From an uncultured delta proteobacterium (GTDB lineage Bacteria; Desulfobacterota; Syntrophobacteria; BM002): DNA of 64,000 nucleotides. The stretch's first letter is position 1, and each line of letters opens with the position of its first letter. The translations under genes were made by a program, and so were the position numbers. This document shows, one piece after another, positions 1 to 64,000 of the stretch. The notes beneath the pieces were generated by a model, which saw nothing but the letters and a program-made list of their open reading frames with translations, was not told the DNA's origin and did no database searches. The stretch is from NCBI GenBank assembly GCA_963712115.1, contig CAVQGX010000026.1, forward strand, positions 1 to 64,000. The letters are read 5' to 3'.

Positions 1-2257
1 TCTGGGGTCTGCTGCATGTACGCCATCAAAGAGGCGGTGATTGCCAAAGAACACAGCAAGCAGCCTTTGGATACCGCCATATTTTTCATGGATATGCGCA
101 CCTACGGCAAGGACTTCGACCGTTACTACAATCGAGCCGAGCAGGAGACCGGGGTACGCTTCATCCGTTCACGGGTGCACAGTGTGGAGAGGGTGGCTGG
201 CACCGACGATCTCGAGATTACCTACCCAACCGAGGAGGGGACTCTCGAGACTGAAACCTTTGACATGGTTGTCCTTTCCGTGGGTATGGAAACGTCAGCT
301 CAAACTGTAGAACTGGCGGAAAAGCTGGGGATTGAACTGGATGTTGACCAGTTTGCTGCTGCCTCCTCCTTTGCGCCTGTGGCCACATCCAAACCGGGGA
401 TCTTTGTTTGTGGCGGTTTCAGCGGCCCCAAAGACATTCCCTATTCGGTGATGGAGGCCAGTGCAGCTTCGGCCTCATCTCAGGCTATCCTGGCGTCGGT
501 GCGGGGTTCGCTGATCACGGAAAAGATTTACCAGGCAGAAATTCCCACGGTGGCGGAAGAACCCAGGGTGGGAGTCTTTGTCTGCAACTGCGGAGTGAAT
601 ATAGGCGGCATCGTAGATGTTCCTGCTGTGCGCGACTACGCCAAAAGCCTGCCTTCTGTGGTCTATGTGGGCGACAATCTCTTCACCTGTTCCCAGGATA
701 CGCAGGAAATTATGAAAGAGGCTATCAAGGAGCACCAACTGAACCGGGTAGTGGTGGCTGCATGCACGCCCAGAACCCATGAACCCCTCTTCCAGGAGAC
801 TATCCGTGAGGCGGGACTCAATCGCTTTCTCTTCGAGATGGCAAATATCCGCGACCAGGACTCCTGGGTACACCAAGGCGAACCTGAAAAGGCCACGGAC
901 AAGGCCAAGGATCTAGTGCGGATGGCGGTGGCCAAGGTCTCGCTGCTCGAGCCCATCGAAGATATCAAGGTGGATCTATTCCCGGTGGCCTTGGTCATCG
1001 GCGGAGGTGTGGCTGGCATGGTGGCGGCTCTCAACCTGGCCGATCAGGGCTTCAAGAGCTACCTGTTGGAGAAGAAAGACCAATTAGGCGGGCATGCCTT
1101 GAAAATCAAGACCACCTGGAAGGGTGAGGATGTAGCGTCTTTTGTGGCGGATCTCACTGAGCGGGTGGAAGGCCATGAAAACATTGAGGTTCTCACCAAC
1201 ACGGAAGTCAAGGAGGTGAACGGCTTTGTGGGGAATTTTGTCAGTACGGTGGCCAATGGGAATGGCTCCCAAGAGATTCAGCACGGGGTGGCCATACTCG
1301 CCACCGGGGCACACTCCATTAAGCCGGATGAATATCTCTACGGCAAGAGTGATTCTGGTATATCGCTGGCACGAGCTGGAGAAAGCCATCGAGAACAACC
1401 CAAAGATGGTCGAGCAGGCGAGGGTAGCAGTTTTCATCCAGTGCGTCGGCTCCCGTGAGCCTGAAAGACCCTACTGTTCGAAGATCTGCTGCACCCACTC
1501 GGTTCAGACGGCACTGAAGCTGAAAGAGATCAATCCGGAGATGGATGTCTACATATTGTATCGGGATCTTCGTACCTACGGCCCGCGGGAGGAACTTTAC
1601 AAGGACGGCCAGGGGGAAAGGTGTGATTTTCATTCGTTACCGACTGGAGGACAAGCCAGTGGTGGAGGAGATAGCTGGCAAGGATGGCAGCAAACAACTG
1701 CAGGTTACCGTCACTGACCACATTTTGGGCTAGGCCTCTGACCATCAAGCCCGATTTCATCAACCTGGCCACGGCCATCTATCCAAAGGATCACGAGGAG
1801 TTGGCCAAGTTCTTCAAGGTGCCCCTCAACGAAGACAAGTTTTTCCTCGAGGCCCACATGAAGCTGAGGCCGGTGGACTTTGCCACTGATGGTGTTTTCG
1901 TTTGTGGCTTGGCCCACTACCCCAAGCCAATTGAGGAGTCCATCGCCCAAGCCCAGGCCGCTGCAGGCCGGGCTGCTACCGTTCTTTCCCAGAAGTTTGT
2001 GAGGGTGGAGCCCATGGTATCGGCGGTGGACCAAGAATCTGTGCATCGGCTGTGGTTTATGTGAGGCTACCTGCTCCTTCGGTGCTGTATATCTTGAAAA
2101 GGTCGAGGGCAAGGGATACCGGGCTGTGAACGTCTCGGCGTCCTGTAAAGGCTGCGGATTGTGCGCAGCGGCGTGCCCGCAGAAGGCCATCGACATGATC
2201 CACTTTCGAGATCGACAGATCATTGCGGCCATTCGCGCAGGTGGTACGGCGGGATAA
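1..2257 (+). CDS. hdrA: Large HdrA-like flavoprotein/Fe-S protein (heterodisulfide reductase subunit A family), 5' end outside window, broken by several single-base indels
   Basis: ORF pieces 16-1458, 1226-1717, 1545-1733, 1684-2064 and a final ferredoxin piece ending TAA 2255-2257 join into one protein collinear with the intact paralog at 3087 (CCMYAIKEA, VFVCNCG, GGGVAG, QCVGSR, EAHMKLRPVDF, CKGCGLCAAACP). Confidence 0.88.
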
Positions 2258-2290
2258 CTAAGTAACAGGGTTTTGAGCAGGAGAAAACAC

Positions 2291-3050
2291 ATGGAAGAGA
2301 CATACGAGCCGAAAATCCTGGCCTTTTTGTGTAACTGGTGTGCTTATGCGGGGGCTGATCTGGCGGGGGTTTCACGCTTTCAATACCCTCCCACCATTCG
2401 CGTCATCCGAACCATGTGTTCCGGCCGGGTTGACCCCCTTTATGTATTGGAGGCATTCAAGAACGGCTACGACGGGGTCTTTGTCTTCGGCTGACATCTA
2501 GGAGAATGTCATTACCTGGACGGTAATGTATACACCTCCAAGCGGATACCGGTGGTGGAGCAATTGTTGGATTTTAGCGGTATTGGCAGCAGCAGAATTC
2601 AGCTTCGCTGGGTAAGCGCTGCCGAGGGACAACTCTTCGCCAACTACGTTACCGAATTGAGTGACCTAATTGCGAAAACTCGGACCCTTCCAACCTGCTG
2701 ATTTCGCCATGGAACTGGCAGCGGCGGAAAGCGTTCTGAATTCGACGCGCATACGCTGGCTCATGGGAATGGATAGGCAGATCACCGAGCAGGAAAACGT
2801 CTACCACGAGAAAATGGAAGCGACAGCGTACCAGGCATTTCTCCGGCAAGCTGTGGCTGATGAATATGAAAAGGGGTTGATCCTTGAAGCCCTCGCAGAT
2901 GGGCCGCAGTCTGTGCGCGAAATGGCCAGCAAGACCGGATTGCCGGTCTACACCGTCTCCTTGAGGTTGAACGATTTGGAAAGAGCGGGTCAGGCACAAT
3001 TTCACAAATTCGAGGGGACAACGGCCAAGTTCGTGCGCCCGGCTGCGTGA
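2291..3050 (+). CDS. mvhD: MvhD/FlpD-type [2Fe-2S] protein with selenocysteine and a C-terminal winged-HTH extension (one indel near 2670)
   Basis: [19 protein letters not shown], then G-TGA(2492-2494)-HLGECHY continuing in frame to WVSAAEG; continuation ORF 2670-3050 ends in an HTH-like segment. Confidence 0.85.
2510..2528 (+). promoter_or_regulatory. Putative SECIS hairpin of mvhD copy 1
   Basis: CATTACC-TGGAC-GGTAATG 7-bp stem beginning 16 nt after the in-frame UGA. Confidence 0.65.
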
Positions 3051-3086
3051 TGAAGCGGTCAATGGCAAACTCTATGAGGAATAGCT

Positions 3087-6000
3087 ATGGCAAAGTCAAA
3101 AGACAGTAAGAAAGTAGGTGCCGTAATGGTGGTCGGAGGAGGAGTCGCCGGGATGCAGGCCTCTCTAGACCTGGCCAATGCAGGTTATTATGTCCATTTG
3201 GTGGACAAATCACCAACCATTGGTGGCATCATGGCACAACTGGACAAGACCTTTCCGACAAACGACTGTGCCATGTGTATTATCTCACCCAAGCTGGTTG
3301 AGGTCGGCCGGCATCTCAATATAAATATGATCACCAACACGGAAGTGGAAGGTCTCGAAGGTGAGGCCGGTAACTTCACGGCTAAGCTGATCAATCACCC
3401 TCGCTACATTGATTTGGAGAAGTGCACCGCTTGCGGTGAGTGTAGTCGGGTGTGCCCAGCAACCGCTGTCAATGAATTCAATGAACGCCTCGATCTTAGA
3501 GAAGCCACTTACATGAGGTATCCACAAGCCATGCCTCGAGGCTTTGTCATAGACCGCAACATCTGCGTCGGCTGCGGCCTTTGTCAAAAGGTCTGTTTGG
3601 CTGAAGCCATCAATTACGGCGACGAGCCCCGCCGGACCGAGATTAGAGTGGGCACCGTAATATTGGCGCCGGGTAACGGGGTCTTTGATCCGTCCAGGTT
3701 TGAGACCTACAACTACATGGACCTACCTAATGTGGTTACCAGTCTGGAATTTGAGCGCATATTGAGTGCCTCCGGGCCATACCAGGGTCACCTTATGCGA
3801 CCTTACGACCGGGAAGAGCCGCAAAAGATCGCCTGGCTGCAATGTGTGGGCTCACGGGATATCAACCACTGTGATAACTCCTACTGCTCGGCAGTCTGCT
3901 GCATGTACGCCATCAAGGAAGCGGTCATCGCCAAAGAGCACGCCCACGGTGATCTGGATACAGCCATCTTTTTTATGGACATGCGAACCTACGGCAAGGA
4001 TTTCGAACTTTACTACAACCGCGCTCAGGAAGAGGGTGTGCGCTTTATTCGTTCGCGAGTCCACAGTATTGAACCCGAGGGCGAATGCGATCTGCTGCTC
4101 TCCTATGTGGACGGTCAGGGTGAGTTTCAGAGTGAAGTCTTCGACATGGTGGTCTTGTCCGTGGGTTTCGAGGTGGGAGAGGAAGTCATTGAACTCTCTA
4201 AACGTCTCGGTATTGAACTCAACCAGCACAATTTTGCCTTAACCGCCCCATCGACTCCCGTGACCACTTCGCGACCGGGTGTCTATGTCTGTGGAACACT
4301 ACAGGGACCCAAAGATATTCCCCAATCCGTAATGGAAGCCTCGGGCGCTGCCGCAGCTTCCAGTGCCTTACTCAGTGAGGTTCGTTGGACCGAGACCAAA
4401 ATCAAGGAATTGCCAGAGCAGAGGGACGTTAGTGAAGAAGAGCCCCGGGTCGGCGTGTTTGTTTGCAACTGCGGTATCAATATTGGCGGCATTGTGGACG
4501 TACCCGCTGTTCGAGAATATGCTCGGAGCTTGCCCAATGTTGTTCATGTGGAAGACAACCTGTTCACCTGTTCTCAGGATACCCAGGTTAATATGGCCGA
4601 GGTCATAAAAGAAAAATCCATAAACCGCATGGTAGTTGCTGCTTGCACCCCCCATACTCACGAAGATCTGTTTCGAGAAACCCTGCTTGAGGTCGGCCTC
4701 AACAAGTATCTCTTTGAAATGGCCAACATCCGCAATCAGGATTCTTGGGTGCATATGAACGATCCGGAAAAGGCCACGGCAAAGGCCAAAGATCTCGTAC
4801 GCATGTCTGTGGCCCGGGCAGCTCTCCTGGAGCCGCTTGAAGAGAGAATGATAGAGATCAAACAGCGGGGGTTGGTGATCGGCGGCGGGGTGGCAGGCCT
4901 CAATGCGGCCTTGAATCTGGCCCAACAGGGCTTTGAGACTGTCCTCGTTGAGAAGGAAAAGGAGTTAGGGGGGTTGGCACGTCATCTCCACCACACCATA
5001 GACGGTTTAGATGTGCAAAAATATATGGACAACCTCATCGAGGAAGTACAGAACAATGAGAAGATCCAGGTGCTAACCGAGGCACTTGTTGTCGGATTTA
5101 GCGGGGCCAAAGGAAATTTCACCACTGAAGTATTGGTTGGCCCCGGTATGTATGAAAGGAAAATAGAGCACGGTGCGACCATAATTGCCACAGGCGCGGT
5201 GGAGCACAAGCCTAAAGAATATCTCTACTCAGAAGATGAGCGGGTCATGACCCAGCTTGACTTAGGTAAATTCCTCCATGAGAACGGCAAAAAGGCGGCC
5301 AATTGGCAGAGAGTAGTGATGATCCAGTGTGTGGGCTCACGGAATGAGGATAATCCCAACTGCAGCCGTGTCTGTTGTCAGGGAGCGGTGAAACATGCGC
5401 TGGAACTCAAAGAGTTGAACCCGGAGATGGAGATCATCATCCTCTACCGGGATATGAGGATGTATGGTCTGCTGGAAGACTACTACAAAGAGGCAAGAAG
5501 CAAGGGTATCCTGTTTTTTCGCTACAGCCCTGACCAACCACCTCAGGCGAGCACTAACGGTGACGGCCTGCAGATTACCTTTGTGGAGCAGCTGCTGAAC
5601 CGGCCTGTCCAGATGAGTGCGGATGCTGTGGTTCTGGGTTCTGCCACTATGGCGGCGGACACTGAAGAGCTGGCATCCCTTCTCAAGCTCCCGCGCAATA
5701 GGGACGGTTTCTTTATCGAAGCCCATGCCAAACTGAGACCGGTGGATTTTTCCTCAGAGGCGATCTACCTTTGCGGTACTGCCCATGCGCCGAAACTCAT
5801 GAGTGAGAGCATCGCCCAGGCACTGGCCGCCGCTTCCAAGGCGGGTTCATTTCTGGCAGCAGAGGAGCTACGGGTGGGCGGTGCCGTTGCCGTAGTAGAT
5901 CCAGAGCGTTGTGCCGCCTGTCTGGTCTGTGTCATGAGCTGTCCTTACGGGGTTCCCCGAATCAATGAAGAAAACGTCTCGGAGATCAACCCGGCCCTTT

Positions 6001-6116
6001 GTCAGGGTTGCGGGGTTTGTGTCTCCGAATGTCCGGCTAACACGATCCACTTGGGTCATTGCGAGGATGACCAGATTAGTGCCAACTTACATGCCCTTTT
6101 GGAAGGAGTGATGTAA
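3087..6116 (+). CDS. hdrA: Large HdrA-like protein (1009 aa; two FAD-binding motifs, several 4Fe-4S motifs)
   Basis: GGGVAG twice, LDKTFPTNDCAMC, CTACGECSRVCP, QCVGSR, C-terminal 2x ferredoxin; RBS GAGGA upstream. Confidence 0.93.
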   Translation: MAKSKDSKKVGAVMVVGGGVAGMQASLDLANAGYYVHLVDKSPTIGGIMAQLDKTFPTNDCAMCIISPKLVEVGRHLNINMITNTEVEGLEGEAGNFTAKLINHPRYIDLEKCTACGECSRVCPATAVNEFNERLDLREATYMRYPQAMPRGFVIDRNICVGCGLCQKVCLAEAINYGDEPRRTEIRVGTVILAPGNGVFDPSRFETYNYMDLPNVVTSLEFERILSASGPYQGHLMRPYDREEPQKIAWLQCVGSRDINHCDNSYCSAVCCMYAIKEAVIAKEHAHGDLDTAIFFMDMRTYGKDFELYYNRAQEEGVRFIRSRVHSIEPEGECDLLLSYVDGQGEFQSEVFDMVVLSVGFEVGEEVIELSKRLGIELNQHNFALTAPSTPVTTSRPGVYVCGTLQGPKDIPQSVMEASGAAAASSALLSEVRWTETKIKELPEQRDVSEEEPRVGVFVCNCGINIGGIVDVPAVREYARSLPNVVHVEDNLFTCSQDTQVNMAEVIKEKSINRMVVAACTPHTHEDLFRETLLEVGLNKYLFEMANIRNQDSWVHMNDPEKATAKAKDLVRMSVARAALLEPLEERMIEIKQRGLVIGGGVAGLNAALNLAQQGFETVLVEKEKELGGLARHLHHTIDGLDVQKYMDNLIEEVQNNEKIQVLTEALVVGFSGAKGNFTTEVLVGPGMYERKIEHGATIIATGAVEHKPKEYLYSEDERVMTQLDLGKFLHENGKKAANWQRVVMIQCVGSRNEDNPNCSRVCCQGAVKHALELKELNPEMEIIILYRDMRMYGLLEDYYKEARSKGILFFRYSPDQPPQASTNGDGLQITFVEQLLNRPVQMSADAVVLGSATMAADTEELASLLKLPRNRDGFFIEAHAKLRPVDFSSEAIYLCGTAHAPKLMSESIAQALAAASKAGSFLAAEELRVGGAVAVVDPERCAACLVCVMSCPYGVPRINEENVSEINPALCQGCGVCVSECPANTIHLGHCEDDQISANLHALLEGVM

Positions 6117-6571
6117 TGGACCAGTTTGAACCGGTAATCGTCGCCTTTTGCTGCAACTACTGAGCCTACTCTGCGGCGGACCTGGCAGGTTCGATGCGGC
6201 TCAGGTATCCCACCAACATCAAGATTATCAAAGTCCCCTGTAGCGGCAGGGTGGCCATCATCCATCTGCTGAAGGCCCTGGAGGAGGGCGCTGATGGCGT
6301 CATTGTCGCCGGCTGTCTGGAGGGGGACTGCCATTATCAGTCGGGCAACCTGCGGGCAAAAAAGCGAGTGATCTATGTTCAGGAGGTCTTGGAAAAGATT
6401 GGTATGGAACCGGACAGGGTGGCCATGTACAACCTATCCGCTGGGGAGGGTCCAAGGTTTGCCGAAATCGCCCGGGAGATGACCGAAAAGGTTAAAGAAC
6501 TGGGGCCCAGCCCTATCAAAAACGCGAAAAAGTTGGCTTCTAAGAAATCGAAAGTGGAGGTGGCCGCATGA
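6116..6571 (+). CDS. mvhD: MvhD [2Fe-2S] subunit with selenocysteine at codon 16
   Basis: ATG 6116 overlaps hdrA stop (TAATG); MDQFEPVIVAFCCNY-TGA(6161-6163)-AYSAADLAG continues in frame into ORF 6194-6571 (VPCSGRV, GCLEGDCHY). Confidence 0.92.
6177..6193 (+). promoter_or_regulatory. Putative SECIS hairpin of mvhD copy 2
   Basis: CGGACC-TGGCA-GGTTCG stem-loop 14 nt after the UGA; TGAGCC 6161-6166 can also pair with GGCTCA 6198-6203. Confidence 0.6.
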
Positions 6572-7236
6572 TTATGGCAAGACCCAAACCCATAGAAGAA
6601 ATAATTGACGAGATTAAAGACTTCAAAAAAGTTTTGATAGCAGGCTGTGACGGCTGTGTCACTGTCTGTGAAGCCGGGGGTGTCAAGGAGGTGCAGGTAT
6701 TGGCTTCTGCCTTGCGACTCTACTTCACCAAAGAGACCAAGCGCATTGAGATCGACGAAACCAGTCTGACCCGTCAGTGCGATAAAGACTACCTGCGGGA
6801 GCTCCTGGACAGGATTAATGATTACGATGCGGTGGTTTCCCTGGCCTGTGGCGCCGGAGTGCAGTTCATGGCAGAGATGTATCGAAATAAGCCCATATTT
6901 CCAGGGGTGGATACCTGCTTTATTGGGGTTACTGAAGAGCGGGGCGTTTGGGCGGAGCGCTGCCAGGCCTGCGGCCAGTGTATCTTGGCCAGCACCGGAG
7001 GGATTTGTCCGATTTCCCGATGCTCGAAGCGTATGTTGAACGGACCCTGCGGGGGTTCCGAAAAGGGCAAATGCGAGGTAAGTCCCGACACGGATTGCGG
7101 CTGGCAGCTCATCTATGAGCGGCTAAAAGAACTCGGACAACTGGACTTCTTCGCCAAGCCCACTGATCCTAAAGATTGGATCAGCAGCAGGGATGGTGGA
7201 CCTCGCAAGATCGTCAGGGAGGATGTGCGGTCATGA
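6568..7236 (+). CDS. metV: Methylene-THF reductase small subunit MetV (MTHFR C-terminal domain protein)
   Basis: GCDGCVTVC, RQCD, ERCQACGQC, GICPISRCSKRMLNGPCGG; directly upstream of metF. Confidence 0.9.
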   Translation: MIMARPKPIEEIIDEIKDFKKVLIAGCDGCVTVCEAGGVKEVQVLASALRLYFTKETKRIEIDETSLTRQCDKDYLRELLDRINDYDAVVSLACGAGVQFMAEMYRNKPIFPGVDTCFIGVTEERGVWAERCQACGQCILASTGGICPISRCSKRMLNGPCGGSEKGKCEVSPDTDCGWQLIYERLKELGQLDFFAKPTDPKDWISSRDGGPRKIVREDVRS

Positions 7237-8171
7237 ACACGACAACACCGAGCAAATTGCAAAAAATCTTGGCTGAAGGACACTTTGCCGTCACCTCAGA
7301 ATGTGGTCCGCCCCGTGGAGCCAACGGTGAGGTGGTGGCGGAGAAGGCAAATCTTATCAAGGACCACGTGGATGCGATAAACGTCACCGACAACCAGACT
7401 TCGGTGGTGCGCTTGTGTAGTCTGGCCTCTTGCATCCGCATCAAGCAAATGGGGTTGGAGCCAGTTTTGCAGATGGTTACTCGGGACCGAAACCGTATCG
7501 GTATCCAGAGTGATATTCTCGGAGCCGCCTCTTTCGGTATTAACAATATTCTCTGTCTCACTGGGGACCATCAACACTTTGGCGATCACCCCCAGGCTAT
7601 TAATGTCTTTGACCTGGACTCCACCCAACTCATTCAGACGGTGAAGCTGATGCGGGATGAGGGTAAATTACTCGGCGGCTTTGAAATGAAAGAGCGCCCG
7701 AAAATGTTCATCGGTGCCGCTGCCAACCCTTTTGCCGACCCTTTTGAAATTAGGGTAGCCCGTCTGGCCAAAAAGGTGGCGGCCGGCTGCCAGTTCATTC
7801 AGACCCAGTGCATCTACAACATGGACAAATTTAAGCTCTGGATGAAGCAGGTTCGCGACCAGGGATTGCACGAGAAGGTGGCCATCCTTGCAGGGTTGAC
7901 GCCGATGAAGAATGTGGGTATGGCCAAATATATGAAGAACCGGGTACCAGGGATTGACGTTCCGGACGAGATTGTTGCGCGTTTGGCCGGGGTGCCCAAA
8001 GAAAAACAAGCGGACGAGGGAATCAAAATCTGCGTTGAGCAGATCGAGGAATTGAAAGAAGAGGAAGGAATCAGGGGTTTTCACATCATGGCCATCGAGT
8101 GGGAGGAGAAGGTCCCGGGGATTGTTGAAATGGCGGGCCTTTACCCGAGACCTAAGGTAAACGAAAACTAG
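7233..8171 (+). CDS. metF: Methylenetetrahydrofolate reductase
   Basis: VTSECGPP, INVTDNQ, RDRNRIGIQSD, LCLTGDH, FIQTQ; ATG 7233 overlaps metV stop (ATGA). Confidence 0.93.
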   Translation: MNTTTPSKLQKILAEGHFAVTSECGPPRGANGEVVAEKANLIKDHVDAINVTDNQTSVVRLCSLASCIRIKQMGLEPVLQMVTRDRNRIGIQSDILGAASFGINNILCLTGDHQHFGDHPQAINVFDLDSTQLIQTVKLMRDEGKLLGGFEMKERPKMFIGAAANPFADPFEIRVARLAKKVAAGCQFIQTQCIYNMDKFKLWMKQVRDQGLHEKVAILAGLTPMKNVGMAKYMKNRVPGIDVPDEIVARLAGVPKEKQADEGIKICVEQIEELKEEEGIRGFHIMAIEWEEKVPGIVEMAGLYPRPKVNEN

Positions 8172-8223
8172 ATAACTCTAAAAAAAGGCAAAAAACGTTT
8201 TATTTTAATTAGGAGGTTTTCTC

Positions 8224-8607
8224 ATGCCAAAAAAATATGTTTTGATCGTTGACGACGATCCGGATTTGGTAGAAACTGTCTGCATGATGCTGGAGGACAA
8301 GGGGTACGAGGTGGGGAAAGCCTATGATGGCGTTGAGGGCAAAGAGGCCATCAAGCAACGCCGTCCCGACCTACTGGTCCTCGACGTAATGATGCCACGA
8401 AAAGACGGATACAAACTCTGTGCTGAACTCAAGGCCGACAAAGCGACTAGGGACATCCCGATTATCCTGCTCACTGCAGTGGGTGAAGCCGTCCCCACAA
8501 CCAGTTATACCCATGCCCAGGGGATGTCAACCGAGGCGGAAGAATACATTCCCAAGCCGGTGGACAGCAAGACCTTGGTAGAGGCAGTAGATAGCTTCTT
8601 TGGCTAG
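8224..8607 (+). CDS. Single-domain response regulator
   Basis: LIVDDD, LDVMMP, LLTA, IPKP receiver motifs; RBS AGGAGG. Confidence 0.9.
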   Translation: MPKKYVLIVDDDPDLVETVCMMLEDKGYEVGKAYDGVEGKEAIKQRRPDLLVLDVMMPRKDGYKLCAELKADKATRDIPIILLTAVGEAVPTTSYTHAQGMSTEAEEYIPKPVDSKTLVEAVDSFFG

Positions 8608-8653
8608 TGCCAGCTTTAGATGCGGGGGGTCGCCTGTCGCCGGGTAACTGGCA

Positions 8654-9667
8654 ATGACTAAAATCAAGCTTAGAGGCCTCAAGCTCCTGGAAGGAGGAGC
8701 GCAGGTGGTCTCTTCAAGCCCTGGTGACCACAACCTCCTGGCGACAGGTGTGTGCTCCCCTTTGGCACTAAACAAGATCAATCTCACTTTCCTTACCCAT
8801 GCCGTCCTTGATCAGAGTGCGAGGTCCATCACAGCCTTCTGCACGGAAGGTTCCGCTGGCCTCGCCTCTGCTTCACTTGTGGAAGCCCACCAAGGCAGGA
8901 CCTCAACAGTGGATTTTCATGGAGAAGTGAGCACCCTCTCCGTCTTTCCCCATGATCAAAGACCACGAGTGACAGGTTTGCTGCTGGATGCTCTAGCGAA
9001 GAAAGAGATAACTCTGCAGGGCCTGGCCAGCTCCCCTTCGGCAGTGTCGTCCATTGTTTCTACCGTCGAGACAGAGGCTGCCATCGACACCTTGTTTGAA
9101 GCCTTTGAGTTCCCGGCCTATCGCTCCCCCTCAGATTGGTATGGTGCCTACGAGGGGAAGGAACATCTCCTGCAAAAAATCATTGCTTCATACCAAGAAA
9201 AAGTCGTCAGGATCTACGATATCGTTCAGCAATCGGAGCTAGATCTATGGAGCCTAGTTGTGGACCAGATAGGTCTGGCTAAACTGGGTGAGGCCTTGAT
9301 GGCTCTCGGGCAGTGGGAGATTAGGATGCCCTTTGTAATAGCGCTGTTATCCCCGGAGAACAGGCTTGTCTTCAACTTCTGCTTTCCCGGGGAGCAGGAC
9401 CCCCGGATAAGGGAAACTTTCTCCTCTCATCTAGGCAGCACCGAGCTCACCCGTCATTCCCAGGTAGCGGCACTGTATATTCACGGACCACATTTCGGCG
9501 ACCGCTATGGCATCGCCCTTACCCTGGTAAAAGCATTGGAAAGCAGTGGGGTATCACTCCTGGCCATGGGTTGCACTGTATCGTCTGTTTCTGTGATCAT
9601 CAGAGAAGAAGACCTTACTGCCGCCGTGCAGGCGCTCGAGGCCACCTTTAAGAGATCCAGTGCATAG
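8654..9667 (+). CDS. ACT-domain-containing protein (aspartokinase-regulatory-like repeats)
   Basis: 337 aa ORF with repeated ACT-like units (LSVFPHD...LASSPSAVS; LYIHGPHFGDRYG...CTVSSVSVII). Confidence 0.6.
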   Translation: MTKIKLRGLKLLEGGAQVVSSSPGDHNLLATGVCSPLALNKINLTFLTHAVLDQSARSITAFCTEGSAGLASASLVEAHQGRTSTVDFHGEVSTLSVFPHDQRPRVTGLLLDALAKKEITLQGLASSPSAVSSIVSTVETEAAIDTLFEAFEFPAYRSPSDWYGAYEGKEHLLQKIIASYQEKVVRIYDIVQQSELDLWSLVVDQIGLAKLGEALMALGQWEIRMPFVIALLSPENRLVFNFCFPGEQDPRIRETFSSHLGSTELTRHSQVAALYIHGPHFGDRYGIALTLVKALESSGVSLLAMGCTVSSVSVIIREEDLTAAVQALEATFKRSSA

Positions 9668-9672
9668 CGTCT

Positions 9673-9770
9673 GGTAAGCGGTAAGCCGTAAGTGGTTTTT
9701 ACTGAGCCATGTAGGGTGTCCATTCACCGCTGGTTCCGTAACGCTTACCGCTCACTGTTTACTGCTTACT
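9673..9770. repeat. Heptamer-built intergenic palindrome (GTAAGYG / YGCTTAC)
   Basis: gtaagcg gtaagcc gtaagtg ... cgcttac cgctcac tgtttac tgcttac. Confidence 0.75.
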
Positions 9771-9780
9771 CCAAGAAATG

Positions 9781-9810
9781 AAAAGCCCCTAGCCAATAAT
9801 GACTAGGGGC
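9781..9810 (-). terminator. Intrinsic terminator
   Basis: GCCCCTAG/CTAGGGGC stem followed by a U-rich tract on the minus strand, downstream of the CCG-domain gene. Confidence 0.7.
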
Positions 9811-9838
9811 GTAGAAGGGATCGGAACTTACTGCGAGC

Positions 9839-11068
9839 TCACTCTTCTTTTTTATCGTCCACCCCATCGATCACCAGCGAGTCGGCCACCAGTTCCCAGA
9901 GGTATTTCACCTCCACATCCATGAAGTCGTACTCTTGGCGAAGACTCTTCATGATCTGGTCACGGCAGTTGTGGCAAGGCGCTATGAGTAGCTTTGCTTC
10001 TGTATCCTTTATTTGTTTGGCCTTTACCCGGCCATAGTGAATGCGCTCCTTGGCATACGGCATGGCCCAGGCGCCTCCACCACCACCACAACAATAGTTG
10101 TTGGCCCGGTTGGGATGCATCTCGACATAATTATCCACACACTGCTGGGTAATCCAGCGCGGCTCCTCGTAGTAGCCGTGACCAAAGGTCTTCTCACTCT
10201 TCCTGGCGTAATTGCAGGGGTCGTGATAGGTGGTCAGCTCTGGGTGTTTGGATTTGTCTATTTTGATGCGGCCCGTTTCAATGTATTCCTTCAGTAGGTC
10301 ATGAACGCTCATGAACTTAACGTCCTCATCGGCGAACCACTGTTGCAGACCAAGCCTGGTCGCATAGTAGGCGTGGCCTCACTCCGGCAAGAGGAGATAC
10401 TCACATTCAAGTTTTTTGTAATTCTCCACAATCCTCCGAACAATCTCCTTCATGGAGTCATCATCGCCGGTGAAAAGACCCCAGTTCACCCCCTCCCAGT
10501 TTTCCGAGGTGGTGGTCCAGGATTCTTTGGCCGCGTAAAATATTTTCCACCAGAAGAACATATCTTCGGGCTCGGCAAAGGGCTCCTTGGAATTGATGGT
10601 CACCATGATTCTGGCACCCTTCTTGTCCACCGGAACCTCAAAGCCCGGTAACTCCTCTGCCAGTTCGGCGCCCAGGTCCTCCAGGAGGAAAAGGTAGTCC
10701 TCTTTGGGAATTCCCATATTGTTGCCTGTTTTCAGGCACATCTCCACTCCCTTGTGCATTACCCCGGGAACCTTGTCCCGAGCCCGCAGGGTCCGGGCCG
10801 AGCGCATCATTTTGTTGAGATCGATATTCATGGGACATGCTTGCTCGCAGCGGCCACAGATCGTGCAGATCCAGGGGAAGCGCGAATCAATGAGCTCCTG
10901 ATCCAAGCCAAGCAGGGCCATGCGCACCGCCTTGCGCATGTCCAACCCGTCTACTCCGGTGACAGGACAACCTCCAGCGCAGGTACCACAGGTGAGGCAT
11001 AAGTCGGGATATTCTCCCGCCAGTCGCCGTTTTTCCCTTTTGTCAAGAACGATAGTTTCGCCTTGCAT
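9839..11068 (-). CDS. HdrD/DsrK-like Fe-S oxidoreductase (2x4Fe-4S + CCG domains) containing selenocysteine, 409 aa
   Basis: ORFs 10379-11068 and 9839-10312 are in the same frame, separated only by TGA 10381-10379 in LLPE-U-GHAYY (family motif ECGH); CLTCGTCAGGCP, TYHDPCN, YCCGGGGG, PCHNC. Confidence 0.9.
10343..10364 (-). promoter_or_regulatory. Putative SECIS hairpin of the CCG-domain gene
   Basis: mRNA UGC-GACCA-GGCU-UGGUC-U-GCA: stem with bulged U and G-rich loop about 15 nt after UGA. Confidence 0.7.
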
Positions 11069-11171
11069 GAGCTTCCTCCTAACAAGATTTTCTTTTTCCC
11101 TCCTGCTGCAAGGTTACGCAGTTTGAGGGTGGGCGCAGTTCAAGGGGCAGATTTTGTCTTCCCTTGTAATC

Positions 11172-11187
11172 AGCAAACCTTGTGCCT
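11172..11187 (-). promoter_or_regulatory. Sigma54 (-24/-12) promoter
   Basis: Minus strand AGGCAC-AAGGT-TTGCT about 105 nt upstream of the CCG gene, followed upstream by an AT-rich (IHF-like) tract. Confidence 0.7.
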
Positions 11188-11406
11188 AATAGGCTAAAAA
11201 TAAAAAAATACATTAATATCAATAATATAAGCTAATGAATGGGGCGACACCAGCAGGTGGTCAGCGGGGGGAATGCCCCACCCTATGGTAAGATGGACAC
11301 TTAATATATTAATATTACTAGATTATTTTATAACTGGGTAAAAATGCCTCAAACGTTACCAATTTACCCGCAAGGATTGCAAGGCGGTTGGTGCTTTTTT
11401 CAGCAG

Positions 11407-11437
11407 AAAAAAACCCCGCTCTGACGAGCGGGGTTTT
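11407..11437. terminator. Intrinsic terminator downstream of cooS
   Basis: A7-CCCCGCTC-TGAC-GAGCGGGG-T4. Confidence 0.85.
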
Positions 11438-11477
11438 GCTTTCTAAGTTTTTGTTTGTAGATGCCGATGATTAGGCA

Positions 11478-13466
11478 CTATTCTATATCACCCGCTTCAA
11501 CCTCCAGGGCCATGCGATCCGCCATATCCATGAGCACGCGCTCGCGCTCACCCATAATGCCCAGAGCCTCACGCTTTTTGTCGATGTGGTCGATCATCAG
11601 ATGGGCCATCTCGTAGGGATCTTTGGCAAAACCCCACTTGCCCAGACCCTGCTTCTCCAAACCGTCAAAGAGCAACTTGTGGAACTTGGTCTCGGCTATG
11701 GTGGGAAAGGTCACACCAAAGACGGTATACACCCCCGAGGCCACAACATACTGACCAATGCTGATGGCCTTTTCGCTCATCCACTCAGGCGCAGCCCCGG
11801 CCACCGGCAGATCTGCTATGGTTTCACCCAAACCACCGGTCTTCACCATTTCAGCACAGGCAATGAGGATCCGGCTATTGTCCACGCAGGAGCCCAGACC
11901 CAGTACAGGCGGCATACCAACGGTCTCACAAACCTCCTGCAAACCATCACCTGCCAGCACCGAAGCATCAGGCTTCATCAACCCGGCCTTGGCCAGTGAT
12001 ATCTGGGAGCAACCCGTCTGTACCACCAGAACATCATTTTTGATCAGCTCTTTCACCAACTCAACATGCACATAGTCATGCCGCACCCTGGGATTGGTGC
12101 AACCAACCACACCGGCAACTCCCCTGATCCGGCCGTTGATGATGTTGTCATTCAAGGGCACATAAGAAGCCCTGAAGGTGCCACCAAGCATGTAGTTGAT
12201 GTACTCGTGGCTGAAGCCGTGTATCCCCATAGACTTGTTCTGAGGGATGACTATCTTGGCCTTGCGATTCTTAAACCGCTTGATCCCCTCCTTCACCACC
12301 TTGTCCGTGCATGGGCGGGGCTTGTGGTCATTAAACTCAATGTGCTCAGCTCCCTCAATGTGCGCCCGGGGATTGGTAGTGAAAAACCTGGTGCCGTAAC
12401 AGTCGGCTAATGACTGGAGAGACTGTTTGATGCACTGGACATCCACCGCCATGGCATCCACCGCACCGGTGATCAAAATGGTCTCGGTGCTCATGAAATT
12501 TCCCGCATGGGGAATCCCGTGACGGCTCAATACCTCAGCACCAGAACAACACATACCCAAAAGATTTATACCCTCGGCTCCGGCTGCCTTGGCCTCTTCC
12601 AACAGCTTGGGATCATTTACCGAGGCAATCATGGACTCGAACATGTTGGGCTCATGGCCGTGGACAATGATATTTACCTGCTTCTCATCCAAACAGCCCA
12701 TGTCAACCCCAGCCAGTACCGGAGAGGGCGTGCCGAAAAGAATGTCAGAGATCTCTGTGGCCACCATGGATCCACCCCAACCATCGGCAAGGGCGGTGCG
12801 GGAGCACTGCTTAACCACGTTCTCGTAGTCCTGATCCACTCCCATATGCGTCCGGTGCATAATCTCCATGATCTCACGCATAGCTCCCCGGGGAACTATG
12901 CCCAATTCGCGCCATTTGGCCAGGGTCTTGGGTGGTACCCGCGAAACAAAGGGAATCTCTCCCTCAACCTGGGTGTAGGTGCGCTCCAACTCATGATAAA
13001 GATCAGTGGCTACCTCTTTAATCTCTCGACCCGCAGTCTCAATGCCGACTGACTCCGCCACGTCCACAAGCTTCTGCTCGTCTTTGATCTGGTAGTCCTT
13101 AATCTCGCCTCTCACCACTCCCCGAAACACATCCAGCATGCTCATGCCGTGGTCCGTATGGGCTGCGGCGCCACTGGCCACCATCCGAGCAAAGTTGCGC
13201 GAGGCGATGGTGTCGATGGTTGCACCGCAAACGCCCGTTTTGCCATAGGGATCCTTGGACGATAGCCGGCAGGGACCCATGGAGCAGTGCTTACAACAGG
13301 CAGAGTCCGCCCCAATGGGACAGGCCTTCATGTCTGCCGCCCGGTGAAAGGCAGTCTCTACACCGTCTTCCGCTGCCTTACGCAACATCTGCTGGGTGGA
13401 TTTGCAGGTAGTTACCTCCGCAATGGACAATTCCTTCTTCTTTTTCTCTTTGACTTCCTCTGCCAT
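11478..13466 (-). CDS. cooS: Anaerobic Ni-Fe carbon monoxide dehydrogenase catalytic subunit
   Basis: CCKHCSMGPC, VCGA, HTDH, HGHEP, GMCCSG, DVQC, VVGCTNP, GSCVDNSR, EWMSEKA. Confidence 0.96.
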   Translation of the reverse strand: MAEEVKEKKKKELSIAEVTTCKSTQQMLRKAAEDGVETAFHRAADMKACPIGADSACCKHCSMGPCRLSSKDPYGKTGVCGATIDTIASRNFARMVASGAAAHTDHGMSMLDVFRGVVRGEIKDYQIKDEQKLVDVAESVGIETAGREIKEVATDLYHELERTYTQVEGEIPFVSRVPPKTLAKWRELGIVPRGAMREIMEIMHRTHMGVDQDYENVVKQCSRTALADGWGGSMVATEISDILFGTPSPVLAGVDMGCLDEKQVNIIVHGHEPNMFESMIASVNDPKLLEEAKAAGAEGINLLGMCCSGAEVLSRHGIPHAGNFMSTETILITGAVDAMAVDVQCIKQSLQSLADCYGTRFFTTNPRAHIEGAEHIEFNDHKPRPCTDKVVKEGIKRFKNRKAKIVIPQNKSMGIHGFSHEYINYMLGGTFRASYVPLNDNIINGRIRGVAGVVGCTNPRVRHDYVHVELVKELIKNDVLVVQTGCSQISLAKAGLMKPDASVLAGDGLQEVCETVGMPPVLGLGSCVDNSRILIACAEMVKTGGLGETIADLPVAGAAPEWMSEKAISIGQYVVASGVYTVFGVTFPTIAETKFHKLLFDGLEKQGLGKWGFAKDPYEMAHLMIDHIDKKREALGIMGERERVLMDMADRMALEVEAGDIE

Positions 13467-13552
13467 AACACACCTCCAAATTAAGGTCCTTTACGATTTA
13501 TGAAGATCCTTTTGAATGCCATAAGTGCACTTAGACCGCGGGCAGTTTCAGT

Positions 13553-13897
13553 CTAATGATATTCGTGGGTTCCTAACACTACAGGTATTTGGAACTTGTT
13601 CTCCAGTATCTGGGCAAACTGTTCAGCAGTACCGTAGGGACAATCCGGCTTTGCATTCACCAAGCACGAGCTCAAGTGAATTACATCCGGCTGGATTTCC
13701 GACATTTTCATGGCGACCCCAGCGTTGGCTGCCAGGCTGCGTCCTGGGCACTCGCAGGTGACTAGGGAAATTACTTGAGACGGTTGGTCGAATTTTCCTT
13801 CACCCAAAGCCGCAGCCTTGAGACACCGCCATTCTCCAGCGCAGCCATATCCGCTGTCCATGTACGCTCCACAACCAACTACCATGACCTTCTTCAT
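13553..13897 (-). CDS. CGGC-domain small Cys-rich protein
   Basis: MKKVMVVGCG...GCAGEWRC...TCECPG...IHLSSC...CPY...VVLGTH; RBS AGGAGG before ATG 13897. Confidence 0.8.
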   Translation of the reverse strand: MKKVMVVGCGAYMDSGYGCAGEWRCLKAAALGEGKFDQPSQVISLVTCECPGRSLAANAGVAMKMSEIQPDVIHLSSCLVNAKPDCPYGTAEQFAQILENKFQIPVVLGTHEYH

Positions 13898-14047
13898 TGG
13901 GAACCTCCTTCGAACATCCATTCATTGCCCTTCTTTTTAGAAAGCCACATTGTCATTTGTTTTGTCAAGAAAAATATAACTTAATTAATACAAGTTATAT
14001 TAACATTGACGTTTATAAGTTATATGGTGAAATTGGGTATAAGAAAG

Positions 14048-14076
14048 AAAAAACCCGCTCCAAGGAGCGGGTTTTT
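14048..14076. terminator. Intrinsic terminator
   Basis: A6-CCCGCTC-CAAG-GAGCGGG-T5. Confidence 0.85.
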
Positions 14077-14111
14077 CGTCGGGCGGTATTGTGGATCTTA
14101 ATTAGGCTGGT

Positions 14112-14306
14112 TTATCCGTTGTGATAGCCTTTACCGCAAAAGGGGCTTGCTTCCATTGCGAGGGTGTTGCACTCGAGGTGTCTTCTGGCGTCCTCTTTCA
14201 TGGAGCGCCACATTATGTAATCATCCTCTTCGGGCCAGATTTCTATGCCCGGGCCTTCCCAACCAGAATGCATTGTTCTCGCATCTTTATCATTACGATT
14301 TTCCAT
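14112..14306 (-). CDS. Small hypothetical protein (64 aa)
   Basis: RBS AGGAGG, upstream TTGACC-17-TAAGTT promoter-like sequence, downstream terminator. Confidence 0.6.
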   Translation of the reverse strand: MENRNDKDARTMHSGWEGPGIEIWPEEDDYIMWRSMKEDARRHLECNTLAMEASPFCGKGYHNG

Positions 14307-14440
14307 CGTAGTTACCTCCTGTATGTAAACCTTAAGGTTTAGCTAAACTTAAGCATTCCTGGATTTTCGGTCAAGGGATGGAGGGGGAATAACCGAGGTA
14401 TGTTTAGCTAGGCTTTTGGTGGATTCGGCCTCTTTAATAT

Positions 14441-14596
14441 TTTGAATATCGAATACCCGCCCGCCTCGCCTGAGCGGCTTGCGATGGCGGGCAGGTCGAA
14501 CAAGGAATTTCGAACAGCAGAAGTTTTTGAAAGCAGTAAGACAATGTATTTCACTTCGATATTCTGCGGTTCCTTGCTCTTCGGTTCTGCGGTTCA
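14441..14596. repeat. Heptamer-built palindrome (GAAYNNN / NNNGTTC) with nested GC-rich hairpin
   Basis: gaatatc gaatacc [cgcccgcctcgcc...ggcgggcagg] cgaacaag gaatttc ... ttctgcg gttcctt gctcttcg gttctgcg gttc. Confidence 0.65.
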
Positions 14597-14633
14597 TATT
14601 CTCGAGAACGTAATAGCTGAGATTAGTAGTTTT

Positions 14634-15830
14634 CTAATGGTATGCATCCCGGTACAGATGTTTTCGGGTGAGGGGCAGTTCATTATTCAACCCGTTGGAG
14701 AAAAGAATTTGATAGAGGCGGGAACTTCCGTATTTGAATCCCGCCGAGGAAGCGTTGAGAAACAACCTCCACATGCGGACGAAGGGTTCATCGAACATTT
14801 GCTTCACTCGTTCGAGATTTTTTTCATAGTTGTCTGCCCAGCGGTCCAAAGTGTGAGCGTAATGAAGACGCAAATTTTCCACGTCTAGTAAGGAGAACCC
14901 AGCCAGGCCCATTGCCCGAACAATCTCGGTTAAATTTGGAATATAGCCCCCTGGAAAAATGTATCTTAATATCCAAGGATCACCTGGAGACTCAGTTACT
15001 TTACCGATGGTGTGCAGGAGCCCTATTCCTCCTTTTTTCAAAAGCCTCGAAAGCTCCTTCATAAACACCGGAATGAATGCTTTCCCCACGTGCTCGAACA
15101 TTCCAATGGAGACAAACTTGTCAAATTCTCCATCAATCTCACGGTAATCGGCCAAAGCCACCTTTATACTGTTGTGCAAATCGAGTTCCTCGATTTTCCT
15201 GTTCGCCCTTTCATACTGATTATAAGAAAGGGTGATTCCCAGACCGTTGGCTCCGTAATTCTGTGCGGCATAAATAAGCATTCCTCCCCATCCGCAGCCA
15301 ATGTCCAGCAACTTTTCTCCAGGCCGAAGCTTCAGCTTACGACAAATATGTTCATACTTATTTAGCTGCGCCTGCTGGAGGCTATCTCTCTCGCTGGTAA
15401 AATAGCCGCAGGAGTAAGTAAGAGTCTGGTCAAGAAAAAGTTGGTAGAACTCATCACCAAGATCGTAATGATACTCAATGTTTTGTGGAGCTCGACCCAA
15501 GGTATTTCTTGTTGCCAGGGAATGGGCGAGAAGCCGGACATTTTGCCAGAAAGATAGATTTCGCCTGTCATACCTGAGGCAAATCCCTAAACGCAACAAT
15601 TCTTGCAGATCGCCCTCAACTTCGAGATCACCGGCCATATAAGCCTCACCAAACCCCAGGAATCCGTTGCAAAGTAGCTGTTTGGCACCTTCTTTTGATC
15701 TGAACCGCAGGATCATTTCTGGGTGGTTACCGTAAGCGATTGTTTCTCCGTCCCAGAATTCAAATGCGAAACGGGAGCGAGGATCGGCGGAGTGCATGAG
15801 GTTAGCTATATTGATTAATGATCTTTTCAC
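14634..15830 (-). CDS. cfa: Cyclopropane-fatty-acyl-phospholipid synthase family methyltransferase
   Basis: HYDLGD, YSCGYF, LDIGCGWGG, SIGMFEHVG, YIFPGGYIP, HYAHTL. Confidence 0.92.
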   Translation of the reverse strand: MKRSLINIANLMHSADPRSRFAFEFWDGETIAYGNHPEMILRFRSKEGAKQLLCNGFLGFGEAYMAGDLEVEGDLQELLRLGICLRYDRRNLSFWQNVRLLAHSLATRNTLGRAPQNIEYHYDLGDEFYQLFLDQTLTYSCGYFTSERDSLQQAQLNKYEHICRKLKLRPGEKLLDIGCGWGGMLIYAAQNYGANGLGITLSYNQYERANRKIEELDLHNSIKVALADYREIDGEFDKFVSIGMFEHVGKAFIPVFMKELSRLLKKGGIGLLHTIGKVTESPGDPWILRYIFPGGYIPNLTEIVRAMGLAGFSLLDVENLRLHYAHTLDRWADNYEKNLERVKQMFDEPFVRMWRLFLNASSAGFKYGSSRLYQILFSNGLNNELPLTRKHLYRDAYH

Positions 15831-15941
15831 TGTTTACTCCTTGTTCCTTTGAGTAAACAAAATGTTATCCGGGCTAAAAGCCCGCCAGCGCGACATCTCT
15901 CAGACAGTTCTTTCAAGCTCATTCTAGCTTGCAGACAACGG

Positions 15942-16325
15942 TCAGATTAGTCTTACCGGCTTGACGGAAGTGTTTGCCTCTAGAGCTCGGTGAATCGCCA
16001 ATTTGAGTTCAGTTAGATCGAATGACTTGACCACATAGTAATTTGCCGCAATGGATTTCCGGTCATATTTATAAGTGTCGTAGGCAGTGCATAGAATAAC
16101 CGGTAGGTCGTGATGGTTATTGCGGACCTCCTGGAGCAGTTCAAGGCCATCATAGTCAACGAGTTTGATGTCGAGAACCACTACCTCCGGCTTAAGATTG
16201 TCGATTGTTTTCAGGAGGTCATGTCCCGTTGCTGTCGTCCAGACCCTATGGCCTGCATCTGCCAATTCCTCGGAGTAAAACCGGCGGATGTGCTCCTCAT
16301 CATCCACCAGTAGTATTCTTGCCAT
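15942..16325 (-). CDS. Single-domain response regulator
   Basis: LLVDDE, VLDIKL, LCTAY, VVKS. Confidence 0.88.
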   Translation of the reverse strand: MARILLVDDEEHIRRFYSEELADAGHRVWTTATGHDLLKTIDNLKPEVVVLDIKLVDYDGLELLQEVRNNHHDLPVILCTAYDTYKYDRKSIAANYYVVKSFDLTELKLAIHRALEANTSVKPVRLI

Positions 16326-16421
16326 CTTATTTCCTTCTCAAATCAACTCCCCATAATGGATCTCTTTTAGTCAATCTTCACTGAAAGACCATTTAAGTGC
16401 AGGAGAGACTCAACCTGAAGC

Positions 16422-16675
16422 TTATCTGTAAAGGTCTCTCATGATCGCCTCATAATCCTTGGTTATTCTTTGGTACATCTTTGCGTTTTCGATGGCAATG
16501 GCACCTGTTTCTGCGAGAACCTCGGCTGAGTTGATTTCTTCTTCTGAGAATTCCCGAGGATCAGGTGTATAGAGCCTCATTACGCCGATAACCCTTCCCT
16601 TTATGCGCAGTGGTACCGAGATAATACTGGCGATACCTTCCTCCTCGACTCTCGGGTCCTCAGCAGCATTTGAGT
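16422..16675 (-). pseudogene. Truncated GAF-domain gene remnant
   Basis: Minus strand reads NAAEDPRVEEEGIASIISVPLRIKGRVIGVMRLYTPDPREFSEEEI...GAIAIENAKMY...* with an in-frame stop and no start codon upstream. Confidence 0.65.
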
Positions 16676-17230
16676 TTCATCCAGGCGCAACGCCCAATGA
16701 ATGTTTAGCAGTGACTTTTAGAAGATTTCAATGACGAGGTCTGGCCTGGGCTGTTGGAAAGGATAGGCAAAGTCGCAGAAGTCAGGAACCAGCAGAGGTC
16801 GGGTAAATAAAAACAATAACATCGGAAACAGAGGAGATTAATATATTCTACAATGACTTGGAGCTGAATACATTCGGCGGTGCGCTCGACAACGTAAAAA
16901 GCCGTATTTGCAATAATCCCAATAGAACAAAGAATGTTCCATTGAGATTACCATGGGCACATTTTCAAATTCATTTCCTACCCCAATAATGTGCCAAAAT
17001 TTGCAGCAGTACCTAACTTAATAGGATACGACCGAGTCAAAGAACCTGTCAACATTATTCGGTAGGATTCACAAAGCGTATCTGTCTTAAATAAGTCATA
17101 AGTAAAATGAGCTTCTTTAATGCCCCTCTGTAATGTACTTGAATGAATGTCAGAGTAGATTGAGTTGTTATAGAAAGTGGTTTAATTGGCCGGGACTCAG
17201 CTATGTAATTTCTGCGAATCAGTCATCTAA

Positions 17231-17422
17231 CTATTTTATACCATCTTCCGCATTTTTCACCGCCTCTCTGGCTTTTGAAACCAGGCCGTCAAACTCCTCA
17301 GATCGAGAGGTATCCAAGCTACCTCGTCCCATTTGTACGGCTTTATCAAAAACATTTTCCGTATCGATGTGGTTAAGCAAAGCTTTAGTGGCCTCGAGCA
17401 GTCGCAGGTATTTTTCGTCCAT
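17231..17422 (-). CDS. Small hypothetical protein (63 aa, helical)
   Basis: RBS AAGGGGAG before ATG; protein-like composition. Confidence 0.55.
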   Translation of the reverse strand: MDEKYLRLLEATKALLNHIDTENVFDKAVQMGRGSLDTSRSEEFDGLVSKAREAVKNAEDGIK

Positions 17423-17444
17423 CTTTCTCCCCTTTCTCAGATCG

Positions 17445-17522
17445 AGGTTTCAGTGTTCAGGTTTCAGGTTTCAGCTTCTATTTTTCTTTTTCCTGACACC
17501 TGACACCCGACACCTGAAACCC
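17445..17522. repeat. Heptamer palindrome family TTCAGGT/ACCTGAC
   Basis: ggtttcagtgttcaggtttcaggtttcag ... cctgacacctgacacccgacacctgaaacc; related copies at 19213-19277, 36116-36250, 51753-51798. Confidence 0.85.
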
Positions 17523-17592
17523 TAGGATTTGATGCTTAATGAAGTGTATAAGATCATCCCTAGGACAGCAATAGTGAACTGTGCTATGGTGT

Positions 17593-17792
17593 TACCCTAA
17601 CGTTGCATACCCAAACCGGTAAAAATCGCTGCGCTCGGTTGATAGTCCCGCCCGTGGCGGGATGAGCGTGCTCGCCTCGGACAGGATCTCACGTACGGTC
17701 AAGTACTGTTCATCCTATCCCAACCTGCGCGCGCTCACATTTGGCGCACTCTGACGCGTTTTTCCTCGGCGTGGGTATGTAACATTAGGGTA
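17593..17792. mobile_element. MITE-like element, 200 bp, 21-bp terminal inverted repeats
   Basis: TACCCTAACGTTGCATACCCA ... TGGGTATGTAACATTAGGGTA (19/21 match), non-coding interior. Confidence 0.65.
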
Positions 17793-17797
17793 TACTC

Positions 17798-18895
17798 ATG
17801 AAGTTCCTCTTTCTTGAACCATTCTACGGCGGCTCCCATCGAGACTTTGCCGATGGCTGGGTCCAACATTCCCGCCACCGGCTCGACCTCATCACCCTCC
17901 CCGCCCGTTTCTGGAAATGGCGGATGAGAGGGGCCGCGCTCCACTTTGCCAAGAAGGTGCAAAGCCCGGCAGACTACAGAGGTTTGATTGCATCTAACCT
18001 GATGAGTCTTTCCGACCTGAAAGCGCTATGGGGAGCGGATTGTCCTAATGCTCTGGTATATTTCCATGAAAATCAGCTTTCCTATCCTTTGCCTCCCGGT
18101 GAAACCATGGATTACCAGTTTGGCTTCACCGACATAACCACCGGGATCGTAGCAGACAGATTGCTTTTCAACTCAAAAACCCACATGGATACTTTTTTCG
18201 ACGCTCTCCCCGGATTCATTGGGATGATGCCGGAATATCGGCCAAATTGGGTCGTGGATCAGATTCGGGCAAAAGCGGCAGCCCTGTATCCCGGCTGCAA
18301 TTATCCGGCAGGTCCAGCTAATCTGAGTCCGTGGGACCTCTCCAATCCTCCCCTGATTATCTGGAACCACAGGTGGGAATTTGACAAGCGTCCCGAAATC
18401 TTTATCGCAGCTCTCGGGGAGGTTTTATCTCTCGGGCACGAATTTCGCCTGGCACTCCTGGGAGAAAATTTTCAGCTGGTGCCCAAACCATTGCTGACCG
18501 CCAGGGAAAAGTTGGGGAATAGGGTGGTTCAATATGGTTACGAACCCTCAAAGGAAAAATACAGGGAGTGGCTAAGGCAGGGTGTAGTTGTAGTTAGCAC
18601 AGCAATCCAGGAGAATTTCGGCATCTCGGTGGTAGAGGCAATACGATACGGTTGCTATCCTCTTCTGCCCAAAAATCTTGTTTACCCGGAATTAATCCCC
18701 CAAAAGCATCATGATGATTGCCTATACAGCAGCCACGAGGAATTGGTGGAAAAACTGTGCCTGATCCTGACAAATCCAGGGCAATACCGGGACAAGAGGG
18801 AAGACCTTGCAGATCACATGGAGCAGTACTCATGGGAGCTGGTCATCGACAAATACGACAATGAGCTTGATCTGCTGGGGCGCGTACCCCATTAG
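17798..18895 (+). CDS. GT4-type glycosyltransferase with DUF3524 N-terminus (GTDC1/QTMAN-like)
   Basis: LEPFYGGSH, LPARFWKWRMRG, YFHENQLSYP, WNHRWEFDK, ENFGISVVEA. Confidence 0.85.
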   Translation: MKFLFLEPFYGGSHRDFADGWVQHSRHRLDLITLPARFWKWRMRGAALHFAKKVQSPADYRGLIASNLMSLSDLKALWGADCPNALVYFHENQLSYPLPPGETMDYQFGFTDITTGIVADRLLFNSKTHMDTFFDALPGFIGMMPEYRPNWVVDQIRAKAAALYPGCNYPAGPANLSPWDLSNPPLIIWNHRWEFDKRPEIFIAALGEVLSLGHEFRLALLGENFQLVPKPLLTAREKLGNRVVQYGYEPSKEKYREWLRQGVVVVSTAIQENFGISVVEAIRYGCYPLLPKNLVYPELIPQKHHDDCLYSSHEELVEKLCLILTNPGQYRDKREDLADHMEQYSWELVIDKYDNELDLLGRVPH

Positions 18896-19300
18896 GGTCC
18901 AGGTCAGAATTAAATGGCTTTGCCGGTAAAGATATGAGCTGTTTTGGATTACTGGAGTGACCAAAAATTCCAAATAGCAAATCACAAATCCCAAACAAAT
19001 TACAATGACCAAAATTCAAAATTCCAAACCTGTTTTCTGTTTTGGTCATTAGATATTGGAATTTGAGATTTGTTTGTAATTTGGTGCTTGGAGTTTGGGA
19101 TTTCATAGACTCTACCATTCCATTGCTCCAGCAGCCTCCCGTATAAAGATATGACCCTAAAGACTCCCTCCAGGGGCACTCAAAGCCAGGTCCTTCCCAG
19201 CATAAATGACTAAGGTTTCAGTGTTCAGGTTTCAGCTTTTTTGTTTCTCTTTCCTGACACCTGAACCTGACACCCTGGAATTTGGTGCTTGGAGTTCGGG
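18890..19300. repeat. Composite nested repeat region
   Basis: Outer element shared with 29367-29592, inner AAATYCC/TTGGRAT heptamer palindrome (18962-19103), then a TTCAGGT/ACCTGAC copy. Confidence 0.75.
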
Positions 19301-19304
19301 ATTT

Positions 19305-22300
19305 CTAGACAATAGTTTGGTGGTAATCCTGCAGAGAGCGCACTGTGCTCTGTCTCTTGCGCTTCGCCGCTATGCCCCTTGCCGCGGCCAGGGCGGCAGC
19401 TAGAGTGGTAATGTAGGGCACCTTGTGCTTAATAGCTGCCTTACGTATATAGCTATCGTCATATTTGCTGAGCTTGCCACTGGGCGTGTTGATAACGAGT
19501 TGAATCTCCTTATTTTTTATGGCGTCCACAATGTTGGGACGCCCCTCATGCATCTTGAGAATATGTTCGGATTGGATCCCTTGTTCGCCCAAAAACGCAT
19601 GGGTTCCAACTGTAGCCATGATCTTGAAGCCAAGGTCATCAAACTGGCGAGCCAGCTCAAGCACAGCTGGTCGATCCTTTTCTGAGACAGTGATCAGTAC
19701 AGTTCCTTCCAGAGGAAGGTGCTGTTTGGCTGCCTCCTGAGCTTTATAAAATGCCAGGCCAAAGGAATTGGCCATGCCCAAGACCTCACCGGTGGAACGC
19801 ATCTCAGGTCCGAGGAGGGGATCAACCTCTGGCAACATGTCAAAGGGAAAAACCGCCTCTTTAACGCCAAAGTGGTTAAATGACTGGGGCTTGAGGTCGA
19901 GATCCTTGAGACTCTTGCCGAGCATAAGCTGAGTGGCCAACCGCGCCATGGGGATATTGCAAACTTTTGACACCAAGGGAACGGTTCGAGAGGCCCGTGG
20001 GTTTGCCTCGAGTACGTAAACAGTGTCGTCTGCTATGGCATACTGAATGTTCATTAGCCCTACCACCTTGAGTGCAACCGCCATCCTCTTGGTGTAATCG
20101 TATATAGTGTCGAGATGTTTGGCTGGTATACTGATAGGTGGAATGACGCAGGCGGAATCGCCGGAGTGTATACCTGCCAGTTCTATATGCTCCATAACTG
20201 CTGGGACAAAAGCATCTGTGCCATCGGCAACGGCGTCTGCTTCGGCTTCTATGGCGTTTTCCAGAAACCTGTCGATAAGGATCGGCCGTTCCGGGCTCAC
20301 CTCTACTGCCATGGAAACGTAGTGTTTTAGCATCTTTTCATCGTGGACCACCTCCATGGCCCGTCCCCCGAGAACATATGACGGCCTTACCATTAGAGGG
20401 TAGCCTATGTCTGCGGCAACACTCAGGGCCTCATCCAGGGTGCTGGCCATGCCAGATTCCGGCTGGGGAATACCCAGCTTCCGCATCATCTGGCGGAACC
20501 GATCCCGATCTTCAGCCAAATCAATAGTATCCGGTGAGGTGCCGAGAATGTTAACCCCAGCCTGTGCTAGTTCGTTGGCTATATTGAGGGGGGTTTGACC
20601 GCCGAACTGTACCACGATACCTTCCGGTTTTTCTTTTTCATAGATACTCAAAACATCTTCCACGGTGAGGGGTTCAAAGTAGAGCTTATCAGAGGTATCG
20701 TAGTCCGTTGAGACAGTCTCGGGATTACAGTTAACCATGATCGACTCGTAGCCCTCATCGCGAAGGGCAAAGGCGGCGTGAACGCAGCAGTAGTCGAACT
20801 CGATTCCCTGACCGATACGGTTAGGCCCTCCTCCTAGAACCATGACCTTGGGTCTGTCACTTGTTTCAACCTTGTCAGGTCCATTGTAGGTGGAAAAGTA
20901 GTAGGCGGCATTCTCGACGCCACTTACAGGTACCGGTTCCCATGCCTGAACTAAGCCCAGCTGTATGCGGCGCTCTCTTATCTTAGGCTCTGGGATGGAG
21001 AGGAGTTTTGATAGGTAGCGGTCAGAGAAACCGTCCTGTTTCGCTTGAGCCAGTAATCGGTCCGGCAACTCATTGCCCTTGTAGTGAAGGATTTTTTCTT
21101 CCAGCTCCACAATTTCCTTCATTTGTTGAATAAACCAGGGCTTTATGTAGGTCTTAGCATAAAGGTCATCTACAGTTGCACCTTTGCGGAGAGCCTCGTA
21201 CATAATGAACTGTCGTTCACTCGACGGTTCGGCAAGGAGCTCCATTAGTTGATCCAGAGAACGCTGGTGGAAGTCTTTGGCAAAGCCAAGGCCGTACCGG
21301 CCGTTTTCAAGGGAGCGGATCGATTTCTGAAACGCTTCTTTGTATGTCTTACCAATGCTCATTACCTCACCAACAGCGCGCATCTGCGTGCCGAGCTTGT
21401 CTTCAGCTTCCTGGAACTTCTCAAAGGCCCAGCGGGCGAATTTTACCACTACGTAATCACCTGAAGGCGTGTACTTGTCCAAAGTACCTTCTCGCCAGTA
21501 GGGGATTTCATCTAGGGTCAGGCCTGCAGCCAGCATGGAAGAGATTAGGGCAATGGGAAACCCGGTGGCTTTTGAGGCCAGAGCTGACGAACGCGAGGTT
21601 CTCGGGTTGATCTCGATGACCACTACCCGGCCGGTCTTGGGGTCATGGGCAAATTGAATATTTGTGCCGCCGATTACCCTAATTGCCTCGACAATGTCAT
21701 AAGAATGTTTCTGCAGTCGCTCTTGCAGTTCAGGGTCAATGGTCAGCATGGGGGCGGTGCAGAAGGAGTCTCCTGTATGCACGCCCATGGCGTCAACATT
21801 TTCAATAAAACAAACGGTGATCATCTGGTTCTTGGCATCTCGTACCACTTCGAGTTCAAGTTCCTCCCATCCTAGAACCGACTCCTCCACCAGTACCTGG
21901 CCCACGAGACTCGCCGACAGACCACGGCTCGTCACAACCCGCAACTCCTCAACATTGTAAACCAGACCACCTCCGGTTCCACCCATGGTGTAAGCGGGGC
22001 GAAGAACCACCGGATACCCCAACTCCGAAGCGATTTTCTCTGCTTCTTCTACACTGAAAGAAGGGGAACTTCTCGGCATGTCGATGGAGAGTTTGTTCAT
22101 AGTATCTTTGAAAGCGATCCTGTCCTCACCGCGCTCGATTGCATCTATCTCTACCCCGATGACTTTTACCCCGTATTTGTCGAGCACCCCGGCACGGGCC
22201 AACTCCGAGGAAAGATTCAGTCCCGACTGCCCTCCAAGGTTGGGCAATAGAGCATCAGGCCGCTCTTTCTCTATGATCTCCTCCATGGCTTGGAGATTAA

Positions 22301-22505
22301 GGGGTTCAATATAGGTGACATCTGCCATGCCTGGGTCGGTCATGATGGTGGCCGGATTGGAGTTTGCCAGGACAATTTCATAGCCAAGTTTGCGCAGTGC
22401 CTTGCAGGCTTGAGTGCCGGAGTAATCAAATTCGCAGGCCTGGCCGATTACAATCGGTCCAGAACCGATGATCATCACTTTTCGAATGTCTTCCCTTCTT
22501 GGCAT
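19305..22505 (-). CDS. carB: Carbamoyl-phosphate synthase large subunit
   Basis: GSGPIVIGQACEFDYSG, GPNRIGQGIEFDYCC, two ATP-grasp domains, MGS domain. Confidence 0.98.
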   Translation of the reverse strand: MPRREDIRKVMIIGSGPIVIGQACEFDYSGTQACKALRKLGYEIVLANSNPATIMTDPGMADVTYIEPLNLQAMEEIIEKERPDALLPNLGGQSGLNLSSELARAGVLDKYGVKVIGVEIDAIERGEDRIAFKDTMNKLSIDMPRSSPSFSVEEAEKIASELGYPVVLRPAYTMGGTGGGLVYNVEELRVVTSRGLSASLVGQVLVEESVLGWEELELEVVRDAKNQMITVCFIENVDAMGVHTGDSFCTAPMLTIDPELQERLQKHSYDIVEAIRVIGGTNIQFAHDPKTGRVVVIEINPRTSRSSALASKATGFPIALISSMLAAGLTLDEIPYWREGTLDKYTPSGDYVVVKFARWAFEKFQEAEDKLGTQMRAVGEVMSIGKTYKEAFQKSIRSLENGRYGLGFAKDFHQRSLDQLMELLAEPSSERQFIMYEALRKGATVDDLYAKTYIKPWFIQQMKEIVELEEKILHYKGNELPDRLLAQAKQDGFSDRYLSKLLSIPEPKIRERRIQLGLVQAWEPVPVSGVENAAYYFSTYNGPDKVETSDRPKVMVLGGGPNRIGQGIEFDYCCVHAAFALRDEGYESIMVNCNPETVSTDYDTSDKLYFEPLTVEDVLSIYEKEKPEGIVVQFGGQTPLNIANELAQAGVNILGTSPDTIDLAEDRDRFRQMMRKLGIPQPESGMASTLDEALSVAADIGYPLMVRPSYVLGGRAMEVVHDEKMLKHYVSMAVEVSPERPILIDRFLENAIEAEADAVADGTDAFVPAVMEHIELAGIHSGDSACVIPPISIPAKHLDTIYDYTKRMAVALKVVGLMNIQYAIADDTVYVLEANPRASRTVPLVSKVCNIPMARLATQLMLGKSLKDLDLKPQSFNHFGVKEAVFPFDMLPEVDPLLGPEMRSTGEVLGMANSFGLAFYKAQEAAKQHLPLEGTVLITVSEKDRPAVLELARQFDDLGFKIMATVGTHAFLGEQGIQSEHILKMHEGRPNIVDAIKNKEIQLVINTPSGKLSKYDDSYIRKAAIKHKVPYITTLAAALAAARGIAAKRKRQSTVRSLQDYHQTIV

Positions 22506-22802
22506 ACTAATCTCCTGTAATTGACTGATTCCGAGGGAGCTTAAAACCCAGAGTGATTCCAGGCTGGATGGAATATATAGGGAAGCACCTATTGGGTGTC
22601 AAGCTTAAACAAAAAAAATGTCATTAGCACTACTAATAAAAATTCCTAGCCCGGATCTTTCAAGAATTGTTGTCACGAGACCACGTAGCTGGGAACCCGC
22701 TTGTCGTAGATGGCGCTTGCGGTGCTGGCCTGAGCGGAGCGAGCGCGAAGATCCTCAAGGCGAGGACTGAGGAGAGTGCTGAGGGATTACCTTGGAGTTG
22801 GA

Positions 22803-25800
22803 TCAAAGGGCCGGTTCATCCGACAGCCGGTCTGCCCGCAATAGTCTTTTAATGTCTTCTACCATCAGATAAAGGGTTGGAACCAGCAGCAGGGTAATCA
22901 GGGTGGCGAACATGATGCCGAATCCCAGTGAGACGGCCATGGGAATCAGAAATCTGGCCTGGCGGGAGGTTTCGAAAATCATGGGCGCCAGCCCACCAAA
23001 GGTGGTAAGGCTTGTTAGCAGAATCGGTCGAAACCGGTGGATGCCAGCCTCACGAACTGCCTGGTGTCTACCCAAGCCAGCTCTTTGCTTGCGGTTGGCA
23101 AAATCAATCAGCACTAGGGAGTCATTGACCACCACCCCAGAAAGGGCGACAACACCGAAGAGGCTCATGACGCTCAGACTGTAGCCCATGAGCAGGTGGC
23201 CGATCACTGCCCCGACAATCCCGAAGGGGATGGAGATCATAATGATCACCGGCTGGATATAGCTGTTGAAGGGCACGGCCAGCATGGCGTAAATGACTAT
23301 CAACGCCATCATCAGGCCTCTTAAAAGGCTTTGGGTGCTTTCGCGCGTGTCAGCCTGCCTGCCTTCGAAACTGAAGGTCAAACCAGGATATTTAAGCTGG
23401 AGAGCGGGGAGAATTTCCGATTTCACTGACCCCAGGATCAGGCCGGCTTTGCTCCTGGGGCGGACATCGGTTGACACCGTTACGATCCGGCGACCGTCCC
23501 GGCGATCGATGGTGGTGTAGGCGCGGCCACGTTTTACGTTCACGGCTTCTCGCAACGGTATCTCCGATCCTACCGGTGTGCGCAGGATCATCTCTTCCAG
23601 ATTATACTCAGATGTCCGCTCATCTCGAGGCAAGCGCACCATCACCTTGACCTCGTTCCGACCCCTCTGCTGGCGAAGAGCTTCGGCGCCGTAGTAGGCG
23701 TGGCGGACCTGACGAGCGACTTCCTGGGAGGTGAGCCCTAGGCTTCGACCCGCGGGGGTGATGCGGAAATCGAGCTGATACTTTCCCGGGGAAAACCCGT
23801 CGTCGATGTCCGCTACCTCCGGATAGGGTGCCAGAGCCTCCGCCAGATCCGCGCTGGCTCGCTCGAGGACGTGGACATCTCGGTGACTGAGCTCCACAGA
23901 AATGGCGGCTCCGCTGCCGGGGCCGCCGGCGTCGGATTCAAATTTGATTGATTCGAGCCCGGGGATAATTCCCACCTCTGTGCGCCAGAGTTCCGTCACC
24001 CGGGCGGTGGAAATGGGGCGCTCTCCCGGAGGGGTCAGATACAAACGCACTTCCGCCTGATTGCCGGTGATTACCGCAAAGATCCCCTCAGCCAGTCTGT
24101 CGTCACCGTTGTGAGCCACGATCTTCTGGGCCGCTGACACCAGTCTTTCCTGTACCTTTGCGGTCTTTTGAAAGGCAGTGCCAAAAGGAAGCACCGCGGT
24201 TACCTTGGCGTAGTCTGACTCCACCTTGGGAAAGAGTTCAAAGCCCATTCTGCCGCTCTTGATGTACCCTCCAGTGATCAAGAGCACGGCAAGGCCGATG
24301 GAGAAGGTCACGTAGCGATAGCGAAGGACCACATCGAGAAAAGGGCCGTAGCGGGTTTGGACCATCCGGCTGAAGAAACGGCTGAATCGCTGTTGACCAT
24401 TATGGAGCCATGCGAAAACCCCACTGCGAGTGCGCTCCTTGCTGTGGCCGATGTGGGCCGGGAGGATGAACAAGCTTTCAATCAGAGATATGGCGAAGAC
24501 GCTGATTACCACAATGGGTATCTGCTTGAAGACTTTGCCCATAAAACCGGGAATAAAGAACATTGGCATGAAGGCCACCATATTGGTCAGCACGCTGAAG
24601 GTGACGGGCATGGCTATTTCCCGCGCACCTGTCACCGCAGCCTCGAACCAAGGCAGCCCAGTCTGATGGTGGTGATAGACGTTTTCACCCACCACTATGG
24701 CGTCATCCACCACGATTCCCAGGGTGACGATAAAGGCAAACATGGATACCAAATTGATGCTGACCCCGAAGACCGGCAAAATCAAAAGCGAGCCAAGAAA
24801 CGATATGGGGATGCCCAGGCTCACCCAGAAGGCGAGACGGGCCTCGAGAAAAACGGCAAGAAGAATGAATACCAGACCCAGACCAAGGTACCCGTTAGTC
24901 AGCAGCAAATCCATACGCTGTTGGTAGATGTCGGATCGATCATAGCGGCTTTCAAGCGTAACACCCTTGGGCAAAATCTGGCTGTTGATAATGGCGAGTT
25001 CTTGTCTCACCGCCTGGGAAACGGAGGTAGGGGTCTGATCTCCTACCCGGTAGACTTCAATCAATACCGCTTGCTTACCGTTGTAAGTAGCAAAATTGTC
25101 GGTTTCTTCGAATCCGTCCCTAATGGTAGCGATGTCTTCCAGCAGAACCCGGGTCCCATCCTGGGTGGTTACAATCGGTACCTGGGCGAATTCCCGTCCA
25201 TAGTCACGTCGATCCTTGACGCGCAACAGAACATCACCACTTTCGCTTTTTATGGATCCTCCAGGAAGTTCAACGGATGCCTGCCTGATCCGTTGCGCCA
25301 CCTCGCCCAGGGTCAAGTTGTAGGTGCGCAGGTTGTTCTGGGGGATCTCGATGCTGATCTCGAGGGGGCGGACGCCCACCATTTCCACCTGGGTTATTGC
25401 CGGATCCTGCAGGAACCGATCACGCACCACTTCAGCCAGCTCCCGGAGCACCCGCTCGCTTTCATTTCCGTAAAGGGCCAGAGAAACCACGAATCGTTTG
25501 CGTTTGGCGATCACAACCTGGGGCTCTTCCGCCTCTTCGGGAAACGAGGTGATCCGGTCAACCTCGTTCTTGATATCCTGCGCGATGGCCTGGATATCTT
25601 CGCCCTCATGAATTTCTGCAGTTACTCGAGCGACGCCTTCTGCGGCCGAGCTGGTCACTTTCTTGATCCCTTCCAGGTCGAGGATGGCCTCCTCGATGGC
25701 CAGGACAATACCCCTTTCTATCTCTTCCGGACTTGCGCCAGGATAGGGAACTGTAATGTTCACCATGTCGAGCTCGTAGTCGGGAAAAACCTCTTTTTTG

Positions 25801-25925
25801 ATCTTCAGGCTGAAGATCAAACCACCCACGAGGAGTAGCAGCATCAACAAATTGGCGGTGACCGAGTGTCCGGCCATCCAACCGATGGTACCGCTTGTAC
25901 GTTTTTCTGTTGTTGCAGCTTTCAT
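22803..25925 (-). CDS. RND efflux transporter permease (AcrB/AcrD/AcrF family)
   Basis: 1040 aa; GIVVDDAIVVGEN, GVVVNDSLVL, RFRPILLTSLTT. Confidence 0.95.
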   Translation of the reverse strand: MKAATTEKRTSGTIGWMAGHSVTANLLMLLLLVGGLIFSLKIKKEVFPDYELDMVNITVPYPGASPEEIERGIVLAIEEAILDLEGIKKVTSSAAEGVARVTAEIHEGEDIQAIAQDIKNEVDRITSFPEEAEEPQVVIAKRKRFVVSLALYGNESERVLRELAEVVRDRFLQDPAITQVEMVGVRPLEISIEIPQNNLRTYNLTLGEVAQRIRQASVELPGGSIKSESGDVLLRVKDRRDYGREFAQVPIVTTQDGTRVLLEDIATIRDGFEETDNFATYNGKQAVLIEVYRVGDQTPTSVSQAVRQELAIINSQILPKGVTLESRYDRSDIYQQRMDLLLTNGYLGLGLVFILLAVFLEARLAFWVSLGIPISFLGSLLILPVFGVSINLVSMFAFIVTLGIVVDDAIVVGENVYHHHQTGLPWFEAAVTGAREIAMPVTFSVLTNMVAFMPMFFIPGFMGKVFKQIPIVVISVFAISLIESLFILPAHIGHSKERTRSGVFAWLHNGQQRFSRFFSRMVQTRYGPFLDVVLRYRYVTFSIGLAVLLITGGYIKSGRMGFELFPKVESDYAKVTAVLPFGTAFQKTAKVQERLVSAAQKIVAHNGDDRLAEGIFAVITGNQAEVRLYLTPPGERPISTARVTELWRTEVGIIPGLESIKFESDAGGPGSGAAISVELSHRDVHVLERASADLAEALAPYPEVADIDDGFSPGKYQLDFRITPAGRSLGLTSQEVARQVRHAYYGAEALRQQRGRNEVKVMVRLPRDERTSEYNLEEMILRTPVGSEIPLREAVNVKRGRAYTTIDRRDGRRIVTVSTDVRPRSKAGLILGSVKSEILPALQLKYPGLTFSFEGRQADTRESTQSLLRGLMMALIVIYAMLAVPFNSYIQPVIIMISIPFGIVGAVIGHLLMGYSLSVMSLFGVVALSGVVVNDSLVLIDFANRKQRAGLGRHQAVREAGIHRFRPILLTSLTTFGGLAPMIFETSRQARFLIPMAVSLGFGIMFATLITLLLVPTLYLMVEDIKRLLRADRLSDEPAL

Positions 25926-25989
25926 AATCTCAATTTATCACTAGCCCCAAGTAAACAGCCGCCACCGCTACCGCGGCAAGCGGCGTTCC

Positions 25990-26194
25990 TAGCCCGGATA
26001 TTTCATGAATTCACGCCCTGGCGTGACTGCGACCACGGACATGGCCATCCTTCCTGGCGTCCTCGGGTGTCGGCCCCTGCGACGTACCATTCAGGTACGC
26101 CTCTGCACCAATCCCGCGTTACCGCGGGACGGTTGCCAGGTGGCACGCCCATCTTGGCGGTCTCGGGACAGCAATTCATGAAATATCCGGGCTA
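25990..26194. mobile_element. MITE-like element, 205 bp, perfect 22-bp terminal inverted repeats
   Basis: TAGCCCGGATATTTCATGAATT ... AATTCATGAAATATCCGGGCTA; related solo ends at 22646, 57986, 15867. Confidence 0.8.
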
Positions 26195-26221
26195 CAAAAT
26201 CTATGGCTAAGCACGGGAACC

Positions 26222-27496
26222 TCAGCCGCTTCCCATCTCCTCTCCTCGGGCGGGCTCCGCTGTTTCCGCTCCTTCCATTTGAATCTTCATGCCCTCCACC
26301 GGAGCGGGCAGATCCGAGACGATTAATTTATCTCCAGGGTTCAATCCTTGGTCGAGAAACACCGTTTGCGTATCCCGCCAGATAGTTGTTACCGGGCGAA
26401 TATCCAAGGTTGAGTCATCTGCCACCACCCAGATGGTATCATTGTCCCTCAAGGCGAGGCGGGGAATGCGAAAAACTTGGCTCAGCGGCGAGCCTTCAAT
26501 TTCAACCCGAACATACTCCCCAATAAGCAAAGGGCGAGTCGTTTGTCCAGAGTCTTTCAATCCTAACGGGTCCTTGATCGCGGCCAGGATACGGGCCATG
26601 CGCCCCTCGGTCTCCAAGTCCCCGAGGAGCTTGATGACTTCACCGGTCCGCTCGTAACCGCTTTGATGGACCACCCGTACCTGTGCCCCCTTTTTCCCTT
26701 TCTGGTTGGGGACGGAGATCCATTTCAGATAGTCCACTGGCACTGAAACCTGTATCCAATACTCATCCACGCCCACCAGTTCAGCCAAGGGGTCCTGCGG
26801 GGTAACCAGGGATCCGACCTCTACACTCTTGGTGCGAACAATACCATTGAAGGGTGCTGGGACTGAGGTCCGTTTGAGGTCCAATTCCGCCTTTTTGAGT
26901 TCCGCCTGCTGCGCCTTCAATCTCGCTTGCGCAGCAGCCAGCTGCGGTTCCTTGCCTACTAGTGGCGGCGGTTTGTCGTTTGTATTGGCATCATGGTCAT
27001 AGAGCAAACGCCATTCTTCCTCGGCTGCATTGGCCTCTTCTTCGGCTAGCTCGAGACCGCTTTCTGCGTCTTTCACCTTGGCTTCAGCCAAGGTGACGGT
27101 CAACTGATAATCCACCGGGTCGATTTGCAAGATCTCGGCGTTTTCTTTTATATAGCCGCCTTCGATGAACTCGGGGTGGAGAGAAAGTACTTTCCCTGAC
27201 ACCTGTGCTCTGAGCACCACCTCACGGGCCGGCACCACCGTACCCATGGCCGGAACCATGATGCGATGGTCCCCCGGTTGAACCACCTGCACTTCCACCA
27301 CGGGTATGGCCTTCACCGGCGCCCGCTTCTGAGCCTTAGGGGCTTTGTGGGTAATATAGGTGGCAACCACAAGGCCAATGACAATAACCAGGAGAGACAA
27401 GAGCAGATTGAGTAGACGTCTACCCTTGAGAGAGGTAATTGGTGCGGCTCCCCCCTCTATTTCCTGGTCATGCGTTTCGTTTATCGGTTTTTCCAT
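26222..27496 (-). CDS. RND efflux periplasmic adaptor (MFP) subunit
   Basis: N-terminal TM, LRAQVSGKV lipoyl half, helical hairpin, APFNGIV. Confidence 0.92.
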   Translation of the reverse strand: MEKPINETHDQEIEGGAAPITSLKGRRLLNLLLSLLVIVIGLVVATYITHKAPKAQKRAPVKAIPVVEVQVVQPGDHRIMVPAMGTVVPAREVVLRAQVSGKVLSLHPEFIEGGYIKENAEILQIDPVDYQLTVTLAEAKVKDAESGLELAEEEANAAEEEWRLLYDHDANTNDKPPPLVGKEPQLAAAQARLKAQQAELKKAELDLKRTSVPAPFNGIVRTKSVEVGSLVTPQDPLAELVGVDEYWIQVSVPVDYLKWISVPNQKGKKGAQVRVVHQSGYERTGEVIKLLGDLETEGRMARILAAIKDPLGLKDSGQTTRPLLIGEYVRVEIEGSPLSQVFRIPRLALRDNDTIWVVADDSTLDIRPVTTIWRDTQTVFLDQGLNPGDKLIVSDLPAPVEGMKIQMEGAETAEPARGEEMGSG

Positions 27497-27914
27497 AGCT
27501 GTCCACTTCCGACTAGCTGAGTGGTCTAATTTCGAATCTACTCTTAATCAAGTTCCATCAAGTGATAAGTGGTGAAATCTCCCCTCGAAAAAACTAAAGC
27601 TTGATAGCATACAACTAGTTAATCTATATCGAACCAGTAGTAAAGTCCAAATTAGATGACAGCGCAGACTCCTGCAAATTCAGGATGAAAATTTAGATTT
27701 GCATCAGTGCAATTAACCTGCCAATCTCTCCAAATATTATAAGCTTACCATAGGAGAAGCAAAGGGAAAACTGGGTGCTCTGGCCCTACCTTGATCTTAT
27801 TTATCTTTTTGCGTATTTAAGGGTGGGCTGATGAGAGTAAGGAGTGAGAAGCTAGAATCCAGAATTTAGGAGATAAGCAATCAAAATCGAGGTTATGGTT
27901 ACTGGAATGTCTAA

Positions 27915-28042
27915 TTGCGAATTTCGAATTCAAAATCCGCAATCCCCGCCCGCCATGCGAGCCCGCCCGGCAATCGCCTGAAGGCGAAGCCGATGGCGGA
28001 CGGGCAAGGCGAGGCGGGCGGGCGCAATCCGCAATCCGCAAT
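27915..28042. repeat. CGCAATC heptamer array with nested GC-rich hairpins
   Basis: aatccgcaatc [ccgcccgcc...ggcgggcggg] cgcaatccgcaatccgcaat. Confidence 0.7.
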
Positions 28043-28053
28043 GAAAAAAGTGC

Positions 28054-29358
28054 CTAGTCCTTCTCCAGTCTCACCTTAACCGACCGAGCGTGTGCTTCGA
28101 GACCCTCCAGTTCGGCCAACCGCATGATATCTGCTGCGTCTCGTATCAGGGCCTCTGAAGAATAGGAGATCACGCTGGTCTTTTTGGTGAAGTGATCCAC
28201 ACTAAGGCCCGAGGCAAAACGGGCTGTGCCGGCCGTGGGCAAGACGTGATTGGGGCCGGCAAAATAATCTCCCACAGGTTCGGGAGAGTGGTGACCAAGA
28301 AAAACAGCGCCGGCGTTTTGGATTTTTCCCAAAAGCTGAAAGGGTTGTTCCACCAGCAATTCGAGATGCTCAGGAGCTATCTTATTTGCCAGGGCAAGGG
28401 CAGTGTCCAAATCGCTCACCAGGACAATACCTCCAAATGCGGCCAAGGATTCCTCGGCTACCTGTCTTCTGGGGAGTTCGGCTAGCTGTTCCTCCAGAGC
28501 AGCAGCAGTGGCTTCAGCCAACTCCGCATCCGGAGTAAGCATGAGTGCACTTGCCATGGGATCGTGCTCCGCCTGGCTTAGTAGATCGGCGGCTACATGT
28601 TGGGGATTGGCACTAGAGTCGGCAATGACAAGAATTTCACTGGGCCCGGCTATCATATCGATGCCAACTTGGCCAGCCAGAAGTTTTTTGGCCAGAGTAA
28701 CGTAAATATTCCCTGGGCCCACTATCAAATCCACTGCAGGTATGGTCTCAGTACCGAAGGCGAGGGCTGCTATGGCCCAAGCGCTTCCCACCTTAAAAAC
28801 CTCCCTAATCCCGAGCAGCTGTGCGGTCACAAGGAGATAAGGGTTGACAGTTCCGTCCTGGCGAGGAGGCGTAACCACCTGCAGACGGGGAACTCCAGCA
28901 ATAATCGCGGGAATGCTGTTCATCAGCAGAGAGGAGATTAGGGGGGTTTCCCCAGCCCGTCCACCTGGAATATAGAGACCCGCTGCTGTCACCGGTGTAA
29001 ACATCTGCCCGAGGATGGAACCGTCCTTACAAGGCATGAACCATGAATATCTTCTTTGGGCTTGGTGAAAGGCGGCAATATTTTCCTTGGCACGCTGCAC
29101 AAGACCGCTAAAGTCAGGGTCAACCTCCTTGGCAGCCTCTTTCATTTCTGAGTCACTAACCTTGAGCTCCTCCAATTTTATCCCAGGTGCATCGAACTGA
29201 CGAGTATAGCGTAACAGGGCAGAATCACCCTCGGCTTGCACCGCTTTAATGATTTCCCCCACAGTATGCTCGAGATCCACTGAATAGGATAGAGACCGGT
29301 TAACGATTCGGTCAATCAGGACTTCCGCCTCTTCAGTAGGATAGGTAAGTACTTTCAT
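28054..29358 (-). CDS. hisD: Histidinol dehydrogenase
   Basis: GLYIPGG, GPGNIYV, IDMIAGPSE, LLSQAEHD, APEHLEL, GPNHVLPT. Confidence 0.97.
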   Translation of the reverse strand: MKVLTYPTEEAEVLIDRIVNRSLSYSVDLEHTVGEIIKAVQAEGDSALLRYTRQFDAPGIKLEELKVSDSEMKEAAKEVDPDFSGLVQRAKENIAAFHQAQRRYSWFMPCKDGSILGQMFTPVTAAGLYIPGGRAGETPLISSLLMNSIPAIIAGVPRLQVVTPPRQDGTVNPYLLVTAQLLGIREVFKVGSAWAIAALAFGTETIPAVDLIVGPGNIYVTLAKKLLAGQVGIDMIAGPSEILVIADSSANPQHVAADLLSQAEHDPMASALMLTPDAELAEATAAALEEQLAELPRRQVAEESLAAFGGIVLVSDLDTALALANKIAPEHLELLVEQPFQLLGKIQNAGAVFLGHHSPEPVGDYFAGPNHVLPTAGTARFASGLSVDHFTKKTSVISYSSEALIRDAADIMRLAELEGLEAHARSVKVRLEKD

Positions 29359-29366
29359 CGCGACCT

Positions 29367-29592
29367 CATTAGGGTCCCGGAAACCAAATTCTTTGGTCCG
29401 GGATAAAGTTAATTGGCTTTGTCAGTAAAGATGGCAAGGTGCTTGGAGTAATGGAGTACTGGAGTGTTGGAAAAAGCTAAAAGCGAAATTTCAACTAAAA
29501 TTGTAGTGATCATTACTCCATCACTCCAGCAGACTCCCGCATCAAACAAGGACCAGCTCTAGGGGCAGCTCAAAGTCAGGTCCTCCGGGTCT
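29367..29592. repeat. Repeat element with internal octamer palindrome (GGAGTRNT/ACTCCA)
   Basis: ggagtaat ggagtact ggagtgtt ... cattactcca tcactcca; ends shared with 18890-19197. Confidence 0.7.
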
Positions 29593-29599
29593 GGATTCT

Positions 29600-30361
29600 T
29601 TACTTGTCCCTTGCTACCGCAAAAGCGGTAGGGAAACCCTGTTCCTGCAAACGTTCGGCACCGGCTTCGGCCTGATCTAAGCGAGAATAACGCCCCACCC
29701 TCACCCGGTAGAATGTTTGATCGCCCCGGTCAAAGACCATTACGCTGGCATCGCTGTACTTCCGGCTCAAAGAATCATGGAGCCGCAGGGCGTTCTCCCT
29801 TACCGCAAAGGCCCCCACCTGAATGGTAAAATCACCCTCCATGTAACTAGCAGGCTTTTCGTAAACTTGCACCCATTTTCCGGCCTCACGTTTTTTCCGG
29901 GCGTAACCCAGAGCCTCAATCTTGACGGGCACTACTCCATCTTCCACCATTGCCAGTTCGTCCGCCGAGGTATAGGTGAGGTCGATTATGCGACCGTGGA
30001 CAAATGGGCCGCGGTCATTGATGCGGACTAGTGTCTTTCTGCCGTTTTGCAGGTTCGTTACCCGAACGTAAGTATTGAAAGGGAGGGTTTTATGGGCGGC
30101 AGTACGGCCGTACATGTTATAGCGCTCACCGTTGGAGGTAAGACGGCCGTGAAATTTCCCGCCGTACCAAGAGGCCAAACCACGCTGGGCAAAGCCGGCG
30201 GAAGACGAAATTGGATAGTAGCGCTTACCAGCCACCGTGTAGTAGTCACCCTTCTTTGTCTCTGGGGGGGTGCTGGCGCAAGCGACAAAGAGAAGAAGAA
30301 TAGCTGAGAGGAGAAGCCAGAAGAAAGAGAATTCAAGATGAGTAAACCGGCGTGCACCACG
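29600..30361 (-). CDS. rlpA: Septal ring lytic transglycosylase RlpA family lipoprotein with SPOR domain (start uncertain)
   Basis: Lipobox LFVAC, GLASWYG, TAAHKTLPF, RINDRGPF, IQVGAF; ORF-track N-terminus runs through repeat DNA. Confidence 0.85.
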   Translation of the reverse strand, partial: RGARRFTHLEFSFFWLLLSAILLLFVACASTPPETKKGDYYTVAGKRYYPISSSAGFAQRGLASWYGGKFHGRLTSNGERYNMYGRTAAHKTLPFNTYVRVTNLQNGRKTLVRINDRGPFVHGRIIDLTYTSADELAMVEDGVVPVKIEALGYARKKREAGKWVQVYEKPASYMEGDFTIQVGAFAVRENALRLHDSLSRKYSDASVMVFDRGDQTFYRVRVGRYSRLDQAEAGAERLQEQGFPTAFAVARDK

Positions 30362-30363
30362 AC

Positions 30364-30562
30364 TAAATCCGAAATCCGAATACCGAAATTGTCCTTCGGA
30401 CTCCCACCCTTCGGGCGGGTTCCCAGTTTCGAAACAATTCTCAAATTTTCCAAATCCAAATGAGCAAAACCGTGTAATTGAAACTTTCAGTAGCAATGTT
30501 TTGAACATTGGAGAATTTGTATTTCGGATTTGTTTAGTGCTTCGTGCTTAGGATTTCGAGTT
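30364..30562. repeat. AAATCCG/TTCGGAT heptamer palindrome with inserted 45-bp module
   Basis: aaatccg aaatccg aataccg ... tttcggatttgtttagtgcttcgtgcttaggatttcgagttt. Confidence 0.75.
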
Positions 30563-30620
30563 TAAGATCCTGCTTAAAACCTTTCGGTCTCACTATTACG
30601 TGGCTGGGCTAAGCCCCAGA

Positions 30621-32450
30621 TTAGAACTCTGCCTCTTCTTCCAGTTTAGCCAATTCCTCGAATCTAATGTCGAGTCCGAGAACTCCTACGATATCGTCTG
30701 CCGCATCGCGAATGGGTGCTGATACCGTTATGCACAAAGCCCCTGTATAGATGGATTTGTAAAAGTCAGTTATGTGAACCTTGCCATCCTTGATGGGATT
30801 AATAAACCAGTTACGATCAGAGAGGTCTTCCCCAACTTGCGCTTTCTCATACTTGGCACGATCAGAAATGTGAGTGATATTCCTGGTAGTCTTGATCCCT
30901 TCGCGGTCAGTGACATATATGTATTGGATAAAGGGATTGAGATCCAGAAGGCTCTGGAGCACTGGTTCTTGACGGGTGGGGTCCATTGATTTGATCTCAT
31001 CAGACTCCACCACTTCCTCCACGAGGTGCGCTGCCAGCCCATGGGCCTGCTGTTTCAGCAAGTCAAACTCGCTGACAAAATATTCAGGCAAATACTGCCG
31101 GGCCCATTGCTCCATCTCTTTGCGCGAGATACTGGTAACTCGACCCCCATCATATTCCTGCATGATCCTTTTGTGGATCTTGACGATACCAGGATGGCGT
31201 TTGTTAATGGCCCTATCTCCCTCTAGTCTGAGCCGACTGTTGATCCAGTAGGCCACACCGGCAATTCCGGTTTTGTCGGTAATGGTGATGCTCACTGGGC
31301 GGCTAAGGATCTTGGTTGTATTGAAAATGTTGTAGATCTCCTCATTTTTTATAAGACCGTCGGCGTGAATACCTGCACTGGTGGCATTGAAATCGCTTCC
31401 CACAAAGGGGTAGTTGTGGGGGATTTTATAGCCCAACTCTTGGGAAAAATAGTTGGCTATGTCGGTAATGGCGCTGGTATCTATGCCGCTGTCGTGACCC
31501 ATGAGGCTGATGTGTTCGATTATCAGGCCTTCTATTGGGGCGTTGCCGGTTCGTTCGCCAAAACCCAAAAGGGTGCCGTTTGCTGCAGAACAGCCATAGA
31601 GCCAGGCGGTACTGGCATTGATCAGCACCTTGTGAAAATCATTGTGGCCGTGCCACTCAAGAAGATTTCCCGGCACCCCAGCATCGTCTATCATTGCCCT
31701 GACCAGCTTGGGGACAGACCGCGGTAAGGCGGCGCCTGGGTAAGTCACACCAAAGCCGAGGGTGTCACAAAGACGGATTTTGATATCTATGGAGGTCTCC
31801 TCCCTGAGTTTCATCAGTTCAATGGCAAAGGGCACGCAAAAACCGTAAATGTCAGAGCGAGTAATGTCTTCAAAATGGCAGCGCGGAATAATTCCTTTGT
31901 CCAGAGCAGCCCGGACAATGGCCAGATATTTCTCCATTATCTTGGCTCGGGTACTGTTGAGCTTGTAGAAAATGTGGTAGTCGGAGACAGAGGTGAGAAT
32001 TCCCGTCTCTCTGAGTCCCATGTCAAGAACCAAATCCAGATCTTGCTCAACTGCCCGAATCCAGGCAGTGATCTCAGGATACTGGTATCCCTTGGCCAGG
32101 CAGCGCTCTACGGATTCCCTATCACGATTGCTGTAAAGGAAAAATTCAGTCTGCCTGATCACACCGTTTGGGCCGCTGAGTCGATGTAATAGATCGAAAA
32201 TAGTCTCTATTTGTTGGACCGTGTAAGGAGGTCTGGCTTGCTGACCATCGCGAAAAGTGGTGTCAGTAATTAGCAGCTCGTCAGCCGGGTCAATGGAGAT
32301 AATTTTATGGTCGAAATCTATCCGGCTTATCTGTTCGTAAGGAAATACCTCTCTTTGAAGGTTTGGTTCGGGCACTTCTTGGAGTCGGTAAACCCAAAAT
32401 TTGCTGTGTTGATGTTCCAATACCCTTTTATGTTTGTTCCAACGTGCCAT
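30621..32450 (-). CDS. Re-citrate synthase-like (HMGL/isopropylmalate synthase fold) with C-terminal Cache-like domain
   Basis: ITDTTFRDGQQ, SVSDYHIF, RCHFEDITR, EWHGHNDF, GERTGN, AGIHADG; tail DLSDRNWF...FYKSIYTGALCITVSAPI...GVLGLDI. Confidence 0.8.
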   Translation of the reverse strand: MARWNKHKRVLEHQHSKFWVYRLQEVPEPNLQREVFPYEQISRIDFDHKIISIDPADELLITDTTFRDGQQARPPYTVQQIETIFDLLHRLSGPNGVIRQTEFFLYSNRDRESVERCLAKGYQYPEITAWIRAVEQDLDLVLDMGLRETGILTSVSDYHIFYKLNSTRAKIMEKYLAIVRAALDKGIIPRCHFEDITRSDIYGFCVPFAIELMKLREETSIDIKIRLCDTLGFGVTYPGAALPRSVPKLVRAMIDDAGVPGNLLEWHGHNDFHKVLINASTAWLYGCSAANGTLLGFGERTGNAPIEGLIIEHISLMGHDSGIDTSAITDIANYFSQELGYKIPHNYPFVGSDFNATSAGIHADGLIKNEEIYNIFNTTKILSRPVSITITDKTGIAGVAYWINSRLRLEGDRAINKRHPGIVKIHKRIMQEYDGGRVTSISRKEMEQWARQYLPEYFVSEFDLLKQQAHGLAAHLVEEVVESDEIKSMDPTRQEPVLQSLLDLNPFIQYIYVTDREGIKTTRNITHISDRAKYEKAQVGEDLSDRNWFINPIKDGKVHITDFYKSIYTGALCITVSAPIRDAADDIVGVLGLDIRFEELAKLEEEAEF

Positions 32451-32574
32451 GATTTCACCTGCATGAAAAAAGTGTTTTGTTTAAGATCGCCCCTAGGACG
32501 AACCCTGCGTGTGAAGCCGCATGTTAAGGGACATTTCTCCGAATTGTCAATATTTTATTATAACCGAACAGTTA

Positions 32575-32845
32575 ACAGCTGGCAGCAGACAGCCAGCTGT
32601 TAAGTCATTACGCTACGCTGTCATTATGCCTTCGGCGTCATTTATGGTCATTGGGTCAATTATTCGCGCTCGCTGCGCTCCGCTCAGTCCCGCAAGCGGG
32701 TTCCCAGTTTCGCTACGCCGTCATTCATAGTTAGTTGTCATTGTAGCCTTGCTACAACTGAATGACTACAAATGACGGGCGCTAGCCCTACTGACGGCGA
32801 AGCCCTAATGACAACGAAGCGCGTATGCGCGAAGTGTAATGACTT
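32575..32845. repeat. GTCATT/AATGAC spaced-repeat palindrome
   Basis: About six GTCATT units then four AATGAC units, separated by small hairpins; related copy at 50249-50352. Confidence 0.7.
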
Positions 32846-32859
32846 GTGGGTGCAGTTGC

Positions 32860-34668
32860 CTAGCCGGGTAGATCAAGCTTGAGGGAAAGCTCCAAGAGTT
32901 GCTCCAAACTCACACTCTCGGGGGCTTGAGTCATTGGACAGGCGGCTTTCTGGGTCTTGGGGAAGGCGATGACATCACGAATTGAATCCGCACCGCACAT
33001 GAGCATGACAAGCCGGTCAAAACCCAGTGCAATGCCTCCGTGGGGTGGCGCACCATATTTGAGAGCATCCAGCATGAAGCCGAACTTGTGCTGGGCTTCA
33101 TCTTCGTCAATGCCCAGAACTTTGAATACTTGCTGCTGAAGATCATGGTCATGAATACGAATACTACCGCCGCCAATCTCGTTGCCGTTTAGGACCAGAT
33201 CGTAGGCGCGGCTGCGGACCTTCTCAGGTTGGGCAGCAAAAATCGCTAGGTCTTGTTCTGCCGGGGCGGTAAATGGATGATGGACAGCGAGGTAACGCTT
33301 TTCTGCAATGTCGTATTCTAATAAGGGGAAATGGGTAATCCAGGTGAAACTATACTGTTTGTCGGTCAAAAGGTTGAGACGACGACCGAAGTGACCGCGA
33401 AGGATGTCCAAAGTGGGATGTACCACCTTAGAGTCGCCCGCCACAAAAAGAATCAAGTCTCCTGGCTCAAGGCCGGCGGTTTCGGCGAGGAGATCTTTCT
33501 CACTGCCGGAGAGGTTTTTGGCAATCGGCCCTTGCCAGTTATTTTCTTGCACTTTGATCCAGGCCACACCCTGGGCACCAGTTTGCACATCGTAGTGATT
33601 GGCCAGGTTCTCTTTTCCCTGCATCTTGTCAAGGTCACTGCGGGGCAAGATTGCTTGACCCTTAAGGTTCAAAGCCTTGACCATGCCGCCAGCTTCAATG
33701 AGCTGCGCGAAGACCCGAAAGTTGCTACTGGCGAAGACCGGGGTTACATCCACCAGTTCCATGCCAAAGCGGGTGTCAGGCTTGTCTGTCCCATAGCGGG
33801 CAATGGCTTCATCGTAAGTAAGGCGGGGAAAGGGAATTTCAAGTTTGTGGCCGAGAACTTTTTCGAATAGATGACAAAGTAACCCCTCAGTGATTTTGAA
33901 AATCTGCTCCTCATTTACGAAAGCCATCTCCATATCAACCTGAGTAAACTCAGGTTGGCGGTCAGCGCGGAGGTCTTCGTCGCGATAACACTTGACGATT
34001 TGATAATAACGGTCGAAGCCGGCGATCATTAACAATTGCTTGAACAGTTGGGGCGATTGTGGCAGGGCATAAAACTTACCTGGGTTAACTCGGCTAGGAA
34101 CAAGGTAGTCGCGAGCCCCCTCGGGAGTGCTCCTGGTCAATACCGGAGTCTCCACCTCTAAAAAATCGATGTCGTTCAGATACTGCCGCACAGCCTGGGC
34201 AGCATGATGACGTCTGAGTAAGTTCTGAAAAATGTTAGGACGACGGAGGTCCAAAAAACGATAGCGCAGCCTTAAATTTTCACCGGCGTCAATCTCCGGT
34301 TCCACTTGAAAGGGAGGAGTGAGGGAGGTATTGAAAAGGCGATACTCATCCACGACAACCTCAATTTCTCCTGTCTTCAATTTGGGATTAGTCATGCCTT
34401 CGGGACGCAAACGCACTTCGCCGCGGACTCCAATAACGTGCTCAGGTCGAAGAGCGTGAGCACGTTGATGTGCTTCTGCATTGCGCTGGGGATCGAACAC
34501 TGCTTGGGTAATACCGGCCCGGTCACGGAGATCGATAAAGATGAGACCCCCGTGATCGCGACGCCTTTGGACCCAACCCATGAGCGTTACCTTAATGCCT
34601 GTATGGTCGAGATTAAGAGTGCAGCAGTCGTGAGTACGTTCCCAGTCACCTAAAGAGTCCAAATTCAT
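32860..34668 (-). CDS. aspS: Aspartate--tRNA ligase (probably non-discriminating)
   Basis: GWVQRRRDHGG, TPEGARDY, LPQSPQLFKQ, RDEDLRADRQPEFTQ, GAPPHGG; ATG 34668. Confidence 0.97.
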   Translation of the reverse strand: MNLDSLGDWERTHDCCTLNLDHTGIKVTLMGWVQRRRDHGGLIFIDLRDRAGITQAVFDPQRNAEAHQRAHALRPEHVIGVRGEVRLRPEGMTNPKLKTGEIEVVVDEYRLFNTSLTPPFQVEPEIDAGENLRLRYRFLDLRRPNIFQNLLRRHHAAQAVRQYLNDIDFLEVETPVLTRSTPEGARDYLVPSRVNPGKFYALPQSPQLFKQLLMIAGFDRYYQIVKCYRDEDLRADRQPEFTQVDMEMAFVNEEQIFKITEGLLCHLFEKVLGHKLEIPFPRLTYDEAIARYGTDKPDTRFGMELVDVTPVFASSNFRVFAQLIEAGGMVKALNLKGQAILPRSDLDKMQGKENLANHYDVQTGAQGVAWIKVQENNWQGPIAKNLSGSEKDLLAETAGLEPGDLILFVAGDSKVVHPTLDILRGHFGRRLNLLTDKQYSFTWITHFPLLEYDIAEKRYLAVHHPFTAPAEQDLAIFAAQPEKVRSRAYDLVLNGNEIGGGSIRIHDHDLQQQVFKVLGIDEDEAQHKFGFMLDALKYGAPPHGGIALGFDRLVMLMCGADSIRDVIAFPKTQKAACPMTQAPESVSLEQLLELSLKLDLPG

Positions 34669-34696
34669 AGAATACCTTTCCCAATTTGCCAAAAAG

Positions 34697-34771
34697 ATGT
34701 GGGATTTGAGATGTGCGATGTGAGATAAATAACTCGATTCCGCCCACATCTCATATCTCAGATCTCACATC
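34697..34771. repeat. GAGATGT/ACATCTC heptamer palindrome between hisS and aspS
   Basis: gatgtgg gatttga gatgtgc gatgtga ... cacatct catatct cagatct cacatcc. Confidence 0.75.
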
Positions 34772-36030
34772 CCTAACTTGAATCTTTGCAGTAATTTCTC
34801 AACTATTTCTTTTAAAGGAATCTCCTCCTGGGATGAAGCTTCCATGTTGCGCAGCACCGCAGCACCTTTCGTCAGTTCATCATCGCCGAGAATAAGTACA
34901 TGGGTTGCTTCAAGCTTGTCAGCTCTTCGCATTTGGGCCTTAAGACTCTTAGACTCGTAGTCCATCTCCACAGAAAGGCCACTGAGTCTGAGTTCCTGGA
35001 CAAGGGGAAATCCTTTCTTCTTGGCTTCTTCGCCCAAGCAAGCTACAAATAAACGGTTCGAGTCCGGTGCTGCCCCAGCTTTGTCATCTAAAAGCAAAAT
35101 CAGTCGCTCCATGCCGATGGCAAAACCAGTGCCGGACAAGTCGGGCCCCCCCAATGCCTTCATCAGGCCATCGTAACGTCCTCCCCCTCCGACTGCGTCC
35201 TGGGCCCCCAGGTGTGGGGTAATGGCTTCAAAGGTAGTTCTGGTGTAATAGTCCAGACCTCGCACCATGAAAGGATCAATGGTGTAGGCAACGGCGAGGC
35301 TGTCCAGGTGCTCCTTGACACTGTGAAAGTTTTTTTCACATTCATGGCAGAGATGATCCAGAAGCACTGGAGCCTTTTCCACCAACTTACCACAAGAAAC
35401 CACCTTGCAGTCGAAGATCCGCAGGGGATTGATCAGTCTGCGTCGTTGGCAGTCTGAGCAGAGCTTGTCGCTCACCCCTTCCAAGTAGTCAGCCAGGGAC
35501 TGTCGGAAGGGCAGTCTACAATCAGGACACCCCATGGAATTAATGTGCAGGCTAATGTCGGGTATTGTTAACTCCTCCAAAAATACGAGGAGCATGTAGA
35601 TGACCTCAGCGTCAACCATGGGGTCATCCATGGCAAAAACTTCCACGTTGATCTGGTGGAACTGTCGGTACCTCCCTTTTTGTGGCCGCTCATGGCGGAA
35701 CATGGGCCCCATGGTGTAAAATTTGCGCATGGCTGGCTGTAAATCTAATTTATGCTGAATGAAAGCTCGGACCACCGAGGCTGTAGCCTCGGGCCTCAGG
35801 GTGAGGAGTTGGCCGTTACGGTCGGGGAATGTGTACATTTCCTTTTCGACAATATCAGTGGTCTCCCCGATGCTTCGGGCAAAGAGTTCGGTTTTCTCAA
35901 GAATGGGTATTCTTATCTCCTGAAAACCAAAGTTAGAGAAGACCCTCCTGGCAACTGACTCCACCAGCTGCCACTTGCCGACTACATCGGGAAGAATGTC
36001 ATTTATTCCCTTTATTGCCTTGATTGCCAC
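34765..36030 (-). CDS. hisS: Histidine--tRNA ligase
   Basis: DIVEKEMY, LRPEATA, FRHERPQKGRYRQFHQ, RGLDYY, GGGRYD; GTG start 36030. Confidence 0.97.
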   Translation of the reverse strand: MAIKAIKGINDILPDVVGKWQLVESVARRVFSNFGFQEIRIPILEKTELFARSIGETTDIVEKEMYTFPDRNGQLLTLRPEATASVVRAFIQHKLDLQPAMRKFYTMGPMFRHERPQKGRYRQFHQINVEVFAMDDPMVDAEVIYMLLVFLEELTIPDISLHINSMGCPDCRLPFRQSLADYLEGVSDKLCSDCQRRRLINPLRIFDCKVVSCGKLVEKAPVLLDHLCHECEKNFHSVKEHLDSLAVAYTIDPFMVRGLDYYTRTTFEAITPHLGAQDAVGGGGRYDGLMKALGGPDLSGTGFAIGMERLILLLDDKAGAAPDSNRLFVACLGEEAKKKGFPLVQELRLSGLSVEMDYESKSLKAQMRRADKLEATHVLILGDDELTKGAAVLRNMEASSQEEIPLKEIVEKLLQRFKLGM

Positions 36031-36384
36031 GACTACTCCACCGTCAAAGAGTAAACAAAATTTGATACTTAATCGGCCGGGTAAAGTCAAGGAAAAATCC
36101 AAATAGCAATGACTAAGGTTTCAGTGTTCAGTGTTCCCCGCTGTCGCTTCGCTTCAGACGGGATCTTCGACAGATTTCAGCTTCTATGTTTCTTTTTTCT
36201 GAAACCTGACACCTGAAACCTGATCCGCCTCCGGCGGAACACCTAAAACCCTGAGATTAGCATTGCCAAAAGGACCCTATTGAGATAAGCTTTAATTACA
36301 ATCCTCAGTAATTCATTCCTGCCAGGAGCTGGATCCTGCCGGTATTAATATCTATTTAAAGCCTTTTAATTGGGGAGTAAAACC

Positions 36385-36882
36385 ATGGTACCATCTTTTG
36401 ACTCTGACTCCGATGAAAGAGAGAAACCGAGCTGGCGTGAAATTGACCGGAGAAGAGACCGAAGTCGCCACGCAAGCCGTGATGACCGCAGCACAAAGGA
36501 GAAGTCCCTCCGTTCCACCTGGGCGAAGGAACAATACTTGAAGGAAGTGGACAAATTCTTCACCGGGAAAAAAGGGGGCAAAGAGCACAAGACCGCTTTG
36601 AATGCAATCCACCGCAACTATGGAACCAAAAAGTTTGCCAGTTCGGTCAAGAAGTATCTCCAGAAATATGGAATCCCCGACGACTGGAGCACCTTAATGC
36701 TTCTGCTGGATTACAAGGATGACGAAGTGCTGGTGCAGGTCATAGAAGTGATGAAAGCTCTAGCGCCGGAACGATCCGCCATGGAAAGACATGGTTTCAA
36801 GGACAAGCTGGAAATCCTTTCTTTTACTGCTTCGAAATCGCAGATCATCTCTTTGGTCGAAAGTGTTATGAAGGAATTGTAG
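36385..36882 (+). CDS. Hypothetical protein, probably co-transcribed with polA
   Basis: 165 aa ORF, RBS GGGGAG, KPSWREIDRRRD motif, ends 6 nt before polA. Confidence 0.75.
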   Translation: MVPSFDSDSDEREKPSWREIDRRRDRSRHASRDDRSTKEKSLRSTWAKEQYLKEVDKFFTGKKGGKEHKTALNAIHRNYGTKKFASSVKKYLQKYGIPDDWSTLMLLLDYKDDEVLVQVIEVMKALAPERSAMERHGFKDKLEILSFTASKSQIISLVESVMKEL

Positions 36883-36888
36883 AAAACC

Positions 36889-39582
36889 ATGTCAGAAAAA
36901 GAGGCTACCCTTTATCTCATCGACGGCAGTGCTTATATCTACAGGGCCTTTTACGCTGTCCGTCATTTGAGTACCTCCTCAGGAATTCCCACCAACGCGG
37001 TCTACGGCTTTATTGGCATGCTCAATAAGATCCTCAGGGAAAAGGACCCAAGGCACATAGTTATTGCCCTTGATGCCCCGGGACCAACCTTCCGCCACGA
37101 CCTCAGCGCTGATTACAAGGCAACTCGTTTAAAAATGCCGGAGGATCTGGCTAAGCAGATTCCATTCATAAAAAGACTGATTGGGGCTTTTGGCATACCC
37201 AGTATGGAGATCCCCGGATATGAAGCCGATGACATCATTGGTACTCTTGCAACCTGGGCCAGCGGGCAGGGGGCGAAAGTGGTAATTGTTTCAGGGGATA
37301 AGGATCTGCTGCAGCTGATGACGCCACAAGTGCAGATGTGGGACACCATGAAAGATGAGGTTTTTGGACCAGCGGAGGTGGAAGCAAAATTCGGAGTTCC
37401 CCCTGCCCAGTTGGTTGAAGTAATGGGGTTAGCTGGAGATAGCAGTGATAACATTCCTGGGGTGCCTGGGGTTGGTCCAAAGACAGCTCAACGGCTAATA
37501 AGAGAATTCGGCAGTATTGATAACTTACTGTTTGAATTGGAGAAAATCCCCAAAGAAAAAGAACGTGAGAGGCTGAAGGTTCATGCCGAGCAGGCCAAAA
37601 TGTCGCGAGAACTGGCTGAGATTAAGTGCGATGTCCCCCTGGAAAAGGACTGGGAGCAGTTTGAGTTGGGCGAGAGTGATCGGGAGGGTCTGTTAGCCCT
37701 ATACAGGGAGCTGGAATTTAAGAAATTCCTCCAAGAATTGGACGAAAAGAAAGACACCCAAGAATTCAAAACGATCAGGGACGACTATAAACTTGTTACT
37801 TCCCTTGAAGCACTGAAAAAGATTCTTTACCGGATTCTAAAGAGCCAAAAGGTAGCCATAAGTGTAATTACCACAGAGGGTAATTATCTTGAGTCTGACC
37901 TGGTAGGTATAGCTCTAGCTTGGGAAGGGGAAAGTGGTTGCCACTACCTTCACCTTGGTCAGGTCTCTAAGTCTGGTCCTAACCAATTATCCGCCACTTC
38001 AACAGTAAAATTGCTGGCCCCACTGCTGGGTGAACCCGATGTTGACAAAGTTATCCACAACAGCAAAAAGGCTTGGATTGTCTTTAAAAGACTAGGCATT
38101 GAGTTGTCGGGCACCAACTTCGACCCAATGTTGGCCGCCTATGTATTGGATCCGGGCAAGAGGGTGCAGGACTTGGAGGCCATAGCAAAAGAATATCTCA
38201 GCAAGTCGTTGGTTTCGTATGATGATCTGGTGGGAACCGGCAGAAAGAGACAAGCCTTAGCCAACCTGCCGGTGGAGCAAATTCTGGCCTATGCCGGAGA
38301 TCAAGCTGTTTATTCCCTGCAACTCGCCACGCCTCTGGAGGAAAAAATCAAGGCAGCCAACCAGACCACACTATTTAGAGACATCGAAATTCCACTGGTT
38401 CGGGTGCTGGCTCGCATGGAGATGAAGGGGGTAAAGATCGATGTGGAGCGACTGGAGGATCTTGATAGGGACTTTAGCGCTCGCCTAGAGGATATAGTCG
38501 AGAGGATTTATGATCTGTCTGGGGAGAGCTTTAACATAAATTCGCCACAACAGTTAGGACGAATTCTTTTTGATAAATTGGCCTTGCCCATGGGAAAGAA
38601 AACAAAGACAGGTTACTCTACCTCCATGGATGTCCTTACAGCACTTGCACCTTACCATCTCCTACCCAGGGAAGTCCTTAATTACAGAACTCTCACGAAG
38701 CTAAAGAATACCTATGTTGACACCCTGCCGCGCATGGTAAACCGGGATACCGGTCGAATACACACGTCCTACAACCAGACCGGTACAGTGACGGGCAGAC
38801 TGAGCTCTAGCGAACCGAATCTTCAGAATATCCCCGTGCGTACTGAAGAGGGGAGAGAAATCCGTCGCGCCTTTGTGGCTGACCCCGGTCATTTGTTAAT
38901 TTCAGCGGACTATTCTCAGATTGAACTGAGAATCCTAGGCCATTATTCTAGAGACCAGGCATTAATTGACGCCTTCCACAAAGGTGAGGACGTGCACCTC
39001 CGCACTGCGGCGGAGATTTTTGAGGTGGAACCACATGAGGTTACCGCGGAAATGAGGCGGCAGGCAAAGACCATTAACTTCGGCATCATCTACGGCATGA
39101 GCGCATTCAGACTCGCCAGGGATCTGGGTGTACCTCAAAAGAAAGGCCAACAGATCTTAGAACGTTACTTTGACAGGTACGGGGGAGTTCGATCATATAT
39201 GGAAGAGACCCCTAGGCTGGGGCGTGAACAGGGATTTGTCGCAACCCTATTAAATCGCAAAAGATTCCTCCCAGATCTGAAGAGCCGCAATCGCAATGTC
39301 AGACAGTTTGCTGAACGAACTGCCATAAATACGCCGATACAGGGCAGCGCTGCTGATATGATCAAAATGGCCATGATTCGCATTGACGCTGAGCTAGAAA
39401 GGAAATCGCTGCCTGCCAGAATGATCATGCAGGTTCACGATGAGTTGGTTGTTGAAGTGGAAGCCAGCAGTGCTCGAGATGTGGCTACTCTGGTGCAGCA
39501 CGAAATGGAATCGGTGGCGTCCCTAGCGGTTCCCTTGGTGGTGCAAGTAGGGATTGGGAATAATTGGGATGAAGCGCACTAG
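36889..39582 (+). CDS. polA: DNA polymerase I
   Basis: LIDGSAYIYRAF, EADDIIG, GDSSDNIPG, TGRLSS, ADYSQIELR, AKTINFGIIYG, QVHDEL. Confidence 0.98.
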   Translation: MSEKEATLYLIDGSAYIYRAFYAVRHLSTSSGIPTNAVYGFIGMLNKILREKDPRHIVIALDAPGPTFRHDLSADYKATRLKMPEDLAKQIPFIKRLIGAFGIPSMEIPGYEADDIIGTLATWASGQGAKVVIVSGDKDLLQLMTPQVQMWDTMKDEVFGPAEVEAKFGVPPAQLVEVMGLAGDSSDNIPGVPGVGPKTAQRLIREFGSIDNLLFELEKIPKEKERERLKVHAEQAKMSRELAEIKCDVPLEKDWEQFELGESDREGLLALYRELEFKKFLQELDEKKDTQEFKTIRDDYKLVTSLEALKKILYRILKSQKVAISVITTEGNYLESDLVGIALAWEGESGCHYLHLGQVSKSGPNQLSATSTVKLLAPLLGEPDVDKVIHNSKKAWIVFKRLGIELSGTNFDPMLAAYVLDPGKRVQDLEAIAKEYLSKSLVSYDDLVGTGRKRQALANLPVEQILAYAGDQAVYSLQLATPLEEKIKAANQTTLFRDIEIPLVRVLARMEMKGVKIDVERLEDLDRDFSARLEDIVERIYDLSGESFNINSPQQLGRILFDKLALPMGKKTKTGYSTSMDVLTALAPYHLLPREVLNYRTLTKLKNTYVDTLPRMVNRDTGRIHTSYNQTGTVTGRLSSSEPNLQNIPVRTEEGREIRRAFVADPGHLLISADYSQIELRILGHYSRDQALIDAFHKGEDVHLRTAAEIFEVEPHEVTAEMRRQAKTINFGIIYGMSAFRLARDLGVPQKKGQQILERYFDRYGGVRSYMEETPRLGREQGFVATLLNRKRFLPDLKSRNRNVRQFAERTAINTPIQGSAADMIKMAMIRIDAELERKSLPARMIMQVHDELVVEVEASSARDVATLVQHEMESVASLAVPLVVQVGIGNNWDEAH

Positions 39583-39611
39583 AATGCCAGAGGCGCAATG
39601 CGCCTCTGGCA

Positions 39612-39824
39612 TAAATCCGAAATCCCAATTTCTAAATCCCAAACAAATTCGAATTACCAAAATACAAAATTAAAAACGGGAAAAATCAATGGCCAGATTC
39701 TCAGCATAGTCGTTTGCCTGCAGAATTAGGGTTGCGCGACCTTTTGAGCATTGAATATTTGAAACTGGGGCCCCACCCAAAGGGTGGGGAGTCCGGAGGA
39801 CAATTTGGAATTTGTTTCGGATTT
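39612..39824. repeat. AAATCCS/TTGGAAT heptamer palindrome with inserted 45-bp module
   Basis: aaatccg aaatccc aatttct aaatccc aaacaaa ... tttggaatttgtttcggattt. Confidence 0.75.
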
Positions 39825-39853
39825 AGCTGAATAGAGAATGGCCCTGGGAAACA

Positions 39854-39882
39854 TTGACAATTGGGGCATGGGACGATAAACT
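39854..39882 (+). promoter_or_regulatory. Sigma70 promoter of the candidate ncRNA
   Basis: TTGACA-17 nt-TAAACT, 7 nt before the first paired base. Confidence 0.8.
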
Positions 39883-39889
39883 AAAAAAT

Positions 39890-40221
39890 GAGCTTGCCAG
39901 GGGCAGGCACAGAAACTGCGTCCACGGAGCGCCGCGCCACCTAATAAGAAGACGGCTAGGCACGCAGGGACGTGCCCCTGAAGGAGTTGCTCCTTCCGGA
40001 ATTCTTCTGGAAGGAGAGCGACCCCGGCACCACGAGAGTCCCTGCCCTCTCGGGTGTCCGTACTGTGGCAGGGTAGTGCTCAGAATCCACTCGCAGACCT
40101 GAGCGCGAGAGTAATGCGGGTTAGGCCCGACCAGAAAAATGTAACCAGGCCATCTGGCGGGCGACGAACTGTCTGGTATTTTGGACGGCAATCAGTTTCT
40201 GTGCCTGTCCCTGTTGGGCTC
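39890..40221 (+). ncRNA. Unidentified large structured RNA (~330 nt) with paired ends and tandem pseudoknots
   Basis: 21-bp helix 39898-39918/40193-40213, further helices and three H-type pseudoknots; own promoter and terminator; no credible ORF. Confidence 0.8.
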
Positions 40222-40226
40222 GAGAG

Positions 40227-40298
40227 AAAAACCACCCGCTGAGGGGTGGTTTTTTTAATCCTCCTCTAGCTAAGGCAAAAATAGCTAGGGGTTTTTTT
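40227..40298. terminator. Two tandem intrinsic terminators
   Basis: A5-CCACCC-GCTGAG-GGGTGG-T7 (bidirectional) and CCTCTAGCTA...TAGCTAGGGG-T7. Confidence 0.85.
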
Positions 40299-40329
40299 GT
40301 TGACCTATCTCCCACTCTTAAAGATAGGA

Positions 40330-40647
40330 TCAGGACTTCTCTTCTTTTTTGATTTTTCCTAGCTCCGACTTAAGTTGTTCAACTTCTTCCTTGTACTTTT
40401 CTGCCTCTTCTTTGTACTTGGGGGCTTCATCGGTGTCCAGAGTTGATGAAAACTCATCCTCTTTCTTGCTGAAATAAGGAAGCTTGTCTTTCACCTCGTC
40501 AAAGCCAAGGTAAGCAGCAATAACACCACCAAACAACAGCATTACAGGCAGTCCCCCTGCGACCAGCAGCAGGAATGCATCCCACCAAACAAGCAAGAGT
40601 ATGACCCCCAGTACAGCTGCAACAATCCCACCGACAAACACCGCCAT
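40330..40647 (-). CDS. Small membrane protein (2 TM + coiled-coil tail)
   Basis: 105 aa, hydrophobic hairpin, charged tail, RBS AGGAGG. Confidence 0.8.
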   Translation of the reverse strand: MAVFVGGIVAAVLGVILLLVWWDAFLLLVAGGLPVMLLFGGVIAAYLGFDEVKDKLPYFSKKEDEFSSTLDTDEAPKYKEEAEKYKEEVEQLKSELGKIKKEEKS

Positions 40648-41036
40648 GCCATTTCCTCCTTCTTGTAGATACCACGAAATTTAGCGGCTACCGAAAAAGA
40701 GCGTGAAAGGCCGCCCATTCCATACTGATGGCACGAAAACTCCTCCCGTATACCATGAGCATCAGGGGATTGCAAGACAATTTTACCCTCTTTAACAAGG
40801 CGCTATTGATATGGTCGCAAATAGCTTGTCCAATAATGTACTTTCGCTTTTATGAGGTCTAATCGGTACACGGTAAAAGTCCACTTTTTTCCGAAAACCC
40901 CTTTACAAGAAGAGCTTTTCTCTATACAATCAGCCCATCTCTAGGTCTGGTCCGGTTTAGCTGTGGATCAGGTATTTGTTGGAATCAGGGATTGTCTAAA
41001 TTAAGTGTTTAAACTCAAGCAACAAGGGTGGTGCTT

Positions 41037-42353
41037 ATGGCTAAACCATCAAAAAAAGGTGCAAAATCGGAAGCCGAAGTTGCGGCAGAGGCAAACAGGA
41101 AAAAAGAGATCCTTGATAAGGTGGCTCAGTCCAACCTGCCCACCAAGACGATTTTGAAGGAGTTGGGCATTTCCAGGTCCACCTATTACAGCTGGCTCAA
41201 GCGCTACGAAGAGGAAGGGGAGGAGGGACTGCTGGACAGTCGCTCACAGGCGCAACCAAGCGAGGAAAAAGTAGAAGCAGCCCCTGCGGTTGAAGAGGCC
41301 GAATCCCAACCTCCGGTGCAGGCGGAACCGGTGGCCGAAGAAGTGAGGGAGGAAAAGGTCGAACCTCCAACAGTGGAGGAACCCAAGGTGAAGCCTCCAG
41401 AGCCGGTTTCCCCGCCATTGGCGAAGGAGCCCAAGGCAGTGGAAAAAGTAAGCAGACCATCTCCAACTCCCCCACTTAGTGGGGGTGAAGCTAAAAAGGG
41501 CCTTGGCGGCTATGCCTTCGTCGCTGTATTGCTCTTGGCAATCGGTCTGTTAGTGAGCATTAGTCTCAGCAATTACAACACCTATAAGCTGGTTAAGAAC
41601 AACAACACCGTCACACTATGGAAGGGTAAGTTTGCTCCCCGTGGTTTTGAAGTGGTGGAGTCCTTCGAGCCGGTAGTGGTTGGGGACAGTGACGTAAGTG
41701 GGTTGACCAACAAGCTCTACACTGGCAAGGCTGCTGTTTATAAAGCCATCTTTGGTTTTTATATGGACCAAGTAACCGGAGAGACTTCCAAAGGTGACAA
41801 GGCAGACATGAGCATGATCAGCCTACTCCTCGACAGGGCAGAGAATTTTATGGATGGCAACGGCAAAGAGGAAGATAGTCTGGCGACAATGCGTTTCAAC
41901 TTGGCCCAACAACGGGTTGCCATGGCAGAATTAGGGTTGCAAAAGGCTTATCAAAAGGCACTGCCGATTTACCAGGAAGCGCTTAAGGCCGGCTTGGCAG
42001 ATAGCGCCATGCTGGAAGCCAAAGTAGAAACCATGCAAAAAACATTGGGACTTGCTCCGGTTCTACCACCAGACGAAGAAGCTGAGACTGCTCCGGCGGA
42101 GGAAACAATCATCAAGGAACCTGCGGCTACTGCCACCCCGGAAGAAAAACCAGCCGAAGTAGTTGTGGCTCCTCAAGAGGAAGGCAAACAAGGGGAAACT
42201 GGAGTCAAGGTAGAGCCAGCTGCCGAAGCCGGCGAGGATGTCAAAGAGGAAACGGGAACAAAAGTTACCACGGAGCCGGCCAAAGATGAGGAGACCAACG
42301 AGAAGCCCAGCGGTTTTAAGGAGTGGCTGAAATCGAAACGATCCCAGTTGTAG
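41037..42353 (+). CDS. HTH-domain bitopic membrane protein, hypothetical
   Basis: ILKELGISRSTYYSWLKRY HTH, Pro/Glu linker, TM YAFVAVLLLAIGLLVSI, acidic tail; promoter TTTACA-17-TACAAT at 40902-40930. Confidence 0.8.
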   Translation: MAKPSKKGAKSEAEVAAEANRKKEILDKVAQSNLPTKTILKELGISRSTYYSWLKRYEEEGEEGLLDSRSQAQPSEEKVEAAPAVEEAESQPPVQAEPVAEEVREEKVEPPTVEEPKVKPPEPVSPPLAKEPKAVEKVSRPSPTPPLSGGEAKKGLGGYAFVAVLLLAIGLLVSISLSNYNTYKLVKNNNTVTLWKGKFAPRGFEVVESFEPVVVGDSDVSGLTNKLYTGKAAVYKAIFGFYMDQVTGETSKGDKADMSMISLLLDRAENFMDGNGKEEDSLATMRFNLAQQRVAMAELGLQKAYQKALPIYQEALKAGLADSAMLEAKVETMQKTLGLAPVLPPDEEAETAPAEETIIKEPAATATPEEKPAEVVVAPQEEGKQGETGVKVEPAAEAGEDVKEETGTKVTTEPAKDEETNEKPSGFKEWLKSKRSQL

Positions 42354-42547
42354 ACTCTAGGTTTTACTGAGCACATGGGAGACTCGTGGGGCGTCACTTG
42401 ATACTACCTATAGGGCTGAATGGCTCGGATTCTTTAGATACAATCTGTCCAACATATTCCTGATAGCCTGGATAACTTGCAACGAAGGCTGGATAGAAAT
42501 ACGGGGCGCTGACCGGAAGCGGAGTTCCGGGAAGCGCCCTTTTTACA

Positions 42548-42806
42548 TTTTAGATTTGAGATCGCGGATTGTAGATTTGCGAAAGCATAGAGCATAGAGC
42601 ATAGGGCATGGGGCATAGGGTCAAAATTTGGAAATTCGAATTTCGAATTTCCAAATTAAAAATCCAAAATTCCAAGTCCTCGGTCGTCTGTCCTTTGACC
42701 TCCGACTTCCGACCTCTGACTTCTCAGCGTCTTTGTGCCTTGTGTCTGGTGCTTAGTGCCTAGTCCTTTCTGTGCAATCTGCAATCTACAGTCTACAATC
42801 TGCAAT
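42548..42806. repeat. Composite of several different heptamer arrays
   Basis: AGATTGY, AGCATAG, AATTTCG, GACCTCC, TAGTGCC and GCAATCT arrays in succession. Confidence 0.8.
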
Positions 42807-42880
42807 GTTGAAAGGGTTTTCCTTTTGGGATATTTTGATGGCTGATTACTCGGGAGCAAGTCACCAGAGTGTGAGATTTG

Positions 42881-45376
42881 ATGATCGATAACCTCATCTA
42901 TACAATTCAAAGACCTAGTCGCTACCTTGGCAATGAGATCAATGTGCCGCGAAAGGATTGGGCCAACAGTAAGGTGAGAATGGTGCTGGCCTTTCCTGAC
43001 GTTTACGAGGTGGGCATGTCTCACCTCGGGATTTTATTGCTCTACAACATTCTCAACCAGCAAGAATGGATAGGGGCTGAGCGAGTTTTTGCCCCTTGGC
43101 CTGATATGGAAGCCAGGCTTCGGGTAAATGGCAAGCCTCTGGCCAGCCTGGAATCGGCCACACCACTCCATCTCTTTGATGTGGTGGGATTCAGTCTCCA
43201 ATATGAGTTGAGCTACACCAATGTGCTGACCATGCTAGAGTTGGGTGGTATCCCTACCCTTGCAGGATCTCGGGGGAGTGATTCGCCATTGGTTATAGGT
43301 GGAGGTCCCACTGCCTTCAATCCAGAGCCAGTGGCACCCTTTTTTGACGCATTGGTTCTCGGGGATGGAGAGGAAGTCATCCTGGAGATCGCCGAGCTGG
43401 TTAAAGAGTGGAAAAAGCAGGGGGGGGAGCGGTCAGATATTCTACAAGCCCTCTCTAAGATTGAAGGAATCTACGTTCCCCAGTTTTTTAAACCACTATA
43501 CGACAGCAGGGGACGTATCAGCGAAATAGAACCCAGCTTTCCTGGCAAAGCAAGGGTGCGAAAACGGATTATCCCAAGCTTGGAGATGAGCCGACAGCCG
43601 AGTCGCCCCTTGGTTCCTTGCACCCGCATTATTCATGACAGGCTGAGTCTTGAATTGGCTCGGGGCTGTACGCGGGGCTGTCGTTTCTGTCAGGCCGGCT
43701 TCATCTACAGACCGGTGCGAGAACGATCACCCCAGGAGATTTTGGGGGCGGCAGCCGAAGGTCTTGCCAGCACAGGTCATGATGAATTGTCTCTACTGGC
43801 CCTTAGTGTCGGTGATTACGGCAACATTCAAGGGTTGCTTCAGACCCTGATGCATCATCACCGGAACGGACAAGTGGCTATCTCTTTGCCAAGTCTTCGG
43901 GTGGGAACGCTCGATGAGAAGATGATTGAAGCGATCAAGCAAGTGCGCAAGACCGGCTTCACCCTGGCACCCGAAGCGGGTAGTGAGCGTCTGCGTCGGG
44001 TCATCAATAAGAGCATAACTGAAAGCGACCTGCTGGAAGGGGTGCGCAAAGTATATTCTGCCGGTTGGCCGCTCATTAAGCTATATTTCATGATGGGTTT
44101 ACCCACTGAAAGATCTAAAGACCGTTGGGCGCTGGTAGATCTTACCATGAAAGTTTGGCACGAGGCGGCTAAGCAAAGACCACGCAGAAGACTGCATGTC
44201 AGTGTTTCTACCTTTGTGCCTAAGCCGCACACTCCCTTTCAATGGGAAGCACAGCTCAGTCTCGAGGAGATTGAAGAAAATCTCGCTTTTTTCAAACAAC
44301 ATTTGCGGAAAAAAGGACTTCATTTCAAGTGGCACAAACCGTGGCAAAGTGTCCTGGAGGGCGTGTTCTCAAGGGGAGACCGACGGTTGGCAGAGGTAAT
44401 CCTGAGGGCTCAGGAGTTAGGTTGTCGCTTCGACGGCTGGAGTGACCATTTGCGGGTTGATCTCTGGCAGCAGGCTTTTGCCGAGGCAGGGATTGATCCC
44501 TTGAAATACGGGGCAAGATCGAGAGATTTCGATGAGGTTCTTCCCTGGTCACATTTGGATTGCGGTGTGAGCAGGGACTACCTTTGGCAAGAATATGAGC
44601 GAGCCCTGAGCGAAGACTTTACCTTAGATTGCAGGACTCGGGGCTGCAATGATTGTGGCGTCTGTGATCACGAAACAGTCCGGATGGAACTCCACCTACA
44701 AGAGATGCCAGAACAGGGTGGGAGGGTGAATCCTGAAGGGAAAAAGGACGAGTCCTGTAGCTATCGGCTAATATTCTCAAAGTCTGGAAGGGGACGCTTC
44801 CTGAGCCACCTAGAGATGGTAACGGTTCTCCAGCGGGCGATGCGACGAGCTAAGCTGCCACTGGCCTACACCCAGGGATATCACCCATCGCCTAAAGTCT
44901 CCTTTGAGGATGCACTGCCACTGGGCTTAGAGAGTCAGGCTGAGGAGATGAAGGTGATATTGTGCGAATCCTTGCTTCCTTCAGAGATTGGCAAACGATT
45001 GAATGGTGAGCTCCCAGCCGGTTTGGAGATACTTGAGGTAGTCAAGGAAGATAAAGATACTAGACAAATGACTCCTAGAGTGGTTACATACGAAGCTACC
45101 TTAAAGAGAGGAGTCTGGCCGATAGAGGGGTTCCGCCGGTTCCAGAGTCAGTCCCTGGCTCCCCTCAGGCAGAGATCCAAAAGGGGCGAGACTCTTATCC
45201 ATTTGGCAGAGCGACTCCTTAGTCTCGAGTCTTTGGATTCATGCACTATTCGGCTCAGCTTTACTCAGGGCCAACATGGTAATATACGGGTCCGGGATCT
45301 ATTAATGCACATATTTGAGCTGTCCAAAGAAGAAATCTTGGACGCTCGCATTGTCAAAATTTCTATGGAAGGATGA
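42881..45376 (+). CDS. TIGR03960-type radical SAM protein fused to TIGR03936/DUF2344 domain
   Basis: PSRYLGNE, AFPDVYEVGMSHLG, RGCTRGCRFCQAG, C-terminal RFLSHLE...GYHPSPK. Confidence 0.9.
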   Translation: MIDNLIYTIQRPSRYLGNEINVPRKDWANSKVRMVLAFPDVYEVGMSHLGILLLYNILNQQEWIGAERVFAPWPDMEARLRVNGKPLASLESATPLHLFDVVGFSLQYELSYTNVLTMLELGGIPTLAGSRGSDSPLVIGGGPTAFNPEPVAPFFDALVLGDGEEVILEIAELVKEWKKQGGERSDILQALSKIEGIYVPQFFKPLYDSRGRISEIEPSFPGKARVRKRIIPSLEMSRQPSRPLVPCTRIIHDRLSLELARGCTRGCRFCQAGFIYRPVRERSPQEILGAAAEGLASTGHDELSLLALSVGDYGNIQGLLQTLMHHHRNGQVAISLPSLRVGTLDEKMIEAIKQVRKTGFTLAPEAGSERLRRVINKSITESDLLEGVRKVYSAGWPLIKLYFMMGLPTERSKDRWALVDLTMKVWHEAAKQRPRRRLHVSVSTFVPKPHTPFQWEAQLSLEEIEENLAFFKQHLRKKGLHFKWHKPWQSVLEGVFSRGDRRLAEVILRAQELGCRFDGWSDHLRVDLWQQAFAEAGIDPLKYGARSRDFDEVLPWSHLDCGVSRDYLWQEYERALSEDFTLDCRTRGCNDCGVCDHETVRMELHLQEMPEQGGRVNPEGKKDESCSYRLIFSKSGRGRFLSHLEMVTVLQRAMRRAKLPLAYTQGYHPSPKVSFEDALPLGLESQAEEMKVILCESLLPSEIGKRLNGELPAGLEILEVVKEDKDTRQMTPRVVTYEATLKRGVWPIEGFRRFQSQSLAPLRQRSKRGETLIHLAERLLSLESLDSCTIRLSFTQGQHGNIRVRDLLMHIFELSKEEILDARIVKISMEG

Positions 45377-45380
45377 CATT

Positions 45381-46907
45381 GTGTCCACTGATTTGATCAT
45401 CAGTGTTACCCATTATGAGACACGGGTTGCACTCATAGAAAATGGCACGGTCTCTGAGCTCTACATAGAACGTTCAGGCGATAGAAGCATTGCCGGCAAT
45501 ATATACAAAGGGAGAGTCGTAAGGGTGTTACCAGGGATGCAGGCAGCTTTTGTGGATATAGGTTTGGATAAAGCAGCATTCCTGTATGTTAGCGATGTTT
45601 ATGATAACCTTGAAGATATAGAAAAGATGATGGCCGGCAACGAGGAAAATCAGCAGGAGGATGAGCCACACCGGGAGGAAGCCGAGGGAATTTGGCCGAT
45701 GGAGATGCACATAGAAGATCGGCTACAGGAAGGGCAGGAAGTCCTGGTTCAGGTGGCGAAAGAACCTTTGGGTACCAAGGGAGCGCGCATTACTTCACAT
45801 GTCTCCATCCCGGGGCGTCACCTGGTTCTCATGCCAACAATGGATCATGTAGGAATATCAAGGCGAATTGAAGATGAAAGTGAACGGTCCCGATTACGTG
45901 AACTCCTGCTGCAGATAAAACCTCCCAAGTACGGTTTCATCGCTCGCACCGCAGCTGAGGGGGTGGAGAATGATAAGATCAAAGCAGAGATGGAGTTCAT
46001 GTTGCGGCTATGGCAAACGATTCAGAAAAATAACGAACACAGTCCAGTGCCAAGCCGACTTTACCAAGAGCCGGATATCATTCTCAGGGCAGTGCGAGAT
46101 TTGTTTACCCAAGAAGTGGACAAGCTAATAGTTGATTCTCAGGAAGAGTACGAAAAGATTGTTGAGTTCGTTGAGACTTTCATGCCTAGTTTAAGAGCAG
46201 ATGTAAAGTTGTATGAGGAATCCGAACCCATCTGTGATGCCTACGGAATTGAAATGGAACTTCAGAGGGCTCTGGGCAGGAAAGTGTGGCTAAAATCCGG
46301 CGGCTATATCGTAATAGAAATGACAGAGGCACTTACGGCCATCGATGTCAATACAGGCCGTTACGTGGGCAAACGAAATCTGGAGGAGACCATCCTCAAG
46401 ACTAACCTCGAGGCGGTCAAAGAGATTGCCTATCAGCTGCGCTTACGCAATCTTGGGGGTATCATTATTATCGATTTCATTGATATGGAAAAGGAGGCCA
46501 ATAAGGAAAAAGTATTCAACACGCTCAAAGAAGCCCTGAGGAAGGACAAAAGTAAAACCAACATCCTGAAAATGTCAGAGCTTGGGCTCATTGAGATGAC
46601 CCGTAAACGGACTAAAGAGAGTATAACCCGAGTATTAAGGGAACCGTGCTTTTATTGTGATGGAGAGGGTTATCTCAAATCCACGACCACCATGTGTTAT
46701 GAAATATTTAGCGAGATAGAGCGAGATCATGAGGCACTTTTTGGGCGAAGTGTCATGGTGACCGCACACCCGGAAGTTGTGCATCTTCTCTACGACGAGG
46801 AGCGCCATCGTCTGGAGGAGTTGGAGCAGAATCTCAAGGCACGGATCACGGTGCAAGCAGACCAGAGTCTTCATCTGGAGCAATATGATATCTACACCAT
46901 TTCTTAG
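45381..46907 (+). CDS. rng: Rne/Rng family ribonuclease (RNase G)
   Basis: GNIYKGRV, LPGMQAAFVDIG, IDVNTG, IIIDFIDM, CFYCDGEG; GTG start. Confidence 0.95.
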   Translation: MSTDLIISVTHYETRVALIENGTVSELYIERSGDRSIAGNIYKGRVVRVLPGMQAAFVDIGLDKAAFLYVSDVYDNLEDIEKMMAGNEENQQEDEPHREEAEGIWPMEMHIEDRLQEGQEVLVQVAKEPLGTKGARITSHVSIPGRHLVLMPTMDHVGISRRIEDESERSRLRELLLQIKPPKYGFIARTAAEGVENDKIKAEMEFMLRLWQTIQKNNEHSPVPSRLYQEPDIILRAVRDLFTQEVDKLIVDSQEEYEKIVEFVETFMPSLRADVKLYEESEPICDAYGIEMELQRALGRKVWLKSGGYIVIEMTEALTAIDVNTGRYVGKRNLEETILKTNLEAVKEIAYQLRLRNLGGIIIIDFIDMEKEANKEKVFNTLKEALRKDKSKTNILKMSELGLIEMTRKRTKESITRVLREPCFYCDGEGYLKSTTTMCYEIFSEIERDHEALFGRSVMVTAHPEVVHLLYDEERHRLEELEQNLKARITVQADQSLHLEQYDIYTIS

Positions 46908-47127
46908 TGTAAGTAGACTGTGCCTATACTAGACTGGCAGATATTTTTTGGATCTCTACTGGAGTTTTTGAATCTTTCGAAACATCAAATCCCGAAATCC
47001 CGAAATTCAATGACAAAAACAGGTCTGATTGAATTTTGGTTATTGTTATTTGCTTGGAATTTGTATATCTTTGCATTTTAGTCGCTACAGTACTCCATTA
47101 CTCTAATTCCTTGCTTGCGAGAATTGC

Positions 47128-47156
47128 TTGACAAAAGAACTCGATTAGTCTATTTT
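47128..47156 (+). promoter_or_regulatory. Sigma70 promoter of rplU operon
   Basis: TTGACA-17-TATTTT upstream of RBS GGAGG. Confidence 0.6.
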
Positions 47157-47185
47157 TATCTTTTGTCTTTCTGGAGGATTAACTC

Positions 47186-47497
47186 ATGTACGCAGTGGTG
47201 AAATCTGGAGGCAAGCAGTACAAGGTAAGTGCTGGTGACGTGCTGCGCGTAGAAAAATTGGAAGCCCAGGTGGGCGATACCATAACCTTCGATGATGTCT
47301 TGCTTCTGAGCGACGGTAAGAATATTCAAGCTGAACCATCCGACCTTTCCCAAGCGAAAGTGACTGCTCGGGTCACGGCACACGGGCGGCGTCGAAAAAT
47401 AGTGGTGTTCAAGTACAAAAGGCGCAAGCGCTATCGCCGTAAGCAAGGACATAGGCAATATTTCACTGAACTGGCTATAGAGAACATAGAAGCCTAA
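47186..47497 (+). CDS. rplU: 50S ribosomal protein L21
   Basis: MYAVVKSGGKQYKV, KQGHRQ. Confidence 0.98.
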   Translation: MYAVVKSGGKQYKVSAGDVLRVEKLEAQVGDTITFDDVLLLSDGKNIQAEPSDLSQAKVTARVTAHGRRRKIVVFKYKRRKRYRRKQGHRQYFTELAIENIEA

Positions 47498-47531
47498 AAC
47501 TTTTCGGCTTTATCTGATGAGGTAACTGTCC

Positions 47532-47789
47532 ATGGCACACAAGAAGGCTGGAGGAAGTTCACGAAACGGTCGGGACAGCGCTTCCCAGCGACGAGGCGTC
47601 AAACGCTTTGGGGGCCAATCTGTTCGGGCCGGAAATATTTTGGTGCGTCAGGTGGGTACTAAGTTTCATCCTGGACAAAACGTAGGGTTGGGTAAAGATT
47701 ACACTCTTTTTGCCAAAATAGATGGGATTGTGCATTTTGAAAGGAAGGGCAAAAGCCGTCAAAAGGTGAGCGTTTATGCCCCAAGTTAG
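47532..47789 (+). CDS. rpmA: 50S ribosomal protein L27
   Basis: [16 protein letters not shown]. Confidence 0.98.
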
Positions 47790-47820
47790 TGGCCAGCCAA
47801 ATTGGTCGGATGGACACTAG

Positions 47821-48957
<1,137 letters not shown>

Positions 48958-49032
48958 TAAAATTAAAATTTGGGGAATCTCACAATCTTTGTGGGTTATT
49001 TGCTTTATTAGCTTTAGCGAGGCGGATGCAAG

Positions 49033-50202
49033 GTGGTGATTTCTCCTGAACGCAAAAAGGTGGCGGGCCCTGCCCAAAGGATCGTAATAAAGGTTGGGAG
49101 TTCTGTGCTTGCCGGCAGGCGAGGCCTTGAGCTGGGTGTCATCAATCGGCTTTGCGATGAGGTTTCCATGCTGAGGGAGCAAGGTCGGCAAGTGGTGATC
49201 GTTTCTTCGGGGGCAATCGCTTCCGGCATTCGCAAGGTGGGTTTGAGGGGAATGCCAAAGACCATCCCCCAAAAGCAGGCTGCAGCTGCCGTAGGTCAGG
49301 GCAGCCTAATCCAGGCATACGAAGAGGCCTTCAGCCATTACGATCTTAAGGTTGCCCAGATTTTACTCACCAGTGATGATCTGACCAATCGTCGGCGCTA
49401 CTTAAATGCCCGTCACACCCTACAAACCCTTCTAGAATGGGGGATAATTCCCATTGTCAACGAGAACGACACGGTGGTGGTGGATGAAATCAAGTTTGGA
49501 GACAATGATAACCTTTCGGCACTTATTGCCCAACTAATCGAGGCTGACTTGTTAGTGGCATTGACAGACATGGACGGTCTCTACGACTCAGATCCGCGGG
49601 AAAACCGAGATGCAAAAATTATCCCTATTGTTCACCGTATCGACAGAGAGGTGGAGAGTTTTGCCGGAGATCGTCCGGGAGGGCTCGGCACTGGTGGTAT
49701 GCTCAGTAAACTAATGGCAGCCAGAAAAGTTACCGCTGCTGGGGTGCCGATGATAATTGGCAATGGCAGAAATCGTTATGTTCTCAAGCAAATTTTTGAT
49801 GGCGAGGAGGTAGGCACTCTCTTCTTACCAGCCGAGCGGCGTCTTCCAAGCAAAAAACAGTGGATTGCCCATACACTGAAACCCCAAGGGGAAGTGATCC
49901 TGGATGCGGGGGCGGCAAAAGCATTGAAGCTAAGGGGTAAGAGCCTTTTGTCCACCGGTATAGTCGCGGTAAGCGGGAGGTTTGAAGTGGGGGCTCCAGT
50001 GCGCTGCTTGAGCAGTGAGGGGGAAGTGATCGGCATTGGTCTAGTGAATTATGGGGCAGAAGAAATAGAAAAAATAATGGGTGTGCGCAGCAATCGAATA
50101 GAGGAGGTTCTGGGATACAAGCACTCTGACGAAATAATTCACCGAGACAATTTTGTTTTGAGTGAAACAATCGGGACAGACTCAGACGGGCAAGGTGCCT
50201 AG
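49033..50202 (+). CDS. proB: Glutamate 5-kinase
   Basis: VIKVGSS, VSSGAIA, NENDTV, GDNDNLS, GTGGMLSK, PUA domain. Confidence 0.97.
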   Translation: MVISPERKKVAGPAQRIVIKVGSSVLAGRRGLELGVINRLCDEVSMLREQGRQVVIVSSGAIASGIRKVGLRGMPKTIPQKQAAAAVGQGSLIQAYEEAFSHYDLKVAQILLTSDDLTNRRRYLNARHTLQTLLEWGIIPIVNENDTVVVDEIKFGDNDNLSALIAQLIEADLLVALTDMDGLYDSDPRENRDAKIIPIVHRIDREVESFAGDRPGGLGTGGMLSKLMAARKVTAAGVPMIIGNGRNRYVLKQIFDGEEVGTLFLPAERRLPSKKQWIAHTLKPQGEVILDAGAAKALKLRGKSLLSTGIVAVSGRFEVGAPVRCLSSEGEVIGIGLVNYGAEEIEKIMGVRSNRIEEVLGYKHSDEIIHRDNFVLSETIGTDSDGQGA

Positions 50203-50431
50203 TGCCTTTGCCTAGCAGGCAGCAAGCAGCGTACAGCAGGCACCGGCAAGTCATTTGCTCCGCGTCATTTGGCTCCGCCGTCACTAGGCCTTACGGCCGT
50301 CATTAAGTGGTGACAACAAATGACCATGAGTCAAAGCGCAACAAAATGACCTAGAATGGTCTGAGTCTTAGTAGTACCCAGTCCGTAGTGCCTAGTTCCT
50401 AGTGGTTAGTGTAAAAGGGGGGAGAGTCTCT

Positions 50432-51076
50432 TTGGGTATCGGAATTATGGGCGGAACCTTTAATCCGGTTCATCTTGGCCACTTGCGAGCGGCTGAAGAA
50501 GTGGCGGAGTCTCTGCAGTTGAAGCAGGTAATTTTCATGCCTGCAGCAAAACCACCTCACAAAAGTGCGGTGGGTTTGGTTTCTTTTGATCATCGCTACC
50601 GTATGTTGGAACTTGCTGTTAGTGGGAACCCCCTATTCGTGCTGTCGGACCTGGAGCATCAACGTCCAGGTAAGTCCTACTCGGTGGAAACACTGACGCA
50701 ACTCTCAAGCCAATATGGTGGAGATGAGGAACTCTACTTTGTTTTGGGATTAGATGCATTCTTGGAACTGCCGACCTGGAAGAGTTACCGTGAGCTATTC
50801 AAACTCTGCCACTTTGTTGTAGTAGCACGGCCGGGGTTTGCCCCGGAATCCTTGGATGTAATGCTCAAGAGCCAGGTTGATGATGGTTATTTTTTTGACT
50901 CTGAGGTTCAGGGATATGTCCATCCGAACCAATATGTCGTCTATTATAGGGAAATAACTCTGTTGGATATCTCCTCTTCCGATATTCGAAATCTTCTGGC
51001 CAGTAGCCGTTCGGTGCGCTACTTGTTACCGGACAAGGTGGAACACTACATTCGCCATCATGGTCTATATAGGTAA
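50432..51076 (+). CDS. nadD: Nicotinate-nucleotide adenylyltransferase
   Basis: GGTFNPVHLGH, PPHK, ISSSDIR. Confidence 0.95.
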   Translation: MGIGIMGGTFNPVHLGHLRAAEEVAESLQLKQVIFMPAAKPPHKSAVGLVSFDHRYRMLELAVSGNPLFVLSDLEHQRPGKSYSVETLTQLSSQYGGDEELYFVLGLDAFLELPTWKSYRELFKLCHFVVVARPGFAPESLDVMLKSQVDDGYFFDSEVQGYVHPNQYVVYYREITLLDISSSDIRNLLASSRSVRYLLPDKVEHYIRHHGLYR

Positions 51077-51148
51077 TAATATAGAAACGAGACGGCAAAA
51101 GCGAAAAAACCGCAAAAGCTTGAATCACAGAGATCGCAGGGGCAGAAA

Positions 51149-51268
51149 AATTGAGGAATTAAGGAATTAGGGAATTGAGGAATTCGCAATCACAAAAAAC
51201 CAAGCAGATAGCAATCTCTTGGCCATTTAATTCCTCAATCCTTGAATCCCTAAATCCCTAAATTCCTG
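51149..51268. repeat. Octamer palindrome (AATTRRGG / AATYCCTN)
   Basis: aattgagg aattaagg aattaggg aattgagg ... aattcctc aatccttg aatcccta aatcccta aattcctg. Confidence 0.85.
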
Positions 51269-51276
51269 CACGGGAT

Positions 51277-51672
51277 ATGAAGCAGCAAACTTCAAAGAAA
51301 GTCGAGGAGATGGGCGGGCTAGAAAAAGCGATGTTATGCGCCGAGGTGGCGGCTGCCCATAAGGCAGAGAGACCCTTGATCTGCGAAGTAGCTGCAGTTG
51401 TGGGTTACACTGATTATTTTGTCATCTGTTCCGGCCGCTCAACTCGACACGTCCAAGCCCTTGCCGAACACATTGAATCAGCTCTGGCTCAACGAAGGGT
51501 CAAGCCCATGGGGGTAGAAGGCATGCTAGAAGGTCATTGGGTGCTCCTCGATCTCAATGATGTGATAGTGCACATTTTTTACCATCCCTTGAGGGCATTT
51601 TATGATCTAGAGGGGCTTTGGTGGGAGGCCCGGCAAATAGAGTTTTCTGAGAAGGGGGTTTCAGATCAATGA
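51277..51672 (+). CDS. rsfS: Ribosome silencing factor
   Basis: TDYFVICSGRSTRHV, WVLLDLNDVIVHIF, FYDLEGLW. Confidence 0.95.
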   Translation: MKQQTSKKVEEMGGLEKAMLCAEVAAAHKAERPLICEVAAVVGYTDYFVICSGRSTRHVQALAEHIESALAQRRVKPMGVEGMLEGHWVLLDLNDVIVHIFYHPLRAFYDLEGLWWEARQIEFSEKGVSDQ

Positions 51673-51910
51673 GACGTCTCGGAGAAATTAATACCTGTGG
51701 GAGTGAAGGGAATACAGTCACGGAGGAAGTGGCGTTTATGCACCAAATTCTCCGGTTTCAGGTGTCAGGATTCGAAATGATAGACCGAACACTGAAACTT
51801 AGGGTTGTGATTTGTTATTGAGGAATTAATTTGGTTGCTGGGATCAGAATCTGGCAAAAGTAGCTAAAGACGAGATTATACTATGATAGTAAGACATCGG
51901 TGGAACAGTA

Positions 51911-53317
51911 TTGATTTTTCTGGTGATATTCGTGATCTCAGCCGGGTGGTCGACTGGAAAGGCACGTGCTGAATTCTCAATTGAGGATGAAAAAAAGCTT
52001 GGAGAGAAGTTTCTCCAAGCAGTCCTGCGACAGCTCAGATTGGTTGAGGACCCGGAGGTGGTTGGTTACGTAGACAGGGTGGGGCAGACCGTAGTTGATC
52101 ACCTTGAGGTTCATACCTTTCCTTATCATTTTTACGTGGTGGACAGCAGTGCCCTCAACGCCTTCGCGGCTCCGGCAGGGCACGTGTTCATGAACCGCGG
52201 CCTCATAGAAATCATGGACGATGAAGGAGAGCTGGCCGCGATCCTGGCTCACGAAATCGCCCACGTCCAGTCCCGGCATATTGCCCAGCGTATGGCCAGG
52301 GCGCAAAAACTGAGCATAGCTTCTCTCGGTGGCCTTCTGGCCGGAATCCTTTTGGGCGGCGAGGCTGGGGCGGCGATTATTGCTGGTAGTCAGGCGGGCG
52401 CCACCTCGGCAATGCTCAATTACAGCCGCCAGGATGAAGAGGAAGCGGACCGCAAGGGGCTTCGCTATCTGGAAGCGGCTGACTATCATGGTGAGGATTT
52501 TGTAATTATCATGAAAAAAATGGGCCAGGACAGCTGGAAAGCTGGCGGCCATATACCTACCTATCTCACCACCCACCCGGGAGTACCCGAACGTGTCGCC
52601 TACCTGGCCACAACAGTGGAGACAAGGCCCAAGTCTTCCCAAGCCACTAAGAAAGGTAGTAATAACTCTGACGCCTTCCTGTTAATGCAGACTAAGCTCT
52701 ATGGTGGTTACGAAAACCCCGCGGAGGCCTCAGCCAAGTTTCGCGAATGGCTTGAAAGACCTGAAACCAAACCGATGGCCTACTATGGGATGGGTCTGCT
52801 GCAAAGGAGGCAAAGGATGATGCAAGAAGCTGTCGATTCTCTTAAGAGCGCCATTAATCTGCGTCCGGATCTAGTCCCCATCTTGGTGGAACTAGGAGAG
52901 ACCTACTTCCAGATGGGCGAATTTGATAAGGCTAACTCAGTGGTGTCTTCGGCCCTCATCCTGGAACCGGATCAAGAGATGGCCCTCTATGTCTTGGGCC
53001 GCACCCAATTGGAGCAGGGTAGAGCGGCAGAAGCAAGCAAGAACCTGGCACGAGCAGCCCGGGTCAATGATAGGTTGCCGGCCATCCACTACTATCTCGG
53101 ACTAGCTTACGGCAGGTTGAATCAACTGGCGGAAGCGCACTACCAGTTCGGGATTCATTACAGGCGTGAGGGATCTTTGAAGAATGCACAGTTTCACTTC
53201 ATGGAAGCTTTGCGGTATGCCGATAGTCCCAACCGGAAAGAGGCTATCGAAAAACAACTGCAGCAGTTGAAGGGAGAGATTAAAGAAGAACAGCGAGAGA
53301 ATAATAAAAGCCGGTGA
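51911..53317 (+). CDS. M48 family metalloprotease with TPR repeats (BepA-like); true start possibly ATG 51883 via an indel
   Basis: NAFAAPAG, LAHEIAHV, YSRQDEEEAD, THP, C-terminal TPRs. Confidence 0.9.
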   Translation: MIFLVIFVISAGWSTGKARAEFSIEDEKKLGEKFLQAVLRQLRLVEDPEVVGYVDRVGQTVVDHLEVHTFPYHFYVVDSSALNAFAAPAGHVFMNRGLIEIMDDEGELAAILAHEIAHVQSRHIAQRMARAQKLSIASLGGLLAGILLGGEAGAAIIAGSQAGATSAMLNYSRQDEEEADRKGLRYLEAADYHGEDFVIIMKKMGQDSWKAGGHIPTYLTTHPGVPERVAYLATTVETRPKSSQATKKGSNNSDAFLLMQTKLYGGYENPAEASAKFREWLERPETKPMAYYGMGLLQRRQRMMQEAVDSLKSAINLRPDLVPILVELGETYFQMGEFDKANSVVSSALILEPDQEMALYVLGRTQLEQGRAAEASKNLARAARVNDRLPAIHYYLGLAYGRLNQLAEAHYQFGIHYRREGSLKNAQFHFMEALRYADSPNRKEAIEKQLQQLKGEIKEEQRENNKSR

Positions 53318-53319
53318 AA

Positions 53320-55385
53320 TTAGAAAAAGAGTTCTTTCTTCTCCACCAGAGAGTCAAAGTGGGAAAATTGCATAGTGAAAGTGGCGCGCCCCTGACTGGC
53401 CGAGCGCAATGCAGTTGAGTAGCCAAACATCTGAGAAAGAGCCACGGTGGCGTGGATAATTTTCACAGAACGTCGGGAGTGGATTCCTTCAATCTTCCCC
53501 TTCCTTATGTTGAGGTCATTGATGACTTCGCCGGTGAATTCTTCAGGAACAATAATTTCAACCGACATGATGGGCTCGAGTAGCTGAGGTTGTGCCTTTC
53601 TGCAACCTTCCTGGAGGGCAGTTGATGCAGCCACCTTAAAGGCGAGTTCACTGGCGGTCTGTTCTTTGTAGATCCCGCCGATTACTGCCACTTCTACATC
53701 CACTACCGGATACCCCGCGATTACACCACTTTCAAATGATTCCACCACCCCTTCCTCCACAGCAGGGATTAAGGATTTCGGTAAGGAGCCATCCCTAACC
53801 AAGTCGCGGAAGAGGTTGCCCTTGCCCCTGGGCCTAGGCTCCAGATGCAGTTCAACCTGGGCATAGTGAGGGACCCCTGCAATCTCTCGGTCAAAACTTG
53901 ACTTCGACCTCAGCAGACCTTAGTAATAGTTTCACGATAGACTACCTGAGGCTTTCCCACATTAACCTGGATGGCATATTCTCTGAGCAGTCTATTAACC
54001 AGGATATCCAGGTGGAGTTCACCCATTCCTGAGATAATGGTCTGGCCGGTGTCTGGATCTTGGCGAAAGTGGAAAGTGGGGTCCTCTTCCGCCAGTTTCT
54101 CCAGGGACTGAATAGTCTTGTCCTCATCGGCGCGAGTACGAGGCTCCATGGCAATGGAAATTACCGGTTCATAGAACTCGATGTGTTCCAGCAAGATAGG
54201 TTTATTTGGCGCGCAAATGGTATCCCCAGTGGTGGTTGACTTGAGACCAACCATGGCTACGATTTCGCCAGCGCCAGCCTTGGCCCGTCTTTCCCGCTTG
54301 TTTGCATGCATCTGAAAAATCCGGGCGACCTTCTCTTTCTGCTTGCGGTTGACATTGTAGACTTCGGCTCCTGCAGAGACCGTACCTGAGTATACTCTTA
54401 CATAGGTGAGTTTCCGTCCCTGATCCATTTGAATTTTGAAGGCGAGCCCGGCAAAAGGTTCATTGTCACTGCTGGCGCGGGTTTCTTTTTCTCTGGTCTC
54501 AGGGTGCTGTCCCGACACAGCTTCAACATCCAAGGGGCTGGGAAGGAAATCAATAATGGCATCCAACAGCAGTTGGATTCCTTTGTTTTTGAGGGCACTA
54601 CCGCACAGGACTGGAACCATTTTCAGCTTTAGAGTGGCCTGACGAACTACCGGCAGGAGATCCTCCGGCTCAAGAACCTCATCGGCCAAGTATTTTTCCA
54701 TTATGGTATCATCAAGCTCTGCAAGGGATTCGAGGAGTTCTGTACGATTTGCTCTTGCCTGTTCCTCGTATTCGGGGGGAATTGCCGTGAATTCGTAGGC
54801 GAGGCCGAGGGTGGACTCATCCCAGAGCACTGCCTGCATCCTAAGCAAATCGATAACCCCGACGAAGTCTGCTTCTGATCCCATGGGTATCTGTAGAACA
54901 AGTGGTCGGGTACCGAGCTTGTCTCGCATCTGATCCACGGCGCCAGTGAAGTCTGCACCCAGTCGGTCCATTTTGTTTATGAAGGCGATCTTGGGAACCC
55001 GATATTTGTCAGCTTGGTGCCAAACTGTCTCAGACTGTGGTTCTACCCCTCCAACAGCACAAAAAACTCCAATGGCACCATCGAGAACTCGAAGAGATCG
55101 CTCCACCTCAATGGTGAAGTCCACGTGCCCAGGCGTGTCAATGAGGTGGAATTCGTAATCTCGCCACAAACAGGTAGTAACTGCTGAGGTAATAGTTATA
55201 CCCCGTTCTTGCTCCTGCTCCATCCAGTCCATGACCGCTTCGCCGTCATGGACTTCCCCCATTTTATGCGATTTGCCGGTGTAGTAGAGGATGCGCTCGG
55301 TGACTGTGGTCTTACCAGCATCTATGTGGGCTATGATGCCAATATTGCGTGTTTTTTGCAGTCGTTTGACTCCGGACATAACCAT
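53320..55385 (-). CDS. fusA: Elongation factor G paralog (one extra base near 53918)
   Basis: [27 protein letters not shown]; frames 53910-55385 and 53320-53802 join via [15 protein letters not shown]. Confidence 0.92.
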
Positions 55386-55529
55386 TCACCGGTGCGAAGA
55401 TTTTGGCAGCCCTCTAAAGACAGGGGGCTTTTTACCTCTTCTACTGTTTCCGCCGCTCACGGAACAATGGAATACTGAAAGATGGAATTTCCAACATTCC
55501 ATTGGCCCAGAGGGGTGAAGTTCTTCCTT

Positions 55530-56123
55530 TCATCGGACAAGTAAAAGGTTGGCCGTTTTGGCTTGTCGAATGTCCAAATGACCGCTCAAAGTTGATGCTG
55601 GCTTACCTTCAAAGAGCAATTGCACCCGTTCAACTTGTTCCAGATTCAGAACGAGTGAGTTTACAATTGTATACAGGGTGAGCCGTTCCGCCGTGATCCC
55701 GCCAGGATGAAGACGGGAGAGCTCTGAGCTAAAATCTAAATAGGCAGTCCCGTCATCTGTGACAAATATATGGAGCAAGCGTGACCCAGCTGGGATGGTG
55801 GAAACAAGTTTGGGGTCATCGGGCCCCTCCAAAAGAGCAGCTATTATGGCCTCGATGGCAGAAATGGTGTCTTCGGCCAGTATTTTTCTCTCCTCGGCCT
55901 GGAGATAATTCCCTTTTCGGTCGGCAAAATAAAGGTGGACTTTCCTGGTTATGGCCTCTTGAACTGAGATTGAGTCGCTCACCCTTGAAGAGGGGCTGAC
56001 TGACTCGGATCTGGGTAAAAATAGTTTCCCTAAAAAGAAGGACGCACCAAAGCCCAGCAAAATTGCAACTACGAGGAGCAGCCAAAATCGACCTTTCCGC
56101 TTGGATACTAACTTCAAGCCCAT
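55530..56123 (-). CDS. GerMN-domain membrane-anchored protein
   Basis: TM, VHLYFAD, LLEGP, TIPAG, AYLDFS, IVNSL, GHLD. Confidence 0.85.
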   Translation of the reverse strand: MGLKLVSKRKGRFWLLLVVAILLGFGASFFLGKLFLPRSESVSPSSRVSDSISVQEAITRKVHLYFADRKGNYLQAEERKILAEDTISAIEAIIAALLEGPDDPKLVSTIPAGSRLLHIFVTDDGTAYLDFSSELSRLHPGGITAERLTLYTIVNSLVLNLEQVERVQLLFEGKPASTLSGHLDIRQAKTANLLLVR

Positions 56124-56143
56124 TTGCTCAAATCACACCTCTC

Positions 56144-56422
56144 TCACCCTTTGTTGACTCGCTCTTTGAGTTCTTTGCCAACCTTGAAAAAGGGGAGCTT
56201 CTTATTCTTTACTTGGATACTATCACCCGTCCTGGGATTGCGCCCCTGATAACCCTGATAAGATTTCACTTTGAAACTGCCAAAACCGCGGATCTCGATC
56301 CGATCTTCCTCTGTAAGTGCCCGCTCCATAATACCAAACACAGTTTTGACTACTAGCTCTGCCTCCTTAATGCTTACGCCCTCAGCAGCAGCAACTGCGG
56401 CGATAAGTTCACGCCTAGTCAT
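56144..56422 (-). CDS. ihfB: Integration host factor beta / HU family protein
   Basis: IEIRGFGSF, GRNPRTG, PFFKVGKELKERV. Confidence 0.88.
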   Translation of the reverse strand: MTRRELIAAVAAAEGVSIKEAELVVKTVFGIMERALTEEDRIEIRGFGSFKVKSYQGYQGRNPRTGDSIQVKNKKLPFFKVGKELKERVNKG

Positions 56423-56455
56423 ACAAAATCCTCCTTTTTTTGCTGTGCAGAAAGA

Positions 56456-57745
<1,290 letters not shown>

Positions 57746-58009
57746 CTATTAAGTTTCTTTTTAGCTTTAAAAAAACAAAAAAATCTACCATGCCAAGCTA
57801 CTTTTGTCAATGATATTTATTACTTCCGAGGGTGCCTCGCATCTATGCTTTCTCGCACATTATTGGTGAAATGGTCTCTTGTCGCTGGTATCAAAAGGAT
57901 TGATGGAGAAGTGCGAGAGGACAAAGGTTAATAGAAGGGACGGCCATATCCTCAGTCACGCCTCTCGGCGTTGATTGATCAGATAATCCGGGCTAGGAAT
58001 GCTAGTTTC

Positions 58010-59008
58010 CTAAAAGAGCTGCAGCTCCAGCTTAAGCAAACTGCTTCTTTGGCCTAAGGCGATAAGAGTATCGCCAATTTGAATAGTAGTGTGGGAAGCA
58101 GGGTTAAATAACATTGTGCCGTCGGCCTTTTTTATGGCCACAATAATTAGATCTAGCTCTTTACGGATACCTGAATCAACCAACGCCACATCTGCCAATT
58201 TACTTTGCGGTCTAACTGGAATCTCCTCCATCCCCATGCCAGTGCCTGGATCGTGGGTGGCAAAGTCAATAAACTCCGTGACGTTTGGCCGAAGCAAGGC
58301 CTGAGCCATTCGGTAGCCACCGATTTGGTGGGGCGACACCACGTGGTTGGCGCCCGCCTGCACAAGCTTTTTCTCAGAGCCTATTCTTCCGGCTCGGGCA
58401 ATTATGAATAGGTTTGGTTTCAGTCCTTTGGCGGTTAGGGTTATATAGACATTGTCTGCCTCTGAATCCAGGGCGGTTGCCAATCCCTTAGCACTTCGAA
58501 TACCAGCCTTGAGAAGGCATTGCTCCTCTGTGGCGTCGCCGAGTAAATATAGATGGCCGTCTTCTTCTATCTTGGCGGTAACAGTGCTGTCATTGTCGAT
58601 CACCACCAAGGGAGTTGGTTTGGATCTGTAGATTTCTTCGCAAATAATGCGGCCTACACGTCCATAACCGCAGATGATGATATGATTCTTAAGTTTTTCA
58701 ATCTGACGTTCCAATTTTTTCCTCCCCATAATTCGGAGCAGCTGTCCCTCAACCACGATCTGGGTGAGTGTACCGACAAGATAGCCCACCACACCTAAAC
58801 CCGAAATCAGAATGGTCATTGTTAGTATACGACCTTGGTCGCTAACTGGATTGACTTCGCTAAAGCCGACGGTGGTGAGAGTAATCACAGTCATGTAAAG
58901 AGAATCTAAAAAATTCCACTTCTCGAGAATCATGTAACCGACTGTACCCATGCTAACAACCAGAAATAGCATAACGGCAGCGAATATTAAGTTGCGGGTT
59001 TTTGTCAT
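58010..59008 (-). CDS. Potassium channel protein (pore + RCK/TrkA-N and TrkA-C)
   Basis: TLTTVGF filter, CGYGRVG, GDAT. Confidence 0.92.
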   Translation of the reverse strand: MTKTRNLIFAAVMLFLVVSMGTVGYMILEKWNFLDSLYMTVITLTTVGFSEVNPVSDQGRILTMTILISGLGVVGYLVGTLTQIVVEGQLLRIMGRKKLERQIEKLKNHIIICGYGRVGRIICEEIYRSKPTPLVVIDNDSTVTAKIEEDGHLYLLGDATEEQCLLKAGIRSAKGLATALDSEADNVYITLTAKGLKPNLFIIARAGRIGSEKKLVQAGANHVVSPHQIGGYRMAQALLRPNVTEFIDFATHDPGTGMGMEEIPVRPQSKLADVALVDSGIRKELDLIIVAIKKADGTMLFNPASHTTIQIGDTLIALGQRSSLLKLELQLF

Positions 59009-59083
59009 AGTTTCGTCACGTGCAGGTTACCGTGGAAACCCCCTGTTTATAGTGGGTGACGCAGCAGACGACTGGTTATTTTG

Positions 59084-59785
59084 TCAGGCTGGTTGGGATG
59101 CGAGAATCTCCACACTATAGTCACTGAGCTGGGTCAGTTCGGGTAGATCGCCAAAAGGTACGGTGAAGGAGACCTCTTGACGGGATCCTATCTCCTGCGC
59201 CTGATCCTTGGTGGCGGGCTGAGTCTGAACAAAAGCCAGTAAATTTTCCAGGGGCATGCTCTGCAATTGCTGGTTAGATAGAATATTGCCGGCGTAAAAA
59301 TCCAGTTGCCGCGCCGTTTGACCGTCGCTGGTATAAATTTTGGCACGCAAGTGAATCCAGCGGAGAGGTTTGGGGAATTCGTTACGTACCCTCCCTTGGA
59401 TGACAAAAAGCTGCCCGGCATTCTGGTTGTCAACAAAGTAGCCGCGGGTTTCCACCAAATGAAGCTGCTCGATACCTGTGCTCTTCTCGACGGGTTTAGG
59501 CTTTAAGGGCCACGGTACATAGAGCCACAGAGCTATACTGCCTGCAATTAAGAGTAGTGGGATGAGGAAAAGGAGCAGACGTCTACTGGAGGTTTTTCGC
59601 CTTGAGGGTGGGGGGCTTTTCACCTCTTGAGAAACTAGTGCCGCCTCCATGACATCAAGCTTCTCAGGGCGTGAGACGGTGAAAACATGTTGGCAGCTGG
59701 AACAACGGACTCTGACAGCCGGCCGGTTGATGAGATCTGGATTTAGTTTGAATTTCTTGTTGCACTGTTCACACTGAACAATCAT
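59084..59785 (-). CDS. Zinc-ribbon / DUF3426 membrane protein
   Basis: MIVQCEQC...VRCSSCQHVF, TM helix, periplasmic beta domain. Confidence 0.85.
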   Translation of the reverse strand: MIVQCEQCNKKFKLNPDLINRPAVRVRCSSCQHVFTVSRPEKLDVMEAALVSQEVKSPPPSRRKTSSRRLLLFLIPLLLIAGSIALWLYVPWPLKPKPVEKSTGIEQLHLVETRGYFVDNQNAGQLFVIQGRVRNEFPKPLRWIHLRAKIYTSDGQTARQLDFYAGNILSNQQLQSMPLENLLAFVQTQPATKDQAQEIGSRQEVSFTVPFGDLPELTQLSDYSVEILASQPA

Positions 59786-59836
59786 ACCTAGACCTCGTTG
59801 CTTTCGATACGGTCCGTGTGACGGCGTAAACTTGGG

Positions 59837-60361
59837 CTACAAAATCAGCTCATAAATGCCAGGTAGCTGGCGGTTGGCTTCATTGCAGTCTAGGCCATAG
59901 CCAACAACGAAGCCCTTTTCCAGCTGCAATCCAACGTACTCCAGCGGGATGGACACGGTGCGCCGCTCTCTCTTATCTAAGAGGGTACAAATCTTCACCG
60001 AACGCGGCTTTTTGCTTGCCAGGTGTTTTTTCAAAAATGCCGTAGTTAGTCCAGAGTCTACAATGTCCTCCACAATAAGGACGTCACGACCCTGCAAATC
60101 AAGTTCAACATCTGTGGTGATTCTAATCTTGCCGCTTGACTCTGTGCCAGGACCGTAACTGGCCACTCGAATAAAGTCCAACTGTACTGGTATGGTCAGT
60201 TGGCGCACCAGATCAGCAAGAAAGATAAAAGCACCTTTGAGAACCCCTATGAGTACAACCTCTTTGCCCTCATAGTCTTGAGAGATCCGGTTTGCCAGCT
60301 GTTGAACCTGACGGGCAATTTTTTCGGCGGTAAATACCACACGCTTTTCGTGCTTATTCAT
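59837..60361 (-). CDS. hpt: Hypoxanthine phosphoribosyltransferase
   Basis: GVLKGA, VEDIVDSGLT, LLDK, FVVGYGLD. Confidence 0.96.
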   Translation of the reverse strand: MNKHEKRVVFTAEKIARQVQQLANRISQDYEGKEVVLIGVLKGAFIFLADLVRQLTIPVQLDFIRVASYGPGTESSGKIRITTDVELDLQGRDVLIVEDIVDSGLTTAFLKKHLASKKPRSVKICTLLDKRERRTVSIPLEYVGLQLEKGFVVGYGLDCNEANRQLPGIYELIL

Positions 60362-60459
60362 ACTCCGACCTGTGGCCGCTGGCAGAAGACTCAATTATCC
60401 CGCATCTATAACTAGCTTAGATATGAGGATCTTGTCAACTATTTTGAAAACTTAGGCGT

Positions 60460-60580
60460 TCTAGTCACTAGATACTGGATACAAGGCAGCAACAAATCTC
60501 CCATACGTCTTGACCCAGGGAAAATCGCAAATGTATCATCTAGCATCCAGCATCCAGTATCAAGCATCGAGCATCCAGCT
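60460..60580. repeat. CTGGATR/GCATCCA heptamer palindrome
   Basis: ctagtca ctagata ctggata ... gcatcca gcatcca gtatcaa gcatcga gcatcca. Confidence 0.75.
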
Positions 60581-60672
60581 CATTTCACATTGACATCTCG
60601 GGGCTAGAGTTGCTACTTTCAGACCAGTGAGGCAACAAACTGCCAACTCCCATTGGTAGACGTTGTCAGGCA

Positions 60673-60813
60673 TAACCGCAGAGATCACAAAAGGATAATT
60701 TGAGATTTTAGATTGTAAGATTGCAGATTGCGAAATTCTCTAGTTCCTACTTTTGTCAATCTGCAATCTTCAATCTACAATCTCAAATTATCCTTTTGCG
60801 ATCTCTGTGGTTA
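60673..60813. repeat. Near-perfect 141-bp palindrome (about 57-bp arms)
   Basis: Arms 60673-60730 and 60757-60813 differ by three substitutions and one indel. Confidence 0.9.
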
Positions 60814-60876
60814 AATTCCCTCCTTCGATGGTGGGTTGGGCTGGAGCGAAGAACAGCGCAGAACTGTGATAGAGAT

Positions 60877-62280
60877 ATGAGTAAGGATAAATCCATAAAA
60901 GCCAAGATCCTTGTTGTTGATGACGAACAGGGGGCTAGGGATGCCCTACAGGTCATTCTTGAGGATGATTATGAGGTGACCACTGCTGCTGGTGGGCAGG
61001 AGGCAATCGCATATTGTGAGGGTTTTGATTACGATTTAGTTTTTTTGGACGTCGCCATGCCAGAGCTTGATGGCATTGCCACCTTAAGAAGGCTTCGCAC
61101 CATGGACGAGCCCATGGACGTTGTTATGATCTCAGCATCGGACAAAGCGGACAAGGCGGTGGAGTCTATCAAGCTTGGTGCTTATGACTATATCACCAAG
61201 CCTTTTGAGCCTGACGATATACTATCGGCGGTGGATCGGGTTCTGGAGAAACAAACCTTGCAGAGAGAAGTCCGTTATCTGCGCTCTGAAATAGCCCACA
61301 GATATGGGGAACTGGAGATTGTGACAAGGGATTCAACGGTACTGGATATCTTGCAACTTGTAAACAAGGTGGCAAGCGCCGCTAGTTCCGTTCTTATTAC
61401 CGGCGAAAGCGGCACTGGCAAAGAACTGATAGCCAGATCGCTGCACCAGCACGGCGACCGCTGCAAGGCTCCTTTTGTGGCGATTAATTGTGCTGCAATT
61501 CCCAGTGAACTAATGGAGAGCCAACTTTTCGGCCACGAAAAAGGGGCTTTCACCGGGGCCCACACTCGCACCATTGGGAAGTTCGAGCACGCCAATGGCG
61601 GGACCATTTTTTTGGATGAGATTTCGGCCCTTCGCCCTGAGCTGCAGGCGAAACTCCTCCGGGTTATCCAGGACAAAGAGATCGTGCGGCTCGGCAGTAA
61701 CCGGACTATAAAAGTGAACGTCCGTATCCTGGCCGCTACTAATACCAATCTGGAGGACCTTATAGAGGAGGGCAGCTTTCGGCGGGATCTCTACTTTCGG
61801 CTCAATGTCATCCCCATTTATCTCCCGCCTTTGCGCGAGCGGGAAGGCGATGTAAGACTCCTGGCTCAACACTTCCTTAACAGGTTCAACCTGCAGCTGA
61901 AGCGGGAAATGAAGGGTTTTACCGACAAGGCTATTGAAACCCTAGAGCGCTACCCGTGGCCCGGGAACATCCGTGAGTTGGAAAATTTGATCGAGAGACT
62001 GGTCGTACTGGGACGGGAGGGCGACTACATATCATATGAAGACCTGCCATTGGAAATCCTCCTGGATTCCAGCCTTATGACAGAGACTCCCCCCTTGGGA
62101 GATGGATTGCTTCAGGCCCGGGACAATTTCGAGAAGCAATACATCCTCAAAGCCCTGAAAAAGGCGGAGTGGAATCAGAGCGAAGCCGCCCGCATTCTCA
62201 GAATTCATCGGAATACCCTAATCCAAAAAATGAAATCCCTGGCGATCAAGGAATCACCTTCCGCAAGCCCCGCTAAATAG
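60877..62280 (+). CDS. Sigma54-dependent response regulator (NtrC/AtoC family)
   Basis: Receiver (VVDDE, LDVAMP, ITKP), GESGTGKE, GAFTGA, FLDEI, WPGNIREL, Fis HTH; ATG 60877. Confidence 0.96.
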   Translation: MSKDKSIKAKILVVDDEQGARDALQVILEDDYEVTTAAGGQEAIAYCEGFDYDLVFLDVAMPELDGIATLRRLRTMDEPMDVVMISASDKADKAVESIKLGAYDYITKPFEPDDILSAVDRVLEKQTLQREVRYLRSEIAHRYGELEIVTRDSTVLDILQLVNKVASAASSVLITGESGTGKELIARSLHQHGDRCKAPFVAINCAAIPSELMESQLFGHEKGAFTGAHTRTIGKFEHANGGTIFLDEISALRPELQAKLLRVIQDKEIVRLGSNRTIKVNVRILAATNTNLEDLIEEGSFRRDLYFRLNVIPIYLPPLREREGDVRLLAQHFLNRFNLQLKREMKGFTDKAIETLERYPWPGNIRELENLIERLVVLGREGDYISYEDLPLEILLDSSLMTETPPLGDGLLQARDNFEKQYILKALKKAEWNQSEAARILRIHRNTLIQKMKSLAIKESPSASPAK

Positions 62281-62305
62281 TCTTCCTCCTCAATTCACCT
62301 AGCAT

Positions 62306-62660
62306 GACTAGTCACTCGGCAGTAAACACTAGGCACAAAGGCGGTGAGAAGTCAGAGGTCGGAAGTCGGAGGTCAGCAAGGACAGACGACAGAGGTCGGA
62401 GGTCACGTCTGATAATCTAAGATAAAGAGTCTACTAGCTAATAGTCAGTAGGAGTGGCATAGGGCATAGAGTAAATCCCCATGCCTAAAGCCCCTAACTC
62501 TAGGCGCTCTGCGCTCTACGCTTTGCGTCTGTAACAACGGACTACGGACCACGGACAACTGACAAAAAGCCAGATGCCCGCTGCCTGTTTAGCCGGTTTA
62601 GCCGTTGGCCATCAGCCCAGAAAAGAATTCCACCTTCCGCGTTCCGACTTCCGCCGTTAA
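62306..62660. repeat. Composite of heptamer arrays, partly an inverted copy of 42676-42765
   Basis: 31-nt exact inverted match 62345-62375 vs 42696-42726; GCATAGR, ACGGACY and TTCCGCN arrays follow. Confidence 0.8.
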
Positions 62661-62714
62661 ATCCTCGTTTCGCCCGACCTCCCGTTTCGCCGGAGTGCTT
62701 TGCACTCTGCGAAC

Positions 62715-62751
62715 TGCACATTAGCCTGGGCAATGCACAAGATCATGTGCA
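62715..62751. promoter_or_regulatory. Tandem enhancer-like boxes for a sigma54 activator
   Basis: TGCACA-N6-TGGGCA (62715-62732) and TGCACA-N6-TGTGCA (62734-62751). Confidence 0.65.
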
Positions 62752-62937
62752 GTGGCTAGACAAAGCCTGAACTCTTCACAACCTTCCATGGGTAATGCTC
62801 TATATTTTCCAGGCCAGACTATCTTAGACACTGTGCAAACCTATCTGGCAACTAGGAATTTGTCTTCTCTCCAACTGCAATTAATTATTCTGTAATCTCA
62901 TAAGTATAGACGCCAATTCCTCCCCTATTGTCCCCTC

Positions 62938-62953
62938 TGGTACCGACCTTGCT
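62938..62953 (+). promoter_or_regulatory. Sigma54 (-24/-12) promoter
   Basis: TGGTAC-CGACC-TTGCT, 65 nt upstream of ATG 63018. Confidence 0.75.
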
Positions 62954-63017
62954 CTTACTCCCCCCATCTCAGAAACGGGGCACAAATCCTTTACACATAT
63001 GAGAGGAGGGAGAGGCA

Positions 63018-63120
63018 ATGAAAAAGACTAAGAGGATTTTGCTGCAACTACTCATTACTGGAAGCATTATTGCTATGTATGTTCTGCCGGCGCTGGCAAG
63101 CAGGGGGCGGGGGCGCCTAA
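63018..63120 (+). CDS. Short secreted peptide precursor (signal peptide + about 6 aa if one extra base is removed; 63 aa as sequenced)
   Basis: RBS GAGGAGG; MKKTKRILLQLLITGSIIAMYVLPALA is a typical Sec signal with ALA site; TAA 63118-63120 is one base out of frame; terminator follows. Confidence 0.6.
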
Positions 63121-63151
63121 TCACGACCAACGTGTGGTTGGTTGGTGTAAG

Positions 63152-63185
63152 AAGCATAGTCCTTTGGGGCTGTGCTTTTTTTTTG
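63152..63185 (+). terminator. Intrinsic terminator after the peptide gene
   Basis: AAGCATAGTCC-TTTG-GGGCTGTGC-T9. Confidence 0.8.
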
Positions 63186-63275
63186 CAAACTGTCGGAAAG
63201 CTGGTATAGTAAGTATTTCATAGAGCCAAGATAGACGTCTAATTGGTAGACAAATCAGACACGGGATTAAAGCTC

Positions 63276-64000
63276 ATGAAAAGACTACTGTTGCCGTTCG
63301 CTGTTATACTGATGCTTATCATCAGCTGCCAACAGGAGCCTACCGGAACCCCAACGAGTTCAACCGAAGCCACGATAGGCGGTGTCTACCGAGCTGCCCT
63401 TCCCTGGAGTCCGACGAATCTCTGGATCCGCGCCTTCACCACGGATATCTACTCGGTAACTCTAATCCAACAGATCTTTGACGGCTTAGTTCAGTTCGAC
63501 AAGAATCTCAATGTAGTCCCGAGCCTCGCCAGCTCTTGGAAAGTATCGCCGGATCGGCCTTACTTACACGTTTACTCTCCGAGAAGATGCCAAATTTCAC
63601 AACGGCCGACAGGTGACAGCTGACGATTTCGTCTATTCATTTACCCGCATCCTGGATCCAGAGGAGCCAGCAGGCGCACTAAGCTTCTTTGAAAGAGTTA
63701 AGGGGGCGGCGATCCTACCGAAATGGGAAGAGTAAAGAAGTTGCTGGTCTCAAGGCCCTTGATGCTCACACCCTGGAGATAACTCTCAGATGAACCTTTT
63801 GCACCGTTTCTGTCCAGTGTTGGCCATGGCGATTCCAAGGTGGTTGCCCCGAGAAGAGGTCGAACGGTGGGGCAAGGAATTTGGCCATCACCCGGTGGGC
63901 ACAGGTCCCTTCCGCTTGGAGTCTTGGGAAGGGAATCAGATTGTGCTCAGTGCAAATCCTGATTACCACGAAGGCAGACCTTATTTGGATCGAGTTCGTC
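63276..64000 (+). CDS. ABC-type peptide-binding lipoprotein (SBP family 5), runs off the window, several indels
   Basis: Lipobox IISC, QIFDGLVQFD, PSLASSW, TYTFTLR, KFHNG, TADDFVYSF, HPVGTGPF across shifted frames. Confidence 0.88.

Follow-up and report, generated by a model that had tools for sequence, protein, structure and literature searches.

A large, abundant RNA with three pseudoknots encoded next to polA in one uncultured family of Syntrophobacteria

Introduction

The spacer downstream of polA in an uncultured Syntrophobacteria genome (assembly GCA_963712115.1, contig CAVQGX010000026.1) raises the question of whether it encodes a structured RNA, and if so, whether this RNA belongs to a known family. 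The analyzed window was the whole stretch of 64,000 nt of this contig. The original prediction, made from the sequence alone, proposed a promoter, a long closing helix, hairpins, three tandem pseudoknots and a terminator in this spacer, and interpreted them either as an undescribed class of large structured RNAs or as a tmRNA-derived RNA. To answer this question we analyzed the fold of the RNA and its covariation, its relation to known RNA families, its distribution, and its presence in metatranscriptomes.

Results

Structure and conservation of the RNA

To test whether the locus has the features of a separate gene, it was first scanned for promoter and terminator motifs. The scan detected a sigma-70-type promoter and, at the other end, a terminator-like hairpin followed by T7, and the segments proposed to form the closing helix all pair (Table 1). 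The −35 sequence TTGACA is present in 17 of the 18 sequences that have letters there in an alignment of 20 sequences (A1), and a TAATAA-like −10 sequence is located at the same spacing in most relatives. The primary transcript given in Table 1 is inferred from the positions of the promoter and the terminator, and was not observed as one molecule. The minimum free energy of the region 39885-40260 is −182.3 kcal/mol (z = −7.1), and 0 of 100 shuffled sequences folded as well.

Table 1. Positions and support of the features of the RNA locus. Percentages are the cells paired in alignment A3 (35 distinct sequences); "changed" means changed on both sides of the pair.
Feature	Positions	Strand	Composition	Support
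Sigma-70-type promoter	39854-39882	+	TTGACA-17-TAAACT	10 of 12 matches in the scan
Inferred primary transcript	39889-40256	+	about 368 nt, from about 7 nt after the −10 to the end of the T-run	
Closing helix P1, 5′ strand	39890-39924	+	P1a 39890-39895 (6 bp including 2 U-G), P1b 39898-39918 (21 bp with one G-U), P1c 39919-39924 (6 bp)	P1a+P1b: 27 pairs, 14 changed, 94.3%; P1c: 99.4%
Closing helix P1, 3′ strand	40182-40221	+	P1c 40182-40187, 5-nt bulge 40188-40192, P1b 40193-40213, P1a 40216-40221	as for the 5′ strand
Abundant species	39907-40184	+	about 277 nt; 5′ ends at 39907, 39909 and 39912/13, 3′ ends at 40183/84	metatranscriptome contigs
Candidate P2	39931-39956	+	GCCG 39931-39934 with CGGC 39953-39956, inside a highly conserved single-stranded region	100%, none changed; neither supported nor refuted
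Hairpin P3	39960-39975	+	5-bp stem GCACG/CGUGC	99.4%, 2 of 5 changed
Arm P4	39983-40024	+	lower helix 39983-39990 with 40018-40024, internal loop, upper hairpin 39994-40000 with 40006-40012	lower helix 86.5%, 4 of 7 changed; upper hairpin 82.4%, 4 of 7 changed
Pseudoknot 1	40025-40073	+	stem 40025-27/58-60, 40028-31/53-56, 40034-38/47-51; loop CCCUGCC 40040-40046 with GGCAGGG 40067-40073	stem 90.7%, 6 of 12 changed; loop helix 98.0%, central pair shows GU, UG, CG, AU, UA and GC
Pseudoknot 2	40076-40121	+	stem 40076-40083 with 40099-40106; loop ACUCGCA 40089-40095 with UGCGGGU 40115-40121	stem 99.3%, 4 of 8 changed; loop helix 100%, one pair C-G to U-A in 2 sequences
Pseudoknot 3	40125-40177	+	stem 40125-40134 with 40154-40162, A40130 bulged; loop ACCAGGC 40144-40150 with GUCUGGU 40171-40177	stem 99.7%; loop helix 99.2%, 3 of 7 changed, including A-U to G-C in 7 sequences
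Two-way terminator hairpin	40227-40256		A-run, CCACCC/GGGUGG stem (hairpin 40236-40249), T-run in this genome	scan
Convergent small ORF	40330-40647	−		

To determine whether the fold is conserved, the pairing was examined in A1 and in a larger alignment (A3), which also included metagenome copies. For A3, two of the 39 distinct candidate rows were dropped because of masked N stretches (L044, L118) and three because they were cut by contig ends (L109, L101, L128), while one sequence cut 3 nt short (L042) was kept and one (L031) was added by hand. In A1, 93.4% of cells were paired and 34 pairs were changed on both sides, which was not reached by any of 500 shuffles. In A3, the fold comprised 105 pairs with 95.1% of cells paired and 41 pairs changed on both sides, while slid controls gave 33-44% of cells paired and 10-17 such pairs. 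The covariation is weak in places, because several helices, including the loop helix of pseudoknot 2 and the stem of pseudoknot 3, are nearly invariant, and because related sequences are not independent the cell counts overstate the number of events. Nevertheless, all three loop-to-downstream pairings exist and are kept in relatives, and the data support a fold made of a long closing helix, two or three hairpin arms and three consecutive H-type pseudoknots. Many columns alternate between G-U and A-U or G-C pairs, for example GU 18/AU 17, UG 14/CG 16, and UG 25/UA 7/CG 3, which would be A·C mismatches on the opposite strand, and this indicates that the RNA is read from the + strand.

Two details of the original prediction were corrected by these data. 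The stem of pseudoknot 1, proposed as one pairing of 40025-40038 with 40047-40060, is not a continuous 14-bp helix, but consists of three short helices (3 + 4 + 5 bp) separated by small internal loops. Of the proposed 11-bp hairpin at 39990-40016, only the inner 7 bp or so recur outside the close relatives of the window (67% of cells paired as drawn), while the lower helix of P4, which had not been listed and was predicted by RNAalifold, encloses it and covaries. The alignment of this arm is poor in the most divergent clade. RNAalifold also predicted a competing pairing of 40116-40119 with 39932-39935, which was rejected because it is broken in exactly the two sequences where the loop helix of pseudoknot 2 shows a compensatory change. 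A naive scan for covarying column pairs returned 932 pairs, mostly confounded by the two-clade phylogeny, and was discarded. When runs of four or more consecutive pairs were scanned instead, the accepted helices ranked at the top, and there was no convincing alternative partner for the 5′ tail (39907-39924) or for the conserved GCCGCGCC segment. The 18-mer of the 5′ tail has no other match with three or fewer mismatches in the genome, apart from its own P1 partner and three chance sites.

Comparison with known RNA families

To find out if the RNA belongs to a known family, the window was compared with Rfam 15. No family matched at gathering thresholds over the window, and up to E = 10 over 39600-40500 there were only chance matches centered on the terminator (Phe_leader, RNAI and others), all far below their thresholds. 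No self-splicing or self-cleaving RNA (group I and II introns, hammerhead, twister, HDV-like and others) was among these matches, which does not exclude an undescribed ribozyme. The genome has its own tmRNA (207 bits, on another contig), RNase P RNA (326 bits), 6S RNA (81 bits) and SRP RNA (60 bits) elsewhere. A search of those four loci with the nhmmer family profile found nothing, and blastn-short found only 10-15-nt chance matches (E of 0.19 or higher). The RNA is non-coding, because no reading frame is kept in all 35 sequences of A3; the longest stop-free stretch is 23-112 aa, differing by frame and sequence, with some frames partly open in this GC-rich sequence, and variable columns fall 78/78/83 over the three codon positions.

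The possibility that the RNA is a tmRNA paralog or derivative, which lost its tRNA-like domain and tag frame but still works with the ribosome or SmpB, was considered because the order of a long helix, hairpin(s), three consecutive H-type pseudoknots, and the return to the helix corresponds to the tmRNA layout given in the original prediction (H2, H5 and PK2-PK4). The size and abundance of the RNA are also in the range of tmRNA. However, beyond the layout this idea has no backing. ARAGORN, which also finds permuted tmRNA genes, detected no tRNA or tmRNA in the window, no tmRNA family was among the covariance-model matches up to E = 10, and the genome's own tmRNA locus gave nothing with nhmmer and only 10-14-nt blastn-short matches at E = 2.9. 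There is no acceptor stem, T-arm or CCA end, and the ends form a plain helix of about 33 bp. A frame ending in UAAUAA in the window (39928-39948) is not kept in relatives. Additionally, the helix that would correspond to H2 is largely removed from the abundant species, and no intermediate forms were seen at the locus. Hence, a tmRNA origin appears very unlikely.

Distribution and genomic context

To analyze the distribution of the RNA, genomes were searched with a model of the family. The RNA was found in 20 of 21 genomes of one uncultured family of Syntrophobacteria (here f1), while one genome of the same genus, which is 83% complete (G012), has no copy. In the other families of the class, 1 of 100 genomes had a weak match of 22.6 bits, located in the spacer after a fumarase gene, which shares only short GC-rich strings, was found in 1 of 39 genomes of its genus, and is treated as chance. 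In a sample of the phylum, 0 of 149 genomes outside f1 matched. A pattern scan of 185,579 species genomes returned 20 loci, of which 19 were confirmed by the model and are MAGs labeled Syntrophobacterales, Syntrophobacteria, Desulfobacteraceae, Desulfobacterota or Deltaproteobacteria, while the twentieth, labeled Hydrogenophaga, was not confirmed. Of 51 metagenome pattern loci, 27 were confirmed by the model and 24 were not.

The locus has the arrangement polA, RNA, convergent small membrane-protein ORF and HTH protein. The three genes flank the RNA wherever the contig reaches far enough, as tblastn hits were obtained for polA in 17, for the small ORF in 19 and for the HTH protein in 18 of 21 loci. 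In 2 of 5 sister-family genomes examined, the convergent small ORF follows polA directly, after a short spacer (about 85-100 nt, read by eye) with one hairpin, while in the other three the small ORF was not found next to polA. None of the five has the RNA there, and the gene looks like an insertion relative to the sister families.

This context bears on whether the RNA could be a mobile or defense-related element, such as a MITE, a phage or satellite remnant, a retron, or the template RNA of a defense reverse transcriptase. The closing inverted repeats, together with the back-joined contig described below, may recall retron RNAs and rolling-circle reverse transcription of such templates, in which case the joint would come from concatemeric copies. 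However, there is one copy in the genome of the window and one model match in each of the 21 genomes that hold it, at the same syntenic site wherever the flanks were recovered, while a real dispersed repeat with 44 other copies lies 220 nt upstream. No match was found in phage or plasmid records, and the only pattern match in IMG/VR (52-nt span), which was not itself tested with the model, appears to be the same record as a locus that the model did not confirm. None of the ORFs tested by Pfam between 28 and 55 kb of the window is a reverse transcriptase, integrase or phage gene, and the neighbors are hisD, aspS, hisS, polA, a radical-SAM protein, RNase E/G, obg and proB. The downstream HTH protein has only transposase-like HTH domains, without a catalytic domain, and is syntenic in the family. 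These data make a mobile or defense-related origin very improbable.

Expression and ends of the RNA

To determine if the RNA is expressed, metatranscriptome data were examined. Thirteen runs on record as RNA contained 0.32-0.48 of the sampled words, and contigs of four of them (X1, X2, X3 and X5) were compared with the locus. The depth inside 39910-40188 was 166 in X2, up to 27,463 in X1 and up to 13,468 in X5, while the bins from 39600 to 39878 showed 0-51. X3 gave a depth of only 3-4 over part of the RNA, from which nothing is concluded. Because these are assembled contigs, which give one depth figure each, sum related strains and cannot show the strand, they do not allow a rigorous ranking of expression. 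Still, in these contigs the RNA is orders of magnitude deeper than the neighboring genes.

The same contigs defined the ends of the abundant species. The X2 contig covers 39907-40183 with adapter-like letters before 39907, and depth in this run falls from 139-166 to 0.43 after 40188. In X1, adapter-like letters are present before 39912 and after 40183. Hence, the abundant species is about 277 nt long and lacks most of the closing helix, and the transcript of about 330-365 nt in the original prediction is at most its precursor. Contigs in X1 and X5 bridge 40116-40473 and 40080-40497 at mean depths of 209-274, so some RNA runs past 40184. Fragments of about 20 nt, such as a released 3′ strand of P1, would not be captured by these libraries, and the mature particle could therefore keep that strand as a second piece.

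The position of the ends inside P1 suggests that the closing helix of roughly 33 bp is a processing stem, used in a way similar to the stems flanking bacterial 16S and 23S rRNAs. The 5′ end is located at the center of the 21-bp duplex, where a double-strand-specific RNase III-type enzyme would be expected to cut, while the 3′ end could be made by a cut at or near the 5-nt bulge or by trimming. The involvement of such an enzyme is inferred from geometry only. The observed 3′ end is 20-22 nt short of where a staggered RNase III cut opposite 39907-39909 would fall, so at least one further, unidentified step is needed. The inner part of P1b covaries (A-U to G-C in 9 sequences, U-A to C-G in 7), which is explained by a processing stem, but also by a helix that persists in the working RNA. 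Reading A1 by eye, the A-run before the terminator stem is present in 20 of 20 sequences, while a T-run of five or more after the stem is present in only 4 of 20. The conserved polarity therefore serves the convergent small ORF, which suggests that the hairpin is mainly the terminator of that gene and that processing, not termination, sets the 3′ end of the RNA.

The RNA could alternatively be a cis-acting element, such as a polA 3′ UTR, a long terminator or insulator region, or an antisense regulator of the small ORF, because it lies between two convergent genes, shares its terminator hairpin with the small ORF, and is bridged to the small ORF region by some contigs. However, it has its own conserved promoter, two hairpins (39583-39610 and 39770-39790) follow polA before this promoter, and the depth over the spacer between polA and the promoter is low. 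Two of the sister-family genomes manage with a short spacer and one hairpin at this site, a fold of this size with three pseudoknots far exceeds what a terminator needs, and the abundant species does not overlap the small ORF. A role only in cis is thus very unlikely.

A possible circular form

One observation raised the possibility that the working form is a covalently closed circle of 276 nt, which would be a variant of the processing model rather than its opposite. A 198-nt contig of X5 (depth 793.5), the only one covering 39910-40002 in this run, runs over 40106-40184 and then continues at 39909-40027, with 79 and 119 letters on the two sides. The joined positions coincide within 1-3 nt with the adapter-flanked ends seen in two other studies, and a tandem DNA duplication with those borders is therefore unlikely. 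Ligation could be performed, for example, by the archease-RtcB ligase of the family, as RtcB is present in 17 of 21 f1 genomes and in the genome of the window, with an archease gene upstream in one genome (G002), and the very high depth fits a nuclease-resistant molecule. On the other hand, the joint was seen in only one of four runs, and only in contigs. Adapter directly abutting 39907, 39912 and 40183 shows that linear molecules with fixed ends are abundant, while random breakage of circles would not give fixed ends. A reverse transcriptase that runs off the 5′ end of one copy and switches to the 3′ end of another copy could produce the same joint, and the 2-nt overlap (AC) at the joint fits that. 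RtcB is also present in 55 of 61 relatives, and hence is not specific to the family carrying the RNA. The two ends are about 13 nt apart along the helix, not juxtaposed as in archaeal bulge-helix-bulge sites. The circular form thus remains possible but tentative, and a library artifact could explain the joint.

Discussion

The data presented here confirm the arrangement proposed in the original prediction, with the two corrections described above, and of its two interpretations they support an undescribed class of large structured RNAs rather than a tmRNA derivative. With moderate confidence, the locus is best explained as a stand-alone gene for a large structured non-coding RNA of a class not yet described, confined to one uncultured family of Syntrophobacteria, and probably transcribed as a precursor from which the abundant species is excised. 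No partner protein, target or catalytic activity has been demonstrated. Our best guess is that the compact pseudoknotted core acts in trans as a stable, stoichiometric RNA, which could be the core of a ribonucleoprotein, a protein-sequestering scaffold, or a catalytic RNA, rather than as a cis-regulator or a short base-pairing sRNA.

It is useful to compare this RNA with several known systems. Like the pseudoknot ring of tmRNA, it has a long irregular helix closing a ring of hairpin(s) and three H-type pseudoknots, is about 300 nt in size and abundant, and appears to be matured from a longer precursor, but the closing helix is mostly removed rather than kept, and the RNA is confined to a single family, in which a normal tmRNA is also present. 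Similarly to the precursors of 16S and 23S rRNAs, its flanks form a long, covarying duplex around a highly structured and very abundant RNA, the 5′ end falls in the middle of a duplex of about 21 bp, and further trimming would be needed, although the enclosed RNA shows no likeness to any rRNA model and its 3′ end is not the staggered partner of the 5′ cut. Like the lineage-restricted ornate RNAs OLE, raiA, ROOL, GOLLD and the actinobacterial Ms1, it is a stand-alone gene with extensive covarying structure including pseudoknots, high expression, a narrow taxonomic range and no obvious function at discovery. However, no Rfam model of these classes matches it, it is smaller than OLE, ROOL and GOLLD, no partner gene is encoded alongside it, and it appears to be excised from a stem. 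As in archaeal circular RNAs made by bulge-helix-bulge cleavage and RtcB ligation, flanking sequences pair into a stem from which the RNA appears to be cut, its ends appear joined in one data set, and an archease-RtcB pair is encoded in the genome, but this is a bacterium, and a single 5-nt bulge on one strand does not provide bulge-helix-bulge geometry.

Large bacterial RNAs with elaborate, covariation-supported folds are rare, and most of those known turned out to be ribozymes, cores of ribonucleoproteins, or unusual assemblies. No description of the RNA reported here was found in three full-text literature searches. A more far-reaching and less likely reading is that the RNA, expressed at a housekeeping level, is ligated by the selenocysteine-containing RtcB and archease of the family into a triple-pseudoknotted circle, which would be a new class of genome-encoded circular structured RNA in bacteria, serving as the core of an unknown ribonucleoprotein or ribozyme, and abundant enough to be a major non-ribosomal RNA in anoxic sediments and soils. 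The only paper found that mentions both selenocysteine and RtcB concerns an engineered Sec98 variant of Pyrococcus RtcB. If the circular form is real, it would be a first example of stem-directed RNA circularization as the normal route to an abundant bacterial RNA. Although the RNA occurs in one uncultured family and its expression is supported at the level of contigs only, if confirmed it would offer a new RNA class whose structure, maturation enzymes and partners are open to direct tests, and would explain a conspicuous unassigned component of sediment and soil metatranscriptomes.

Sequence features and predicted folding of the locus

To verify the promoter, terminator and closing helix described in the original prediction, the region 39854-40256 was read directly and scanned with consensus patterns. 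The region reads as the original prediction described, and the scan found both the promoter and a G+C-rich hairpin followed by seven T (see the table below). The closing helix consists of three segments, of which the middle one is a perfect 21-bp duplex with one G-U, while the innermost one is separated from this duplex by a 5-nt bulge. The + strand of 39885-40260 folds to -182.3 kcal/mol, which is 7.1 standard deviations below dinucleotide shuffles. Because the complementary strand folds about as well, the energy alone does not identify the strand. In the spacer that precedes the promoter, two separate hairpins were found between the polA stop codon and the promoter, and an A-rich dispersed repeat of about 55 nt lies just after the polA terminator hairpin. 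This repeat has 44 other copies in the genome, at 77-91% identity and on both strands, and it also appears in metatranscriptome contigs with unrelated flanks; it is not part of the RNA gene.

Coordinates of the features of the RNA locus, its neighbors, and related loci outside the window
Feature	Position	Strand	Remark
Hairpins between the polA stop codon and the RNA promoter	39583-39610 and 39770-39790		Two separate hairpins
Dispersed repeat	39611-39668		A-rich, about 55 nt
Promoter	39854-39882		TTGACA-17-TAAACT
Closing helix, outer segment	39890-95 with 40216-21
Closing helix, middle segment	39898-918 with 40193-213		Perfect 21-bp duplex with one G-U
Closing helix, inner segment	39919-24 with 40182-87
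Bulge in the closing helix	40188-92		5 nt
Abundant RNA species	39907-09 to 40183-84		About 277 nt
Possible helix P2	39931-34 with 39953-56		4 bp
Lower helix below the "11-bp hairpin"	39983-90 with 40018-24		Covarying
Hairpin followed by seven T	40236-40256		G+C-rich
Convergent small ORF	40330-40647	-	Membrane protein
HTH protein gene	41028-42353	+	441 aa
RtcB gene, genome that contains the window (G000)	G000:C33:33369-34676	-	Outside the window
RtcB, locus L140	L140:1498-2952	-
RtcB, locus L139	L139:1501-2811	-
Weak match to the RNA model (genome G087)	L081:1244-1391		22.6 bits

Comparison with described RNA families

To find out whether the RNA belongs to a described family, the 64-kb window was searched with cmscan against all 4227 Rfam 15 families, which gave nothing at gathering thresholds. 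With permissive filters up to E = 10 over 39600-40500, only sub-threshold matches centered on the terminator hairpin were obtained, and ARAGORN found no tRNA or tmRNA in the window. The same genome carries tmRNA (207 bits), RNase P RNA (326 bits), 6S RNA (81 bits) and SRP RNA (60 bits) on other contigs, and so this locus does not stand in for any of these four housekeeping RNAs. A profile of the new family also found nothing in those four loci.

Distribution and genomic context

To determine how widely the element is distributed, related genomes and larger sequence collections were compared. The element is single-copy in its own genome, which argues against a mobile repeat. Searches with blastn over 61 related genomes found it in 20 of 21 genomes of the family to which the window belongs (f1), and in 0 of 39 genomes of five other families. 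A covariance model of the pseudoknot half of the RNA (161 positions) likewise matched 20 of 21 f1 genomes, with scores of 139-192 bits across f1 genomes and confirmed contigs, while it matched 1 of 100 genomes in the rest of the class, at 22.6 bits, and 0 of 149 genomes in a phylum sample outside f1. The single weak match, in genome G087 from another family of the class, lies in the spacer of about 180 nt after a fumarase C-terminal gene, and it shares with the RNA strings such as CCCCGGUC...GACCGU and UGCGG.UU.GGCCCG. It is probably a chance match, although it is the only candidate for a remote relative outside the family. A pattern built from invariant columns, which was scanned over one genome for each of 185,579 species, returned 20 loci. 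Nineteen of these are MAGs labeled Syntrophobacterales, Syntrophobacteria, Desulfobacteraceae, Desulfobacterota or Deltaproteobacteria, while the twentieth, labeled Hydrogenophaga, was not confirmed by the model. A looser pattern returned 51 loci in JGI metagenomes, of which 27 were confirmed. Nothing was confirmed in the phage, plasmid or IMG/VR collections, although the one IMG/VR pattern match was not tested with the model.

Where the contig reaches far enough, the gene order is polA, the RNA, a convergent small membrane-protein ORF, and an HTH protein; polA was hit in 17, the small ORF in 19 and the HTH protein in 18 of the 21 loci collected. The wider neighborhood is of a housekeeping character, with hisD, aspS, hisS, polA, a radical-SAM protein, RNase E/G, obg and proB. 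The small ORF encodes a protein with an N-terminal hydrophobic segment and a K/E-rich tail, which has no Pfam family. Residues 31-105 of this protein are conserved across the family, and because conservation begins at residue 31, the annotated TTG or ATG start may lie too far upstream. The HTH protein has only transposase-like HTH domains at its N-terminus and no catalytic domain, and tblastn hits to it lie at the same relative position in 18 of the 21 family loci, and therefore it is probably a domesticated or regulatory HTH protein rather than a mobile element. The region downstream from polA was also examined in five sister-family genomes, none of which has the RNA there. In two of them (loci L136 and L137) the same small ORF follows polA after a short spacer (about 85-100 nt, read by eye) holding one hairpin, while in the other three the small ORF was not found next to polA. 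The small ORF therefore predates the RNA gene, and the RNA gene is probably an innovation, or an insertion, in the ancestor of one family.

Covariation support for the predicted structure

To test the predicted structure, base-pairing was counted in two alignments, with the stem of the first pseudoknot (PK1) redrawn as three short helices rather than the single stem of the original prediction. In the alignment of 20 sequences, 93.4% of cells pair and 34 of 100 pairs change on both sides. None of 500 shuffles reached any of the five measures, and slid controls gave 34-42% paired. In the alignment of 35 distinct sequences including metagenome copies, the refined structure has 105 pairs, with 95.1% of cells paired and 41 pairs changed on both sides, while slid controls gave 33-44% paired and 10-17 such pairs. 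It should be noted that the sequences fall into a few clades, and therefore cell counts overstate the number of independent events, and that several helices are almost invariant. The loop helix of each pseudoknot is supported. The PK1 loop helix is paired in 98.0% of cells, and its central pair is seen as GU, UG, CG, AU, UA and GC. The PK2 loop helix is paired in 100% of cells, with one C-G to U-A change in two sequences, and the nested alternative proposed by RNAalifold for the PK2 3′ strand is broken in exactly the two sequences that carry this compensatory change. The PK3 loop helix is paired in 99.2% of cells, with three pairs changed on both sides, one of them from A-U to G-C in seven sequences.

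The "11-bp hairpin" of the original prediction is conserved only in its inner 7 bp or so, and it sits on a covarying lower helix that the original prediction did not list. The possible helix P2 is invariant, and hence covariation does not bear on it. Many columns alternate G-U with A-U or G-C, which fits only the + strand. No reading frame is kept in all 35 sequences, and the variable columns show no codon periodicity, at 78/78/83 over the three codon positions.

Expression and maturation of the RNA

To see whether the RNA is expressed, metatranscriptome data were examined for the region 39800-40300. Thirteen runs on record as RNA contain 0.32-0.48 of the sampled 31-mers of this region. The contigs of four runs from four studies (X1, X2, X3 and X5) were then compared with the locus. 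The depth within 39910-40188 was about 166 in X2, 1,971-27,463 in X1, 794-13,468 in X5 and 3-4 in X3, while in the bins 39600-39878 it was 0-36, 0-3, 0-51 and about 2, respectively. The contigs give one depth figure per contig, sum related strains and cannot show strand. The depth at 39755-39816, which is 22-41 in X5, may reflect another short repeat or a short transcript.

The contigs also served to locate the ends of the RNA. In X2, one 301-nt contig consists of 24 adapter-like letters followed by 39907-40183, where it ends, and after 40188 the depth in this run falls to 0.43. In X1, adapter-like letters, which likely are Illumina adapter, lie directly before 39912 and directly after 40183. 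X1 and X5 also have contigs bridging 40080/40116 to about 40473-97. The data suggest that the abundant molecule is about 277 nt long, and that it keeps the inner 5′ strand of the closing helix but has lost the outer 5′ strand and almost the whole 3′ strand, although a released 3′ strand of about 20 nt would escape these libraries. The 5′ end lies at the center of the 21-bp perfect duplex, where a double-strand-specific RNase III-type enzyme could be expected to cut. On the other hand, the 3′ end is 20-22 nt short of the staggered partner site, and a second cut near the 5-nt bulge, or trimming, has to be assumed. In the alignment of 20 relatives, read by eye, the A-run before the terminator stem is present in all 20, while a T-run of 5 or more after it is present in only 4. 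The hairpin is therefore conserved mainly as the terminator of the convergent ORF, which fits an RNA whose 3′ end is set by processing. We read the closing helix as a processing stem, like those flanking rRNAs, with the enzymes inferred.

In X5, a 198-nt contig runs 40106-40184 and continues at 39909-40027, with 79 and 119 letters on the two sides and a 2-nt ambiguity at the joint. The joined positions are the same ends that abut adapter in X1 and X2, and therefore what is joined are the two ends of the RNA. This could mean that part of the RNA is a 276-nt circle, or alternatively, it could reflect a jump of reverse transcriptase from the 5′ end of one copy to the 3′ end of another, which is plausible for so abundant a template. 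Fixed linear ends certainly exist. The contigs do not distinguish between the two explanations, and the circle is regarded as a tentative possibility, less likely than not.

An RNA ligase was noticed in the family that carries the RNA. Every RtcB match that covers the start of the profile has exactly one in-frame TGA in this family, which is 18 of 18 f1 genomes with RtcB, counting G000, although in two of them (genomes G010 and G012) the gene is cut by contig ends. No match in the other five families has one. The TGA aligns with the conserved metal-binding cysteine, in a motif read GYDIN-U-GVR against GYDIN-C-GVR, which indicates a natural selenocysteine RNA ligase. An archease gene lies just upstream in genome G002. 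In the literature searched, only an engineered Sec variant of Pyrococcus RtcB was found.

Classification and possible function

The layout of the RNA resembles the tmRNA pseudoknot ring, its inferred maturation resembles rRNA processing stems, and its overall profile, which is lineage-restricted, ornate and abundant, resembles OLE, raiA or Ms1, but it is a member of none of these. The defining features of tmRNA that were tested were not found. A retron-like RNA is disfavored by the lack of a reverse transcriptase among the ORFs tested by Pfam between 28 and 55 kb of the window and by the fixed syntenic site wherever the flanks were recovered. A cis element of polA or of the small ORF is also disfavored, because the RNA has its own promoter, two hairpins lie between polA and that promoter, the depth is orders of magnitude above the neighbors, and sister families do without it. 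No description of this RNA was found in three full-text literature searches, as judged from listings and abstracts. We rate it as a new RNA class, with the reservations that it occurs in one uncultured family and that its function is unknown.

The conserved 16-nt 5′ tail has no complementary site elsewhere in the genome, and a scan for helices found no internal partner for it either. What remains is a compact, multiply pseudoknotted RNA of about 277 nt, with strongly conserved single-stranded segments and very high steady-state levels, which is a profile typical of ribonucleoprotein cores, protein-sequestering RNAs and ribozymes. Our guess is that it serves as a trans-acting, stable, protein-associated (or catalytic) core RNA.

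Follow-up and report, generated by a model that had tools for sequence, protein, structure and literature searches.

What does a gene of only 33 codons do between a sigma54-type regulator and an orphan peptide-binding lipoprotein? The question is raised by the end of the window, by which we mean the whole 64,000-nucleotide stretch analysed here (contig CAVQGX010000026.1, from an uncultured member of the Desulfobacterota). In many relatives among the sulfate reducers, a small conserved gene stands beside a regulator, a binding protein and a kinase, an arrangement that hints at a peptide signal which these bacteria, not known for such signals, make themselves. Peptide quorum sensing is regarded as a Gram-positive trait, for example in the abstract of PMC4363368, and no description of a module of this kind was found in the literature searched, whose coverage stops short of subscription journals. 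Judging from the sequence, we slightly favour the reading that a Gly-rich peptide, cleaved from a Sec-exported precursor and sensed by the binding protein together with the kinase, controls its own gene.

Anatomy of the locus

The forward strand encodes, at 60877..62280, an NtrC-type sigma54 enhancer-binding response regulator of 467 aa with the Pfam domains Response_reg (2.7e-30), Sigma54_activat (1.1e-69), AAA_lid_14 and HTH_8. Its receiver, its AAA+ sigma54-interaction domain with GAFTGA in the translation and its Fis-type HTH are those of the sigma54 two-component class, and its reading frame is intact, aligning in one frame with the L006 orthologue at 86% identity. Scored on that orthologue, this AtoC/NtrC-like regulator falls under the NCBIfam equivalog cut-offs for both AtoC and NtrC; judged by its domains, it is a member of the NtrB/NtrC, AtoS/AtoC class outside those named orthologue groups. 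Two adjacent putative enhancer boxes, recognised by their motif and their conservation in 10 relatives, occupy 62715..62751 (no strand assigned): TGCACA-N6-TGGGCA at 62715-62732 and the palindrome TGCACA-N6-TGTGCA at 62734-62751, a pair listed as inverted repeat I3. The 4.9-Mb genome has a single exact copy of the palindrome, and among the 10 genome-wide matches with at most one mismatch only these two have a -24/-12 site downstream (~200 bp). The same genome scan found no further enhancer targets of the regulator, and no output regulon is visible in it.

The sigma54 -24/-12 promoter itself, TGGTACCGACCTTGCT (62938..62953, forward strand), is near-invariant in an alignment of 10 close relatives, a single base differing in one of them, so that a conserved promoter and conserved upstream enhancer sites are found together, as in a sigma54 target. 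A Shine-Dalgarno region, GAGAGGAGGGAGAGG (63001..63015, forward strand), AGGAGG-type in all relatives and predicted to pair with the C-rich 5' leader, precedes the ATG of the small ORF at 63018. Regulator, boxes, promoter and ribosome-binding site all lie where the original prediction had placed them.

As sequenced, the window's small ORF has 63 aa (63018-63209) and contains a surplus A at 63098/63099 that is missing from 10/10 close relatives. Without this base the frame stops at the TAA at 63118-63120 and gives the relatives' 33 codons (63018..63120, forward strand; alignment, coding bias, HMM match 1.8e-19), namely a signal-peptide-like 27 aa ending in PALA, followed by A-G-G-G-G-A and the stop. 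A one-base correction near 63099 yielding a 33-aa precursor had already been guessed, and it agrees with all relatives. The order-wide consensus, drawn from 15/15 other gene-bearing genomes, reads MKKTKRIL.QLL.TGSI.AMYVLPALA-x-GGGG-x-stop, and in the corrected frame the short C-terminal peptide is conserved in those 15 genomes and in 68/69 representatives of the wider family. Variable columns of the small-ORF alignment are distributed 12/8/21 by codon position, a coding signature. The Gly codons differ among distant loci (GGA, GGT, GGC), which indicates that selection acts on the glycine residues and speaks against a G-rich RNA motif, a reading rejected on this ground. The small ORF matched no family of Pfam or NCBIfam.

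The window's copy is the only frame-shifted one in the order. Twelve more single-base insertions lie downstream, 11 of them in the binding-protein gene (63431-64846), where insertion errors had been suspected, and one in the kinase gene (66359); compared with relatives, the small-ORF, binding-protein and kinase genes show no single-base deletions and no insertions within homopolymers. Because the sole shifted copy is accompanied by these 12 insertions in the next two genes, the frameshift is likely a local assembly error. Long-standing pseudogene decay is unlikely, since all 13 single-base indels are insertions and dN/dS is 0.10-0.15 after masking of the inserted columns. A genome-wide scan for stretches free of long ORFs returned 62 regions, a scan that cannot separate errors from non-coding DNA. 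None of the public sequencing runs contained the DNA of the window, of whose sampled words a single run had at most a share of 0.14. Four runs compared at 80% likeness yielded contigs of relatives only, none from the window itself. RNA-library contigs of relatives span the small ORF (one 62716-63191, others 63023-63211), which is no proof of transcription.

Beyond the stop codon, a 3' element of 16 nt, GTGTGGTTGGTTGGTG (63132..63147, forward strand), is near-invariant in the window's family and makes a small hairpin with an upstream ACCAAC; it is missing from the distant families. It is followed by an intrinsic terminator, with stem GCATAGTCC/GGGCTGTGC and then T9 (63151..63184, forward strand), which lies inside the 63-aa frame, as had been noticed earlier. 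A simple terminator scanner listed none here, though single-sequence and alignment folds recover the hairpin and the T9, and pairs 217/230 and 220/227 are maintained despite changes on both sides. The binding-protein/kinase operon has a separate sigma70-type promoter, TTGCAA-N16-TGGTATAGT (63183..63210, forward strand; 9/12 matches, TG extension), conserved in relatives and with a TTGACA-N17-TATATA equivalent in another family. Among the 48 parsed family loci, 37 have a strict -24/-12 match 72-209 nt ahead of the small ORF (expected ~0.025 per 220 nt) and 47 have a T-run at most 120 nt after its stop, a pattern suggesting that the small ORF is usually its own transcription unit. Four regulator-less loci (Desulfobacula, Desulfotignum, Desulfobacteraceae) likewise lack a sigma54 site.

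The precursor family and its neighbours

Next to the small ORF, as predicted, lies the gene of a family-5 solute-binding lipoprotein (Pfam SBP_bac_5, forward strand), which starts at ATG 63276 and runs from 63276..64000 within the window on to ~64885 of the contig. A choice between a histidine kinase and permeases beyond 64000 had been left to the neighbouring sequence, and it fell to a kinase (64968-66792; sCache_3_2-HAMP-PAS-HisKA-HATPase) and a receiver-only response regulator (66994-67359), with no permeases. In relatives both proteins are intact, the binding protein with 534 aa and a lipobox and the kinase with 607 aa. The solved structures nearest to the binding protein are those of peptide binders (8upi at 1e-64, then HbpA, MppA, OppA, DppA and PrgZ, whose structure 4faj matches at 5.5e-35), and fold family and nearest characterised relatives agree in assigning it to cluster C / SBP_bac_5, under every NCBIfam equivalog cut-off. 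ABC permease or ATPase genes were found beside it neither on the window's contig nor in 5/5 distant loci, and it does not belong to an ordinary opp/dpp operon.

At E<=1e-3, 71 representatives among 1.84 billion matched the small ORF. Setting aside the window's reading frame itself and a single long protein leaves 69, all of them tiny proteins; the family amounts to ~69 protein clusters at 50% identity. Every named database member is annotated "hypothetical protein", and the ESM Atlas matches were unnamed "hypothetical protein" clusters only. In the 68 representatives that were parsed, position -1 is always Ala, position -3 is always V, A, L or I, and position +1 is never Pro. The tail that follows has 5-7 residues in 62/68, takes 59 distinct forms, and in 7/68 starts with Cys after V-L-A, a lipobox-like context. 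L23, P24, L26, A27, G30 and G31 are invariant in 18/18 sequences, and the hydrophobic-part positions Q/E10, Y21, L23 and P24 are more constant than in ordinary signal peptides. Arrays of 2, 3 and 11 copies of the gene occur.

A degenerate DNA pattern run over 185,579 species genomes gave 50 family loci across Desulfobacterota. A binding-protein homolog adjoins the small ORF in 46/50 of them and a regulator homolog is present in 37/50, as against 0/14 chance matches in both cases. Five distant loci were examined fully, four from other families and one from the window's family but a different genus; the core of regulator, small ORF, SBP_bac_5 and sCache/HAMP kinase is present in all five, with different flanking genes, and the synteny that the original prediction called for is therefore found in other families of the phylum. 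Within the order, the gene was not found in 5/21 other genomes (completeness 72-93%, two being single contigs), and true matches were obtained in 7/399 other sampled genomes of the phylum, the model used having been derived from a single genus. Many Desulfobacterota inhabit syntrophic or sediment communities.

Joint divergence of tail and binding protein

The variable tails gave us the opportunity to ask which neighbouring gene changes with them, in a small sample of related species comprising 14 species pairs whose kinases are at least 90% identical. The binding proteins share 86-92% identity in the four pairs with the same tail, 83-88% in the three whose tails are unlike at one end, and 71-77% in the seven whose tails are unlike at both ends. 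In pairs with different tails, dS reaches 1.36-2.16 in the binding-protein gene versus 0.11-0.32 in the kinase and regulator genes, while same-tail pairs have a binding-protein dS of 0.22-0.39. The identity trough is limited to the binding-protein gene, and the kinase sensor region keeps 93-94% nucleotide identity where tails differ. In these pairs the binding-protein gene diverges jointly with the peptide tail, in a pattern that resembles pherotype loci. The small ORF adjoins the binding-protein gene, and linked-block exchange could also give joint divergence without binding. A complex prediction for the binding protein (L006 residues 30-534, 14 rows) and the 33-aa precursor (18 rows), run without controls, scored 0.24 against a mark of 0.32.

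A candidate peptide signal and its alternatives

Under the mechanism that we slightly favour, the sigma54 promoter would give a transcript of ~230 nt whose sole product is the 33-aa precursor, with a basic N-terminus, a hydrophobic core, a (V/A)-L-A site of signal-peptidase-I type and an x-Gly(3-4)-x tail of 5-7 residues. We infer that export and cleavage would release a periplasmic peptide of ~400-500 Da, porin-permeable by size, and that the transporter-less OppA/DppA-family lipoprotein would bind it, probably through its two variable ends spaced by glycines. The loaded binding protein would then dock on the sCache domain of the neighbouring histidine kinase, which would set the phosphorylation of the NtrC-type regulator, its binding to the TGCACA boxes and so the switching of the peptide gene, the receptor genes presumably being driven from their separate sigma70 promoter. 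The sign of the feedback may be positive or, as in LuxPQ, negative, and the physiological output may go through the receiver-only regulator. A precursor of 30-33 aa is short for Sec export, and in the sequence as it stands the window's small ORF and its receptor genes have broken frames; these points weigh against the mechanism, along with the linkage and the small sample noted above, the single enhancer target and the genomes in which the gene was not found.

The strongly conserved hydrophobic part of the precursor could also mean a membrane role. An uncleaved inner-membrane protein of 30-33 aa (N-in, C-out) might modulate the kinase or the binding protein in a feedback of the MgrB/PhoQ type, the binder sensing some other external peptide. 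The phylum-wide conservation of polar and aromatic positions in the hydrophobic segment would suit such a protein, as would the peptide gene being the sole evident target of the regulator, which is the habit of small-protein feedback loops. We nevertheless consider it unlikely, for conservation is highest at the cleavage-type site and the glycines, the variable tail follows the binding-protein gene and not the kinase, and a tethered periplasmic stub of 5-7 mostly Gly residues offers little surface. Equally unlikely, in our view, is that the peptide is exported and cleaved but serves as an output instead of a ligand (a public good, perhaps, or a peptide related to the envelope or to peptidoglycan, or, for tails that start with Cys, a lipopeptide), with binder and kinase sensing an unrelated environmental peptide. 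The gene arrays, which suggest a need for high output, the lipobox-like tails and the lack of any other visible regulator output would all fit; old tail-matched alleles confined to the binding-protein gene between conserved flanks, and the retention of the small ORF beside an orphan peptide binder in nearly all loci, would be left unexplained.

Readings centred on the RNA fare worse. A sigma54-dependent regulatory RNA, like Qrr downstream of LuxO, or a dual-function RNA, with the 3' element as seed and the ORF secondary, would account for a short terminated transcript adjoining its own enhancer-binding protein and for the near-invariance of that element inside the window's family. It is improbable given that in other families the element is missing while ORF, RBS and peptide pattern persist with altered codons, that the codon-position bias indicates translation, and that Rfam gave two sub-threshold matches only, none at gathering score. 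Least probable of all is a leader peptide that attenuates the downstream operon according to how much glycyl-tRNA is available, or a membrane peptide resembling type I toxins, even with four Gly codons right before the stop and terminator and with a small, hydrophobic product. Attenuation was rejected, as neither single-sequence nor alignment folds predict an antiterminator in competition with the terminator, and a conserved sigma70-type promoter of its own precedes the downstream operon; the operon's genes, moreover, are for signalling and not for glycine metabolism, and an invariant cleavage-type site with variable ends is unexpected for a leader or a toxin.

How would the proposed self-sensed peptide compare with known systems? 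Phr precursors of Bacillus (Phr/Rap, RRNPP) consist of a Sec-type signal peptide and a short C-terminal peptide. Judged purely on sequence rules, the small precursor here shares that design, with its basic N-terminus, its hydrophobic core and its SPase-type site, and a family-5 (OppA-type) binding protein accompanies it as in the Phr pathway, but whereas Phr peptides are imported by Opp to a cytoplasmic TPR receptor, this binder is paired with a membrane kinase, its hosts are diderm Desulfobacterota, and neither an Opp permease nor a TPR receptor was found in the locus. The cCF10 pheromone of Enterococcus comes out of the signal peptide of a lipoprotein by cleavage and is then imported. Its captor PrgZ is an OppA homolog that takes up a 7-residue pheromone, much as proposed for the binding protein here; unlike in cCF10, the signal-peptide end is invariant and the tail varies with the binding protein. 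The agr and comQXP pherotype loci have a hypervariable signal-plus-receptor segment with old alleles between conserved flanks, to which the variable tail and binding-protein segment of our locus is similar, except that there the kinase itself acts as the variable receptor and the locus encodes a dedicated processing enzyme, AgrB or ComQ, whereas here the kinase is conserved. No processing or export gene of AgrB, ComAB or ComQ type was found in the window's locus or the five distant loci, which places them outside the agr/Com type.

Among systems with a periplasmic binding protein, AioX-AioS-AioR also has a sigma54 regulator, AioR. Passages of PMC8050422 describe AioXSR as a binding protein with an sCache-like kinase, and ChiS-CBP of Vibrio as an SBP_bac_5-dependent sensor kinase. 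The arrangement seen here, a binder gene adjoining a kinase gene with no ABC genes, is that of binding-protein-dependent kinases (LuxPQ, ChiS-CBP, AioXS, TorTS), although the ligands of ChiS-CBP and AioX-AioS-AioR are external (chitin oligosaccharides, arsenite) and their loci are without a self-encoded ligand gene. In the LuxP-LuxQ-LuxO-Qrr circuit, as outlined in passages of PMC8050422 (see also PMC10162802), a periplasmic binding protein presents the autoinducer to a kinase and a sigma54 regulator drives a short terminated transcript. Binding protein, kinase, sigma54 regulator and short terminated transcript recur in our locus, but the Lux circuit has AI-2 as ligand, another binder family and the non-coding Qrr, while the transcript here encodes the putative ligand. 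The regulator scores 326 bits against the LuxO model, whose cut-off is 800, and an ORF with a coding signature and a 3' element confined to one family separate the transcript from the Qrr type.

A wider proposal, which we hold more tentatively than the mechanism itself, is that these genes would be the first in diderms to encode a family of autoinducer peptides made on ribosomes and processed through Sec. An orphan OppA-like lipoprotein, coupled to a kinase and a sigma54 activator, would read these x-Gly(3-4)-x penta- to heptapeptides, with signal and receptor alleles diversifying as pherotypes and exchanged among Desulfobacterota species. If true, peptide signalling would also be at work in sulfate-reducer and syntroph lineages. 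Nature would then supply a collection of signal-receptor pairs that seem orthogonal, and a very simple class of ligand, in which a glycine spacer carries two specificity residues, for the study of how binders discriminate between signals. A direct test is within reach, since one of the carriers, Desulfoferrobacter suflitae DRH4 (locus L065), has been cultured.

Organization and reading frame of the locus

All the elements that the original prediction had described from 60877 to the window end are present as described, on a 140 kb contig of a 4.9-Mb, 70-contig genome. The NtrC-type regulator gene (60877-62280) encodes receiver, sigma54-interaction, AAA-lid and Fis-type HTH domains, including the GAFTGA motif, and is followed by a 740-bp spacer that houses both enhancer boxes, TGCACA-N6-TGGGCA at 62715 and, adjacent to it, the perfect palindrome TGCACA-N6-TGTGCA at 62734. 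The exact palindrome occurs once in a whole-genome scan; allowing one mismatch gives 10 matches, and a -24/-12 site lies downstream of these two boxes alone. This sigma54 promoter (TGGTACCGACCTTGCT, 62938-62953) precedes the ATG of the small ORF at 63018, which lies behind a long Shine-Dalgarno stretch. As sequenced, the ORF has 63 codons and reads through a hairpin and T9 run (63151-63184).

The family-5 lipoprotein gene starts at ATG 63276 and extends past the window end to about 64885. The prediction had left it to the genes beyond 64000 to decide between a histidine kinase and a set of permeases: a kinase gene is present (64968-66792; sCache_3_2, HAMP, PAS, HisKA and HATPase_c domains), and permease and ATPase genes are absent. 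A 121-aa receiver-only regulator (66994-67359) follows, directly succeeded by a convergent hydrolase gene. A relative whose chromosome is closed has these genes in intact form, encoding 467, 33, 534, 607 and 121 aa. All nine complete binding proteins carry a lipobox, and the nearest solved structures are peptide binders, with 8upi (1e-64) ahead of HbpA, MppA, OppA, DppA and PrgZ. The kinase and regulator are AtoS- and AtoC-like, yet fall below the curated cut-offs.

Removal of one base near 63099 had been proposed to restore a 33-aa precursor. We aligned the spacer with its counterparts in 10 related loci, found in metagenome-assembled genomes of Syntrophobacterales and Deltaproteobacteria and showing a kinase identity of 79-94%. 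One A at 63098/63099 is present in the window and absent in all ten (GGCAAGCAGGG vs GGC-AGCAGGG), each of which has a 33-codon ORF of the form MKKTKRIL.QLL.TGSI.AMYVLPALA-x-GGGG-x-stop. Of the variable alignment columns, 12 fall on the first, 8 on the second and 21 on the third codon position; replacements tend to be conservative ones. We searched 22 genomes of the order with a profile of the ten sequences. Apart from the window's own genome, 15 have the small ORF (E<=2e-13) and one more has a copy truncated where its contig ends; the remaining five (completeness 72-93%, two of them single contigs) gave no match. In all 15 genomes the ORF has 33 codons and the x-GGGG-x end, the window being the sole exception. 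The frame shared by all relatives and the codon-position bias therefore show that the one-base correction is right for the gene.

Compared with the related loci, the contig has 13 single-base insertions between 63098 and contig position 66359 (3.3 kb), the surplus A among them; 12 of the 13 lie within 1.75 kb. None lies in a homopolymer, and the same stretch contains no single-base deletions. The genes on either side, for regulator, receiver, chaperone and transporter, are all intact, and the binding-protein gene has a dN/dS of 0.10-0.15 against six relatives when the inserted columns are masked. We favour the reading that the insertions represent a patch of local assembly error, a very recent inactivation of this copy being a possible alternative. 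A search for the window DNA in public sequencing runs gave a best run holding only 0.14 of the sampled words. The genome as a whole has 62 stretches of 1.5 kb or more that lack a stop-to-stop ORF of at least 150 aa; some may be similar error patches, rRNA or non-coding DNA. In another public assembly, the cluster representative P0045 ends ...LPVLAARRRGTVVNSHP, its Gly codons being read as Arg, which looks like a frame slip in the glycine run of the same kind as that in the window.

Distribution of the family and pattern of the peptide

The small ORF matches no Pfam or NCBIfam model and no Rfam family; database members that carry names are all "hypothetical protein", and the Atlas clusters are nameless. 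In a sample of 401 genomes of the phylum, a one-genus profile matched nine genomes outside the window's family, seven with true small ORFs and two with signal peptides of long proteins. The tails of the true ORFs are CGGGGD (two tandem copies), DGGGGA, WGGGGGD, EGGGY, DEGGW, EGGGY and EGGGW, and all seven loci have the ORF flanked by a Sigma54_activat regulator gene and an SBP_bac_5 gene. Complete sequence was taken for five distant loci, one belonging to the window's family but to a different genus and four to other families. All five share a core in which the small ORF sits between the regulator gene and the genes for the binding protein and the sCache/HAMP kinase; the outer neighbours vary (FAD oxidase, AhpC, CdhD, B3_4-domain protein). 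In each of them the small ORF is preceded by a -24/-12 site and followed by a hairpin with a T-run, and the binding-protein gene has a sigma70-type promoter in front of it. The glycines are encoded by different codons in these loci (GGA, GGT, GGC), so the run is conserved as protein sequence.

We also ran a degenerate DNA pattern for Y-[VA]-L-P-[VA]-L-A-x-G-G-G over 185,579 species genomes. It matched 64 loci, of which 50 are family-type small ORFs (about 13 of them already found by our other searches) and 14 are chance matches within long ORFs of other phyla. All 50 come from Desulfobacterota records, including Syntrophobacter, Syntrophaceae, Desulfobacula, Desulfotignum, Desulfobacteraceae and the isolate Desulfoferrobacter suflitae DRH4, whose predicted tail is CGGGGR. 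The predicted neighbourhood recurs in them: a binding-protein homolog adjoins the ORF in 46 of the 50, the other four being three contig ends and one IS insertion, and a regulator homolog is found in 37, vs neither homolog in any of the 14 chance loci. Among 48 parsed family loci, a -24/-12 site precedes the ORF in 37 by a strict match (background about 0.025 per 220 nt) and in 42 by a relaxed one, and a T-run follows the stop in 47. Four loci from Desulfobacteraceae, Desulfobacula and Desulfotignum (L081, L083, L106, L119) keep the small ORF, binding protein and kinase; the sigma54 regulator is absent, as is a -24/-12 site within 2.2 kb upstream. Because both are missing, these loci represent a variant under different control, and the joint absence is internally consistent.

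An 18-sequence profile searched against 1.84 billion cluster representatives gave 71 matches at E<=1e-3, comprising 69 tiny proteins besides the window's own ORF and one 979-aa protein. Tail and cleavage statistics were drawn from 68 parsable representatives. Residue -1 is Ala in 68/68, residue -3 is V (54), A (8), L (3) or I (3), and Pro never occurs at +1; these three positions follow the rule that is an established hallmark of signal-peptidase-I substrates. Tails are 5-7 residues long in 62/68, with a mean glycine content of 57%. As many as 59 tails are distinct, the variation being carried by the first and last residues, the latter mostly P, W, F, L or Y. The invariant columns of the phylum-wide alignment of 18 sequences (L23, P24, L26, A27, G30, G31) are the cleavage-type site and glycines. 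This is what a signal-peptidase-I substrate freeing a very short product should look like.

Seven of the 68 tails open with a Cys directly after V-L-A. Since this context resembles a lipobox, some Cys-start members (loci L058:5174-5446, L065, L078, L092, L094 and L106; representatives P0016, P0031 and P0032) might be lipidated and not released.

Some genomes have 2, 3 or 11 tandem small-ORF copies. The 11-copy array (L115:2191-3883, minus strand) consists of near-identical copies with a 160-nt period and one -24/-12 site in front, with an IS-type transposase gene downstream, where the binding-protein gene would be. Further arrays of three or two copies occur in L077, L070 and L058:5174-5446.

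Co-divergence of tail and binding protein, and a proposed signalling loop

Across nine close species, mean identity is 75.5% for the binding protein vs 86.2% for the kinase. In 14 species pairs with kinase identity of at least 90%, drawn from few related species and compared with kinship ignored, binding-protein identity is 86-92% where tails are identical (4 pairs), 83-88% where they differ at one end (3 pairs) and 71-77% where they differ at both (7 pairs). Binding-protein allele classes include, for example, those with SGGGGT and QGGGGA tails. The binding-protein gene has a dS of 1.36-2.16 in four pairs with different tails, vs 0.11-0.32 for the flanking kinase and regulator genes; in the two same-tail pairs analysed its dS is 0.22-0.39, similar to the flanks. 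One pair is reversed, with a binding-protein dS of 0.88 vs 1.6-2.2 in the flanks, which suggests exchange of the binding-protein gene between species. A sliding window places the identity trough over the binding-protein gene only (66-83% vs 88-94% in the flanks). Pherotype loci hold old signal-plus-receptor alleles between young flanks, and the segment of small ORF and binding-protein gene is alike in this respect. Given the adjacency of the two genes, linked exchange alone could yield the coupling.

These data lead us to lean, with modest confidence, towards a self-contained loop in which a Sec-cleaved, Gly-rich peptide would be sensed by binding protein and kinase and would control its own gene. 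A sigma54-driven, self-terminated transcript of about 230 nt, predicted to start near 62964 and to end at the T9, would encode the precursor, from which export and cleavage would yield a peptide of the pattern x-Gly(3-4)-x. This peptide would be bound by the orphan lipoprotein, which would signal via the sCache kinase to the NtrC-type regulator; the regulator in turn would act, positively or negatively, on the enhancer of the peptide gene itself. The receptor operon would be transcribed separately. The peptide-signalling interpretation first put forward is thus supported, at the level of sequence, by the frame, the synteny and a kinase without permeases.

We consider it unlikely that the small ORF product stays uncleaved as a small membrane modulator, and just as unlikely that it is secreted as an output and not a ligand. 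An action of the transcript at the RNA level seems very improbable, and attenuation or a toxin-like peptide more improbable still. The tail-matched divergence of the binding protein weighs on all four, which explain it less simply than does a peptide sensed by its neighbouring lipoprotein. Because the whole-genome palindrome scan (at most one mismatch) found no second enhancer site with a -24/-12 site downstream, the receiver-only regulator, or hybrid kinases next to the operon in other genomes, are candidate output routes for the loop.

The individual parts are all of known kinds. In passages of a review of binding-protein-dependent signalling (PMC8050422), ChiS-CBP represents the SBP_bac_5-dependent kinase, and no self-encoded peptide ligand appears there; the module is likewise absent from passages of a paper on the Desulfovibrio sigma54 regulome (PMC4641369). 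We found no description of the module in the full-text literature, a coverage that leaves out subscription journals, and the combination of parts, and its presence in diderm bacteria, appears undescribed.

Minor sequence features

At 62958-63015 the predicted fold has the Shine-Dalgarno purines base-paired to the C-rich beginning of the leader (CUCCCCCC), and CCCTCC-type stretches occupy the same place in relatives; such pairing might restrict translation. Between stop and terminator, the element GTGTGGTTGGTTGGTG (63132-63147) is more conserved within the window's family than the coding region, and was not found in the loci of other families. The first part of the spacer, directly after the regulator gene, shows 32-61% identity among relatives, with both sides conserved; short-period degenerate repeats (GAGGTCGGA-like) occur in the first half of the whole spacer (62339-62405 and 62280-62700). 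A nested inverted repeat spans about 140 nt (60673-60813) immediately before the regulator gene. It is built from short degenerate AGATTG-like units, its arms are 93% (43 nt) and 89% (19 nt) complementary, and it might act as an insulating hairpin or belong to the REP/MITE-like elements.
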